From contig JAQGDQ010000761.1 in assembly GCA_030141605.1 (NCBI GenBank), forward strand, positions 1-64,000: a stretch of DNA of 64,000 bases, in the 5' to 3' direction. Below the pieces are notes generated by a model. It was not told where the DNA came from and searched no databases. It saw nothing but the letters and a program-made list of their open reading frames with translations. A program made the translations under genes and the position numbers. Of the stretch, positions 1-64,000 are shown one piece after another; within the stretch, counting starts at the first letter, position 1, and the number at the start of each line of letters is the position of its first letter. Source of the DNA: Tubiluchus corallicola (taxonomy: Eukaryota > Animalia > Priapulida).

Positions 1-1563
1 GTGATTCATAACTCAAATTACAGAAAACTACAGGTAGACGGCTGGGATTCACCTGTGATTCATAACTCAAATTACAGAAAACTACAGGTAGACGGCTGGG
101 ATTCACCTGTGATTCATAACTCAAATTACAGAAAACTACAGGTAGACGGCTGGGATTCACCCGTGATTCATAACTCAAATTACAGAAAACTACAGGTAGA
201 CGGCTGGGATTCACCTGTGATTCATAACTCAAATTTCAGAAAACTACAGGTAGACGGCTGGGATTCACCCGTGATTCATAACTCAAATTACAGGCTGGGA
301 TTCACCTGTGATTTACAAGTCAAATTACAGAAAACTACAGGTAGACGGCTGGGATTCACCTGTGATTCATAACTTAAATTACAGGCTGGGATTCACCTGT
401 GATTTACAAGTCAAATTACAGAAAACTACAGGTAGACGGCTGGGATTCACCTGTGATTCATAACTTAAATTACAGAAAACTACAGGTAGACGGCTGGGAT
501 TCACCTGTGATTCATAACTCAAATTACAGAAAACTACAGGTAGACGGCTGGGATTCACCTGTGATTCATAACTCAAATTACAGAAAACTACAGGTAGACG
601 GCTGGGATTCACCCGTGATTCATAACTCAAATTACAGGCTGGGATTCACCTGTGATTTACAAGTCAAATTACAGAAAACTACAGGTAGACGGCTGGGATT
701 CACCTGTGATTCATAACTTAAATTACAGAAAACTACAGGTAGACGGCTGGGATTCACCTGTGATTCATAACTTAAATTACAGAAAACTACAGGTAGACGG
801 CTGGGATTCACCTGTGATTTACAAGTCAAATTACAGAAAACTACAGGTAGACGGCTGGGATTCACCTGTGATTCATAACTCAAATTACAGAAAACTACAG
901 GTAGACGGCTGGGATTCACCTGTGATTCATAACTCAAATTACAGGCTGGGATTCACCTGTGATTCATAACTCAAATTACAGAAAACTACAGGTGAGGCTG
1001 GGATTCACCTGTGATTCATAACTTAAATTACAGAAAACTACAGGTAGACGGCTGATTCACTTGATTCATTAAATTACAGCTGGGATTCACCTGTGATTCA
1101 TAACTTAAATTACAGAAAACTACAGGTAGACGGCTGGGATTCACCTGTGATTTACAAGTCAAATTACAGAAAACTACAGGTAGACGGCTGGGATTCACCT
1201 GTGATTCATAACTTAAATTACAGAAAACTACAGGTAGACGGCTGGGATTCACCTGTGATTCATAACTCAAATTACAGAAAACTACAGGTAGACGGCTGGG
1301 ATTCACCTGTGATTCATAACTCAAATTACAGAAAACTACAGGTAGACGGCTGGGATTCACCTGTGATTCATAACTCAAATTTCAGAAAACTACAGGTAGA
1401 CGGCTGGGATTCACCTGTGATTCATAACTTAAATTACAGAAAACTACAGGTAGACGGCTGGGATTCACCTGTGATTCATAACTCAAATTACAGAAAACTA
1501 CAGGTAGACGGCTGGGATTCACCTGTGATTCATAACTCAAATTACAGAAAACTACAGGTAGAT
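1..1563 (-). repeat. 54-bp minisatellite (~30 copies, runs off window start) made of the CLTC acceptor plus the first codons of the next exon
   Basis: Unit gtgattcataactcaaattacagaaaactacaggtagacggctgggattcacct, with 37-bp deletion variants. The minus strand reads ...gaatcacag|GTG AAT CCC AGC CGT CTA CCT GTA GTT = VNPSRLPVV, the clathrin residues that follow YVQK. Confidence 0.95.
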
Positions 1564-2407
1564 TACTAAAATGTTTGTCTTGGGTGACCTTGGGAATTTT
1601 AGCTGTACATACACAGTGCGGTTGCTACAGCAACAGGTTGCAGGCAAAATTGCTCGCTGGTCACCTGATAGTTGACACAAACCGCTAGTAATACAGCAGT
1701 AGCATCAGTAGTCAGTGGGGAAGCAAAAACATGTATAATAATGACACTGTTTACGTTATTAGTGTGTTTTTAGAACAGAATAACCCAATAGGTGCTGTTT
1801 TAATGCATCAAATTATGCAAAAATTTTGCTAATCAAATAAAAATTTGCCTTGAGTAAAGTAATAAAATCGTCGTTACAGCAAAATGTGGCGTACAGTCAT
1901 GAAGTTACATGAAAAAAGGTGTCAAATGATCGGCGTCGTTAAGACGGGTCATTAAGCGGGGAGTCATTAAGTGAGGAATGTATTCTAGTTTGATATTTCT
2001 TTAACCATTTGCAAATGTTTGCTGTTTTTGTCGTTAATCGGGGGTCATTAAGTGAGGAATGTATTCTAGTTGGATATTTCTTTAACCATTTGCAGATGTT
2101 TGCTATTTTTGGGTTAAGTATTCAGATAATTTATTTATTTGCGAAAAATCTGCTAGTACCGCATGAAAAGTACTTCATTCATGTAGAAAACAGCATAAAA
2201 CCTTCAAAATTTACCTAAAAAGCACAAAAATGTGATCATTACAAAGCTTCAGAAACCATCTTCACAGATCCGCTAGCTCTTTTTAACTCCAAATACTCAT
2301 TGTAACAAAATTAACGAATATTCTGTAAAAAGTGAATTTCTCAACGTCCTGCAAGTTAATCAGGATAATGAAACTTGTAACTGCACCATTTGCTATGAAA
2401 AATTTCA

Positions 2408-2635
<228 letters not shown>

Positions 2636-3156
2636 CTAGTGACCATAAAACTGACCGATTTATCGACGGTAAAGATAGCGCATTTTACCATGATAATAAT
2701 AAGTACTGACTGATTCACACATTTATAATAAAAACACACATGGGTTAATAAGTAAATGCATAAAAAAGTAAATATACACACAAGTAAACAAAAACAAAAC
2801 TAGAAAATAAACCAAAAAATAAAATAACAAAAAAAAATACCGCAACTGAAAATACAAAATTGTCGTTCGGGGAAAGACTATGCTTATTAATACATTCCCG
2901 TTTCTGCAACATTAGGGACAAAAATTCAATTATCAAAAACAGCCAATCCGTTTAGAAAGTAAACAACAGTAAGTAAACAACAGAAAGTAAACAACAGTAA
3001 GTAAACAACGGAAAGTAAACAACCGTAAAAAAACGGGTTACAAAGACACTAACATCATCACATTATTATAATTGTAATTAACTTCTTCTGAAAGTAGTTC
3101 ATCAATATGACTAACATCTAATGAACAAGATTAATCAACGACTAACGACGCAGTAC

Positions 3157-3408
3157 CTGAATGTACTTAAAATGAACTTCCGGGTCCTGACTAAAGTTGA
3201 CGATGGAGCCCAGGAAGTAGAATAATCCCTCGTAGCTCTTGAACGACTCGAACAAGTCGATAAGCGACTGCGTCGTCAGCTGTTCGTGGTACTTGCTGGC
3301 TATTTGCACGGAGACTTGAAGATTCTGACGAATGTTCGCTTGCAGCATGGCTTTCAAACTTTCCAACGAATCTTCTACGGAGAGCGAGCCAAAATAATTC
3401 ACTAACCA
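3157..3408 (-). CDS. CLTC: Clathrin heavy chain coding exon 13 ([10 protein letters not shown]...HFKYIQ)
   Basis: 252 nt, ttcag|TGG...CAG|gtac; CHC peptide. Confidence 0.97.
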
Positions 3409-3592
3409 CTGAAGCAAAAGCGCAAAGTAGAGTCAAATTAGCATCAGTTATTACATATAAATTAATTAATTATTATAAATTATCTAAATTCACAACCTGG
3501 CAAATAAGAAGCCATTAAAAAAATCAAATAAATTACCAAAAGTGTCCTGGAGGCACAGAAACCTCATGTCAATGTTCCTACAGCAGAAAGAA

Positions 3593-4085
3593 CAGGGATG
3601 AGAATGACAATTTGCAAAAAACTCTGAAACAGGCCAAGGGTTTTGGGACCACCTAGCCCCCCAATGGGGTTGAAATTGCAATTTTATGACCGTAGAGAGC
3701 CTCTAAGTGGACTTAAAATATCAGTTACCTTGTTTCATGCATAATTTAAAATACCCATCTATCAAGGATACATGATACCTAATTTTCTCAAAAACGTCTA
3801 AGTACTGGCCGCTCCTATGCAAAAGTAAATAAAAACTGTCTGCAATTGACTCAAATAACTCCGCACAATTGATTCTATATTTTTATACATAGAGATCTAC
3901 ACGTGGTTACACTGATGTATGTGATGTAAACAAAGTGACGGCCTGCCAACTAGCGGTCAGCTTGTGAAATAATGTACTGGGTCCGTAAAAATTTTCTCAA
4001 CGAATTTACGCGATTTACAAAAATGGCACTACTGGTCTTCCAAAAACTCGGAATTCTGCGTATCCGCGGAAAATTCCCATCCCTG
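3593..4085. mobile_element. Non-autonomous TIR element (CAGGGATGAGAAT termini, hAT-like)
   Basis: Starts cagggatgagaat and ends attcccatccctg. An inverted near-copy lies at 59347-59759; end fragments at ~14041 and ~27100-27163. No TSD seen for this copy. Confidence 0.75.
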
Positions 4086-4187
4086 CCTCCATCAAAAATA
4101 TAAAAAGACAAAAATACAAACAGAAAGGAAATATAATCCTAATAAAAAACTTTTTAACTATTAACACTAGATGTCAGCAGCAGTTAC

Positions 4188-4352
4188 CTCCGGGTTTAGC
4201 AGATGAGTATGTACAACAGCCCGCTTGATGTCATACAAGTCCGTGTAGTGTTCCAGAGCCCTCTGGAGGAGCCCGGCTTTCTCACATAGTTGAGCAATAT
4301 GGGCGCGATCGTAGTGGGTGAACATTTGATTACCCAGAATGGCATCTGCCAC
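4188..4352 (-). CDS. CLTC: Clathrin heavy chain coding exon 12 ([11 protein letters not shown]...HLLNPE)
   Basis: 165 nt, cag|GTG...GAG|gtaac; CHC peptide. Confidence 0.97.
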
Positions 4353-4398
4353 CTGTCGGCAAGTAAACAAATGAATGAATATCGGAAAATGCAAAAAA

Positions 4399-4860
4399 GT
4401 AAACAAAGTTGCATGATACGGTAAACAAAGTTGCCTGATACGGTAAACGAAGTTGCCTGATACGGTAAACGAAGTTGCCTGATACGGTAAACAAAGTTGC
4501 CTGATACGGTAAACAAAGTTGTCTGATACGGTAAACAAAGTTACATGATACGGTAAACAAAGCTGCGTGATGCGGTAAACAAAGTTACATGATACGGTAA
4601 ACAAAGTTGCCTGATGCGGTAAACAAAGTTGCCTGATGCGGTAAACAAAGTTGCCTGATACGGTAAACAAAGTTGCCTGATACGGTAAACAAAGTTGCCT
4701 GATACGGTAAACAAAGTTGCATGATACGGTAAACAAAGTTGCCTGATACGGTAAACAAAGTTGCCTGATACGGTAAACAAAGTTGATTGCTACGATAAAC
4801 AAAGTTGCATGATACGCTAAACAAAGTTGCCTGATACGGTAAACAAAGTTGCCTGATACG
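4399..4860. repeat. 22-bp minisatellite (~21 copies)
   Basis: Unit gatacggtaaacaaagttgcct; ends ~45 nt from the exon 12 acceptor. Confidence 0.95.
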
Positions 4861-5339
4861 ACGAGTGTGATATTTGCTGATCAACTATGAAAATCCTTGT
4901 ATTTTCACCACATCACACTGGAAGCTAGGAGTAAACGAGTGGTCTTTAACACCAACTCAGTGACCAAGTGACTGAGTTCTCTCTTTTTATCCATCGAAAA
5001 GTTCAATGTGACAAAGAAAACATTTTTTGTTTATCATTGAATGTCTGAGTTTAAGTAGACGACTTAAATTTTTGCTAGACAACTGTAATTTTGCTACACT
5101 GCGTAAGTTATGCTTCTTAATTAACCACCTCACTGCCTGTATGATGAGAATCTCGGATCACGAAAATGTTATTCTGTCTAGCCCGTAGAATGAGGTTGTG
5201 TCATCAGGCTTAATATGCAAATTAACTGACACCTACGCCAGCAACAACGATACGTGCATATGCCAGGTACACTTTATTAATCAGGCTAGTGAAAATGAAC
5301 AGTAGTGCTGTCCTCTGTTGGCCAAAAAGTCAATATATA

Positions 5340-5776
5340 CAGTGTTCCCTCACTTATCGCGGGTGTTCCGTTCCAGGCCCATCCGCGATAAGTGAATTTC
5401 CGCGAAGTAGGGACGCTATACTTATTTGCGGGCGCAAGTACTACATTTCATTTTTGGTGTGTATTCATCCGCCAAATAAATACACTATTTACTGTAAATG
5501 GTATTTTTTTATGATTTATAATATTCTTTTAATGTTAGAATTAGTATTTTTAATATATTTTTCTACATTTTGTGATTTTTTTATGCAAAATTCATGAACT
5601 CAATACATTACTGTACAATACGTACTGCGCATGTGCAAAAATACTTTAGGTGGAGTATCGCAAAAACCCGCGAAACAGCGATAATACCGCGATAAACATT
5701 TTGCATTAATATTTTTGAAAACCCGCGAAACAGCGAGTCCACGATCAGCGAACCGAGAAGTAGCGAGGGAACACTG
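5340..5776. mobile_element. Tc1/mariner-pogo (Tigger-like) MITE
   Basis: TIR CAGTGTTCCCTC(A/G)CT at both ends, flanked by TA (5338-39, 5777-78). Confidence 0.88.
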
Positions 5777-5913
5777 TAGGCCACAAAAGATTTCTGCTAT
5801 TACTGAAAGATTGCCGCCATTACTGAATGTTCATTGGAGCCTATTGTTAACAAGTCAAGCAGCACATGATAAAAATGACTCAAAGGCGAAAAAAGAAGGA
5901 AAAATAAACATAC

Positions 5914-6051
5914 CTGAGGTGCAGAGACTAGATTCATCTCTAGCAGTCGAGTCTGCAGGGGACCCTCGGCTGGTCGGTTGTTCTTCAGTGCATCAAGTAG
6001 GAACGAGGTGCACTGCTGTATGAGATTGAACTCCATAAAAACATCAACTAT
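5914..6051 (-). CDS. CLTC: Clathrin heavy chain coding exon 11 (IVDVFMEFN...NLVSAPQ)
   Basis: 138 nt, ttacag|ATA...CAG|gtatg. Confidence 0.97.
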
Positions 6052-6195
6052 CTGTAACGTAAACAATGAGAGTAATGAATAAATACAGTTTGAATAGAAT
6101 AGTTTGCAAAATAGTTACTCCAACGTGGTTAAATTAGAGTTGTAAAAGACACGTTACACGATTATCAGTACGTTAAAGCAAAACCTTAATGTTTA

Positions 6196-6314
6196 GACTA
6201 CGGCCAAATCACGTTGAAAACACCGGTTCTCGTCTGAGCACCGAAGTTAAGCAACGTAGAGCCTGGTTAGTACTTGGATGGGTGACCGCCTAGGAATACC
6301 AGGTGCTGTAGGCT
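6196..6314 (+). pseudogene. 5S rRNA-derived SINE head (full-length 5S sequence)
   Basis: gactacggccaaatcacgttgaaaacaccggttctcgtc...gaagttaagcaacg...ttagtacttggatgggtgaccgcc...ccaggtgctgtaggct matches animal 5S rRNA including box A and box C. Confidence 0.9.
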
Positions 6315-6750
6315 TGTAGGATGCCCACACTGTATCTCGACACTAGGCGGAGGAGCTGCACAAGCAGCCAACGGCTAGAGGGCGGAGGAGGTCAACTGAC
6401 CCAACGGCCATGTGTAGAGGAATAAACTTTCCAAATCAGGAGTGGAGCCCCGAAGGCGGACCAGTGCAGGATGCTCACTGACTCCGGCAGCTCCTGCAGC
6501 CAACCTGGTGCCAAACGTATCGCTCCACTTTCGTTTGGACTACACCAGGGAGGAAGAGAGGGGGTTCCTGTTGTCTGGGCAACTCAGGATCTCCATACAC
6601 CTTGCCCAGGCGTGCGCCCTGGAGACGTTCAAGGATCGCACTGCTCAGCCGCAGTCGACGCTGCAGCTCCATCAATGTGAACGATAACTGACTCTCTTGG
6701 TGCACACTCCATTGTCTTCCGAGACAGAAGGATGCCAACAACAACAGAAG
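6196..6750 (+). mobile_element. Full-length 5S-rRNA-headed SINE (SINE3 type), copy A
   Basis: A ~119-nt 5S sequence runs directly, with no oligo-T terminator, into a ~430-nt GC-rich body ending GGATGCC(AAC)n. The body recurs at 20366, 22598 and 28191. Confidence 0.88.
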
Positions 6751-6854
6751 AAATTAACTTATGAGCTACGATCACATGGCAAATTAGGCATTAAGGGCAA
6801 ATTAATGAGATAAACAACAACAACAACAACAACAATACAAGTGTTTACACGTAC

Positions 6855-7037
6855 CTGGTTGATATCAGCTAACGGTTCATCGTCCGCTACCAACATCTGT
6901 GCAAACTGCAATCCCTGATCGGGATTAATCCTCATGACGCTCCGCAACAGGAAGATGTAGTCCGGAGTGTAACCGACCTTGTTGGCATACAGAATGATCT
7001 TATTGAACTGGTTCGTCTCCGCAAAGCATTGTATAAC
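6855..7037 (-). CDS. CLTC: Clathrin heavy chain coding exon 10 (VIQCFAET...LADINQ)
   Basis: 183 nt, ttcag|GTT...CAG|gtacg. Confidence 0.97.
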
Positions 7038-7056
7038 CTGAAACAGAGTAATCATG

Positions 7057-7380
7057 TGAGAGAAAATTTAAGAGAAAATATGATCAGAGAATATAATTAA
7101 AGTAAGAATATTAATTAGCTGAATCTAACATAATTATTGTAGAAAAAAAGAAAAAATCTGTGCGTAGATCCCCAGGAATTGAACCAACTGCCTTCACATT
7201 AAGAAGCAATATAGTTCTTAGAGAGTAAATTTAAGAGAAAATATGATCAGAAATATAATCTAAATAAGAAAATTAATTAGATGAATCTAACATAACTATG
7301 TTAGAAAAAAAAGAAAAAAGCTGTGTGCACTATCCCAGGAATTGAACCAACTGCCTTTACATTAAGCAATATAGTTCTTA
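7057..7380. repeat. Tandem duplication of ~163 bp
   Basis: gagag..aatttaagagaaaatatgatcag...gcaatatagttctta occurs twice back to back with scattered differences. Confidence 0.85.
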
Positions 7381-7580
7381 TATATAAAAAATTAATTGTA
7401 AGATTACTCAACTATATCTATAACCTAAAAGATGGCAAATCAGTACATAAAGTACAAGTACTTTAGTTAAAGAATTTTATCACCAATCATTCATTTCGAA
7501 CTAAAATCAACCGGTAAAATCAATCAGGGGATTATTAATCAAACATTAACATAAAGGTAGCAGCTTCTTCCAAAACTTAC

Positions 7581-7673
7581 CTTTGCCGGGACATTAGCTC
7601 TAAGGTAAACGGACAAAGCCAGAGTAGCATCAGTTCCGCGTACAAGGTCACCGAGCTCCTCGCTACACTCCAG
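7581..7673 (-). CDS. CLTC: Clathrin heavy chain coding exon 9 ([11 protein letters not shown]...RANVPAK); not in ORF track
   Basis: 93 nt, tag|CTG GAG TGT...AAG|gtaagt; translated by hand. Confidence 0.96.
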
Positions 7674-8494
7674 CTATTACAAGAACAAAATAATCTCTGA
7701 TAATCGTAACATAGATTAGTTCTTAATAACAAACAGCATTAAAAAAAACCCACAACTAAAAAGCAATGAGGAAGGAATGAAACGGTAACAAATGTTTAAA
7801 ACTGTCACTGTAATTTAACCTTCAGATGAAGAAAAAAGGACAAAACATAAATAAATCAACAGGAACTATTAGAACAACTGAACTATTTTTTGTTATATTA
7901 TTAAGGCATTAGCAAAGGCCCCGCAAAAAATTTTGCATATAAATACACTTATATATAATCAATAATGCGCGAACATCCTACATATTCCTCATTCATAATG
8001 CAAAGCCAGTAGCAGCTTTTACTGAATTCAGTTATAAGGTTATAGACAGAGCATAATGGATGACGTCAGAACAATGGCTTTGCGTCAGCAGTTTTCTAAG
8101 CGAAAATTGCCAAAAATAGAACATCTAATTAACTCGTCTGCACTCCTCTTGGTGGACCTGCCCTAAACTATAGCCCACATCATCGTGTAGCCCTGTTCTC
8201 CCTCTTTCTAAAGAGCTATATATATCCTTTCGAGTCCCACCAGGCGCCGCTAGAACGTTATTAAGGCCTAAAAGGATATCATATTAAGAAGGATAATGTG
8301 CATAGTTAAGTGAAAAAAGGTGTCAGCTGATCAGCAGCGTCTAAACGCAACATCGGGAATCGCTAAACAGTAAGTCTTTAAGCAAAGACTTACTGCACAC
8401 ATATCCAAGTGCCACGCCCGCCAGAGACGCGGCCCTTTTTTAATCATCTTTGTTTTTAGGAACTATCTCTGTCGAATCCCAGCAAGTCACATAC

Positions 8495-8695
8495 CTTATC
8501 TTCCTTCAACCATTTTTCAATCAGCTGTTTCCTGCCCTGCTGCAGGACCGGTCGGCACAGTTCCAGCGACTCGTACTTGTTCAGCTGACCCTGGTCAAGC
8601 AGTATGCCGAAATACTGCAACTGGGGCGAAGTTTGACCGGCTTGCGCTGGACACTGCTGAAACTTCTGGATGGTCTGAGGCGTTCTCAGTATTCC
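8495..8695 (-). CDS. CLTC: Clathrin heavy chain coding exon 8 (GILRTPQTI...KWLKEDK); not in ORF track
   Basis: 201 nt, tttag|GGA ATA CTG...AAG|gtatg; translated by hand. Confidence 0.96.
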
Positions 8696-8882
8696 CTAAA
8701 CAGTATATGAAAGTCGTATATATATATATTTAACGATAACATAATATACGTAATTAGAACATAGTACAACCTCGGTTCACGTGGAACTTGTTTCACGAAC
8801 AAATCGGTTTCCAAACAAATTTTTTTGAACAAATTTTGACTCTGTTTAAGTACGATAATTCGGTATGTGAACGGATGACCAA

Positions 8883-9027
8883 CCCATGCTACCGGCCTCA
8901 ATTCCATGTACCCATGCTACCGGCCTCAATTCCATGTACCCATGCTACCGGCCTCAATTCCATGTACCCATGCTACCGGCCTCAATTCCATGTACCCATG
9001 CTACCGGCCTCAATTCCATGTACCCAC
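8883..9027. repeat. 28-bp tandem repeat (~5 perfect copies)
   Basis: Unit cccatgctaccggcctcaattccatgta. Confidence 0.95.
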
Positions 9028-9714
9028 GCTCACTTGTTCTTAGCCGCATGCAACGTACAATTTGTTTGGTGGGTTGGTGGGTGGCTCTGTTAGAAAACAT
9101 TACTTTTTGCTTTTTTAACCAGTTTTAGTTCTCAATATGGCTCCCATGAAAGAAAAAATATATCAGCTCTAAAAAGTCTAAGCGAATATTAATTATATTA
9201 TATAAAAATATAAATTAAATAAAATTACCATCTTTCTGGGGCTGGAATGGATTAAATGTATTTACGTTAATTTTAAAGAAAAAAAAACTGATTAGGTGGG
9301 AGTCGAACTCGGTCCGTAAACCAAGTGCAGGAACGAATTGTTTTATAGCTTTTAATTACGTCGGCAATAATTAACAATCAATAGCATTGACAATGCATTT
9401 ACAGTGACAAAGAATTATTATAAACAGAAATCTTTTATCAGTAATTAAACTTGTATGTACATATAATATACAACAGGTAATACGACTTCGACTATAAATT
9501 CGTCAACAAGCTTCCAAAAGGGTCTCGCGGAATCTGCTTTGAAAACGTTTGCCGTTAATTCGTGAGTAGCACAGAATAATTGTTACTGAGGAGACAAGAC
9601 CATGACAAATTTTAAAGACAGTATGGTTTAACTATACCGCCAGTTCAGCAACCAACCAAAGAACAAAAAGCTAATTCATTGCATTCCTGTGTCTATTATT
9701 ATGAAAATGAATTA

Positions 9715-10099
9715 CAACCGTTTGTTCCCAATGTATCCTATGGGATACACAACATTCTTTGTCATGTGCAAAAAAACAAAGTCCGACTTTTTTAAAAACA
9801 CAACAAAAGCAAAAAATGTGCTTCATTTTGCAACTGCTGATAATTTTTTAAAGTATTTAAGACATTTAGTATGCATGCTATGCTGATCTGTACAAAGTCG
9901 TCTCTAAAGTACTGTACCTTGCGCAGTTTTTTATGCTATGTAGATTTTCTAGTTTGCCATTTTATCACAAGTTTTAGTCTATTGTTATTGGCTTAAATCA
10001 AAATAACTATTAACAGATCCCAGTTTTATAATTTTATCAGTTTTAAAGGCAGAAAATATTCTCGTATCCCACAGGATACAACTGGTATGAAAGGGTTAA
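9715..10099. mobile_element. Degenerate piggyBac-like MITE
   Basis: The right end gtatcccacaggatacaactggtatgaaaggg-ttaa is the inverted match of the left tgtatcctatgggatac; the left terminus is eroded. Confidence 0.5.
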
Positions 10100-10154
10100 C
10101 TACACAAACGGCACCTTGCGAAATTTTACAAACCGATGATTAATTTCCTCGTAC

Positions 10155-10352
10155 CTTCGGTGCGCTGGCAGCAACTTTGGCAGCCTCGGAATAATTACCC
10201 TGACTGAACAACGTATTAAACTTCCGCACGAACAGCTCCTCCGCGCCGGCTAAGTTATTCCTCACGGCGATGCGGAGGGCCAAGTCCGGATTCTGCAGGA
10301 CGTTGGTGATGTAAGGTATGATGTTGTCCTCCTCCACGCTGACAGACAAAAC
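10155..10352 (-). CDS. CLTC: Clathrin heavy chain coding exon 7 ([10 protein letters not shown]...AASAPK)
   Basis: 198 nt, ttgcag|GTT...AAG|gtacg. Confidence 0.97.
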
Positions 10353-10440
10353 CTGCAAGATATTTAAATAAGGTATTTGAGACTTTGATGATAAATTACC
10401 CTAGACCAGTTATAATATATTAGTTTTATTCCCACACAAA

Positions 10441-10467
10441 CCGTCACATTAGTGTCAGAAGTGGGAT
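10441..10467 (+). mobile_element. LTR-retrotransposon remnant: LTR end plus tRNA-Leu primer-binding site
   Basis: ...gtcaca-t-TAGTGTCAGAAGTGGGAT is a 17/18 match to TGGTGTCAGAAGTGGGAT, the complement of a tRNA-Leu 3' end. Confidence 0.6.
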
Positions 10468-11641
10468 TTATATGTTTATGAAAACCAATGTAAAAATTGC
10501 TCCAGAAAATGCGATACCCACAGAGGCTATGCTAGATGCCAGCACATGTCTTTAGGTTGTACTGAAGTATATCACAAAGCAGCGGCCGACCAGCAAGTGG
10601 CACCTGGCAATTGTTAGTATATGTAGTTTGTACTAGAGAGAAAAGAATTATGTAATAAACGTGAAAAAGGAAGTTAGGTAGGTCAGTAAGAACAGGATGG
10701 CGCTAAAAAACAGTTTGGAGAAAGAAGGTCATGGGAGTAGGTTTACATATTATAGTTTTAGTTTTTTGAGAGGTGATTATATTCTCATTTTTGTAGGAGT
10801 TTAATTATAATCATATATTAGTTTGTATTAATAGAGAGAAATTTTGTATGCGTATAATTATAATATTTTTCAAGGAAAATGTTATGAAAGGAATAAGGAA
10901 GACAAAAAACAAATACAAATACAGGTTTTTGGAGTCCTCAGGAGGAACTTGAACTTAAGAAGCTGTCAAAGAGGCAGTTATATGTGGTTCCGTACGCAAA
11001 TGTAAATAACATACCAAACCACACTGAACACAAAGCCGTTGCAACCCTGTTTTCATTAATTAATTAACACTTAGGAGGCACAAAAGCTACACATTAAAAA
11101 GAACATGGATTTCCCTAACGAATATGCCAAAAATGCCCATTTTTCAAGTCTTTGTATATTTGTTTGGAAATGAGCTAAATATATAAACTTTACACCAATT
11201 TGTAGATCAATTCAAGCCATACAAATGCCACTATAGTTTTGTTTATAATGGTAATTGCTATCTGTTTACAGTAGTTTATATTGTATGCAAAAATTCAAAT
11301 TTGCGAAAACTGGTCCATACTTATTAGTTAATAAATTGTAAAGACCTCACATAGCTTTGAATTTTAGATAATTTCTCTATTGTTTTGAAACAACTAACAC
11401 AGTACCGAATTGCAAAAAGAAATAAAAAAGGAGGTATGCACTACACGGAATTTGGCTACCCAGTTATCATTTTTCCTTAGTAAACGAAAAATGACTTTTT
11501 CAGGCAAAAATCTTCCACTACACTCTCCACTAGTATTCTTGCAACATGGGAAATGCTTTCCCTTTATTCATTCGTTCAGCTATTAGAAAACTTCTGCAAT
11601 TTGATTTTTCAACTTACATAAGCTGCCTAAAATGATATATA

Positions 11642-12297
11642 TGTGAGCTTGCAAACCAAAACCGTTCATAAGTCGGCATAGTTAAAACTACGCTATGATG
11701 CTTCAATTTAGAAAGCACCAATTTGGTCAAATGTCGATTTTTTATTTTTACGAAAACAAATGCTAAATATATTGGACTTTTATATTCTAGCATCAAATTA
11801 TCAGCAAAATCTCCAAAAAATACTAAAAATCTAATTTTATTACTCCTTACCCAATTTTCTGTCTAGAAACTAGTACTGAAATTGTAAAAAAACTTGTATT
11901 TTCTAACTCCAGAAATTGTAGTTCGTGGAAGCAGCTGTTTTGCTTCGGGTTTTTTCTGTTTTGACAAGACCAGATCTTCGTCAGGAAGAGCCATCTACTG
12001 GACTTAAACATAACTTCAATTTGCTCTTGTAAAATCCATAGCAACCACACTTTCGTACGGTTGCTAAGTGTTTTGTAGAGACACGGTAAAAACAATGGCT
12101 AACTTTAACAGCGATTTTCTCAAAATTACGTTTTTCAGTGTGCAGCCTGCACCTCAACTTCAACGTGGATTATCTCAGCTCAGAAATAACATAGAGTGAT
12201 TCATCACGAAATAATATCACGAAATAGAGATTCGGATGTGAGAATAACTAGAAAAGTTTAATTGCTGACATGAACGATTTTGCTATGCAAGCACACA
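11642..12297. mobile_element. ~650-bp MITE, TGTG(T/A)GCTTGCA termini in TA context (superfamily unassigned), copy 1
   Basis: Imperfect TIRs tgtgagcttgcaaaccaaaaccgttcat / atgaacgattttgctatgcaagcacaca. Related copies at 16481 (inverted), 58055 and ~62404. Confidence 0.8.
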
Positions 12298-13489
12298 TAT
12301 AGAATCTATAGGTTTTCCTAAACACAGATCCACATTTGTTTACTTAGGATTTCATATGCCATCTGACAAACTTTTAAGTGTTAGGGTAACTGGAATGTTT
12401 GGAAAATGTCTGCATATATGAGCATCGTGTCATTGAAACAATTAATAATGTTTGTTCAGCAATGACCTGTACCGATTGATTCTTGACTGGTTTATAACTT
12501 GCTTAGGAACCTCCATCTCAAAATGAAATTAGTTTTGAACACTTTCAAGACACAGGAACAACTGATACGCATTTCTGCTTGGCAAAGCTCTCCATATCAA
12601 GTGAAACGAATCTTCAGAATTGGAACTCTGTGTTACTATACTGAACGTGGAAAAATAATGTGTGATCTTCTACAATATATATGTTGAATTCAGCAAATAT
12701 ATTGAATCACAAAGATTATAATAAATTGATTGAATTAGGAACATTATTCCATAGCAGGATGCCGTGAAAACACTTCAACTATATTTGAATCAATAAACGA
12801 CTCATCAAACTAAAATAAAACAAACATTATAGATGGAATAAGGACAGTATAATAAAAAAAGAATTGTTTTTATTGGCTAAAAAACAGGTATTTTACAGGC
12901 AATTGTGGGTAATTCCCTCAGCGTAAACAATAGCAATATGCAACACTCTTTGAAATGCAAAATGATTGAATAACCCTAACATGATGCAGAAAAGTGCCCT
13001 CCCAATGATCGGTATTGTTGTTACGGAAACTTTAATGATCATTAAATAGACAATAATCAATTATTATTAGCAGTATTTTCGATAATGGATGGCAGACCGA
13101 TCAAAGTTTCATCATTGATCAATTTTATATCGATGAGAAAATTTTACTAATTATTTTCACTGACTCACAATAAGCCAAAATAAAAACTCTAAGCCAAGAC
13201 CATGCAACAATAATAAGAGGTAATTCAGACCGCTTTGCAAAATAGTCTCAACTACTTTCAAATGGCCTTAGAATAAGGGAGTTGTACAACGCTATAACCA
13301 TTCTCCCATTACATCATATGGTAGAATTTCTCATTTGTCAGTCGTTAGTCTAGTCCACTAGCGAAACTCGGGCGCATGCACGATCAGCATTGCCGAGCAT
13401 TAGAGAGGACGGATAAATTAAATGGATCTTCATTTGTTCCTGTTTGAAACTAATTACTCTCATGGTTGTCAAGCTTATAAAATCCTTAG

Positions 13490-13523
<34 letters not shown>

Positions 13524-14345
13524 TTATTTGGAAGTGTAAATACAAACACAATATCAAGAAACACTGGGAAAAAATAGATATTAATAATAATGATTATATG
13601 AGTCAATTAAGCGATTGAGTCTATTAACCAGGAGTCTATTAAGCGGCAACTGCAGTACTGATATATAATGTGTCGGCACAGTTGCAGTAGTGCTAATGAA
13701 ACTACAGTAATCACATTAAATAAACTTTCTTAATCCAATCATTATCTTTGAAACAGAAATCGAAACTGTGTGCCTGCCATAGCAACATTTTATTTGAACG
13801 TGAATATCTGAAAAATACGTTTGGAAAAATATTCGTTCAAGGTGGTCATTTTTGCAACCCTTTCCAATTCGCCGACTTTTCGCCCCATTTTCTTCATTTT
13901 ACCTGACTTTTTATCAAATTGTCTTTTTCCCTGACTTTCCAGAATAGCCTGTATTTTCAAGGATTTTCCCTGACTGCAAGAATCCTGTTAGATCGAACCG
14001 GCAAGAAGGCAAATCTTACAGTACTAGCTGTCAGCAGGTTCAGGGATGAGAATGACAAATTGCAAAAATGCAGTTTTGCTCCTTAAACTGACTAAGCACG
14101 AACTATGAGGGCTGTTTTACTTTTTTTACCGACCTCACGTCGGTTTAACAACAGTTAAAGCAAAACCGGAGCAGATCCGAAATGAAGCTGATTCTGAAGT
14201 GCCGAAGTAGTGAAGCTTTGTCCCACCCTAGTGGTTGTTAATTGTAGAGATCAGTTCAGCCAAGATGAAGACTTTACGCATGTGATAAACGCAAAAGCAA
14301 TACTTTCTATGTTAAATGCATTAGTATAAACATATCCAGGCTTAC

Positions 14346-14519
14346 CTGTCCTTTCCTATTTACGCCGATAATGCCGCTCGTCGCCTCGTGAGGTGCCGTT
14401 ACGAATATGGTGTCCCCGCTGATGCGATTCATGTATATACAAGTAGCAGTCTCCAGATCGTACAGGTGGATATATCCATATTTGGTGATGAGAAAGATAA
14501 CGTCGTGTTTACTGCTCAC
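14346..14519 (-). CDS. CLTC: Clathrin heavy chain coding exon 6 ([15 protein letters not shown]...VNRKGQ)
   Basis: 174 nt, ctacag|GTG...CAG|gtaag. Confidence 0.97.
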
Positions 14520-14650
14520 CTGTAGAAATGTGGCAAAGGTAGGTTTCATATTTCATGACGTACAATTAGCATACTAAAGATACTAAATTGTACATTATTA
14601 CTTTTTAAATTTATTGTAAAAGCTGGAAAGTGAAACAGCAAGTTAACTAC

Positions 14651-15878
14651 AACTACATCTAGAGTAAAATGTGAAAGTTGAAAAAGCATGTACAACTACA
14701 TCTAGAGTAAAATGTGAAAGTTGAAAAAGCATGTACAACTACATCTAGAGTAAAATGTGAAAGTTGAAAAAGCATGTACAACTACATCTAGAGTAAAATG
14801 TGAAAGTTGAAAAAGCATGTACAACTACATCTAGAGTAAAATGTGAAAGTTGAAAAAGCATGTACAGCTACATCTAGAGGAAATGTGAAAGTTGAAAAAG
14901 CATGTACAACTACATCTAGAGTAAAACATGAAAGTTGAAAAAGCATGTACAACTACATCTAGAGTAAAACGTGAAAGTTGAAAAAGCATGTACAACTACA
15001 TCTAGAGTAAAACGTGAAAATTGAAAAAGCATGTACAACTACATCTAGAGTAAAACGTGAAAGTTGAAAAAGCATGTACAACTACATCTAGAGTAAAACG
15101 TGAAAATTGAAAAAGCATGTACAAACTACATCTAGAGTAAAACGTGAAAGTTGAAAAAGTATGTACAACTACATCTAAAGTAAAACGTGAAAGTTGAAAA
15201 AGCATGTACAACTACATCTAGAGTAAAATGTGAAAGTTGAAAAAGCATGTACAACTACATCTAAAGTAAAACGTGAAAGTTGAAAAAGCATGTACAACTA
15301 CATCTAAAGTAAAACGTGAAAGTTGAAAAAGCATGTACAACTAAATCTAAAGTAAAACGTGAAAGTTGAAAAAGCATGTAAAACTACATCTAAAGTAAAA
15401 CGTGAAAGTTGAAAAAGCATGTACAACTACATCTAAAGTAAAACGTGACAGTTGAAAAAGCATGTACAACTACATCTAGAGTAAAACGTGAAAGTTGAAA
15501 AAGCATGTACGACTACATCTAAAGTAAAACGTGAAAGTTGAAAAAGCATGTACAACTACATCTAAAGTAAAACGTGAAAGTTGAAAAAGCATGTACAACT
15601 ACATCTAAAGTAAAACGTGAAAGTTGAAAAAGCATGTACAACTACATCTAAAGTAAAATGCGAAAGTTGAAAAAGCATGTACAACTACATCTAGAGTAAA
15701 ATGTGAAAGTTGAAAAAGCATGTACAACTACATCTAGAGTAAAATGTGAAAGTTGAAAAAGCATGTACAACTACATGTAAAGTAAAACGTGAAAGTTGAA
15801 AAAGCATGTACAACTACATCTACAGTAAGCATGTACAATTCCATCTAGAGTAAAACGAGAAAGTTGAAAAAGCTGTAC
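14651..15878 (-). repeat. 43-bp minisatellite (~28 copies) abutting the exon 5 donor
   Basis: Unit aactacatctagagtaaaa(c/t)gtgaaagttgaaaaagcatgtac; the last degenerate copy is the donor itself. Confidence 0.95.
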
Positions 15879-15992
15879 CTGCATGGCGACGGGGAAATCA
15901 TTCTGCGCTTCCGGTGGGAAAAACACGTCAACGGCTTTTTTGGTGAATGGCGTATTGCCGGTTGGCGGAGTTCCTACCTCAATAATGTGCAA
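15879..15992 (-). CDS. CLTC: Clathrin heavy chain coding exon 5 ([10 protein letters not shown]...DFPVAMQ)
   Basis: 114 nt, tttag|TTG...CAG|gtaca. Confidence 0.97.
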
Positions 15993-16480
15993 CTAAAACA
16001 AGCAAGAAGATATGACAATAGAGCACTCATCTGACACATTACATAAGCGAGTTGTCGTTGCCGTGACAACAAACAAAAAATTCATTTGGTTACTTCAAGG
16101 CGAAACGAATTTTCGGAATCCATCTTTTGCTCGTAGCGCTAGCACAAAACCATTTTCTCATTTGGCAATTACAATAAATTTATTGAATTAGTAACCTTAC
16201 ACTCCACATGAGAATGCAACTTAATACTAAGCATACACACTGGGCATATTTATTTTGCGTTTGAACTAACACTGTTGCCATAAATGTATTTAAACGATGA
16301 AACCATAAAAGCGTGATGTTTTATTGGTGATTAAATTGAGCTCACGTGTTTGTTAAAGCACGTTTAAGCAAATATTGTGTGCAGGGTAAAGTTTGCACAC
16401 ACCAAGCTGGGGCCATATCACTGTAATTTTAGGGATCTTTGATACCTTCCTCATGGAAAAACAAAGAAATTAAAATATTA

Positions 16481-17105
16481 TGTGTGGCTTGCATAGCAAA
16501 ATCGTCCAAAAGTCACCAATCCTGAATCTCCATTTCATGAAGATCATTTTGATACCAAGTTCATTGCTCTATGTTATTTCTAAGCTGAGATAATCCACAT
16601 TGAAGTTGAGGTGTAGGCTGCTCATTGAAAAACAATCTTGAGAAAATCACTGTTAAAGTCAGCCATTGTTTTTTGTCGCGTCTCTACAAAACACTTAGCA
16701 ACCGTACGAAAGACGCTATGGATTTTGCTAGAGCAAATTGAAGTTACGTTTGAATCCAGTAGATGGCTTTCCCGATAAAGATCTGGTCTTGTGAACAGAA
16801 AAAAAACCAGAAGCAAAATGGCTGCTCCACGAACTACAATCGGAGTTAGAAAATACAAGTTTTTTTTTACAATTGCAGTACTAGTTTCTGGACAGAAAAG
16901 TGGGTAAGGAGTTATAAAATTAGATTTTTAGTATTTCTTGGAGATTTTCCTGATAATTTGATGCTAGAATATAAAAGTCCAATATATTTAGCATTTGTTT
17001 ACGTAAAAAATAAAAAATCGACATTTAACCAAATTTTTCGTGCTTTCTACTTTATAGCATCATAACTATACCGACTTATGGACAGTATTGGTTTGCAAGC
17101 ACACA
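16481..17105. mobile_element. TGTG..GCTTGCA MITE, copy 2 (inverted relative to copy 1)
   Basis: ta-tgtgtggcttgcatagcaaaatcg...ttggtttgcaagcacaca-ta; the interior is the reverse complement of 11642-12297. Confidence 0.8.
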
Positions 17106-17318
17106 TATATCAGGTGGCATAAAAACGTCCCAAGATTACGAATGCGACTTCATTTGAAAATTATTATAGTGATCTTGCGTGAGTTCAAACATGAACATCA
17201 AATATTCTGGGTCATTTCTTAACATTTTTCAAAATACACACGAAAGTCTTAAATCCACAAGTCAAAAAATTAATGTTGGTAGAAGCTCGTATAACACTGT
17301 TGTTAAAATATTTATAGC

Positions 17319-17420
17319 TAGGGTTACCATACGTCCAGGTTTCCCCGGACACGTCCTCTTTTTGGGCCTCTGTCCGGGCAGGTTTCCAAAAAATCGGCAG
17401 TTTGTCCGGGTTTTGCCTCA
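17319..17420 (+). mobile_element. hAT (Blackjack-like) terminal fragment
   Basis: TAGGGTTACCATACGTCC... followed by repeated tgtccggg subterminal motifs; the opposite end was not found. Confidence 0.5.
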
Positions 17421-18112
17421 ATCCGTAAATATGTACGGACGTTGCCAACTGCAGAGGCGTACGACAGTACGAGACAAAGAAAAGCTCGTTAATTTTCAAT
17501 ACAAGATGTTGCTAACATCTCAAAATGCAACCCTTGTAAAAGCTTTGTGTACAAAAGTAAGCTATGCGCACACCACTGTAGAATTTGCATTTTATTTTGC
17601 ATTGTTTTTTATAATGTAAATTATAATTTCTGTATGTCAGTGCATGAAAATTAACGCCCAGTTTAATATACTTCAATATAGCAATATATAGATGCATCTG
17701 ATTTTCAGTTCCGTTATTTGCGTGATAATTTATTTTGATGACTATCAAAAATTATGCTTATTTCATGAAGTATGTTTAAGTTGTCATTGTTCTTACGTTT
17801 CCATTGTCAGATTTTTATTTTCAGTTGGTATTTGATTTTTATCATACACTTATATCATTACTGCACATGAATTGTATTAATATGTTATATATAACGCGTT
17901 ATAAACATATCAATTTAATGTCATTTGTAAGAATTAAATTCTAACTATAGGCAGTACTAACACTAATACACTGTAGCGCAGCACTTATATAAAAATGTTC
18001 ATCACTAACCAAAGGGCTGATGACCAATTGGCCTTTCGCTGCCCTTTCTTCACAATTTTTTTTTCAAATTAATTGTATTATAACTGTATGTGTGTTGCAA
18101 GATAAATAAAAA

Positions 18113-18190
18113 AGATTATGATTATGATTATGATTATGATTATGATTATGACTATGACTATGACTATGACTATGATTATGAATATGATTA
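18113..18190. repeat. Compound hexamer microsatellite (GATTAT)n(GACTAT)n
   Basis: Direct reading. Confidence 0.95.
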
Positions 18191-18274
18191 CCAACTGTCT
18201 GCTAATATATTGTTAAAATTGTCACTGTTTTTCCGACAGTTATGTAAACAATGATGCAAAAAATATTATGATAC

Positions 18275-18436
18275 CTTTCCGCCCTGAGCGCTCCGTACGG
18301 CGAAACAAAAGAGGGTAGATTTCTCCGCATTCCCCTCCATCTTGAATTGTGCAAACGCTGCTGCGTGCCCCTCGATTGGTTGACTGACTTTCCGCTCGAT
18401 AGAATAGAGCTGCATCGCTCCGACTACACGATTTTG
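18275..18436 (-). CDS. CLTC: Clathrin heavy chain coding exon 4 ([12 protein letters not shown]...SAQGGK)
   Basis: 162 nt, ttgcag|CAA...AAG|gtatc. Confidence 0.97.
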
Positions 18437-19050
18437 CTGCAAATGTTTGAATAAATCAACTTTATGCAGATTTCTCTCGGGTGACCTTATAAAACGTGTA
18501 AACTGGCCGTTTATGCGAAGCAACACATTAAAATTTCATTTACAGATATTCGAGAATGACAGAATGTGCATGTGGAATCTTAACACCAGGGATTTACTGT
18601 AAACTATAACTGTGATTAAAACACTAAACTCTATTTTATTAAAATATATACAACTCTATTGTAGTAAGTTTTGATTTTAATAAAACTATTAAATTAAAAG
18701 CCATGACGTCCAAACAGTCTCGTAAGCTCATTTTGCGTGGTCAATCGCGGTCAACAACAAAATTTAACAAACGCGTAATGTTATTTTGCTGTTTTGAATT
18801 AGCAAAATTACTACAAAATGGTTTAAATTAACAGCATCAAAACTTGATATTTTTCGAGGAACAGTTTTAGTGTCATAGTGAGCATAACCCGGTTTTATAT
18901 TTGCAATTTAAAATCGCCAGGTTCCTGAAAGAATTTCCAGGAATTTTCCAAAATTTTCTGAAAAATTTGGCATCTTTTGCAGACGAGAGGTCACACTGGT
19001 CAGATGACAATGGACATCATGAATGCAAAACTTACACTATCAGCTGCAAC

Positions 19051-19319
19051 TTGCGCTGTGATTCCTATCAGCAACAACCACTGCTGTTTCTCATCCGTAC
19101 GATAATTGATGATCTGACAACCCGCCAAACTGGAATGTCGATCGAACATTTTCACCGGCTGAGATTCGCCCTCCATCGACCAATGGTACACCGACGTTTC
19201 GGTTGCCATGGCGACCGTGTTCACGCTGATCCACTTCCAGAAGACGATTTCGTCGGACATGAGGTGAGCCTTCATTTTACTTTTCATTTCGATGTTGAAG
19301 ATTTGGAGTGTCTTCCCAG
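19051..19319 (-). CDS. CLTC: Clathrin heavy chain coding exon 3 ([15 protein letters not shown]...IGITAQ); an alternative donor extends it to 19036
   Basis: 269 nt, ttttcag|CT GGG...CAA|gttgca; a second in-frame donor AGT|gtaagt lies 15 nt further. Confidence 0.94.
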
Positions 19320-19371
19320 CTGAAAAACATACCCGGCTTAGTAAACACAACATTAATCTTTCAGTATAAAT

Positions 19372-19953
19372 TTACGACTCCGTGTGTACGCAATGCGTAA
19401 TCCGTGATGAACATTTGAACATGGTCGCTATCATCGGAACACGCACCACACATCATGCAGACAGGAAACCGCCATTACCTAGGTAATTATAGCGAGTTTT
19501 CATTTTTCCGGTGACCAATTTTGCTGTTTAGCTTTCTGAAAATTGCAATTAGGTGAGTTTTGTTCACTTGAAGACTTACAAACAGTAATATTTTTTCTAT
19601 TTCTGAGTTTTTGAAAGGTGGAAGAAGCATGTAGTTACGTATTGTGCATCTAACTGCAGTTTTTCCACTGACTGACATCTGCCGTATTGTTCTTTCCCAT
19701 GCTCCCCTAAATTTGCGCTTTCTTTTTGAATTTTCCTGTCTAGGTAGTAAGCTAACGCGGCAGCTAGCGTTATCAAGCTTAAATTTCAACAAAGACATGG
19801 CTTCCAAAATTTCACGAATAGCAACCAAAAATGGCGGAAAGAGCGCCGTGAGATTTGTTAATATGCATAGCGTTTATGGAAACGTGGAAACAGTCAATAC
19901 GCATCATGCATTACGAATCACAGGTCACGCATTACGTGTACACGGAGTCGTAA
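19372..19953. mobile_element. Unclassified ~580-bp TIR element
   Basis: ttacgactccgtgtgtacgcaatgcgt at the left is the imperfect inverted match of acgcattacgtgtacacggagtcgtaa at the right. Confidence 0.7.
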
Positions 19954-20365
19954 CTTAAGTAAAAATCTCTTTATGCTGCCTATTGTGGGAGTGCAAAAAA
20001 GTTGGCATTATTGTTTTGGATATAAGTACGTGGTGCCTCCTGGTGTTTGTTTTTCCTAGTTTAGACAGGTGAGCTAGGTCAGGAAATAGGCCATTGGCCT
20101 CATTTCACAGTTAGAATATGAAAGTAGTGTGTCACCGGTATGCGGCAAAGATGTAAGTTTCATTTCTTCACATTTTGTCATGTCATATTATTGTTAATTA
20201 TCATTATACCAGTTACTTGATGTTTAGACGTTGGTTTAGCAGAAAGAATTTTTAATTTTTCTTCAGATAGCCAGAAGTCGAACGCATGTCGCGTACAATT
20301 ATAATGTAATGAGGTGCATTAATACATACATGTCTGCGTAGATATGAACATTTTGTTTTGCTAAA

Positions 20366-20721
20366 GGGGGAGGAGGTCAAGTGACCCAACAGCCATGTGT
20401 ACAGGAGTAAACCTTCCAAATCAGGAGTGGAGCCCCGAAAGCGGACCAGTGCAGCATGCTCACTGACTCCGGCAGCTCCTGCAGCCAACCTGATGACAAA
20501 CGTATCGCTCCGCTTTCCTTTGGACTACAGCAGGGAGGAAGAGAGGGGGTTCCTGTTGTCTGGGCAACTCAGGATCTCCATACACCTTGCCCAGGCGTGC
20601 GCCCTGGAGACGTTCAAGGATCGCACTGCTCAGCCACAGTCGACGCTGCAGCTCCATCAATATTATCAATAATTGACTCTCTTGGCGTACACTCCATTGT
20701 CTTCCGAGACAGGAAGCCAAC
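20366..20721 (+). mobile_element. 5S-SINE copy B (5'-truncated)
   Basis: High identity to 6385-6735; no 5S head. Confidence 0.9.
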
Positions 20722-21086
20722 CAAGGACGTTAAGCAAGGTTGGCACTATAAAGGGGGGGGGGGCGTTAAAACGAGGTTTGAAAGTAATCCACTTTTTGAC
20801 TTATATTTATAAAAAAATCATTTTCTAAAGTGGAGTGTACATGACAACCGGATGCGGAGCATGCATTTCCTATGAAAAAAATCAATAGGAATAGGTGCAG
20901 AAAAACAATATAGCATAGCGCAGGCTGCACAGCGCACTGAAAACAATATAAGCTGATTTTATCTATTCCGCACACCGCAAAACGCATCCGGATGTTAGGT
21001 AAAGAACAAACATAACAGAAGCTCCCGAAAAAAAGCACAATAAAAAGGAGGATCACTGTTCCAGGCGCTATTCCATCATAGCCACG

Positions 21087-21690
21087 TCAATCAATCAATC
21101 GATCAATCAATTTATTTCACTCCAGCAATACATATACAATACATCAACATACCATATTATTGAAACAAAAAGAAACAGTATAGGTAAAAAAACGTTGATG
21201 AAGTCAAATTAACCAAATAAAAGAGTTGCTGTATGACACCTTGAAAGTTTGGCTTGTTAGGGTGGCACGAATGAGTGAATGAAAGAATGGTTAGGGTTAG
21301 TAGACATGATGGAATGGAAAAAAATAGTAAGATTAGGGATAGGAAGAAGGAAGGGAGGAGAGGATGAGTGAATGAAAGAATTGTTAGGGTAGGTAGACAT
21401 GATGAAATGGAAAAAATAGTAAGATTAGGGATAGGAAGAAGGAAAAGAGGAGAGGAAACGATCACAGTGTATGTTTAATTTACATAGAGCTATATTAAAA
21501 TAGCATTATAATTGATTGGAGGCCATATATTGTGACTGCATGAGACATGGAACCATTAAAATTGTATTATAAGTATGAATCAAAAATGGTCCTTTTCAAG
21601 TACTTTTTGAAACTATAAATAGTTTTGTGTATTTTTACTTGGGCACTTATTTTATTTCCATGAGCGAAGAGCCAATAGTGGTAACTAACA
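21087..21690 (-). mobile_element. LINE 3' fragment (CR1/L2 group) with AATAAA-(ATTG)n tail, copy 1
   Basis: The minus strand ends ...gaaataaattgattgatcgattgattga; ORF2-end-like SFKKYLKRTIFDSYL*; second copy at 25975-26500. Confidence 0.7.
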
Positions 21691-22597
21691 CCTAAAAAAC
21701 ACGTGTAGCAACTTGAATATTCAAGGACCACATAGAGGCTAGAGTACAGCATTCGCTCACGTTTTTATCATCATCCAAAGATGCTGGTAGTCTAGGATGC
21801 AGAAAAGTTCGTGCTATTCAAGTAACACGTCACGTATTGTTACAATCGATTACATTTCACATTATCCATCCCTTTCTAATCACACGTAGCTGATGAGGTA
21901 CCCCACATTCACTAATAGTACATGGTTGAAATCATAATTAAAGGCTTATTACACATTCATGAGATGTTTTATGAAAAATCAGATGCAAATGTCACATTCT
22001 ATTTGTTACGACACGTATATTTAGAACGCGTGACAATTTTCTTACAACACGTAATTCAGAATACTGTTAAAATCTGCACATGTTCATATTTAATGCTTAG
22101 TTTTTCACACTGGTTAAAAGCAGTGTGAATTTAAAAAATCACTACAGTTTGGGCAATATTGTTCCTTAGTGCAGTATTCATTCTATCATACCAGGTGGTT
22201 CATAAAAAACGTGCAGTGGTTTTGAATGCGATACTAAAAGGAAAAAACTGAATTGTTTGAAAATTCCCTTAACCCTTATAGGGTCACGATTTTTTACAAC
22301 CGATTTTTTAATAATCGGAGGGTAAAAAATTACCCCCACCATAATTCGTAAATTACTTTTGATGAACCGCCGTGTTTCATTAGTAAACAGCAACAGCATA
22401 ATTTTTGGTCATGCTGACCACCATAGGATACATTATACCGCTGCTTAAAGACATGTTACTTACTAGTAATACGAAATTTAAATTCACTTAGTTACGTTCC
22501 CTTATCTATGCTGGAATAACTGTAGACAACCGACATTGCTAGCGCGGAAAAATCATTGTTATTTTGAATTTATTGTCTACTACTTTCTTCTTTTAGG

Positions 22598-22980
22598 TGC
22601 ACAAGCAGCCAACGGCTAGAGGACGGAGGAGGTCAAGTGACCCAACAGCCATGTGTAGAGGAGTAAACCTTCCAAATTGGGAGTGGAGCCCCGGAGGCGG
22701 ACCAGTGGAGCATGCTCACTGACTCCGGCAGCTCCTGCAGCCAACCTAGTGCCAAACATATCGCTCCGCTTTCCTTTGGACTACACCAGGGAGGAAGAGA
22801 GGGGGCTCCTGTTGTCTGGGCAACTCAGGATCTCCATACACCTTGCCCAGGCGTGCGCCTTGGAGACGTTCAAGGATCGGACTGCTCAGCCACAGTCGAT
22901 GCTGCAGCTCCATCAATGTGATCAATAACTGACTCTCTTGGCGCACACTCCATTGTCTTCCGAGGCAGAAGGATGCCAAT
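22598..22980 (+). mobile_element. 5S-SINE copy C (5'-truncated)
   Basis: High identity to 6356-6738; ends ggatgccaat. Confidence 0.9.
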
Positions 22981-24769
22981 AATTGAGTTACTTTATATGT
23001 CAATGTGGCTGTTCTTCAATTGATGATTAGCCGACATTATTCCAACATTCACAGTGTGAAATTTCAACTTTGCAAGGCCACTTGCTTCTGACATTATTGT
23101 AAATTTCAGCACTTTTTTGCACCACCCAATAGAAAATAATTTTCAACACAACTTCTCATTTTCATCAAAACTAAAAATCGTTTTTATTGAACAAAGAACA
23201 GTTTTCGCCAGTGGGATGGGGCACCAGCCTTTATTAAAAACCATTATTTGCTGTCATCGATTACTGCAGGCAATTTGGTCAAACAAAAACATCCATTACA
23301 CCAGCATTTCCCTTCATGTGACATCATCATCTCATATATGAGCTTCATTCATTACATCATTCCATTTTAAGCACTAATGTTTTCGTTTATCATACGATTC
23401 ACTTAAATTTTCAGATTATTTCTATTACTTTTTTTTCTTTCACTGTGTGGGACAATCTAACAAGCCCTGCTTTTTGATTGCCCGCAACACATTTACATTT
23501 GTATATAGGTGAACAGTGTTTGAGGCTTTTCCTGTGCAGAAACAATAAAAACTTATTTGTATTACGTTCATTGTAGGCCCTTTCACTAGATATTGTACAT
23601 GAAACTATTCTAAATGTGTAATGTGAAATAAATGACTTATGACTTATATGACTTACATGTACATTATGTCTATTGCAGAGATTTGGCAGGCAGAATTCTA
23701 AAATAAAAGAACTGTGTCCTCAAGACATGCAAACACAACAGTAGTCGAGCAAAAAAACTAGACACTGCTCTTTTCAGTCAGCACCACTAGATTAACTTTC
23801 GATGACAGTAAAAACAACAATATGGAAAATCTTGGAAATAAGAGTTAAATTCTTAAAATTACAACGTAAGTTACAGCTGTGTGCAAACATATGTTAGCTT
23901 TCATTAAGCGCATATGTAGTAAATTAAATAGAAAATTTCACTTCATTCTGGTGCAAAACAGACAGAAAAAAACTTAACAATATTTACAAAATATTTGCAA
24001 AATGACTTACGTGAAAGAATTATTACCACACAAACACAATTTCGCGTTCGTTCCACAAATTCTTCGCTGTCACACGCATTTCGCCATTTGCTAGCTAGAC
24101 GGGCACTATCATTTCGCAAACACACTGCACAAAAAACAGGTGTTGTACCTCTCTCATCATTAATTGAGTTAAAATGAATATTTGTCATCCGACTTGAAAA
24201 TGGGGTAGTATATAAAAAATCATCCTGTCTTCCTTTAAGAATACTTCACCTACTCAACTTTATCAAGCATTGTACCCAATCAGAAGAACAAAAAGAAGGT
24301 GCCCACAATGACAGTTTTGAATTGATGATTAACACAACACGGTGATGATTATTTAATACATACAAGCACTTAACACAATACATGTTAAAGCCGATCATGA
24401 AGACGTATAAATTTTCCATCGGATGAAATAGTTTTCTTTCGCTGGTTTATATCAGCTATAGTTATAGCTTGGTTATAGCACCTAACGCATTTCAACTTTT
24501 ATAGATATCATCATGTCAATTCCGTTCGGTCCTGGTTGTTTGGCATCTCTGCCTGTTGACGGCTGTTCATAGCTGCCAGCACATTTAATAATTTCCATGA
24601 ACATGTTGCATGTGTTCGCAAAAGCGAAAATTGAAGTACAGCGCTAATGTACAAGTCAGTGTGATGAACAAAAAGTCGACAAATTTTAAGTTTAAAATTC
24701 AAATTTTGAGTTTGATGATGTGGTTACGCATGAGCTCTCGAACGCATGCACTACAACACAACTGAACAC

Positions 24770-24963
24770 CTGTGAACTGAGAGGTACAGTGCCTGGTTTT
24801 TGTACAACGCATTGAACAGTTGTGAACTGAGAGATACAGTGCCTGGTTTTTGTACAACGCATTGAACACACTTGTGAACTGAGAGGTACAGCGCCTGGTT
24901 TTTGTACAACGCATTGAAAACCTGTGAACTGAGAGGTACAGCGCCTGGTTTTTGTACAACGCA
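24770..24963. repeat. ~50-bp tandem repeat (4 copies)
   Basis: Unit tgtgaactgagaggtacagcgcctggtttttgtacaacgcattgaaca(n). Confidence 0.9.
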
Positions 24964-25353
24964 TTTCCGCCATAGCAACGTGATTCGAACATGAATCGCT
25001 GAAAAATATGTTTGAAAAAGTATCGGTTCACGCTGATTATTTTTTCAACCCTTTCCAACTTCCCCGACTTTCCCCCCATTTTCATAATTTCCCTGACTTT
25101 TTACCAAATTATCTCTTTCCCCGACCTTTCCATGACTTTCCAGGATAGCCTGTACTTTCAAGGACTTTCAAGGATTTTCGCTGGCCGCTGTGCGACATAC
25201 TTAGTAAAATCAAAATTATGATCTAAAAGTTCCAGGGGATGAAACAATACTAGCAACTGCCCTCAAAACGTAAGTCAACATTGATTGTGAATTCCCTGAA
25301 CTTGCACTCGGTATCATCAATTCAAATTTGTGAAATCAAAAACTTGAGGGGTC

Positions 25354-25888
25354 TAGAAGGGAACGTGTGCAAATTCTGCGGGAGTTCAGACGATCATTTC
25401 TCATTAAGTTCAATATTTGCCCAAAAAAAGGAGAAATCATCAGAGACCAGAGAATATTTCAGGCACGCATTAAAGGAAAACATAACTATATAAGTTTGTG
25501 GAACGAACACGAAATTGTGTTTGTGTGGTAATAATTCTTTCACGTAAGTCATTTTGCAAATATTTTGTAAGAAATATTGTTAAGTTTTTTCTGTCTACTT
25601 TGCACCAGAATGAAGTGAAATTTTCTATTGAATTTACTACATATGCACTTAATGAAAGCTAACATCTTTGCACACAGCCGTAACTTACGTTAATTTTAAG
25701 AATTTAAGAACTCTTCCAAGATTTCCCATATTGTTGTTTATACTGTCATCAAAAGTAGAAGGGAACGTGTGCAAATTCTGCGGGAGTTCAGACGATCATT
25801 TCTCATTAAGTTCAATATTTGCCCAAAAAAAGGAGAAATCATCAGAGACCAGAGAATATTTCAGGCACGCATTAAAGGAAAACATAAC
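25354..25888. repeat. 133-bp direct duplication enclosing a ~265-bp inverted copy of 23797-24060
   Basis: 25354-25486 appears identical to 25756-25888; 25493-25755 is the diverged reverse complement of 23797-24060. Confidence 0.9.
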
Positions 25889-25974
25889 GTAATTTCACAC
25901 CCATGTGCAAAATGTCTTAAAGAAAACATGCTTCATAAATACAGTTTAAAAATTCGTCTTGGAATAATAACGAA

Positions 25975-26500
25975 TAATCAATCAATCAATCAATCAATTT
26001 ATTTCACTCCAGCAATACATATACAATACATCAACACACAATATTATTGAAACAAAAAAAACAGTATAAGTAAAAAAACGTTGATGAAGTCAAATTAACC
26101 AAATAAAAGAGTTGCTGTATGACACCTTGAAAGTTTGGCTTGCTAAGGTGGCACAAATGAGTGAATGAAAGAATGGTTAAGGTTAGTAGACATGATGGAA
26201 TAGAAAAAATAGTAAGATTAGGGATAGGAAGAAGGAAGGGAGGGGAGGATGAGTGAATGAAAGAATGGTTAGGGTTAGTAGACATGATGGAAAGGAAAAA
26301 AATAGTAAGACTAGGGATAGGAAGAAGAAAAAGAGGAGAAGAAACGAACCACAGTGTATGTTTAATTTACATAGAAGTATATTAAAATAGCATTATAATT
26401 GATTGGAGGCCATATATTGCGACTGCATGAGACATGGAAGCATTAAAATTGTATTATAAGTATGAATCAAAAATGGTCCTTTTCAAGTAGTTTTTGAAAA
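25975..26500 (-). mobile_element. LINE 3' fragment, copy 2
   Basis: Highly similar to 21087-21615, same (ATTG)n tail, shorter 5' extent. Confidence 0.75.
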
Positions 26501-28190
26501 ACTAATCACCAACAATAAATACCACTATGGATTTAGCCGGAATGTGGAATAATACTCTCCTTTAAATAATTATTTTCCTTTAAATGATTTATAAGTTAAA
26601 GGAGAAGAAAAGGGAAATTTATCCCAAAGAATTTTCCATAAAAAGTTTTATTACTTAATATTACGTTGACCTTTTTGAAAGACTTAGGAAACTGGAAAAA
26701 AATCATAATAATTTCAAATGTTAACGCCGCGCTGAAAAACGGCACTGCAACGCCATCCCAGCGTACACCACTGACTCACTGCATTGCCATCCCAGCATGC
26801 ACCACTGACTCACCAACAAACACCTTTTTACAGTCATACCTCTGTTTTCGACCATAATTCGTTCCTAAAAGGTGTTTGAAAACCGTTTTGGTTGAGAACC
26901 GAATCATTTATTCCCCCTAAGAAATAATGTAAAAGCAAATAATCCGTTCTCAAGCACCAAATGAACTGTAAAAGTATTACTAAAACGAAATATAATAATG
27001 CAAAAATGTTTATTCAAATAGTAGATATGATATAATTGATAAGAAAAACATAACAGAATTCCTTAGAAAGAAAAACATAATTATTCTTTCTGGTCTATAA
27101 ATGGCACTACTGGTCTTCCAAAAACTCGTAATTCCGCGTATCCGCGGAAAATTCTCATCCCTGCAAATCTCAAGGCCTGTTATTATCTGTATTATCATTT
27201 ATTTGCTACAACTAATGGTCAGGTATAAGTTTTACTTGCAAAAACTATTTATAATTATTATAAGCTATTAAATGTACACGTTACAGCTTTGTAGACAACC
27301 AACTATACAGAAACAAAATACCACAGCCACAGCTGGATTGCAACACGACAAACCATTCCCATACTCTCCATGAATACAAGTGGGCACTTTCCATGTAGCC
27401 AAATAGCAATTTCCAGCGTTCTCTTGACAATAGAAAAGCTTAACAACAGCCGAAGTTTTGCACACCGGATTGGATAAATTGTTTCCGTAAATCAAATTGC
27501 ACCTTTACCACTGGGTGCCGTAATTTAACGGCAATTGCAAACTTTAATACTTTTCTTCATCAAGTGAAGTTCGCGCTACTCATATATCATTTAACGTCGT
27601 TATTTGTTGAGTTTTATCAGATGTTCAGCAATGTAGCGTCAGCAGAATTACAAAATGAGAAATTTATTAGGCTGTCAGCAACACGGTGCATTAATTAATG
27701 AAATGTGTGGAATTTAATATTTATTTTTGAATATAAATCAATTTTGAATGATCATAAATGATTTTTAAATATTCAAAATTGATTCGTGTGCGGCGTAATT
27801 TTTTATGTGCTTTCAGCAAGCTGTGATACAACATTCAGCGGGAGGGGGTTGTTGAATGGTGGTGGCAGGACTGAAACCTCTCTGTCTAAAATAAATAATC
27901 ATCTTAGAAGAAACGCTGAAGTGTCTTAATGACATACAGACGTACATGCAGTACAGTAGATGAAACCCCTAAAAGCAGTTTTTCTGGCAGTCACCCATCC
28001 AGGTACCAATCAGCAAACAGGCTACGCAGTGCTTAATTTCATAACTTATTGTATATCGTAATCACTTAGACATTCTCTTCATTTTGTCATGTAATGCTTG
28101 ACAGCAATGGCTGATAATCTTTTGCATAAATTTAAAAACTGAAACTATTGATATTAACACTACGAGTACTGGAGAACTGCCATCTGCACT

Positions 28191-28699
28191 GGTTGGCATC
28201 CTTCTGTCTCAGAAGACAATGGAGTGTGCGCCAAGAAAGTCAGTTATTGATCACATTGATGGAGCTGCAGCGTCGACTGTGGCTGAGCAGTGCGATCTTT
28301 GAACGTCTCCAGGGCGCACGCCTGGGCATGGTGTATTGGAGATCCTGAGTTGCCCAGGCAACAGGAACCCCCTCTCTTCCTCCCTGGTGTAGTCCAAAGA
28401 AAAGCGGAGCGATACGTTTGGCACCAGGTTGGCTGTTGCAGCTGCCGGAGTCAGTGAGCATGCTGCACTGATCCGCCTTCGGGGCTCCACTCCTGATCTG
28501 GAAGGTTTACTCCTCTACATATGACCGTTGGGTCACTTGACCTCCTCCGCCCTCTGGGGGAGGCTGCTTGTGCAAGCTCCTCCGCCTACTGTCGAGATAC
28601 AGTGTGGGCATCCCGCAAGCCTACAGCACCTGGTATTCCTAGGCAGTCACCCATCCAAGTACTAACCAGGCTCTACGTTGCTTAACTTCGTTGATCAGA
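28191..28699 (-). mobile_element. 5S-SINE copy D (truncated within the 5S head) with 13-bp TSD
   Basis: Reverse complement of copy A from ~5S nt 40 to the tail; flanked by tgccatctgcact (28178-28190) and tgccacctgcact (28700-28712). Confidence 0.92.
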
Positions 28700-28762
28700 T
28701 GCCACCTGCACTAGACCTGCAAGTAATGAGTAACACATTCCTATTTACTCAAAATTAGTTAC

Positions 28763-28970
28763 CTTTCAACGCGATGACCTTGCTGGTGGGATTCATGATG
28801 GCCGAATCGGCAGTGATTGGTCGTCGGATGGGATTCTGCGGGTCGCTCATGTCCAAGATGACCACCTGAGACTGTTCCCCCACCTTCTCTCTGATGCAGA
28901 TGTACTTGTCCGACTCCATGGTCAGAGTGCTGAAGCCGATGTTAGCTGGGTTGATGCCCAGATTGGTTAG
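28763..28970 (-). CDS. CLTC: Clathrin heavy chain coding exon 2 ([22 protein letters not shown]...KVIALK); not in ORF track
   Basis: 208 nt, cattttag|CTA ACC AAT...AAA G|gtaact; translated by hand. Confidence 0.97.
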
Positions 28971-29027
28971 CTAAAATGAAAACAAATTAAAGTATATTAG
29001 CAAATGTCTAAAATGCCAAGTGAATAC

Positions 29028-29781
29028 AGAACAAGAAAGTCCCAAAGTGCATGGAACACTCTAGATATTTTTAATAAATTTGCTAAAGAATATGATATCC
29101 TTGTAAATGTGAATAAGACTAAACTTGTCACGTTTCGCTCCACCCACATGCAGCAGTTTACTTTTGGGTCTGTTGTTTTGCAGTGTAAAAGTTTTGTACC
29201 TAGTAAAAAGGAAAAATACCTGGGTCATATTTTATCAGATGACAATAGAGATGATTTAGATATATTACGACAATGTTCAATTTACTATGGTAGAGCAAAT
29301 AAATTACTCATGAAATTTACTCACTGTTCAGTTAACGTGAAGAGACAATTGTTTAATGCTTACTGCACTACTTTTTATTGTATGTCCACTTGGAGACATT
29401 TTTATTCTTACAATCTTAGCAAACTCAAAGTTGCATATAATGTATCAACACGGAAGCTGTTTAACTTTTCATATGATACGAGCGCCAGATATATTTCTAC
29501 TAGATGTAATATTATTTATTTTGATGCGATTCACAGAAAATGTGCATACAGTTCACTCGTCAGGCTGAATTAGAGTGAAAATTTTATATGCAAGAACATT
29601 TTAAACAGTGATGTAAACTTTACTTCTGTAATTAGACGTCATTGACATAGTTTGTTATATCGTTAATTGTTATTTGTGTTATTGTCGTGTGTCATAATTT
29701 ACTGTTTTATTTGTATTAATTTGTGATGTGTATATGAACTTTGTGAAGTTTGAAATAAAATATTAAATCAAAATCAAAATC
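29028..29781 (+). mobile_element. 5'-truncated LINE: RT C-terminal region plus 3' UTR (RTE-X/Proto2-like, tentative)
   Basis: ORF 29004-29573 has LxxFxKEYDIxVNxxKTK...KYLG...DDLDILRQ...RANKL...VKRQLFNAYC...W motifs typical of non-LTR RT C-termini; ends aataaaa-(aaatca)n. Confidence 0.8.
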
Positions 29782-29824
29782 TAGATACTGACTAATAACA
29801 GGAGAAAGGATGTAATCTAGTGAG

Positions 29825-32800
29825 GACACTGACTCATCCAAAGCTATCAAGATACGAACAAGATTCTTAATGAATTATGATGCTTCTTCAACACAGGGAG
29901 AATTTTTCCATCAAGTCAGATCATGCATAGCAGTATAGACACTGAATCATCCACTGCTATCAACATACGAACAAGATTCTTAATGAGTTATGATGCTTCT
30001 TCAACACAGGGAGAATTTTTCCATCAAGTCAGATCATGCATGCCAGTATAGAGACTGAATCATCCAAAGCTATCAAGATACGAACAAGATTCTTAATGAG
30101 TTATGATGCTTCTTCAACACAAGGAGAATTTTTCCATCAAGTCATACCATGCATACCAGTATAGAGACTGAATCATCCAATGCTATCAAGATACGAACAA
30201 GATTTTTAATGAATTATGATGCTTCTTCAACACAGGGAGAATTTTTTCATCAAGTCAGATCATGCATACCAGTATAGAGACTGAATCATCCAATGCTATC
30301 AAGATACGAACAAGACTTTTAATGAGTTATGATGCTTCTTCAACACAGGGAGAATTTTTCCATCAAGTCAGATCATGCATAGCAGTATAGACACTGAATC
30401 ATCCAATGCTATCAACATACGAACAAGATTCTTAATGAGTTATGATGCTTCTTCAACACAGGGAGAATTTTTCCATCAAGTCAGATCATGCATAGCAGTA
30501 TAGAGACTGAATCATCCAATGCTATCAAGATACGAACAAGATTCTTAATGAGTTATGATGCTTCTTCAACACAGGGAGAATTTTTCCATCAAGTCAGATC
30601 ATGCATACCAGTATAGACACTGAATCATCCAAAGCTATCAAGATACGAACAAGATTCTTAACGAGTTATGATGCTTCTTCAACACAAGGAGAATTTTTCC
30701 ATCAAGGCATGTCATGCATAGCAGTGTAGACACTGAATCATCCAATGCTATCAAGATACGAACAAGATTCTTAATGAATTATGATGCTTCTTCAACACAG
30801 GGAGAATTTTTCCATCAAGTCAGATCATGCATACCAGTATAGACACTGAATCATCCAAAGCTATCAAGATACGAACAAGATTCTTAATGAGCTATGATGC
30901 TTCTTCAACACAAGGAGAATTTTTCCATCAAGGCATGTCAGGCATACCAGTATAGACACTGAATCATCCAATGCTATCAAGATACGAACAAGATTCTTAA
31001 TGAGTTATGATGCTTCTTCAACACAGGGAGAATTTTTCCATCAAGTCAGATCATGCATAGCAGTATAGACACTGAATCATCCAAAGCTATCAAGATACGA
31101 ACAAGATTCTTAATGAATTATGATGCTTCTTCAACACAGGGAGAATTTTTCCATCAAGTCAGATCATGCATAGCAGTATAGACACTGAATCATCCACTGC
31201 TATCAACATACGAACAAGATTCTTAATGAGTTATGATGCTTCTTCAACACAGGGAGAATTTTTCCATCAAGTCAGATCATGCATGCCAGTATAGAGACTG
31301 AATCATCCAAAGCTATCAAGATACGAACAAGATTCTTAATGAGTTATGATGCTTCTTCAACACAAGGAGAATTTTTCCATCAAGTCATACCATGCATACC
31401 AGTATAGAGACTGAATCATCCAATGCTATCAAGATACGAACAAGATTTTTAATGAATTATGATGCTTCTTCAACACAGGGAGAATTTTTCCATCAAGTCA
31501 GATCATGCATACCAGTATAGACACTGAATCATCCAAAGCTATCAAGATACGAACAAGATTCTTAATGAGCTATGATGCTTCTTCAACACAAGGAGAATTT
31601 TTCCATCAAGGCATGTCAGGCATACCAGTATAGACACTGAATCATCCAATGCTATCAAGATACGAACAAGATTCTTAATGAGTTATGATGCTTCTTCAAC
31701 ACAGGGAGAATTTTTCCATCAAGTCAGATCATGCATACCAGTATAGACACTGAATCATCCAAAGCTATCAAGATACGAACAAGATTCTTAATGAGCTATG
31801 ATGCTTCTTCAACACAAGGAGAATTTTTCCATCAAGGCATGTCAGGTATACCAGTATAGACACTGAATCATCCAATGCTATCAAGATACGAACAAGATTC
31901 TTAATGAGTTATGATGCTTCTTCAACACAGGGAGAATTTTTCCATCAAGTCAGATCATGCATAGCAGTATAGACACTGAATCATCCAAAGCTATCAAGAT
32001 ACGAACAAGATTCTTAATGAGTTATGATGCTTCTTCAACACAAGGAGAATTTTTCCATCAAGTCAGATCATGCATACCAGTATAGAGACTGAATCATCCA
32101 AAGCTATCAAGATACGAACAAGATTCTTAATGAATTATGATGCTTCTTCAACACAGGGAGAATTTTTCCATCAAGTCAGATCATGCATAGCAGTATAGAC
32201 ACTGAATCATCCAATGCTATCAACATACGAACAAGATTCTTAATGAGTTATGATGCTTCTTCAACACAGGGAGAATTTTTCCATCAAACCAGATCATGCA
32301 TGCCAGTATAGAGACTGAATCATCCAAAGCTATCAAGATACGAACAAGATTCTTAATGAGTTATGATGTTTCTTCAACACAAGGAGAATTTTTCCATCAA
32401 GTCAGATCATGCATACCAGTATAGAGACTGAATCATCCAAAGTTATCAAGATACGAACAAGATTCTTAATGAATTATGATGCTTCTTCAACACAGGGAGA
32501 ATTTTTCCATCAAGTCAGATCATGCATAGCAGTATAGACACTGAATCATCCACTGCTATGAACATACGAACAAGATTCTTAATGAGTTATGATGCTTCTT
32601 CAACACAGGGAGAATTTTTCCATCAAGTCAGATCATGCATACCAGTATAGAGACTGAATCATCCAATGCTATCAAGATACGAACAAGATTCTTAATGAGT
32701 TATGATGCTTCTTCAACACAGGGAGAATTTTTCCATCAAGTCAGATCATGCATAGCAGTATAGACACTGAATCATCCAATGCTATCAAGATACGAACAAG

Positions 32801-33660
32801 ATTCTTAATGAATTATGATGCTTCTTCAACACAGGGAGAATTTTTCCATCAAGTCAGATCATGCATACCAGTATAGAGACTGAATCATCCAATGCTATCA
32901 AGATACGAACAAGATTCTTAATGAGTTATGATGCTTCTTCAACACAGGGAGAATTTTTCCATCAAGTCAGATCATGCATAGCAGTATAGACACTGAATCA
33001 TCCACTGCTATCAACATACGAACAAGATTCTTAATGAGTTATGATGCTTCTTCAACACAGGGAGAATTTTTCCATCAAGTCAGATCATGCATAGCAGTAT
33101 AGACACTGAATCATCCAATGTTATAACATACGAACAAGATTCTTAATGAGTTATGATGCTTCTTCAACACAGGGAGAATTTTTCCATCAAGTCAGATCAT
33201 GCATACCAGTATAGAGACTGAATCATCCAATGCTATCAAGATACGAACAAGATTCTTAATGAGTTATGATGCTTCTTCAACACAGGGAGAATTTTTCCAT
33301 CAAGTCAGATCATGCATACCAGTATAGAGACTGAATCATCCAATGCTATCAAGATACGAACAAGATTCTTAATGAGTTATGATGCTTCTTCAACACAGGG
33401 AGAATTTTTCCATCAAGGCATGTCATGCATACCAGTATAGACACTGAATCATCCAATGCTATCAAGATACGAACAAGATTCTTAAAGAATTATGATGCTT
33501 CTTCAACACAGGGAGAATTTTTCCATCAAGGCATGTCATGCATAGCAGTATAGACACTGAATCATCCAATGCTATCAAGATACGAACAAGATTCTTAATG
33601 AATTATGATGCTTCTTCAACACAGGAAGAATTTTTCCATCATCATGCCAGGTCATGCATG
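29825..33660. repeat. 113-bp satellite array (~34 copies)
   Basis: actgaat recurs at 29941, 30054 and 30167 (period 113); unit gacactgaatcatccaa(a/t)gctatcaagatacgaacaag...catgcat(a/c)cagtata. Confidence 0.97.
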
Positions 33661-35579
33661 ACATGATGGATATTAAATCATCACATGTCATCTAAATACA
33701 AACAAGGTTATTTAATTTGAGATGTGATGCTTCTTCAGTACAAGGAGAATTTTTGTACCAAGCCAGGTCACGTATGCCAGTATGGACACTAAGCACAACC
33801 AACATGAAGTGAACGTCGATAATGGGTAACCGGGAGTCTATTTGGTCAGCAAACACAGCGACATGTAAAATCAAATCTCAAAGGAAAGTGGTTTCAATAG
33901 CATATATCCTCTCTTGCTGAGAAGAATCTGAAGCCTTTTACAAATTACTTCAAGTGCGAGTTACTGTTAGATCAAAGAAAGTGGCTTCGAAGTCACCCGG
34001 CTTCTAAAAGACTTTTCAGTAAAATTCTTTATGGACTTTGTGTTTTGCAAGTGAAGATCACGATGTACTTGTTATAAGATTTCAATGTTACAAAACTTTC
34101 AAGCTTATGTACTCAAGCTTGCATTATGTACTTTTCTATATTGGACTGTTGTCCGCTTTTAACGGAGGCAGGGCGGATGGCGCCACGGCCCACACCGTGC
34201 GGCATGTCCCAATTAAGTCATTCACGCCTCACCCAAAACAAAACCCGAACAATAGAGTTGCAATGATAATTTTATTACTACATATCACACCCCCAATAAG
34301 GAACAAACAGCTTACCTAGAAGAACGGAGTTTGCGGCAAAGCCTGTGAAATGTGAACAGAGCTGCAATGAAAGACACGACCTTTGACAAGGGTCTACAGC
34401 AGACCTTCTCTTTTTATAAGCTCAGGTGTGCACGTGACTAGTGGCTTAAGGCCACGTTTCCCCTGCCAGTATTACATTTCATTCCACCACAGCCCTGTAG
34501 TACAATATTATATCATGTACTGCACTTTAATTTGAAAATGTTTTTCTACCAGGTCTTTGCTATGATGAATACACAATTACGTAAGCTATGACGTTGATCC
34601 TATATGCTGCATCTAAATGTTTTTGTTTATCGTACTTTCAAGATCACTTGATTTTTTGATTTCTTAACAAAAAGGGTTTGAGTTATTGTTTACACGTTAC
34701 GTTACCTATTAACAAACTATGTACGATTAGATAGAGAATTTCACAGGCTTTCTAACCGTGTATTACACGACTAAATTCGCTGAAGTACAGCAACGAAAAT
34801 GGGTTTTTGGACTCCGGAGGAAGTATCGTTGCAAGTCCGAATATGGCGATTTTACAACTAGGGTTTGAGTTATTTTTTACACGTTACGTTACTTTTGAAC
34901 AAACCATGTATGGTTAGGTATAGAATTTCACGCGCCTTCTAACCGTGTATTACACGACTACATTTGCTTAAGTACTGCGTTCGTAATGGCGGTTGAATGT
35001 ACGAATCCGTGTTTGTGGATTCCGGAGGAAGTATCGTTGCAAATCTGAATATGTCGATCTAACCCTATACCATGAAATACATATTAAAGAATTACAATGA
35101 AAAAGTGTATATTTATCACTTACATTGATAAAAGTATATTTATCTATTGAAATTACAACACACACGTACGAGCAGGAAAAATTGCACAACATAAAGATTT
35201 CATTTATCAAATTTTCTATGCAAATTTGAATTTTATTACTTCATTTCACGAGATATTTTGACAGGTTAGACAAAATTGCCAAAAACATCTTGTAACACTT
35301 AAAAAGCAATGCATAAACTCAGGAAAAAAATCTGTTTGAAATAAATGGCTCTCCGAAGATTTAAAGAATATCTCTACTGCACATATCTCTACAGATTTTT
35401 CCTGGATTTGTCTCCAAAATTCAAGAATCAAAAAACCCTAATGGATCTCGCGTGATTATAAATCTAAGCCACGTTAGGGACAGCAGCTGAAAATGACAAA
35501 TTAAGCAACGCATTTGAATTGAAATATCATGAAATACCAGGAATAATGTTTTGTTTTTGGCATTTAAGCCATCTGATAT

Positions 35580-35980
35580 TTCTGCAAAATATCAAAAATT
35601 TATTTCGAAGAATAAACTACTTACCAATATCGAGAGGAAAATTAGCTATCAATTTTTTTTACGTAATTATGCACATATATTGCATATATACACATCTCAA
35701 TATGCATATTTTTTTGCCAAAGTATCAAAAATTTATTTCAAAGAATAAACTACTTACCAATATCGAGAGGAACATTGGATATCAATTTTTTTTACGTACA
35801 TATGCACATACATTGCATATATACATATCTGCATATGCATTTTTTTTGCCAAAGTTTCAAAAATTTATTTCAAAGAATAAACTACTTAAAAATATAGAAA
35901 GGAAAATTGGATATCAATTTTTTTTTACATACTTATGCACATATATTGCATATATACATATCTGCATATGCATTTTTTTG
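35580..35980. repeat. ~135-bp degenerate tandem repeat (3 copies)
   Basis: caaaaatttatttc(g/a)aagaataaactactta...tatgcatattttttt repeated three times. Confidence 0.8.
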
Positions 35981-38900
35981 CATTAACACGATTATTTATT
36001 GAAATATTCATATTATTCACACAGTATTCTCATTCGTACTAAATATTAGATAATCAAAATATATAGCACGGCCTATACAAACCTTAAATCATTGTTATGG
36101 TAAATTTTAATAAATCCTCATAACATTAAGCGGGTAATATATAATATAATATATATATATATATTACAAATTGCCAATATAATTGTGCCAATATCAACAA
36201 GGTACAAAAGCCTGACTGTAAACATCATCATCATCATCATCATCAACTAATTATCTCATTTTTATGATTAGGGGAATCTACTAACCATCACATGGTGTCT
36301 TTAACCCTTCCTGCCTCATCTGAAGCAATTTCGAGTCCACCAAACTGCAGATGGTGCACCACAGGGTATCACGCTCGGACCCATTTCATTTGCACCCTTA
36401 AATCAACCTACCAGCGTATGCATAACTTTTCGATACAATTATATATTTTTATTATTAGAGTTTCGGCACAACAAATCTAGACACTAACCACTGATACCAC
36501 GGGAAGGGACGTCAAAGAGTTAATCCTCGAATCTTGTCATCTTTGAACAGAAATTGCAGCTCAATTGAAGCCCCGCTCTATAGAAGCCAAAGTAAACCGC
36601 CGACGCGTGAACTCTATCGACTGCACGAGAAATGCGATTTTTAACTAATCTATGTCGAATTTAAACATGATAAATCATCGTGAACGCTGAAATTACAGTT
36701 ACCTGATTAAACATAAATCATGTTAATTATTAACCACAGACACACAATGCAGGAATTTAATTACAGTGGGGCAAGACAGCATGTGTTATTTATTAGCATT
36801 AGATGTAAATCATGTAGATTGCACATAAGAAAAGCATCCAGGATTGACTAAAGAATTTTAACGTTGCTCCATGAATGTCGTGTTTGAAAAAGCATACGAA
36901 CAGATTAAGTGTCAAACACAAATTCTGGTGGCAACTCAGAGATTCAAATAGGTTTATTGAATTGAATTGAAGAAAGAATTGAAGGTCAAATTGAAGAAAG
37001 CGGCCACCAGGGGATGCCAAAATGCGACTCCTCTACATCAATACAGAATATAAGTAATCCATACCACATCCAGAGGGTTACTTATATATTTATTGAATAG
37101 CATAGGTTGACCCGAGATTGGCTGACCTCTGACCCGGCATCTCTGAGCTCTGAGCTGCGATTTCATTGGAGCGAAATGCATATTTTAGGCAATCAAGCAT
37201 GGCGAATTCATCGAAGACAATATTAAGAACTTCAGATCCAAGACACACAGGGTTGTGGGCCCGAAGGTGGCATGTTACCAACCAGAAAGACTGCTTGAAA
37301 GACTAGCAGTTACGTAACTAGAAAACAAAATTACAAATAATTTAAAATGTTTTCACCAGTTGGTAAAATGTCGCTGACTCACCCTCCAGGGTGCACCACT
37401 CACTAACCAAAAACGCATTTTTAATCCTATTGACAAGATACAGTAATTTAAAATTTTACTTAGTCAGTGACTTGTGCGCTACGAATGCTCTGATTATTTT
37501 CAAACTTTACTCAGTGTTATCTAAACTTGTTTCAAATGACTTATCGTCAAAATGGCTGCACCTAACAGTCATCGCGGGAGTTTAAATCAACACGTTTTAT
37601 ACGGCGATACTGCCGACGCAAGTCCTGTATATGCAAAAAGGCAGTAAGTGTGGTATAAAATTTCAAGAAGATTTTTTAAGCTTTATGTAAATGGATGGTT
37701 GTCTTGTGCTTTAAATTTATATGAAGTCAATGACGCGCGCTTTCTGTAAACTAGAAAGAAACCAGTTGACCTTGAAGCCGTTGGTGTACAATTCTGACAT
37801 CAGGGTGTCCTTCACGCGTCGTTTATTCGATTCAACAAGTCAAAATTCAAATATCCCCGCAATTTTCATGCAATAAATGCACACGCAACATGCAAGAACA
37901 TATCCTTGCTTCATAATACAGGGCACGTGCCCACTGAAGCCAATTACGTCTTTGTAAATGCAATTCGTTTCGTACTCATAATGATCGTCACTTAGCCTTG
38001 TGTGGAAATGGCGACCATTAATAAATAGAAATTTTATTAATCTCCCAAAGGACACATTCAGTAAAGGCACCGACCAATATCAAGTGAGCAACTGAAGTGG
38101 CGGTGTAAGCCAGCCTTTATAATCGGCTGAAGTGGAAAGTGACACCGAGCCAAACTAATAGACAGGCACACAGTGTCTGTACAAGCAGAAGTCAGCAGTG
38201 TCAAGCCACGTTACCGCTCAGTCTGCACAAACACGCACAAGGTTTAATTACTAAAACAGGCTTCGTTGGGAAGCCACACAAATTGCTTTGCATAATAGGC
38301 GTTTCCGTGTTACTGTTGCTAATCAGCGAGAGGTGTATCGCTGATGTCTCTCATACATACATAGTAGGGTAAACAAAATGATAAACTTAAAGGACAAGAA
38401 AAGGGATACCTGAAGTAGGTTTCAGACAAATCGCCTTAAAAAATTATATTACCTTATAGCAATCTTATCCGTATATCGTACTCGCACTGAAAGGAATTTT
38501 AGTTTGTTTTCATTTTAAATCTCACGCAATATTGTTCCGAAGTCGCCATTGCATGACGTCATGTACCAAACGTAAATCAAGGGAAGAAAAGGCAATGTTA
38601 AATTATGTCTCAAAAGACTTTCCGTGCAAATCTATATTACTTAGATTTTCACTTACCTACTAGAAGGACTTATGTAACTAGAAAAGAAAATTATTAATAA
38701 TTTAAAATGTTTTCACCAATTGGTAAAATGTCGTTGACTCACCCTCCATGGTGCACTACTCAGTGACAAAAAACGTATTTTTAATCTTATTGACAAGATA
38801 CAGTAATTTTAAATTTTATTTAGTTAGTGACTTGTGCGCTACGAATGCTCTAATTATTTTTTTCAAACTTTACACCATGTTATCTAAACTTGTTTCAAAT

Positions 38901-39011
38901 GACCTGTCGTGAAAATGGCTGCGTCTAACGGTCATCGCGGGTGTGAAAATTTACATGTTTTACACAAAGTGACTGCCGATTGAAGTCCTGCACGCAAAAA
39001 GGCAGTATGTA

Positions 39012-39401
39012 CAGGGCCTATTTCAGCCTAGGCGAGGCCCGGGGAAGTGGGGCATATGAGGCCCCATCTGGAAGCGCCGGGGAGCGGGCACTACCATGTT
39101 TGGCACCCAGAAAATTTTTGAACTGCTAGAACGTTGGAGAAGCATTTTCGAAGAGAAAATATGGAGTTATACAGTTGTTAAAGGAAAGAATAATTGAAAG
39201 AAAAACTGCTTTATTCTCAAGACCAGTCCTTAATACTTGTCAATACTGGCAAACGGCGTGCGTGCGGCAAGAGAGAGAGGGGGAGAGAGATGAGGCAATA
39301 TGTTCGCATAAAGCAAAGAAATGATACCTTGGCGCGAGGCCCCCTGGAGGGTGAGGCCCCGGGGAAGTATCCCCACTCCCCCCCCCTTGAAATAGGCCCT
39401 G
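39012..39401. mobile_element. hAT MITE with perfect 8-bp TSD
   Basis: TIR CAGGGCCTATTTCA; TSD agtatgta at 39004-39011 and 39402-39409. Confidence 0.93.
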
Positions 39402-40144
39402 AGTATGTAAGCGATATAAAATTTCAAAAAGAATTTTCTAAGCTTTATGTTTATGAAGGATTTTCTTTTGCTTTAAGCATAATTGACGTCAAGCATAGGG
39501 GTCTATCGCTACGCCTCCACTGTGACGTCACACGACCAACCTCCACTGTGACGTCAGCACGACCAGCCTCCACTGTGACGTCAGCATTCGAGAACTACTG
39601 TTTTTAGGAAACAAAGCGACAACTAATGTCTAATCAGCAGATAAACTGATTGAGCTTTTTTCACACACACAAATTTGCAGAACAGCAGTTATTTTTACAC
39701 GAAATTAACACTTCAAGTAGGCAAAAAATGACTTTTCAATTTAAACAGATTACAGAGACGAAGTTTCAAAGCACTACAAAATACAATGACGTAAGCATTA
39801 TTATAAAGAAGCTAAGCCAGTTAGCCTTGCTCTAAGATAGATAAGCAACAAAAAGATTAAGCTCCTCTTGCCTTTGAACATAGGAACACCTCATGCCTGC
39901 GATGTATCGTTTCTGTACTTAGCTGATCATGTGCTCGTCTGCAAGATTTACCCAGTTTTTCTATATTTCCTTTGTCAGGCTACAGAAATGGAATAAATTT
40001 GATTGTTCCGTTCCATAGACTGCCCGAGTTACATAAGTCCCCATGGCATCTTTTAACCATGATCATAACCAGAAAAATAGCATAAAATTAACTAATATTG
40101 CGTGCGTAATTGCACATGTCAAAACACGATTGATATTTTCAGAT

Positions 40145-40522
40145 AATTATCCCTGATTAGATAGATCCCGGTCCTACCACACCCACCTATATTACTTCAT
40201 AATTACTACGCCCTGTTGTTGAGTGCACAGTCCCGGCCGGTTGAATTATCCCTGATTAGATAGATCCCGGTCCTTTCACACCCACTTATATTATTACATA
40301 ATTACTACGCCCTGTTGTTGAGTGCACAGTCCCAGCCGGTTGAATTATCCCTGACTAGATAGATCCCAGTCCTTCCACACCCACTTATATTATTTCATAA
40401 TTACTACGCCCTGTTGTTGAGTGCACAGTCCCAGCCGGTTGAATTATCCCTAATTAGATAGATCCCTGTCCTACCACACCCACTTATATTATTTCATAAT
40501 TACTATGCCCTGTTGTTGAGTC
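40145..40522. repeat. 99-bp tandem repeat (~3.8 copies) inside the foldback element
   Basis: aattatccct recurs at 40145, 40244, 40343 and 40442. Confidence 0.93.
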
Positions 40523-41574
40523 CAAATTCTATGTGACAAATTCTATGATTGACGTGTGTAAAAGCACAAGAAAACCCTCCACTTACACAAAGCTTAAAAA
40601 ATTCGTCTCGAATTCTTATACACTCACATACCGTCTTTTTATACAGGGCTTGCGTCGACATTAACGCTGTATAAAACTTGTAAACTTGAACTCCTGCGAT
40701 GACCATTTTAATGGTAGGTCGTTTGAAACAAGTTTAGATAACATTGCGTAGCATCTGACAGAGGATGCGTAACACACTCTTCATTAAGTAAAATTTTAAA
40801 TTACTGTATTTTGTCAATAAGATTAAAAATACGTTTTTGGTTAGTGAGTGCTGCACCCTGGAGGGTGAGTCAGCGACATTTTACAAATTGGCACGAACGT
40901 TTTAAATTATAATTTCTATTTATATTTGCAGCAGGTAAGCGAAATGATAAGTGATACAGATTTGCATGGAAAGTTTTTTGGGACATGGTTTAACATTTCC
41001 TTTTCTTCCCCTGATTTACAATGTGTGTATATGACGTCATGTAATGGTGCAGTATGAACAGTATTGCGGGGGGTTCAAAATGAAAGCAAACAAAAATCCT
41101 TTCAACGCAAGTACGATATACGCATAAAATTGCCATGAAGTAATATATTAAGGCGATTTTTCTGAAAACCTACTTCAGGTACCCATTTTCTTGTCCTTTA
41201 AACTTTAAACCGATTAATCCAAGACAGTGGTAATCGTGCAAGTGTGAATCGAGCCTTGGACTTTGCTAAACATATTGCAAACGTGTGAATAATGTTTTCA
41301 AGCAAAAACCCAAGCTGCCAACCTGTGCTATATATACTGTAAACGCATTTTAAGCAATTGTAAAACTTCAGAATTTCCGTTGTCAGTTCGTATTCTCGCC
41401 TTCTACACATGGCGACACATGCTCAGACGTTTTGGCAAAACTGCACACTTTAGCCAATGTGTATCCCGGCTGGCGCAAACATGCACTATGCTCTAATGTA
41501 GCAAATGCAGAGAGTTCATGCAAGAATGTCGCTACGTACACGCGAACATGTCTTAAGGTTTGCCTCTTGAGTTA

Positions 41575-42105
41575 GGGTGCGTTCACATGTATGCGGAATC
41601 TTTTTAAATACGCTAGTCAAACAAATATATTTGTTTGTGGATAGCGTTTGTCAGAAAATGTGCAGCTGGATGCGACAATGGACAGGCCAATTTTGCACAG
41701 CAAAGAGTAGGCTTCGCCAATTCCAGACCATACATGTGCAATTGCCGCACAATCGAATGCACGCGTGTATTTCTCATTGTCTGACTAGTCCTTCATCTTA
41801 ACAATTCCAAAGCAAAGGAGAACATTTCCAATTTGGCATCAAAGATTATTATGTACACAACAAAGCTCAGCATATCACAGTCATGTAAGTCAATGTGAAC
41901 ACAGCCTAAGCTTTAGCACATATCATAATCAAGCATGTCATTGGTGTACACGAGTGACAGTGCAAGTATACCCCAAGCTTTAGATCATTAAAGCCACGTG
42001 AGTTACTGTCACATGCATGTGAATTTACTCTACGAAATACCGTGTTGAAACCATGCGAGTCGAGCGGCTCTGTCAGATTACCACTGCATACGTGTGAACG
42101 CACCC
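41575..42105. mobile_element. PIF/Harbinger-like MITE(s)
   Basis: tta-GGGTGCGTTCACATGTATGC...GCATACGTGTGAACGCACCC-taa; TWA flanks are not identical, and another end-like motif sits near 41900. Confidence 0.6.
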
Positions 42106-44756
42106 TAAGCTTTAAACCACTGAAGGTCACTCATCAAGTATAATCCTAATCTAGTACGTAGCCTGAAAACTATGGTTACCCAGTATAATACACGTCAGAT
42201 AATGCTTGCATAAAAACCTTTTACCGTGTAGAGGAAACCATGTTTGTTTCACCTTCAGGTATAGGTCATAACGGTTACACAGAATTTCACATGTCTGGTA
42301 ACATAGCGCAGAGATTTCAACTCTCCAGCTTCTAATCCAACACAATCATTACACGCTCTTTCCAACAAACCACAAATCACGCGTCAAGAACTCGTTGAAA
42401 ACACAAGCGAGTCGAAAACGCTCTAAATCAAATCTGCTTTGTACGCATGTCAAGCATTCGCGCATGCGCACTGCTGTCTGTGAATATGAAAACCATGTGT
42501 AAGACTGCACTACTATGAAACTACCACTACAATTACTTAAAAATCCCAAATTAATGCCAGCACTTGGAAATACAAACTTTCATTCTCACGTAAAAGTATA
42601 TTTAAACACATCAGACATATTTGTTATCCACTTCAGCATGAAAAAAATGACAATATAATTTAGCTATTATTCCAGAACGATTATGTACAATGCAATTAGA
42701 GATACAAAATGCCTTGCAAATAAACGACACAATTCTTCAGCTACCAGAAATAGGTGCTGCATAGCGGTTACGAAACTAGGCTTGTAAACCCGCCATGAAA
42801 ATTGGGAAAAAGTTGATGAGTTCTTAAAAGAGAAGGAATTTATAGAAAAATAGAGATTGACAATGACAGAGTAATAGGCCAAGGATGGAGAAAAAGGGAA
42901 GATAAGCGAAATGGAAAGGAGTTGAGCAGAGATATAGGATGTAAAAGCATTAAAATATGATCAGTAAAGTAACCAGTCGCGGGATGTACTATAACTATTG
43001 TAGTTCATAATAAAACTCAAAAAATGTGTTGTAAATACGATTATAATAAGGGAGATTTCATATATATTTTGAAGCTATATAATGTTCGCTGTGTGGTAGT
43101 ATGTGTTGATATTCCTAGATTTGAAACAAAGTGTCTAGCAACACTGGTCCTGTAAAATGGAATATTATATTCATTAAAACTTGTGACGTGTCTCTATGAT
43201 TACGTACGACAGCTCTTGTCGGATGACTACTTGTTTTTGTTTTCGATAGATGGCGCCATTGTTTTGCGGCATTGTGTGTACGTACTACATCAGTAATGTC
43301 ATCTTTTTTTATAAAAGCACTACAGTATTTATGGTTACGTACGACAGGATTTAAAAAAACGGGTTTTCGTCTAATTTTACCGGTAAAGTTACAAAACTGA
43401 GATGGTCAAAGCCACTGAAAATAGCTCATAATAAGTATCAATGAATACCGAAATTTTAGTGACTGTACCAGTACTACAGCGCAGAGCTTAGGAGTTACTT
43501 ATTTGACCTAATTAACTCTGCTAAAATTTTCGTTAAATGCACGCTATTCAAAATTAAACGTGGCTAGCCAATTATTATCATTGGATGTCGCTAGTAATGT
43601 CCAGGCTTTATTAGCACACACTAATTAATGATATAAGATAATAGTGCACGAAGCTATTAATTACCGGCAGCTTCCGAAAGTCCACAAGAAGATGCGTCGT
43701 TTGCACCTCATTACTTTCAAGTCAACATGTAGATTAATGACTGTAAAACTTCACATCATATCCATAGAACTAATACGGGTAATGATGACACAGTAAACAT
43801 GACACTACGTGGGACGTTCACGCTTGCTCGACATTTGTGTACTGCATTTCTGTGTGCGTCGGCACAGCCTTCTTAACTACAATTGTCAGATGGCGTGTGT
43901 GGATCCAGCAACTCAGTTCAGTAACTTCAGTTGTGGTGCCATTTCCTCGTTGTTTTACGTGGACTTTACTCAATTATGCATCAGTTTATCCGTAAAGTAA
44001 TCTACTAGCAGGATCTTGCTTGGGAACAAGAAAAAATGAACTAGGTAAGGTTCTAGGTAACTGTTAAAACATTTTCCTATTACAATAGCATGGGCTGTGA
44101 GGCGTTGTCAGGTGTACAGAAATACGTCATCTGGTACACTTAATCGTTGACCTTTTCACGATCATCGTCAATCGCTACAACAGTGAAAAGTTGTCTATTA
44201 CTGAAACAAGTGTGTTATCTAATAACACAGCACAATAACAAATGAATGGAGCAATCACAGTTAAGCAAACGTAATTCACACTCAACGTACAGTAAGTGCA
44301 AGAACTGAACTTTTTGTTAACGTCCCAATAAATCACTTTTATGATGAAGACACCTCACTCGTGTACAGGGGAAAAGTTTGATAAGCAAACCGAGCATCAT
44401 ATTTTCACATGACAGTGATGACAGCACATTGCCTATTACCCTAGGTAATCCTCACTCATAATGAATGTCTTCTAGTAAATGTCAAAGCAATAAAGGGTTC
44501 ACCCAGTCTAGTAACTGCATTGTTATTACAGATTTTATAGGTAATTATGCAATATCAATGATTTTTAATCCATGTCCATTTTACATCCTTTTAGAGATTG
44601 ATTTAGTTGCAAATTAGGGGCAATTCTGCATATCATCTTTTTTATAGTAGAATATACTGTCACAAGGCCCAAAATTGGAATTTTATTTATAATTTGCTAT
44701 TAGGACCACAAAAAACAGGTGACATCGAGAGAAAGAACAAAGATACAGAGGGGAAA

Positions 44757-44759
<3 letters not shown>

Positions 44760-44800
<41 letters not shown>

Positions 44801-44801
44801 A

Positions 44802-44862
<61 letters not shown>
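44760..44862. repeat. (GA)n microsatellite
   Basis: Direct reading. Confidence 0.98.
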
Positions 44863-44867
<5 letters not shown>

Positions 44868-45181
44868 TCAAGCTAGCCTGCTATAAACAAAAATCAACAG
44901 TAAGCGATTGTGTTGTGCAGTTACTATTAACAAAGCAATAATTATCACCATAATCATATAAGGATACATGCAAGGTCACTTTCCTTTAAAAATGAAATTT
45001 AAATCAGGAAAGTCTATATGCATTTACAACTGAACTAGCAATAATATACACATGTATGTAAGATCATGAAACCTGATATGTAACATAATAAACAACAGGT
45101 TGTTTTTCATTGCAGTACTACTTTAAAATGAGTAACACAAACTGACCAAGCAAAACGTCGCACAATGCCACAGTATATATA

Positions 45182-48100
45182 CTACTCTTCCATAACATGC
45201 AATATTGTCTGAAATAACTCTGTAGTACAGATAGTTTTCAACACGGCTCTCATATTGTCATCAAATGGAACAGATTTCAACGTATTTGTGATCAAAACTA
45301 GCAGTCCCTCTGCAGCCGAAAGAGGAGGAACCAGGCTGCCAATCCTGCACAAATGGCACACAAGCTGGCTTTTGACAAACACGTTCATTTCATTCATTTC
45401 TGTTAGAAGCTGAGAATTTATCGTGGCAATTAAACTGCTAAGAAAGTATTGCCACATTTCAGCTTGTCCAAATAAATCAGTTTTGTGCAAGCTAAGCACC
45501 TGAACAACATCTCCTAATGTTTGTATAGTGACCAACAAAGGAAGTGTGGCATTTAGGTCTTCGGGTAGAAACTTGTGCGTAAATGTTGACCTGTATGGAA
45601 AGCTTGACTGCGATGATTTTAACAAGTTGAGCACGCCGGTGACCACACGATTCCATTGGCTGGGCAAGCAAGATGGTAAGACCATGGTCAAAGACAGAAC
45701 AAACTCGGAATAATCAATGCCTTCAGTTAAATGCAGATTCTCGCACAAATGATGCAGTTTACGCGGACAAGATCGTAGAAAAGTCCACAAATGCGACATG
45801 TGATGAGCGCCATAACTCACGTCAACATCAGCAAAATCAAAGTGCTCCTCTAACTGCGATACCATCACTCTTAAGCAGTTTGGCAGTCGTATCCTGTATT
45901 GCAGACGTGGATGAGAACAACAAAAATTGTGGAGAAGCAGCTGCGTAGAAAAATCATACTGCTGAAGGTATTCAAAACACCAAATGAGTTGCACTTCTGA
46001 AAAACTTGTTATTGCTGCCGTGCAAACTCCCTCAATCAAGGTGATCACGTCAGATAAAGATTCCTTCATGGAAAAGTACAGGCTTGGCTCATTTAGAATT
46101 GAATCAGTTGCGTCATACATGTTGCAGAGATGCAAAAGAAGAGGCAGAGGATTGCAAGAAAGAAGCCAGTGAGAATCAACATGACTTTTTTGCTTCCTCC
46201 AACCGGATAAACTCGCCTTTAGCAACTCCAGGCTGTGTTCACACTGCCGAGATCTGATGCTCAGATTAGGTAAAATAAACCTTGTGATAAGTACAGGATA
46301 AGAAATCAATTGGTCCATTAAAAACGGACATTGCGGATCTACATGGCTGCAATAATCACTTAGTAATTTCTCAAACAATTTCAAGAAATTTTGTTTCTGC
46401 AAAGAACTGAGTTTCCTGCTGCAATCCAAGAGAGCTTGAACCACCAAACTGTTGCCACCTTCTGTCTCCATGGTGGCAGCACAGCCGAGACTTTGCAAAA
46501 GTTCGGAAATTAGTTGTGTAAAGCCGGCATTGCAGACAGCATGATTCACAGCACTACAGATCACTGCAGCTGGATTCTGCAAGCATAACAAATGCACATC
46601 CTCAAATAGTGTCAACTGTGTCAACTTGTTGTCATCAACACTGGCAGAAAGTTTGTTGAAGAATAATGTCCTCTTTTGATTGAAATCAGCTTGTGCTAAC
46701 CAGTCACTACTGCCGTACATTTTGAGGCTGTGTTCTAACAACCTGTTCTTAGCGTAGAGAGGTGAAACGTCATAAGCACAAAGAAGAAGGTGCTTATGTC
46801 GCTCCGACAAACAGTCGCTCTCATTCATAGTCCAGAACGTGTGTAAGAGCAACTTCATATTACTTGTGCTGGCAACTACATCAACGGTTGCTTCTAGAAT
46901 GTTTAAGCAGTGCACAGCATTTAACAAATCTACGTCCGTAATGATTCTAGTTACGTTTCTTTCATAACCAGATAACCGCTCACGGATTCTAAAAAGAGCA
47001 TCATCTAATGAGAACGCATCTGTTTCGTTTCCTGCATCCACAGTTTCAACTGCAACTTCAATACCGTTTTTCTCAAAGAAGTACCAACATTGCGAAATGA
47101 TCTCTTGTATTTTGATTTGGATCTCCATAACTACGTTCTCATTTTTTGCTACAGCATCAAGAGCATGGATCAGTTTCCTCACAATCCTGCTGATCTTTCC
47201 AATATCTTTTACACTGTCTAACAGGTTTGCTTCGCACAGAAGATAATGCACGAGTTTAAGTAATGAAGATAAATCAACAACATTTCGGGCATTCTTCATT
47301 TTCTGCTCAGAAACATTTGACTTTAGCTGGCGTACACGGGCAGCCACTGTAAAAAGCTGCTTCTCTGGGTCGTCCAAATGAAAATCAGCATCAAAAACGT
47401 TCCGCAGTTGGTGACATCTGTCGAGCACAACTTGCGAGGAAGATGTAAGCAGATCTGAATCAGAAAACTCAGCAGCAGTAACAAACAGAGACAACTTAGA
47501 AATTGCCAGACTTAACAGCTCTGCTGCAGCATCAACACTGGCATTCACTGCACTGCGAGCTTCAAAACGTTGCACTAATACTGTTAGCAGGTCAGAAAAA
47601 TTGCGAGAAGTATCTGCTTTTATAATTTCAGTTTCACTAGCATTTAAATTTTCCATTTCAGCAAATGGCAAAGTTTGGACTGTGGTAACATTTAACAAAC
47701 TGCAAATAAGTTGTCCCAAAAAATTGGTACTTGTAATCATCTCGCTCCTTGATGCAAAATAATGATCTAATTCCGAGATAACTGCTGACCTAATTAAAGC
47801 AGACACATCCAGCAAACACTCCAACAACAAATGCACCCAGTCACATCGATGCACTATCTCAAAATAAAACGAGCTGCTAAACTTTGGCATGTTTCTATTA
47901 AACTTTTCACAGAATACCTCATTAGCAAGGTGATCGAAGGTTTTGTAGAAGAGAAGCGAATGCAGTTGAAAGGCAAGAAAACGAGATTTTTCCTCTCCTA
48001 TGTCTTCTTCTAGTCCTCTGCATATCTCTTTAATGCTGTCAACAACAACTTTAACAGCATCTTGAAAGTTGACATTGCCAATCTTTGCAGTTCCGCCACC

Positions 48101-48232
48101 TTCATCTTCAGTATAATCGTCCTCAGCTTCCAAAGTGGGTTTTACGAGCGAATAAGCATAGTGAACTGCGCAGTCAAAAACAGCAAGCTCGGGTGTATGC
48201 AGTTTCAGCCTTTGTATGGGAGCCCATGTGTG
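45182..48232 (-). CDS. GEMIN4: GEMIN4-like protein (SMN complex component), single long terminal exon nested in CLTC intron 1
   Basis: Frame open for 1016 codons from an acceptor at 48233/34. Motifs match human GEMIN4 as recalled: HLLLCAYDVSPLYAKNRLL~HLILECYADLSLPGKNKVL; WLLSCNPLPLLLHLC~WLQTCSPFPLLFSLC; FVLSLTMVLPSCLPSQWNR~FLVALVQVMPWCSPQEWQR. Human GEMIN4 is likewise mostly one large exon. Confidence 0.85.
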   Translation of the reverse strand, partial: HTWAPIQRLKLHTPELAVFDCAVHYAYSLVKPTLEAEDDYTEDEGGGTAKIGNVNFQDAVKVVVDSIKEICRGLEEDIGEEKSRFLAFQLHSLLFYKTFDHLANEVFCEKFNRNMPKFSSSFYFEIVHRCDWVHLLLECLLDVSALIRSAVISELDHYFASRSEMITSTNFLGQLICSLLNVTTVQTLPFAEMENLNASETEIIKADTSRNFSDLLTVLVQRFEARSAVNASVDAAAELLSLAISKLSLFVTAAEFSDSDLLTSSSQVVLDRCHQLRNVFDADFHLDDPEKQLFTVAARVRQLKSNVSEQKMKNARNVVDLSSLLKLVHYLLCEANLLDSVKDIGKISRIVRKLIHALDAVAKNENVVMEIQIKIQEIISQCWYFFEKNGIEVAVETVDAGNETDAFSLDDALFRIRERLSGYERNVTRIITDVDLLNAVHCLNILEATVDVVASTSNMKLLLHTFWTMNESDCLSERHKHLLLCAYDVSPLYAKNRLLEHSLKMYGSSDWLAQADFNQKRTLFFNKLSASVDDNKLTQLTLFEDVHLLCLQNPAAVICSAVNHAVCNAGFTQLISELLQSLGCAATMETEGGNSLVVQALLDCSRKLSSLQKQNFLKLFEKLLSDYCSHVDPQCPFLMDQLISYPVLITRFILPNLSIRSRQCEHSLELLKASLSGWRKQKSHVDSHWLLSCNPLPLLLHLCNMYDATDSILNEPSLYFSMKESLSDVITLIEGVCTAAITSFSEVQLIWCFEYLQQYDFSTQLLLHNFCCSHPRLQYRIRLPNCLRVMVSQLEEHFDFADVDVSYGAHHMSHLWTFLRSCPRKLHHLCENLHLTEGIDYSEFVLSLTMVLPSCLPSQWNRVVTGVLNLLKSSQSSFPYRSTFTHKFLPEDLNATLPLLVTIQTLGDVVQVLSLHKTDLFGQAEMWQYFLSSLIATINSQLLTEMNEMNVFVKSQLVCHLCRIGSLVPPLSAAEGLLVLITNTLKSVPFDDNMRAVLKTICTTELFQTILHVMEE

Positions 48233-50396
48233 CTAAAAATAAGCGGGAGTTTGTAAGGAAAAACGAAAAAAAAATCAAAATGCGGAGTTGAATACTTATA
48301 TTTAAGTACAATAAAATGCATTGAAGGAAAGGACAAGTCATTTACCATGTTGGATTTATTTTACTATTATCACTTGAATTTAGGAAAATATGAAAAAGAA
48401 TTTTGCAAAAAAGCAGTCTATAAAGCATATAGTTAGTCATGCTACTACTGTACGATTTTCAGGTGCGATGCTAGATGACATTTGCTTGAAAATTATGACA
48501 CAACTAGGTGGATTTCGTGACTTTTCTTCAGTACACTATGGCTTTCCGTAAGCGAGCGCTACTTAAATTAATCCAAATTTCTGCAGCTTACCTAATGTTC
48601 AAGCAAAAATATCATAACATTAGATAATATTTTGTAAAACTTATTATACTTTTGATGGAAATTGACAGTGCACGGTTTTCCTTCAGTCGGTGAATGTCAG
48701 GCCAGTCACAAAAAAAGTTTCTGTCCTACCTCATGAGCTCAAAAGATGTCAGTAGGGAAAGGAGGAAATTTTTTTCAAAATAATTTTTTTATTTAAAGTT
48801 TTGTGAATGTTTATAGCTGAATTGTGGAACATTTAAAATCAAGGTTTGTTTATTTCCCACTGGTCATAATTAGCAGTAATGTTTTAAATTTTTTTCAATG
48901 AACATTCTTTCACGCTTTGTTTTTTAGTTTTTAGTTACGCATCACTAAATTATTGTATAATTATCGATTATCGTATAGTCTCCTTTTTGAACGTCATGAT
49001 GTTCTGGTAACTTTGGCACAATTGAAATCAAAGTTTGTTTATTTCCCACTGGTTAGCAGTAATGTCTTAAATTTTTTCAATAAACATTTTTTCACGCTTT
49101 CTTTTTTAGTTTCGCATTACTAAATTATCGTACAGTTATCATTTGTTTGTAACTGATATGTATGTTCTGATAATAATGGTATCATGGCATCAACACTACT
49201 CAGCCGTTAATACACTGATTTGGCAGAAAATACGATGCATTTTAGCCTCCAATACAATGAGCATCACTCAAAAGGACAACCCTGGCTGAGAGTTAGCCGC
49301 AGAAAAACATGGTTGTGACCACGCCGAAACAACAGTGTTACAATAATTATTGCGTTGTAAGTTTTAAACTAAAAAAATATGCTTTTATATGACTGCGTCA
49401 GGTAAGTATATGAATGTAGAAAACTTTTATAAAATTCCTGGCATGGTGTGCGATAAAAAAAATGTTACCCAGGCGAATAGACAGAAACAGAAGTATTTTT
49501 ATTGTTGGCCTCACTGGTGATAGAATGGGCGTTCAATATGAGAGCACCTAGGCATGGATGATCACAACTTTAAAGTGATTTTACTACTTATCCAAATCAC
49601 CTATCACACTTTTTGCGAAAATTTAAAAAAGCCTAGATTCCCGGAAGACTTGGCCTGTCGTTTAAAACTCATTTTATAAAACAGTCTCGACAGATACACT
49701 CAAACTTCTTTATACCACCTACAATGGAACTGCAAAGCATTGGTATTACAGCGAGTTTAGCATTATAATAGGGGTTGTTAATGCATACATGTCTACGCAA
49801 ATATAGACATTTTGTTTTGATAAAAATCTGGGCATTAAATGAGATCGGCATTATGACGAGGTTTGTCTGTATTAAAATGAATCTCAGTTCTAGCACGTCT
49901 TTCCATGTATGAAAACAAAATAAAATTAAAATGAAATTGCTGGTTAGACAAGAAACAAAGCAATCACCAGCACCGAGGCTGACTCTAAAACTCAAAACTT
50001 TTCAGATGTATACATTGAATGCGTGCCACGCGGAAAAGAACACAAGTACTAAAAACGGTAAGCATCAGGTGCACGCTGCACAGTAATCATCGCATTAAAT
50101 CTGATAATCATTATATGCAATTAGAAGAACTCAGCTTGCTAATGATTATTGTGTTAGTAAACAGTTGTACAAATTATAGTTATTATTCTTGGATTTGTCG
50201 CACGCTCTAAATTTTAAAACAGCTACAGGTTCTACATGGCATGGTCACTGCAGCACAGGGCCACATATACGCAGCTTGATGATACAAGCCTATATACATA
50301 ACAACGGAAGTCAAAGAATTGAGAAATAAATAAACATTCCTAATATTTTACCCATCAAGCAAATCCCGATGGCTAATTAATTAACTTTTAATACTA

Positions 50397-50843
50397 CCGT
50401 ATTTTCCCGTGTATAAGAGACCCTTTTTTTGCTCAGAATTTTCACTTTAAAAATAGGGGGTCTCTTATACATGGGAGTAAGTCTTTTCAATAAGATGCAT
50501 AAATTGTTACACTAATGATTTTAAAGAAATAAGTGCTCTACAACTGTTTTGCGTGTCGCGTTCGACTATGAAGCGGTTGTAAGCAATACAAGCATCGTGA
50601 CACAGGCATTATCTCCTCGTTTTCTCTTTTCCTGTTACAGGTTTGCAGGTAATATATACCAGTACTCTTTTTCTACAACACATTAACTGGTTTTATTTTG
50701 TTTTCAGTACCGCACTGAGTTGAAAAAAGTTGTACTTTACCCTCTAAAAATGTCCGTCTGAAAAAACTTTTTTCCAGAATTTTTGCCTAAAAATTGAAGG
50801 GGTCTCTTATACACAAGGGTCTCTTATACACGGGAAAATACGG
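50397..50843. mobile_element. Tc1/mariner (Tc2/pogo-like) MITE
   Basis: Perfect 27-bp TIR CCGTATTTTCCCGTGTATAAGAGACCC, TA on both sides. Confidence 0.92.
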
Positions 50844-53586
50844 TAAATTAATTAACAACTAGAAATCTGTTTGTAGTAAAAACTTTTTTAAATAGCACTA
50901 ATCACCTAAGAATACTAGATGTAACAGTAATTATAATTTTGCTGTGCTAGCAGAGCAGGTTTGCCTGTATTCAAGACTGTAGTGACACCTAGCTGGGAAA
51001 AAGAGAATCTTCTTAGTAACAGTCTCTGAATATCCTATATACCTGTAAGCAAGTAAGAACTTTTCAGTTCTAGGTTTTGGGCTATTCTCCACAGAATGTA
51101 CAATTTTCATCCCGTCATACATTTTTTTAAACATCAAAAGTTCTGGTACAATACTGACTGCCAGCTTTACTTCTCTAGAGTAAATAAGAAATGACCTTTT
51201 TTGGGCGTATTGCAATAAATTACGCTACACTCTTTACTTGTATTCTTGCAACATGGGAAATCCTTTTGCCTTACCCGTTTTTTTCTGGTGATTAGACAAG
51301 CCATGACACATGATGTTGCGACTTATCTACATTACTTTTAATGATATTCGTAGTCTACAGATGCTTTCCTAGATACAGCTCTACATTTGTTTATTTAGGA
51401 CGACAACGGTTTCAAGCATTGAGTGTTTTTGTACTCATTTCAGCAGAGCAGATTCGATTTAATTTGGCCATGACGAATTACACATATGCCATTCAAAGTA
51501 AGCAAAATAAAATACGCATAAAATTGCTGTAAAGTGATATAATTTTATCAGGCGATTTCTCTGAAGCGTACTTTAGGTACCCCTTTTCTCCTCCTTTAAG
51601 AAGAAGCATTTAATCTTGAGTTAATATCTAAGATGTTCCTCAATGGAAAGGTGCTGTGTCACCTTCTACATCTTCAAGTACATCATCAATTTTTGATTCT
51701 AACAAGAAATGGAAAAAGTTCTGAAAAACACATTAAATGTGAAGTATTTCAATGACTAAAACATTCAAAATTTGTTGATACCGCGTGATAACCTTTAAGT
51801 TAGTCTGCTTTGTGCTTATCTTTTATTAGATTTCTTCATTTTTATGTGAATTGCATAGTTCTTTAATTCTATATATTCTCAAAATACAATTTTTGATTGT
51901 AATGCATGTTTTAATAGGCTCGATCTTTGCGACGCTAGTCTACAAACTCATCAAATGGCAAGATGAAAACATACATAAGAATCGAGGCATAAGGTAGTTG
52001 CAGACAAACAACACACAGCATACAAAATTAAACATGTAAGGTGCTGGTTATAACGTAAGAGCAACTACACAGTTTTATGGATAAAGAACATAGTATGTAA
52101 CATCTACAGTATCTCCCCATAGTGAGTAAGGGCATTTAGTCACATAATATTATATGTCTGTCTGCACAATACAATTAATAATATGCAAAAGCATAATCAT
52201 CAACTGTGGTAAAGGGATAAGCCTGAACAAGACCTGGAAACCCTTTGGCTTTGGTTTCAAAAGTTGAAAAGTCAAGGACACAAGGTCAAGAAATGCATTA
52301 ACATCAAAGTACACAATGTTCAGATCACCAAACTTGGCAAGGGATACATAGGTGTTGACAAAAAAACCCTTGGCTTTTGGTTTGAACAGGTCAAGAGTCG
52401 AGGTCACCAAAGTCAAAAAATGTTAAAATGTCAAATAAATTTTTGCCCGTAGCGACTCCATATGGAGGCGTGACCTACTAGGTCTGCACCCCAATAGAGT
52501 GCCCTTTTATTACCAATATGATTACTCAAGTAGAGAAGCTCAAGTACTAGGATGTCCCGAAGCCAGTGGCTGTTGTTCTGGTAATGGGAATTTGCTTGAT
52601 CAATATAAGCCGGTGACAGGGGAATACTGTTCAATATCACTGTACAGTCATGTACAGCTCACAAGCCCACAGTGCAGTATTGACGTAAGATACCATCTGA
52701 TGATCGTACACATTTCAAAATTCTAATAATTCTGCACGTTGTAAAATAAATATATACATATAAAAAATACAACTGTACGTTGTAAAATAATAACATGTAA
52801 AAATATTCAAAAGAAATCAAGATGCCCAGAAAAACCCTACCCTCTAGTGGAACTAAGAAGTGTGTGTTCTCTATTCCAGATAGCTGTCTAATCATTGAGT
52901 GCAGTGATGGCTCTATGGTTGCGTCATAGAGAGATTTCATGTTTTCACACTTCAAATTTTATGTCCAAGTTCTGTTACTGATGAAGAAAATTTTTTAATA
53001 AAAACGCTGTGACTGTCAGAGGCAGCTAGGCCTAGATTCTAGGCCTTCAAATACCATACGTAATTTCAGAACATTAAAAAAATCTGGATTTCTTATTGGC
53101 TATTGCTAACCAAAAACTATTGGCAATTCAGAATTTCCACAAATAATAACCATTGCTGTGCTTAATTACTGGCTGCAAGTGAGACATACAGGCACATGTA
53201 TACAATATGTACTTAGTTGTTATAGAAAGTCAAAATTAATCGTTTTAATCCCATGACGAAAAACCTAAAATAATGTTGACACAACAATAAACAACTTTTC
53301 AGTAAACCAATCTCAACACAATTAACTGAAACCGGGAAGGATAGTGGCTTAAGAATCATTTTTATGATATTTTAACGTACTTATCAACAAATTTGTTACT
53401 TCTATGGATTTCCATGTGTAGTGACAGCCAGTTACAGATATTGCAACATTGCTATTGCAAATTTTCAAGCTAACCATGTCAAGTTCTGCTCTGTACGATA
53501 AATGCATCACAAAATGAGTTTGAAAAATTCGATCTACAGGAACTTTCAGAATTCAGATGGCATTCAGCAATGCAGAAGGCTGCTGC

Positions 53587-53951
53587 TGTTGTGTTTTGTT
53601 TCTCGTGGAAGGCTCGTAGAGAAAACCAGAAAACACTTCATCAAATTAAACTAGTTTATTAAGCGAGAATTCTACAACACAAAAGTATGAAGGAACGCGA
53701 AATGATTACACTAAACGTGAAAATCTGGAAAATGTTTAAGTGTATTTGAAATTACAAGTATACAAGAGAATGTGTAAGTGTACGTCTGTGCGAAATCTGC
53801 ATGCGTCTGTCAGCAGCCTGCTTCGCCTTATATAGCGTGCCTGAGAAGCTTCTAGAAGTTCCTTTCCAGAACGTTGTACACGGTAAGACGATTAATCTAA
53901 TGGAACATTCTACATATTTAATTCTAATAGATGCCAGCGATCTTCACAACA
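53587..53951 (-). mobile_element. Solo LTR (365 bp)
   Basis: TGTTGTG...CACAACA termini, 5-bp TSD gctgc (53582-86, 53952-56); minus-strand TATATAAG (~53827-34) upstream of AATAAA (53655-60). Confidence 0.88.
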
Positions 53952-55507
53952 GCTGCAGAAGACACAAACAATGAGAAAACTGTTAAACCTTTTTTTACAC
54001 AAGTCCAATGTGGATCCAAGTCTGTGAAGACTTCAGATAGAGTGGTTGTCTAGCAGAGTTAGTTATAACTGACCAACATAATACACTCATATCTCGGTTT
54101 GTTGGACCTCACTTTTACGGATGTCAGAAAATTCGGACAAAATCTGGTCCGTTAAAAAGACCACGTACTACAGACACAGTCCGTTATTTTGCGAGCTCAC
54201 CGCTAGTTGGCAGGCTGTTACTTTGTTTACATCCAAGCAGCATGTAACAGCACGTGTCTAGGGTGTTTAGTGGTTTAATCAGCGTGCGTAAGTGGTTTAG
54301 AGTCAATCATGCGAAGTTATTTAAATCAATTGCCGACAGTTTTTATATACTTTTGCACAGAGCGGGCCGTACCAGACGTTTTTGAGACAATAAGGCAATT
54401 GATTCTCCATTACCCTGAGTCTAATACAAGCCTACTGTATTAGTTTAGTATCGGAAAATATGGACAAGCGGCAAATTCGGACTGGACCCACAACCGAGTT
54501 GAGTGAATATGGGTTCTTCCTTACCGTATTATTACCATAGATCAACAGGGCGAAGCCTGTATGTATGCATTTTGCACATAGTTTTCTCTCTCATTAATCA
54601 TTGTTTCACACGCTCTCTCTCACATTTTATATTTGTTTTCTCTCAAAAGTTGTCGGTCTAGTGAAGTGCCACCTAGCGGCAGTGGTCATGGTATGGTGAG
54701 GAAGCAAGGCCAGTGGTCGTATGATGGAAGCGTCACTCAATGTATGTTTATGAAACGTTTGTATGACGGTTGCAGAAAGGTTGGATTTTTAAAAGTCATT
54801 TAGATTCCATTGAAGCTGGATGGGTTCCAAACCATAAGATAATGCCATTGGTTCATGCACAAAGTAAGAGCAAACTGCAAACATGCACCCTTGAGCAAAT
54901 ACACGATTTGAAATTTCGACAACTGTGAGATTACGTGCACTCAGTCAATGTGAGACTGCTATGCTGAAGTCGGACTACTGCTTCTTCTTTGTGGTAAGAC
55001 GTTAACTTCACCGAATTGAAGGCTCTGGCACATGCTGTTAGAGTTAATAATAGCATAATACATTTAGTAGGGCTAGCTGGCCTAATGCCATGGTAAATAT
55101 AACTCCACAAATTTTCTCACAAACAAAACAGATAGGTGTTAGTACAAACGGAGTATACATGCAGTCACCTGAGTAAGCCACCTCTATTAGAACTTACATG
55201 ATTTAGTTATAGAGCAATTACTATTCAAGTTATTATTCAATATGAATATGGTGTCTTCATAGATATAGGCATAGACATGTTTTATTCTATAGAGTAATGT
55301 AACAGTGAAGTAACAACATACCTTCCCAGGGATTATCTCATTGAATTACTGATTTCAAATATAATTACAGTTATCTACAATTTTTATAAAATATGTACAA
55401 CTACAAGTAAAATTTGGCAGATGGCCAAAAAACTCTCATTCATGACTATGACTCACAGGTTTCTCACAATTTAACCCCAATATCTTTCACAATTCAGTAT
55501 ATCTTAC

Positions 55508-55549
55508 CTGCAAGTGCTCTTGAAAACGAATTGGAAATTGTTGAGACAT
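55508..55549 (-). CDS. CLTC: Clathrin heavy chain coding exon 1 (MSQQFPIRFQEHLQ); not in ORF track
   Basis: accATG TCT CAA CAA TTT CCA ATT CGT TTT CAA GAG CAC TTG CAG|gtaaga; 42 nt, phase 0; matches the CHC N-terminus MAQILPIRFQEHLQ. Confidence 0.96.
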
Positions 55550-55976
55550 GGTGACAGGTCTTCTTTTCTGTCAATAACAAATTAATAAATCACAAAATTG
55601 AATATATCTGCCGGCTTTAAGAAACTCCGCCAGCACGCAAAATTTTAATATGGCAGCAGCTGGCGGGAGAAAAGTAGTCCGTCATTAAATGACTTGACGA
55701 AATGTTGAATTGTGCTAAAATCTCTAAAGTTCACTTTACTTTCAATGTTGCTTAAATTTTCGCGGTATTTGGTAGAACATTTTTTAACTTCACATGCCTA
55801 GAATTATTAAAATGAACATATACTTCTGCTCTATTTCCCTACCATTAGTTTTGTTTTCCGCCGCTAGATGACAACGTGTGTGAAATTCCTGAAGCCAAAA
55901 TCTTTGCTGTAGATACAGTAAACGCGTAGTAGTGAGTAGACGCCAAGTGTAGTTTTAATGTCTTAATTAATAAATA
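55550..55976. promoter_or_regulatory. Putative bidirectional promoter and 5' UTRs of CLTC and IFT20
   Basis: Only 427 bp separate the divergent ATGs; YY1-like aatatggcagc (~55647) and E2F-like tggcggga (~55661). Transcription starts were not determined. Confidence 0.65.
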
Positions 55977-56097
55977 ATGACAAATCTTGGGAACACTGGT
56001 TTACATCTCGATGACTTAAATAAATTACGAGTACTAGAACCAGAGGCTGCTCTTGAAACTGCTGAACTGAAAGAAGACTGCAAGGAGTTTGTTGAAA
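55977..56097 (+). CDS. IFT20: Intraflagellar transport protein 20, coding exon 1 ([23 protein letters not shown]...CKEFVE); not in ORF track
   Basis: Matches the IFT20 motif GLHFDELNKLRVLDPE...LKEECKDFV; 121 nt, A|gtacta. Confidence 0.93.
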
Positions 56098-56965
56098 GTA
56101 CTAGTTTTTGTTCTAGCTTTGCTTCCTCTAACACTGGTATATTCTGATCATTATATTTGGCATTTCTTCCCATTTTTTGTGAAAACACTAACAAAGTAAT
56201 TATTCAATAATTCTGCTTTTTCTTTGTCATTCACCGTCAGTTGTTTTCACTGTCATCTTACTCCTAGCATATTTGTAGAACAGCTTTGGATTTCGTTTGA
56301 CATTTGGTGCTACTGCTGCTTCACTTTCCGTACTTCATCTTTACATTGGTTCCTTATTTTAGCATAGTTCTTTTATTCTTCAGAATGTGATTTGTTGATT
56401 TTATCCCTTATGTTACTCCCAAGTGACTGAAAAAAATGTTCTATGGGCTAACTTTTTCATATATATGCGATCTTAATATCATTCATCCATCAATATTTAA
56501 TCAATTAAATCGTCTTCCATTATCAATTATCAATGCTTTATCAGTTGACATTCTCAAAAGGCATTTGAGAGAGGACAGTTTACAGATGGTTACCGTCTAG
56601 ATCCTTATTTCTTTGGATAAGGATAAGGTATCAATAGCTGACTGAATATGATAATAATAAAAACAAAAACTTTAAAATCCATAACATGTCACAAGTAAAT
56701 TATGCAGCACTTCACTTTTTCTGTCGCTTTTTACTAACCAATCTTTTGTTTGACCCTTTGAGTTTTAGCTTCAAAGAGCAGATGATTTTTCCATGTATCA
56801 GTGGACTTCGATAAGCTTATACTTCGTACATCCACTGCATACTAATTATTGACCTTAATTAAACATAACAGCAGTCAGCAGTATGTGACATATTGCTCTA
56901 CTAGTACTAGACATCTACTAGGTGTAGTCTTTCTTGTAATGTGTGTGTAATAGCATCATTGTACT

Positions 56966-57803
56966 GTGTAAAAATAAATTACCGCACTATTGTAATACTG
57001 CAAAGTGCGGCAAGCATCCTTATACTATGTGTAAAAATAAATTACTGCACTATTGTAATACTGCAAAGTGTAGCAAGTGTGTTTATACTGTGTAAAAATA
57101 AATTACCGCACTATTGTAATACTGCAAAGTGCAGCAAGTGTCCTTATACTGTGCAAAAATAAATTACTGCACTATTGTAATACTGCAAAGTGTAGCAAGT
57201 GTGTTTATACTGTGTAAAAATAAATTACCGCACTATTGTAATACTGCAAAGTGCGGCAAGCATCCTTATACTATGTGTAAAAATAAATTACTGCACTATT
57301 GTAATACTGCAAAGTGTAGCAAGTGTGTTTATACTATGTAAAAATAAATTACCACACTTGTAATACTGCAAAGTGCAGCAAGTGTCCTTATACTGTGCAA
57401 AAATAAATTACTGCACTATTGTAATACTGCAAAGTGTAGCAAGTGTGTTTATACTGTGTAAAAATAAATTACCGCACTATTGTAATACTGCAAAGTGCAG
57501 CAAGTGTCCTTATACTGTGCAAAAATAAATTACTGCACTATTGTAATACTGCAAAGTGTAGCAAGTGTGTTTATACTGTGTAAAAATAAATTACCGCACT
57601 ATTGTAATACTGCAAAGTGCAGCAAGTGTCCTTATACTGTGCAAAAATAAATTACTGCACTATTGTAATACTGCAAAGTGTAGCAAGTATGTTTATACTG
57701 TGTAAAAATAAATTACCGCACTATTGTAATACTGTATAGTGCAACAAGTGTCCTTATACTGTGTAAAAATAAATTACCGCACTATTGTAATACTGCAAAG
57801 TGC
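56966..57803. repeat. 61-bp minisatellite (~14 copies) with alternating A/B units
   Basis: Unit tgt/gcaaaaataaattac(c/t)gcactattgtaatactgcaaagtg(c/t)agcaagtgt(cc/gt)ttatactg. Confidence 0.95.
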
Positions 57804-57943
57804 GGGAATGATACAGTCCCACAATGTAGCAGTTACAACTGTTTATCAACTGGTATGCAAAGTACTCTGGAAACTGCTGTCATGAAAAATTTTAAGTGTT
57901 TAATAATTCAATAGCTAAACAGCGAAACGTTAATGTTTTCTAG

Positions 57944-58029
57944 AAACCAGTAACTTTCAGCGTATTGTTAATGGCTTCATCAACATGGTTGCTGAACTGT
58001 CAAACGAAGTTGAGAATGAAAAGATGAAG
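57944..58029 (+). CDS. IFT20: IFT20 coding exon 2 (KTSNFQRIVNGFINMVAELSNEVENEKMK)
   Basis: 86 nt, ttttctag|AA...AAG|gtagg; ENEKMK motif. Confidence 0.95.
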
Positions 58030-58054
58030 GTAGGAACTGTCACGAAGCTTCAAA

Positions 58055-58510
58055 TGTGCGCTTGCATGCCAAAACCGTTGAAATCAAAACCGGGCACAGT
58101 TAAAACTTATAACTACGTTATGATGCTTAATACTAGAAACTAGTACTGCAAATGTGAAAAACTCTGAATGGTAGCCTGTGGCAGCAGTCATTTTGCTTGC
58201 AGTTTTTTCTGTTTCCATTTCCAGATCTTTGTCTGAAAGAGCCATCTATAGAATTGAAATGTAATTAAAGTCCATAGCAACCACACTTTCGTACGGTTGC
58301 CAAGTGTTTTTGTAGAAATGTGATAAAAAACAATGACAAACTTTAACAGCGATTTGCTCAAGGTTATGTTTTTATCTCAGCGTAGAAATAACATGGAGCC
58401 GTGAGTTTGGTATCAAAGTGATCCTCAGTAAATAGAGATTCAGGATATGTGAATAACTAGTTAAGCTTAAATGCCGAGTTATGAACGATTTTGCTATGCA
58501 AGCACACACA
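58055..58510. mobile_element. TGTG..GCTTGCA MITE, copy 3 (internally deleted)
   Basis: Same termini and interior as 11642-12297. Confidence 0.75.
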
Positions 58511-58692
58511 TAATATTTTGTATTTATTATTATTATTATGTTGATGATGAACTTTATTAATTTGAATGTTTAATAGGATTCCCGCAATTACAAAATTGTA
58601 TTCGGGAATTATTTGAATTAAGAGTATCATATATGCTTTTTGATGATATTAGATGTACATATATATATATTCATTTAATTATTGCATTACAG

Positions 58693-58796
58693 GCAATTGG
58701 TTATAGAAATTTGCACAAATCTATCGAGAAGCAGCGGGAGGCTCAGCAACAGCAACTCTTGGCTCTTATCTCAGAAAAACACACCCAGCTTGAACG
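58693..58796 (+). CDS. IFT20: IFT20 coding exon 3 ([35 protein letters not shown])
   Basis: 104 nt, ttacag|GCA...CG|gtaaa; the [10 protein letters not shown] motif. Confidence 0.96.
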
Positions 58797-59346
58797 GTAA
58801 ATAGCTAGCGTTCCAAAGTGCTACTTTATACAACGAATAATGTTTTTTGCATTAGAAGAAGCTTTAAAGTTGGCTACAGTTCACCTACTTAAATTACATG
58901 TAAAATGAAATACAGTAAACTATATGTAACTGGAACACCTTGGCACCGGAAAATTTGTTTGAGTTATGCAAAAGTACGAGTTGGACAAAGTTCGTAAGCA
59001 AACAAGATTGAGTCGCCCATCAATGTCGGACAAAAAACAACAGCTTGTGAAAATGACAAAGTGGGCCTCTTATCAAATATCAAGCAACAGCTTTTTATGA
59101 ATAATCAAAAATAAAATGACTGGTCCACTTCTATTGTAGTCTGAGTAGCATGGTTAATAGAATTCGGCAATAATATTGCGCTCTAATTATGAAAACACGT
59201 TCGTTAAGCCATGTTGTGTGCAGCGTTCTGCTAAGGTAATACAAGAAATCTTAGAACATAATATTTCACCATTTATAAAGAAACCTGCCTTTAAACTTCT
59301 CCAGCTTAAATATCACATCAGGAGTAAAGTGATCAGTGAACATTTT

Positions 59347-59759
59347 CAGGGATGAGAATTTTCTGCGGATACGTGGAATTCCGAGTTTTTGGAAGACCAG
59401 TAGTGCCATTTTTGTAAATCGCGTAAATTCGTTGAGAACATTTTTACGCACCCAGTACATTATTTCACAAGCTGACCGCTAGTTGGCAGGCCGTCACTTT
59501 GTTTACATCACGTACATCAGTGTAACCACGTGTATGTCTCTATGTATAAAAATATAGAATCAATTGTGTGGAGTTATTTGAGTCAATTGCAGACTGTTTT
59601 TATATACCTTTGTATAGGAGCGGCCAGTACTTAGGTGTTTTTGAGACAATTAGGTATCATGTATCCTTGATAGTTGGGTATTTTAAATTATGCATGAAAC
59701 AAGGAACATTTAGAGGTTCTCTATGGTCACAAAATTACAATTTGTCATTCTCATCCCTG
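59347..59759. mobile_element. CAGGGATGAGAAT-TIR element in IFT20 intron 3
   Basis: Perfect 13-bp TIR; catttt on both sides (59341-46, 59760-65); reverse complement of much of 3593-4085. Confidence 0.85.
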
Positions 59760-59777
59760 CATTTTGCTGTCTTTCAG

Positions 59778-59859
59778 ACTTAAAATTCAATGCGAGTCAC
59801 TTGCTAGAATGGAAGCGGAGCAGGCGGAGTTTATGGAGCAGTACTACCTACAGACATGA
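59778..59859 (+). CDS. IFT20: IFT20 coding exon 4 (LKIQCESLARMEAEQAEFMEQYYLQT*)
   Basis: 82 nt, ctttcag|A...TGA; the four exons total 393 nt = 130 aa plus stop. Confidence 0.94.
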
Positions 59860-60939
59860 GTAACTACGACAAGCACTAATCCTTTGCAATTCCGGTTTAA
59901 ACATAAGAGGTTGAGCTTCAAACGAAGCACAGATTTGTTTTGAGATTTGTGAAGGCTGTAAAGCTGATCTTTCCTCCCCAAATACGTACGTTTGAAAGTA
60001 CAGTCAGACCTCTCTATACTGCCCACTTTGGGATAGGAAAAAAGTTGGTGTTGTAGCAAGTTTGGTTTTATAATGAGCTGTGTTAACCCTTATAGGGTCA
60101 CAATTTTTTACAACCGATTTTGTTAACGGGGGCTAAAAAATTACCCCCACCATAATTCGCCCACCTTTTGATAAACCGCCGTGTTTCATTAGTAAACAGC
60201 ATAGTTTGTGGTTATGCTGTTGGTATTTCTCCATTGAACACATACATTAATTTGCCTGACTAATGGTGGGGTAATGGGTAGTGGTATAATGGGCTATTCT
60301 TATATATAGTTGAATACAACTGTTTCATTCGTGGCCATTTTGCAGACAGTATAACGAAGTTTGACTGTATTATATTGCTTCATTCAAAACTGTGCCAAAA
60401 TACAACACAGTTCAAAAAACAGCAGATTTACTGGTTATTTCTCCTGTTTAGTTGTCAGTACAATGGCTGGTAAGGTGCTCATTAATAACCTGGCATCTGG
60501 GCAAGCATCTTTCCTATTAGTTTAATTATTTAATTAATGAACTGTCTCACATCAAAACTTCTTCTCGGTAACTTGTGTAGATTTGCCTTATTTTCATACT
60601 GACGTGTTTTGGTTGCTCTATTATGGTTATGGCACTAAGCAGCTTATGTCTATGTCACTTTTCTGACATTGCCTATGGAAATGAGCATGGACTCTAAATC
60701 TGTCAGAAAAGTGCCGCAGAAATTAGCAAAAAGTATCAATGAAATGTAGCGTAAATCAGTAAGGTGGGTGCTAGCGAAAGTATTGTCTTCAAGTCTGCAA
60801 TGCTAATTCTCTCGTGTTACTTATGAATGTATTTCTAGGTGCTTTTGTGCATACACACAGTGCTAACATCAGTAGGTACGCTGTGTTAGAATCTAGCCTT
60901 GCTTATATTTGCCAAAGACTGACTAAATACTGTACTGTA

Positions 60940-61577
60940 CAGGGTGTCTCATTAGTTTATTACTGTACTATACAGGGTGTCTCATAAGTCTCTATAAAAT
61001 GTTTTTTGCACACAAAGCAAAATGTTTGAAAATAGGCACAAATGTAATTCCTTGGACAATTTCTTTAGTAAAATTAGTTGAAATGTGAAAAAAATTACTG
61101 TGCTAGCCACTAGTAGGCATACCTTCGTGAACCTCAAGAGCCTCAGAGACCAATCCAATTGTAAGTCAGGTATCTTGCATTGAGAGCCTCTCGCAGCTCA
61201 TGAGTGGTGAGGAAGGGTGACATCTTGTTGAAAGACTACATTGATATAATAGCAAGAGAATAGTGTGGATCATGTGCTGCTCTGAATTTCTGCCAAACTT
61301 CACTTGCTAATTGGAGATCATCGGGATAAACTGGTTTTGCACATTATTTTTAATGTTGCCATCGTCACCATGGCAACAGGGTTTCAAGGGAAAAACAAAT
61401 GAAGAATTTCCAAAGGCTATTTATATTCATCTAAGAGCTTGCTGAGATTAGAGAAAAATTTAAAAACAAGATTGAAGTGCCCAGTGACTTTTGAGACACC
61501 CTGTACAACCTATTGTAATACTGACTTTTGAGACATCCTGTACAACCTATTGTAATACTGACTTTTGAGATACCCTG
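60940..61577. mobile_element. Mariner-like non-autonomous element (core 60973-61503) with reiterated TIRs
   Basis: ta-CAGGGTGTCTCATAAGTC...GACTTTTGAGACACCCTG-ta; the left TIR occurs twice and the right TIR three times. Confidence 0.8.
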
Positions 61578-63469
61578 TACAATTATTAGGTTTATAATAA
61601 AAAAATTACTTTTGAACATCCGTGCTTCTTCAAAGTGAAATCCAGTACTCAGCGATAAAAACGTACTCAATGACGGTAAGTGTGGCAGGAACAGAACCTG
61701 TGTGAATTATAGAAGGATAATCCACTAAGAGGAGTTACCGAACCAGCAGAGGTGTCTTAACCAAGTTCAGGTGTGTGGAAATTGTTCCTGAACGAGGTAG
61801 ACGGTTGAGGACAGTTTGGCAGATGAAGCTGCATGCTCAAAAGCAGTTTTCCCGGTAATCACCCTCCCAGTTACACAGGAGCTCAGCAACGCAGACATAT
61901 AAGAGTTTGAGGACAGTTTTATGGTAATTACTTGTTTAAAAAAAAGAAATATATCAACATAAAAAAGTTAAAATCTGTTTTATTTTTTTTATTTATTATT
62001 TTACATTAGTTTTATGGTTATTGTATTCCATCAAAGTGCACAAACCTTCTACATATCACAGTTTTTTAATTCTAAAATTCTTATTTTTAATTGTTGTATT
62101 TTTACCCTGCTTGTAACAAATTTAATTTTTTATTATCATATAGTTGTATTATTTACGAACTAACAGTAACTTGAAATTTAAGAGTTTTGTAAATTTTGAT
62201 GAATAAACCTGCAATAATATGGCAATAACAATCTAGAGCTTTTATTGATTTTTCTATTCAGACATTTAAATTACAGGATATAAAAAAACATTCGTGAAGT
62301 ACAAAACTATTTATTACATATCTGTGCATATCAAAATAGTATCACAGTTTTTTAAATGGCAAAGCACTTAAAGTGTGTGTGTGTGTGTGCGTGTGTGTGG
62401 CACTGTGTGCTTGCATAGCAAAATCATCCATAAGTCGGCTATTAAGCTTTTCTAGTTATTCACATATCCTGAATTTCCATTTCATTTTCATCTGATTTGT
62501 TATGCTACAACTTTAGTACTGAAGAGGACGAAATTCAAGCTGTCAATAAGTTCATTCTGTTAGTCGAGCTTGCTGAAGTTGATTCTGTTTGCGTGGAAAC
62601 GAGAAATTACAGGTTTTCTACTATAAGGCCTCCTTAGTGGGAGAGCAAAATGAACTAGGGTGCGTACAAAGGATGCTGTAAATTGGTAAACCAAGACTAG
62701 CTTAACTCGTGTCGGTGTTCTGCCCGCGGTGAAACGACCAAAGGCGGTGCGTTCGCCATACAAATAGTTTCAACATAACATGGCAGCTCCCGTTGGGTTG
62801 TTAACTGAAAATGTGATTTCTCCTTGTTAATTAAAAATAACGTCGCCATTGAAGTGTTTATATTTGTATCATCGTATGTTTATGTCGAAACTTTAGCTTC
62901 TGATCTTGGTTACGGAATGCCTAATTCTGAGCGATCGTCTAACGCCATGCCTGGTGCAAGTGAACATGACAATTTAGATGATTTTCCAAAGGACTCATGG
63001 ATGGTAATTTCTGTAGGACTTACTACAGTTCTGTAGAACTGAATGTAGGTGTTGTGGCAGCCTGACAGGACTGATTTTGTCTCATTAGCCAGGCTAATTA
63101 TAATCGTCTAAGATCTGTAAAATGAGACATTCGGCACGCAAAGTATTTGGTGTCTAATGATGTCCATTGGCCATGCTTTTGATGTGAATGTAAGGTAAAA
63201 AAGTCAAAAGAAAAGGCATAGGAAAAACTGAAATAACCCTAACCCAACCAAAGCCAAAATTAATTGTGACTTTTTCCTAACCGAAATTGTGACTATTGCC
63301 AATCATTGTGAATATTACCTCCCTTGACTAGGTAATACTAATAGTAGTAGTAGTAGTAAATCTCCAGTAGTTATAATATAACTTTTGAGACAAATAGTTC
63401 TTCGACTGTAATTGCGACAAATTGCACATTCAATAGATTGTCATCAACACCTAGGTGGCTCCACTGGCA

Positions 63470-63930
63470 GGTTTTCTCACTATAATATATAATCCAGCAT
63501 CCTTGTTACAGGCATGTTCCAATTAGCACGGTGATTAAATTTCAATGGATGATGTTCATAGTGCCTATCTAATTTTGATTTAAATAAATTTACAGATGTT
63601 GCTGTTCTCACATCACAGGGCAATCTATTCCAGATTTCTGGCATCGTACAAGAAAAATAGTCGTATTTACCAGTTTTGTGTGCAGTTCTTGATTTATGAA
63701 GAATAGGACCTGATCATGCTGTGCGATGTACTTCTAATTTAACAGGACAATCATCATCACAGATATAAACTCCAGATACATATTTGTATACATCAATTAG
63801 CTGGCCACGTAAACGTCTAAAAGCTAATGTAGTTAAACCTATTCGTTTTAACTGACTTTCATACGTCAAGTTCATTAGTTCCGGTAACATATTGAAAGCT
63901 CTCATTTGGACAGTTTCGACTGGGTCCACT
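63470..63930 (-). mobile_element. CR1-clade LINE 3' fragment
   Basis: PELMNLTYESQLKRIGLTTLAFRRLRGQLIDVYK resembles the CR1 ORF2 C-terminal motif, followed by a WNRLP...SVNLFKSKLD-like remnant. Confidence 0.8.
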
Positions 63931-64000
63931 ATATATGCCCTAGGACTATTCCAAAATAATAGGCAGAATAAGTGTGATATAATAAATAAATGAAACAACT

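Follow-up and report, generated by a model that had tools for sequence, protein, structure and literature searches.

Minisatellite-like duplications of intron/exon boundaries have been described in amphioxus, where they are called mirages (PMC3087553). Reported host genes are the globins BflGb6 and BflGb9, Adh3, troponin C and PGBD5 (PMC3087553, PMC3902484). For BflGb6 it is reported that an intron's 3' end is repeated together with the 5' portion of exon 2, in 6 and 3 units, that splice signals are kept in many but not all repeats, and that RT-PCR suggests regular splicing (PMC3087553). The Adh and troponin C mirages are said to yield no aberrant mRNA (PMC3902484). A related situation is known from human F7, in which the 37-bp VNTR of IVS7 carries copies of a genuine splice site into the intron; the copy adjoining the exon wins over the identical repeated donors, and the extra sites are described as potentially functional yet silent (PMC1557585). 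Juxtaposed acceptors and donors are also found in the ratchet points of recursive splicing, which are described as conserved, located mostly in long introns and prevailing through a stronger donor (PMC8605326). In human UBC, tandem AGGT sites are reported to serve as both donor and acceptor (PMC10809524). Finally, the Rogers model of intron gain holds that an AGGT tandem duplication within coding sequence creates a new intron position (PMC3265369).

Here we describe a 54-bp minisatellite in the clathrin heavy chain gene of Tubiluchus corallicola. It lies at one end of the window, by which we mean the whole 64,000-nucleotide stretch of DNA that was analysed. Its assignment to the mirages already known from lancelets appears well supported, and the array is probably a duplicated splice junction, likely bypassed by ordinary splicing that joins exon 14 to the last copy in one step. 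The features of the gene and the array are the following.

2417..55549, minus strand: host gene, coding exons 1-14 of clathrin heavy chain, an 811-codon open frame (tblastn with homologues and inspection of boundaries)
2417..2635, minus strand: coding exon 14, encoding residues 734-806 of clathrin heavy chain (mammalian numbering) and ending in phase 0
1563..2416, minus strand: non-array part of intron 14, beginning at the real donor GTAAGA
1..1562, minus strand: minisatellite of clathrin heavy chain intron 14 with 30 unit starts, truncated at position 1 by the window edge
1550..1562, minus strand: intron-proximal array edge, 13 nt matching exactly the final 13 nt of the exon-derived half unit
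1523..1549, minus strand: first acceptor-like half unit, 27 nt with a CAG end and a branch-point-like word at -20
1496..1522, minus strand: first exon-derived half unit, nine codons VNPSRLPVV with a GT start
957..1090, minus strand: three irregular units (30, 52 and 52 nt) with short clustered deletions, each seen once

All 14 coding exons have GT-AG ends and together they contain no stop in 811 codons, the final phase being 0. Exon 14 (2635-2417) matches residues 734-806 of clathrin heavy chain with an E value of 2e-43. By summed tblastn score the best match is amphioxus clathrin, with the next scores less than 2% away. The animal's own clathrin protein was not found among the 120 matches listed for exon 3 (best identity 86%) or the 120 listed for exon 14. 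The visible part of intron 14 measures 2416 nt, and exon 15 as well as the far end of the array lie past position 1. Exon 15 is thus not visible within the window, as would be expected if the locus were a broken or truncated copy in which the array has taken exon 15's place, while a functional clathrin gene sits at another locus. However, exons 1-14 are intact, have canonical splice sites and are free of stops over 811 codons, and we consider a broken copy highly improbable. As a separate observation, the best donor at the end of exon 3 (GTAAGT, window 19050-19036) lies 15 nt past the usual block end of most homologues and adds five residues. The amphioxus protein P0082 likewise carries an insert at the exon 3 end, and an alternative donor at 19050-19036 is possible.

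The original prediction of an array of about 30 copies, each an acceptor followed by a VNPSRLPVV exon start, is confirmed. Tandem Repeats Finder gives a period of 54 and 29.7 copies for window positions 1-1562 on the minus strand, and exact period-54 identity stops at 1562 rather than at the predicted 1563. Splitting on the exon-start motif yields 30 unit starts, namely 22 whole units of 54 nt, one unit cut by the edge, four units of 37 nt and three irregular ones (30, 52 and 52 nt). The 54-nt unit consists of 27 nt with CAG at the end and 27 nt encoding VNPSRLPVV, and this exon-derived half opens with GT. The GT word is present at all 30 unit starts, but it is the word that defined the count of units. 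The AG is intact at 26 of the 30 and lost at four junctions, with CACGG for CACAG in three and TCAA in one. Each intact junction reads CAG/GT, and whole units are bounded by GT and AG with the branch-point-like word at -20. Because the exon starts with GT, the unit is an exact GT-AG cassette. Whole units are open over their 18 codons, except for two in which a T>A change creates TGA, while the four 37-nt units share one common 17-nt deletion and reach a stop after five codons. All the variant classes that had been predicted (the TGA change, the short deleted units and the loss of AG) are therefore present. Degenerate older copies upstream of the array were not found above control, the best local score being equalled in 123 of 382 control windows.

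What sequence does the unit copy? Among the 120 listed homologues, the residues following exon 14 begin with VNP in 110 and read VNPSRLPVV in 70. That these nine codons occur by chance somewhere in the visible 2416 bases of the intron has a probability of ~2e-8, and a chance match is rejected. The nine-codon match and the continuation in the homologues together indicate that the unit copies the junction between intron 14 and exon 15. This origin, proposed in the original prediction, is strongly supported by the unit anatomy, the frame of exon 14 and the expected exon 15 start in the homologues, and the authentic exon would lie beyond the window. Seven of the 120 listed homologue ORFs, all short, run V-S or V-R and then diverge, and appear to read into an intron at the exon 14/15 position. 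Two fish models skip to a later exon and one entry stops after the exon 14 block. The short ORFs P0030, P0050 and P0080 diverge 7 or 8 residues into exon 15 sequence, which suggests that in other organisms the intron is placed differently in this region. Solved structures queried with two units returned nothing at E 10, and a nine-residue match is too short for such a search. We also considered a 21-nt microexon before VV with the donor GTAGTT. It was rejected, since this donor scores -2.4 and is equalled by 43% of intronic GTs, and since two further codons match clathrin.

The array had also been likened to the AG/GT tandem-duplication model of intron gain. The likeness is that a duplicated AG/GT could in principle be excised exactly. 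In that model, however, coding sequence is duplicated (PMC3265369), whereas here an existing acceptor is duplicated and half of the unit has no clathrin match. No new intron position arises either, the seven short ORFs that appear to read into an intron doing so at this same place.

The architecture is instead that of BflGb6, i.e. an intron's 3' end plus the 5' portion of an exon in tandem. The clathrin unit spans the boundary of its host intron and exon (27 nt ending in CAG plus the nine codons expected after exon 14), the AG is retained in many but not all units (26 of 30), as reported for the globin mirage (PMC3087553), and recurrent variants and repeated blocks common to several units speak for turnover. 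Several differences set the clathrin array apart from the amphioxus mirages. BflGb6 has 3-6 units compared to at least 30 here, the host is an essential trafficking gene, and the clathrin exon starts with GT, so that the array junctions read AG/GT. Moreover, RT-PCR suggests regular splicing for BflGb6, whereas for the clathrin array it is predicted from DNA. A position directly against the authentic exon and length variation among haplotypes or cells also count as mirage features; the clathrin array runs to position 1 and is represented by one sequence. The F7 VNTR is likewise a minisatellite in which a genuine splice site is copied into the intron, but it repeats a donor downstream of its exon, while the clathrin array repeats an acceptor upstream of the exon.

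The order of the variants gives some information about how the array has grown. One substitution is shared by 8 units, a linked triple by 5 and the 17-nt deletion by 4. Of these four deletions, three come after the triple variant (p 0.009 by a test with 100,000 shuffles), and one block of four units is present twice. Recurrent variants in such a non-random order fit multi-unit duplication better than error. Slippage or unequal crossing-over may have produced the first duplication, perhaps starting from the 13-nt edge repeat, and later growth would have proceeded through duplication of several units at once. In the Haber and Louis model, short flanking direct repeats of typically 5-10 bp seed minisatellites (PMC3389668, PMC6947457). 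The 13-nt edge repeat fits this model, and a later deletion that trimmed the array fits equally well. Recurrent substitutions all fall in the intron-derived half of the unit (6 of 6, or four events if the linked three count as one), and the exon-derived half varies by deletion only. This placement does not reveal selection on the unit (p ~0.06 by hand, not significant, with few events).

The same data bear on the possibility that the array, or much of its length, results from mis-assembly or from an uncorrected long-read consensus. The array runs up to the window edge, short deletions that each occur once are clustered in three neighbouring units, and one amphioxus mirage was reported as mis-assembled in the draft genome (PMC3087553). 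The irregular units at 957-1090 may indeed represent old damage or consensus error, and the copy number is that of the assembled sequence. Random error, however, would not produce several variant types that recur in non-random order, and comparable arrays sit wholly inside other introns of the gene. An artefact is thus very unlikely.

How would clathrin mRNA be made in the presence of so many acceptors? The reading that we favor, as stated above, is a single step from exon 14 to the last copy. Only the last copy would precede the rest of the exon and its donor, and exon definition would favor this distal acceptor, much as the copy adjoining the exon wins in F7, although the F7 precedent concerns donors; that the last copy is complete is an assumption, the authentic exon being outside the window. 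The unit acceptor has 8-9 pyrimidines in 17 positions compared to 9-14 in the 13 real acceptors of the gene, and 14-20% of intronic AGs score as high. It is a weak acceptor, and thus it likely depends on the exon context of the last copy. Rare use of an upstream copy would mostly lead to a premature stop and be cleared by nonsense-mediated decay: reading through the intact upstream acceptors, 23 of 26 reach a stop within 5-110 codons. The unit junctions are not inert on paper, because they pair with U1 more strongly than 9 of the 14 real donors. According to the amphioxus reports, lancelet mirages with intact AG/GT signals splice normally (PMC3087553, PMC3902484), so no special mechanism is needed to account for tolerance of the array. 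The original prediction had invoked recursive splicing as the explanation of this tolerance, and that explanation is not required.

The intact acceptors could nevertheless have consequences. The three nearest the window edge (214, 106 and 52) meet no stop before the edge and could lengthen the protein by 18-residue inserts. With 26 of 30 acceptors intact, 23 leading to stops and three open, upstream acceptors might lower clathrin output through nonsense-mediated decay or add such inserts, and array length would then act as a dial for dosage or isoforms. For human exon-intron borders that carry repeats, alternative transcripts are described as frequent (PMC2812944). On the other hand, the lancelet mirages are reported without aberrant mRNA (PMC3087553, PMC3902484), inserts are unlikely to be tolerated in a region so conserved that 110 of the 120 listed homologues go straight to VNP, and the spread of both frameshift and stop variants does not suggest selection for frame. 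We regard a dosage or isoform role of the decoys as quite unlikely.

A further possibility, put forward in the original prediction, is recursive or nested splicing. Exon 14 would join an upstream unit and the regenerated AG/GT donor would be used again, or the GTs of units would splice to later AGs, so that the normal mRNA is restored exactly. Such an array would be self-correcting, since normal clathrin mRNA would result whichever acceptor was used first. In its favor, joining exon 14 to any intact unit regenerates AG/GT, the units are GT-AG bounded, and juxtaposed AG/GT, as in ratchet points, is present at 26 junctions. Human UBC is an example of tandem AGGT sites being put to use (PMC10809524). 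The near-consensus match claimed for the regenerated donor AAG/GTGAAT is borne out (8 of 9 positions), and this donor ranks in the top 4% of intronic GTs. Its strength relative to the gene's own donors depends on the measure. By U1 pairing (-6.9 kcal/mol) it is mid-range, better than 5 of the 14 real donors, but on a matrix built from these donors it scores 4.7, above only one of 14. Real donors start with GTA in 14 of 14 cases, whereas the regenerated donor starts with GTG and has A at +5. Both scores are crude, as the matrix comes from 14 sites and U1 was treated as a short duplex, yet they weaken the recursive idea.

Further arguments against recursive removal come from the junctions themselves. 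Over 27 nt the regenerated donor is identical to the junction expected from normal joining of exons 14 and 15, and that junction must not be spliced a second time. A GT is also regenerated at 4 of the 13 other junctions of the gene, and that of exon 5/6 scores higher than the array donor (6.8; -11.1 kcal/mol). In Drosophila, the exon junction complex is described as suppressing regenerated splice sites (PMC8184009). The array does share with ratchet points the juxtaposed acceptor and donor, and one can draw a short cryptic exon of ~50 nt (here 54 nt) followed by a donor (PMC8605326, PMC8184009). But ratchet points are reported to win via the stronger donor and to lie mainly in long introns (PMC8605326), whereas the visible part of the intron is 2.4 kb and the array donor is weak on the matrix of real donors. 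The donor of the next unit (5.2; -8.4 kcal/mol) exceeds the regenerated one (4.7; -6.9 kcal/mol), so that retention of a 54-nt unit would be favored, although the differences are small. With the UBC sites the array has in common the even spacing of AGGT and the fact that removal preserves the frame; the UBC repeats, however, are whole coding monomers with demonstrated use (PMC10809524), while the clathrin unit is half intron-derived and its use hypothetical. Recursive splicing of the array is thus not supported; the sequence arguments lean against it, though U1 pairing allows a usable donor. We judge stepwise removal unlikely, and a self-correcting array is correspondingly doubtful. A literature search on recursive splicing and minisatellites brought up no published account in which a mirage is spliced recursively, and passages of PMC13196383 draw no link between the two subjects. 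Searches on repeated acceptors likewise brought up no papers besides those cited here.

Apart from the array, the spliced exon 5/6 junction (15881-15879 joined to 14519-14512, minus strand) regenerates a donor that equals the gene's strongest by U1 pairing (-11.1 kcal/mol; matrix 6.8). Exon 6 is 174 nt long and frame-preserving, and may be a candidate suppressed recursive exon.

Arrays are not restricted to intron 14. Tandem arrays (period of at least 10, at least 3 copies) occur in 7 of the 13 other introns and make up ~13% of the remaining gene span, indicating that array formation is common in this gene. The following minisatellites were mapped, and none of them overlaps a mapped exon.

14648-15828: 43-bp minisatellite, filling 87% of intron 5
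29825-33790: 113-bp minisatellite
4399-4860: 22-bp minisatellite
8882-9030: 28-bp minisatellite
56962-57803: 61-bp minisatellite

No other tandemly duplicated junction was detected when 28 boundary 18-mers were searched in the gene with up to 3 mismatches; three had one distant extra match. A 163-bp unit is present in two copies at 7058-7380, and these stop ~20 nt short of the exon 10 acceptor, leaving the acceptor out. In addition, the same translated stretches recur in introns, in both orientations, at ~6420-6750, 20410-20810, 22640-23015 and 28100-28515; this four-place dispersed repeat is likely a short mobile element. At 63483-63998 on the minus strand, two open stretches have what we take to be a resemblance to the end of a non-LTR retrotransposon ORF. 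In this setting the junction array would have no function and be one among the many intronic arrays of the gene, and neutral clutter is its most likely nature.

Even so, the clathrin mirage is larger than the published globin cases and sits in an essential gene. Acceptor choice among dozens of identical copies could be studied on this natural substrate, and the unit variants are barcodes that tell which copy a read used. The array is also a warning for annotation, because arrays of this type may be taken for exons by mistake or cause assemblies to break. The array would be surprising only if RNA showed stepwise use of its units. If this were true, a minisatellite would have built a natural ladder of at least 26 ratchet points, and the locus would be a direct test bed for the origin of splice sites.

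What the first reader, a model, noticed from the sequence alone, without database searches (positions are those of the whole stretch)
45182..55549. GEMIN4 probably borrows clathrin heavy chain exon 1: two unrelated proteins from one promoter and start codon
Seen: the GEMIN4-like frame lies on the same strand inside CLTC intron 1. It stays open 33 codons upstream of the track's TTG 'start', back to a strong acceptor (long pyrimidine tract, atttttAG|CAC ACA TGG at 48232) in phase 0. The first in-frame ATG is 114 codons in (47890), after sequence that resembles the GEMIN4 N-terminus; the earlier ATG near 48227 is out of frame. CLTC exon 1 ends in phase 0, so splicing 55508->48232 gives MSQQFPIRFQEHLQ-HTWAPIQRLKLH..., 1030 aa, close to human GEMIN4 length. 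Inference: alternative terminal-exon choice switches the locus between clathrin and an snRNP-assembly factor, which could make GEMIN4 output respond to splicing or U1 capacity. I know of no description of this arrangement, but I could not exclude a private first exon.
Basis: partly seen in the sequence, partly recalled or inferred. Interest (0 to 1): 0.9.

Follow-up and report, generated by a model that had tools for sequence, protein, structure and literature searches.

The report
GEMIN4 borrows clathrin's first exon
An intron-free gene for the spliceosome-assembly helper GEMIN4, which has lost its own start codon, sits inside the first intron of the clathrin heavy chain gene and likely uses clathrin's promoter and first 14 codons; this is a known kind of gene sharing, and no RNA has yet shown the splice.

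Summary
The layout is confirmed. A 1016-codon open frame (48232-45182, minus strand) lies on the same strand inside the 26.5-kb first intron of clathrin heavy chain (CLTC). It is GEMIN4: its best hits are named GEMIN4 proteins. The conserved N-terminal motif is at codons 11-18, but the codon where homologues have their start Met is AAA. The first in-frame ATG (codon 115) would cut off conserved sequence. The frame starts at an acceptor as strong as real CLTC acceptors (rank 15 of 1353 intronic AGs), in phase 0 like CLTC exon 1, giving 1030 aa if joined.

The splice itself is untested: no RNA run was listed, no genome is held, and no close relative was found. Rivals are a private coding exon, a decaying copy (DNA differences show no purifying signal) and a one-base assembly error hiding an ATG. 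The layout is not pan-animal: 0 of 15 homologues carry the clathrin peptide, and 0 of 45 complete CLTC first introns hold such an exon.

This kind is known (Su(var)3-9/eIF2gamma; 10 pairs and a triplet in FlyBase), and this scan noted similar cases with other genes on other DNA. The U1 feedback idea has no support. New member of a known kind.

The parts
55508..55549 (-). CLTC first coding exon, 14 codons, phase-0 end; the likely shared exon
   Evidence: the same exon end followed by GT in 78 of 117 pattern loci
55502..55507 (-). 5' splice donor GTAAGA of CLTC intron 1
   Evidence: highest leave-one-out score of 12 CLTC donors
48233..48292 (-). Pyrimidine tract and AG acceptor opening the GEMIN4 frame; 60 nt free of AG
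   Evidence: score 7.3 vs 0.6-8.5 for 13 real CLTC acceptors; rank 15 of 1353 AGs in intron 1
45182..48232 (-). Intronless GEMIN4 coding exon, 1016 codons plus stop, no start codon at its conserved N-terminus
48179..48205 (-). Conserved GEMIN4 N-terminal motif (codons 11-18); codon 10 (AAA) stands where homologues have the start Met
   Evidence: rank 1 of about 1000 positions against the N-termini of 7 invertebrate homologues
48225..48227 (-). Out-of-frame ATG (17-codon frame); basis of the assembly-error rival
47888..47890 (-). First in-frame ATG (codon 115), downstream of conserved sequence
44682..44687 (-). First AATAAA after the GEMIN4 stop, candidate poly(A) signal (use not shown)
28763..28970 (-). 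CLTC exon 2, the competing downstream acceptor
51275..51304 (-). Best-scoring of four chance-level candidates for a private phase-0 coding exon; lies in a high-copy repeat bin

Best explanation
An intronless GEMIN4 coding exon without its own start codon lies on the same strand in CLTC intron 1 and is likely spliced to CLTC exon 1 as an alternative last exon. One promoter and one ATG would then give two mRNAs. Exon 1 to 48232, ending near 44687, would give a 1030-aa GEMIN4 with a 14-residue clathrin leader. Exon 1 to 28970 gives clathrin heavy chain. The origin is inferred: GEMIN4 was inserted into the intron, a phase-0 acceptor upstream came into use, and its own ATG was then lost without cost. 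GEMIN4 would be a minor product drawing on a strong housekeeping promoter, as proposed for Su(var)3-9. Shown: layout, identity, lost Met, acceptor quality, phase match. Inferred: the splice, the poly(A) site, the history.
For: GEMIN4 identity: 13 phmmer hits at E<=0.001 (best 1e-18), with names gem-associated protein 4 in Glandiceps, Branchiostoma, Amia, Latimeria and Albula. Residues 1-114 are conserved: 26.7 bits against a profile built without the window, best of 500 shuffles 1.9. The N-terminal motif maps to codons 11-18, rank 1 of about 1000, with AAA at the Met position. 7 of 15 homologues begin with Met directly at this motif and an eighth has it after an 8-residue extension. The acceptor scores above 10 of 13 real CLTC acceptors and is in the top 1.1% of intronic AGs. 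Both sides are phase 0. Model residues 1-12 have pLDDT under 50, so an extension there is plausibly tolerated. Much of the 7.3 kb upstream is high-copy repeat. Precedent: PMC1435931, PMC4528330.
Against: No read or contig shows the junction. 0 of 15 homologues carry the clathrin peptide. 0 of 45 complete CLTC first introns (33 distinct exon-1 sequences, exon-2 motif within 2.9 kb) hold a long frame, and all 25 spliced clathrin loci go to exon 2, so there is no comparative support; none of these is a close relative. Four candidate private exons exist, and mouse GEMIN4 does use a private 3-codon first exon (PMC5861365). Differences in DNA run X1 are 11 non-synonymous to 3 synonymous codons, no sign of purifying selection. 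Phase 0 is the commonest phase here (13 of 14 CLTC junctions), so the phase match is weak evidence.
Confidence: 0.63

Rival explanations
1. GEMIN4 is an ordinary nested gene with its own promoter and a short private coding first exon (phase 0) inside 48233-55507, like the vertebrate two-exon layout.
For: Mouse Gemin4 has one intron and a first exon of three codons (PMC5861365 passages). Four ATG-to-donor phase-0 candidates score above threshold, the best at 51304-51275. Same-strand nesting is about as common as opposite-strand nesting in mammals (PMC11694760 passages).
Against: Four candidates is chance level: 0-9 in nine control stretches of the same size. All four fall in 370-nt bins with repeat-level depth in X1 (65-10972 against 7-25 in the ORF contigs). 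The invertebrate homologues begin directly at the motif. Even with a private exon, the CLTC donor could still reach this acceptor in frame.
Confidence: 0.17
2. The frame is a recently released or decaying GEMIN4 copy, with the working gene elsewhere in the genome (like the Su(var)3-9 remnant in aphids).
For: X1 contigs differ at 11 non-synonymous and 3 synonymous codons (15 and 3 nucleotides; 1634 and 460 sites). This fits neutrality; p=0.037 under omega 0.3, or 0.20 if the 3 unlisted differences are synonymous. No start codon. No genome is held to look for a second copy.
Against: 1016 codons without a stop. No gap in three X1 contigs over about 2.1 kb of the frame. Conservation from motif to C-terminus. 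7 of the 11 changes fall at residues 282-379, a poorly aligned, low-confidence stretch. Small sample.
Confidence: 0.09
3. A one-base assembly error hides an in-frame start: the ATG at 48227, five bases after the acceptor, is the true start behind a non-coding first exon.
For: The ATG lies just upstream of the motif, and short homopolymers follow it. One base fewer within 48224-48174 opens the frame. X1 has no cover at 48059-48310, so this could not be checked.
Against: 5,469 coding bases in this window (CLTC and GEMIN4) show no other frameshift, which bounds the chance of such an error in the relevant 27 nt at about 1.5%. The Met position itself is AAA.
Confidence: 0.07
4. Translation starts at a near-cognate CTG (codon 9 or 11) or at Met115 on an mRNA with a non-coding leader.
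For: CTG codons flank the ancestral Met position.
Against: An out-of-frame ATG at 48227 lies upstream. Met115 would drop three predicted helices and sequence scoring 26.7 bits against the family. Any mRNA carrying CLTC exon 1 already has an in-frame ATG.
Confidence: 0.04

Closest known systems
Su(var)3-9 / eIF2gamma fused locus of insects (Krauss et al. 2006, PMC1435931; abstract and sections 3, 6, 8 read)
   Same: One large intronless exon of an unrelated gene inside a conserved intron of a housekeeping gene; shared promoter, start codon and N-terminal residues through alternative 3' splicing; proposed origin by insertion plus a cryptic acceptor.
   Different: There the shared part is 79-84 residues, the mRNAs are shown, and the fusion spans eight insect orders. 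Here it is 14 residues in intron 1, the splice is only predicted, and it is seen in one genome.
FlyBase 'Genes with CDS overlap' (10 pairs and one triplet; PMC4528330 section 8 read)
   Same: Functionally distinct genes sharing promoter, first exon and translation start, with a short in-frame N-terminal overlap.
   Different: Those are annotated from transcripts. The list (File S2) was not read, so I cannot say from it which genes take part.
CPNE1 / RBM12 promoter sharing (PMC2568002; abstract and outline only)
   Same: Two different genes made from one promoter and the same 5' exons.
   Different: Only the 5' UTR is shared and the coding sequences are wholly different; here the start codon would be borrowed.
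Vertebrate GEMIN4 (PMC5861365; passages)
   Same: Same protein family; nearly all coding sequence in one large exon behind a tiny first coding exon.
   Different: The mouse first exon is GEMIN4's own and encodes three residues; here the only evident candidate belongs to clathrin.

Membership tests
GEMIN4 | Sequence homology over the length to named GEMIN4 proteins | tested here: met
   13 hits at E<=0.001, best 1.1e-18; names; 259.7 bits over residues 54-980 against a 9-sequence profile without the window
GEMIN4 | About 1,000-1,100 aa, all-helical, with the conserved N-terminal motif | tested here: met
   1016 codons (1030 if joined); all-helical model, mean pLDDT 68, pTM 0.51; motif rank 1
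GEMIN4 | Binds GEMIN3 in the SMN complex | not tested
   No partner sequence from this organism is held
GEMIN4 | Curated family model match | tested here: inconclusive
   No Pfam match under E 0.1, no PDB sequence match; atlas hits were unrelated helical families below the recognition threshold. Whether Pfam holds a GEMIN4 model was not checked.
Shared-first-coding-exon gene pairs (Su(var)3-9/eIF2gamma type) | Unrelated coding exon on the same strand inside a host intron | tested here: met
Shared-first-coding-exon gene pairs (Su(var)3-9/eIF2gamma type) | Acceptor in phase with the host exon; no usable start of its own | tested here: met
   the assembly-error caveat is bounded at about 1.5%
Shared-first-coding-exon gene pairs (Su(var)3-9/eIF2gamma type) | mRNAs of both genes carry the same 5' exon | not testable with these tools
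   No RNA holder listed; X1 behaves as DNA; X2 gave only short repeat pieces
Shared-first-coding-exon gene pairs (Su(var)3-9/eIF2gamma type) | Nested exon is the genome's only copy of the gene | not testable with these tools
   No whole genome held
Shared-first-coding-exon gene pairs (Su(var)3-9/eIF2gamma type) | Arrangement conserved in related species | tested here: inconclusive
   Absent from distant animals; no close relative found (GEMIN4 best identity 37%; CLTC exon 2 at most 90%; empty)

The most novel reading that the evidence does not exclude
The choice between the GEMIN4 last exon and clathrin exon 2 senses snRNP supply: when snRNPs run low, more transcripts take the nearer acceptor and poly(A) site and make more GEMIN4, a feedback loop for spliceosome assembly built into the clathrin gene.
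Probability: 0.05. Interest if true: 0.75.

Novelty: new member of a known kind. Interest (0 to 1): 0.36.

Why it matters
If the splice is real, an snRNP-assembly gene that is essential in mice and flies (PMC5861365, PMC6385987) depends on the clathrin promoter and start codon. That adds an independent case to a small class of accidental gene fusions and shows how an inserted gene can lose its own start. It also matters for annotation: gene finders will truncate this GEMIN4 or list it as a clathrin isoform, and knocking out CLTC exon 1 would remove both proteins. The principle is not new, and the regulatory twist has no support.

Tried and rejected
RNA evidence: no RNA holder listed. X1 covers introns and repeats, so it is a DNA run. 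It has no cover over exon 1 or 48059-48310 and shows no 55508-48232 joint among the 15 of 60 joints displayed; that is uninformative in DNA. X2 gave 7 short repeat pieces.

Homologue searches: word-index searches with the frame and with the alignment gave nothing. The metagenome scan with the frame gave 27 pattern matches, none confirmed. A search for fusion proteins with the exon-1 peptide could not be run, so it stays open whether any database protein joins the two. The CLTC exon 2 search found no close relative among the 120 of 851 hits listed.

Lack of AATAAA inside the frame looked like support but is not: p=0.27 in synonymous shuffles. Pfam, PDB and atlas searches were uninformative. Rfam found nothing at the locus. 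No look-alike in earlier scan notes by place or sequence. No complex prediction or fold search was run, as neither bears on the splice.
Full report
Layout. On the minus strand, CLTC begins with a 42-nt coding exon at 55549-55508 followed by GTAAGA. Exon 2 starts at 28970. Fourteen exons join to 806 open codons, with 707 of 801 aligned residues identical and no gap against a fetched clathrin; named clathrins match exon 2. Inside the 26.5-kb intron 1, a 1016-codon frame runs from 48232 to 45182 on the same strand. It opens directly after ATTTTTAG. Joined to exon 1 it gives 1030 residues with one stop. The first AATAAA after the stop is at 44687.

Identity. phmmer over 1.84 billion representatives gave 13 hits at E<=0.001. 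Of these 13, five carry a GEMIN4 name themselves (Glandiceps, Branchiostoma, Amia, Latimeria, Albula), a sixth clusters with a named Ptychodera GEMIN4, four are uncharacterised animal proteins and three are unnamed. A profile from nine homologues, without the window, scores the frame at 259.7 bits. The model is all-helical, mean pLDDT 68. Pfam, PDB, atlas and two word-index searches gave nothing useful.

The missing start. Residues 1-114 score 26.7 bits against that profile (aligned part 54-105; best of 500 shuffles 1.9), so Met115 is too late. The N-terminal blocks of seven invertebrate homologues match best at codon 11, rank 1 of about 1000 for three block lengths, which puts their Met on codon 10, AAA here. 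Seven of 15 homologues start directly at this motif, one after eight extra residues; four are fish proteins with short leaders, and three are fragments or unclear. The frame therefore needs an upstream coding exon, or an unusual start.

The acceptor. In a small model trained on 13 CLTC acceptors, 48232 scores 7.3, above 10 of the 13 leave-one-out scores. It ranks 15 of 1353 AGs in intron 1 and has 60 nt free of AG upstream. Finding such a site in frame ten codons before the motif argues that it is used. It needs a phase-0 donor, and CLTC exon 1 has one. This match is weak evidence, since 13 of 14 CLTC junctions here are phase 0.

The splice was not observed. No RNA holder was listed. Run X1 covers introns and repeats like DNA and has no cover at exon 1 or at 48059-48310. 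No genome is held. No close relative was found: best GEMIN4 identity 37%, CLTC exon 2 at most 90%, metagenome scan empty.

Comparative test. 78 are genomic with GT at the same place, 25 are spliced to clathrin exon 2 (24 by rule, L019 by eye), 14 are chance matches; none has a GEMIN4 hit. In 45 of the 78 (33 distinct exon-1 sequences) the whole intron is visible, the exon-2 motif lies within 2.9 kb, and the longest same-strand frame is 100 codons. None of 15 homologues carries the clathrin peptide. The intron position is widely shared, but the arrangement is restricted to this lineage at most.

Rivals. Private exon: four ATG-to-donor candidates, the same as chance (0-9 in nine controls), all in repeat-depth bins; but mouse GEMIN4 does use a private three-codon exon (PMC5861365, passages). 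Assembly error: one base fewer would put the ATG at 48227 in frame; 5,469 coding bases without another frameshift bound this near 1.5%. Decay: X1 differs at 11 non-synonymous and 3 synonymous codons among 18 listed base differences, with 3 more unlisted. This fits neutrality, with p=0.037-0.20 under omega 0.3. It counts against strong constraint, though 7 of the 11 changes fall in a variable, low-confidence stretch and no frame break appears in about 2.1 kb covered.

Mechanism. Most likely (0.63) GEMIN4 is an alternative last exon of the CLTC unit. The splice, the poly(A) site and the insertion history are inferred. Residues 1-12 are low-confidence in the model, so a 14-residue leader is plausibly harmless. 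The U1 idea is unsupported: 11 AATAAA lie between exon 1 and the acceptor, so low U1 could cut both products. In flies, larval death from Gemin4 loss was not put down to snRNP loss (PMC6385987, passages).

What is known. Su(var)3-9/eIF2gamma is the same design: one large exon in a host intron, shared promoter and 79-84 N-terminal residues (PMC1435931; abstract and sections 3, 6, 8). FlyBase lists 10 pairs and a triplet with shared start (PMC4528330 section 8; its File S2 not read). CPNE1/RBM12 share only UTR exons (PMC2568002, abstract). Passages of PMC11694760 and PMC8527503 were seen. The clathrin/GEMIN4 pairing did not appear in searches (12 listed four papers, judged unrelated from titles and abstract openings; the others none); searches were seen as listings. 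Subscription papers are not covered. Earlier notes of this scan report the same design with other gene pairs in other genomes; these are unchecked and were used only as leads.

Verdict. Real layout, probable shared first coding exon, RNA proof missing. New member of a known kind; interest 0.36.

Noticed in passing
window 19036-19051 (-): CLTC exon 3 has a weak donor at the conserved end (GTTGCA, lowest score of 12) and a consensus GTAAGT 15 nt further on, in frame; using it would add five residues. Both keep the frame open.
   Followed up: partly
window 55567-55600 (-): An acceptor-like T-rich stretch ending in AG lies about 17 nt upstream of the CLTC ATG, so the first coding exon may have a non-coding exon before it.
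   Followed up: no
window 46238-46291 and 47165-47203: X1 differences in GEMIN4 cluster, and four codons carry two changes each.
   Followed up: partly
window 50395-50845: A 451-nt element with perfect 31-nt terminal inverted repeats and very high depth in X1, MITE-like.
   Followed up: no
window 29825-33790, 14648-15828, 56962-57803: Long tandem arrays: 113 nt x 35, 43 nt x 27.5 and 61 nt x 14; the first two lie in CLTC introns, the third upstream of exon 1.
   Followed up: no
window 28618-28724 (-): A 5S rRNA-like sequence just above Rfam's threshold (40.1 vs 38 bits), about 40 nt into CLTC intron 2.
   Followed up: no
window 29001-29573 (+): A 190-codon frame that by eye resembles the end of a LINE reverse transcriptase, next to the exon 2 acceptor (label recalled, not searched).
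   Followed up: no
P0007 (Priapulus caudatus model): This GEMIN4-like model is only 410 aa and matches residues 404-533, so it appears to lack the family's N-terminal motif; its locus could not be read here.
   Followed up: no
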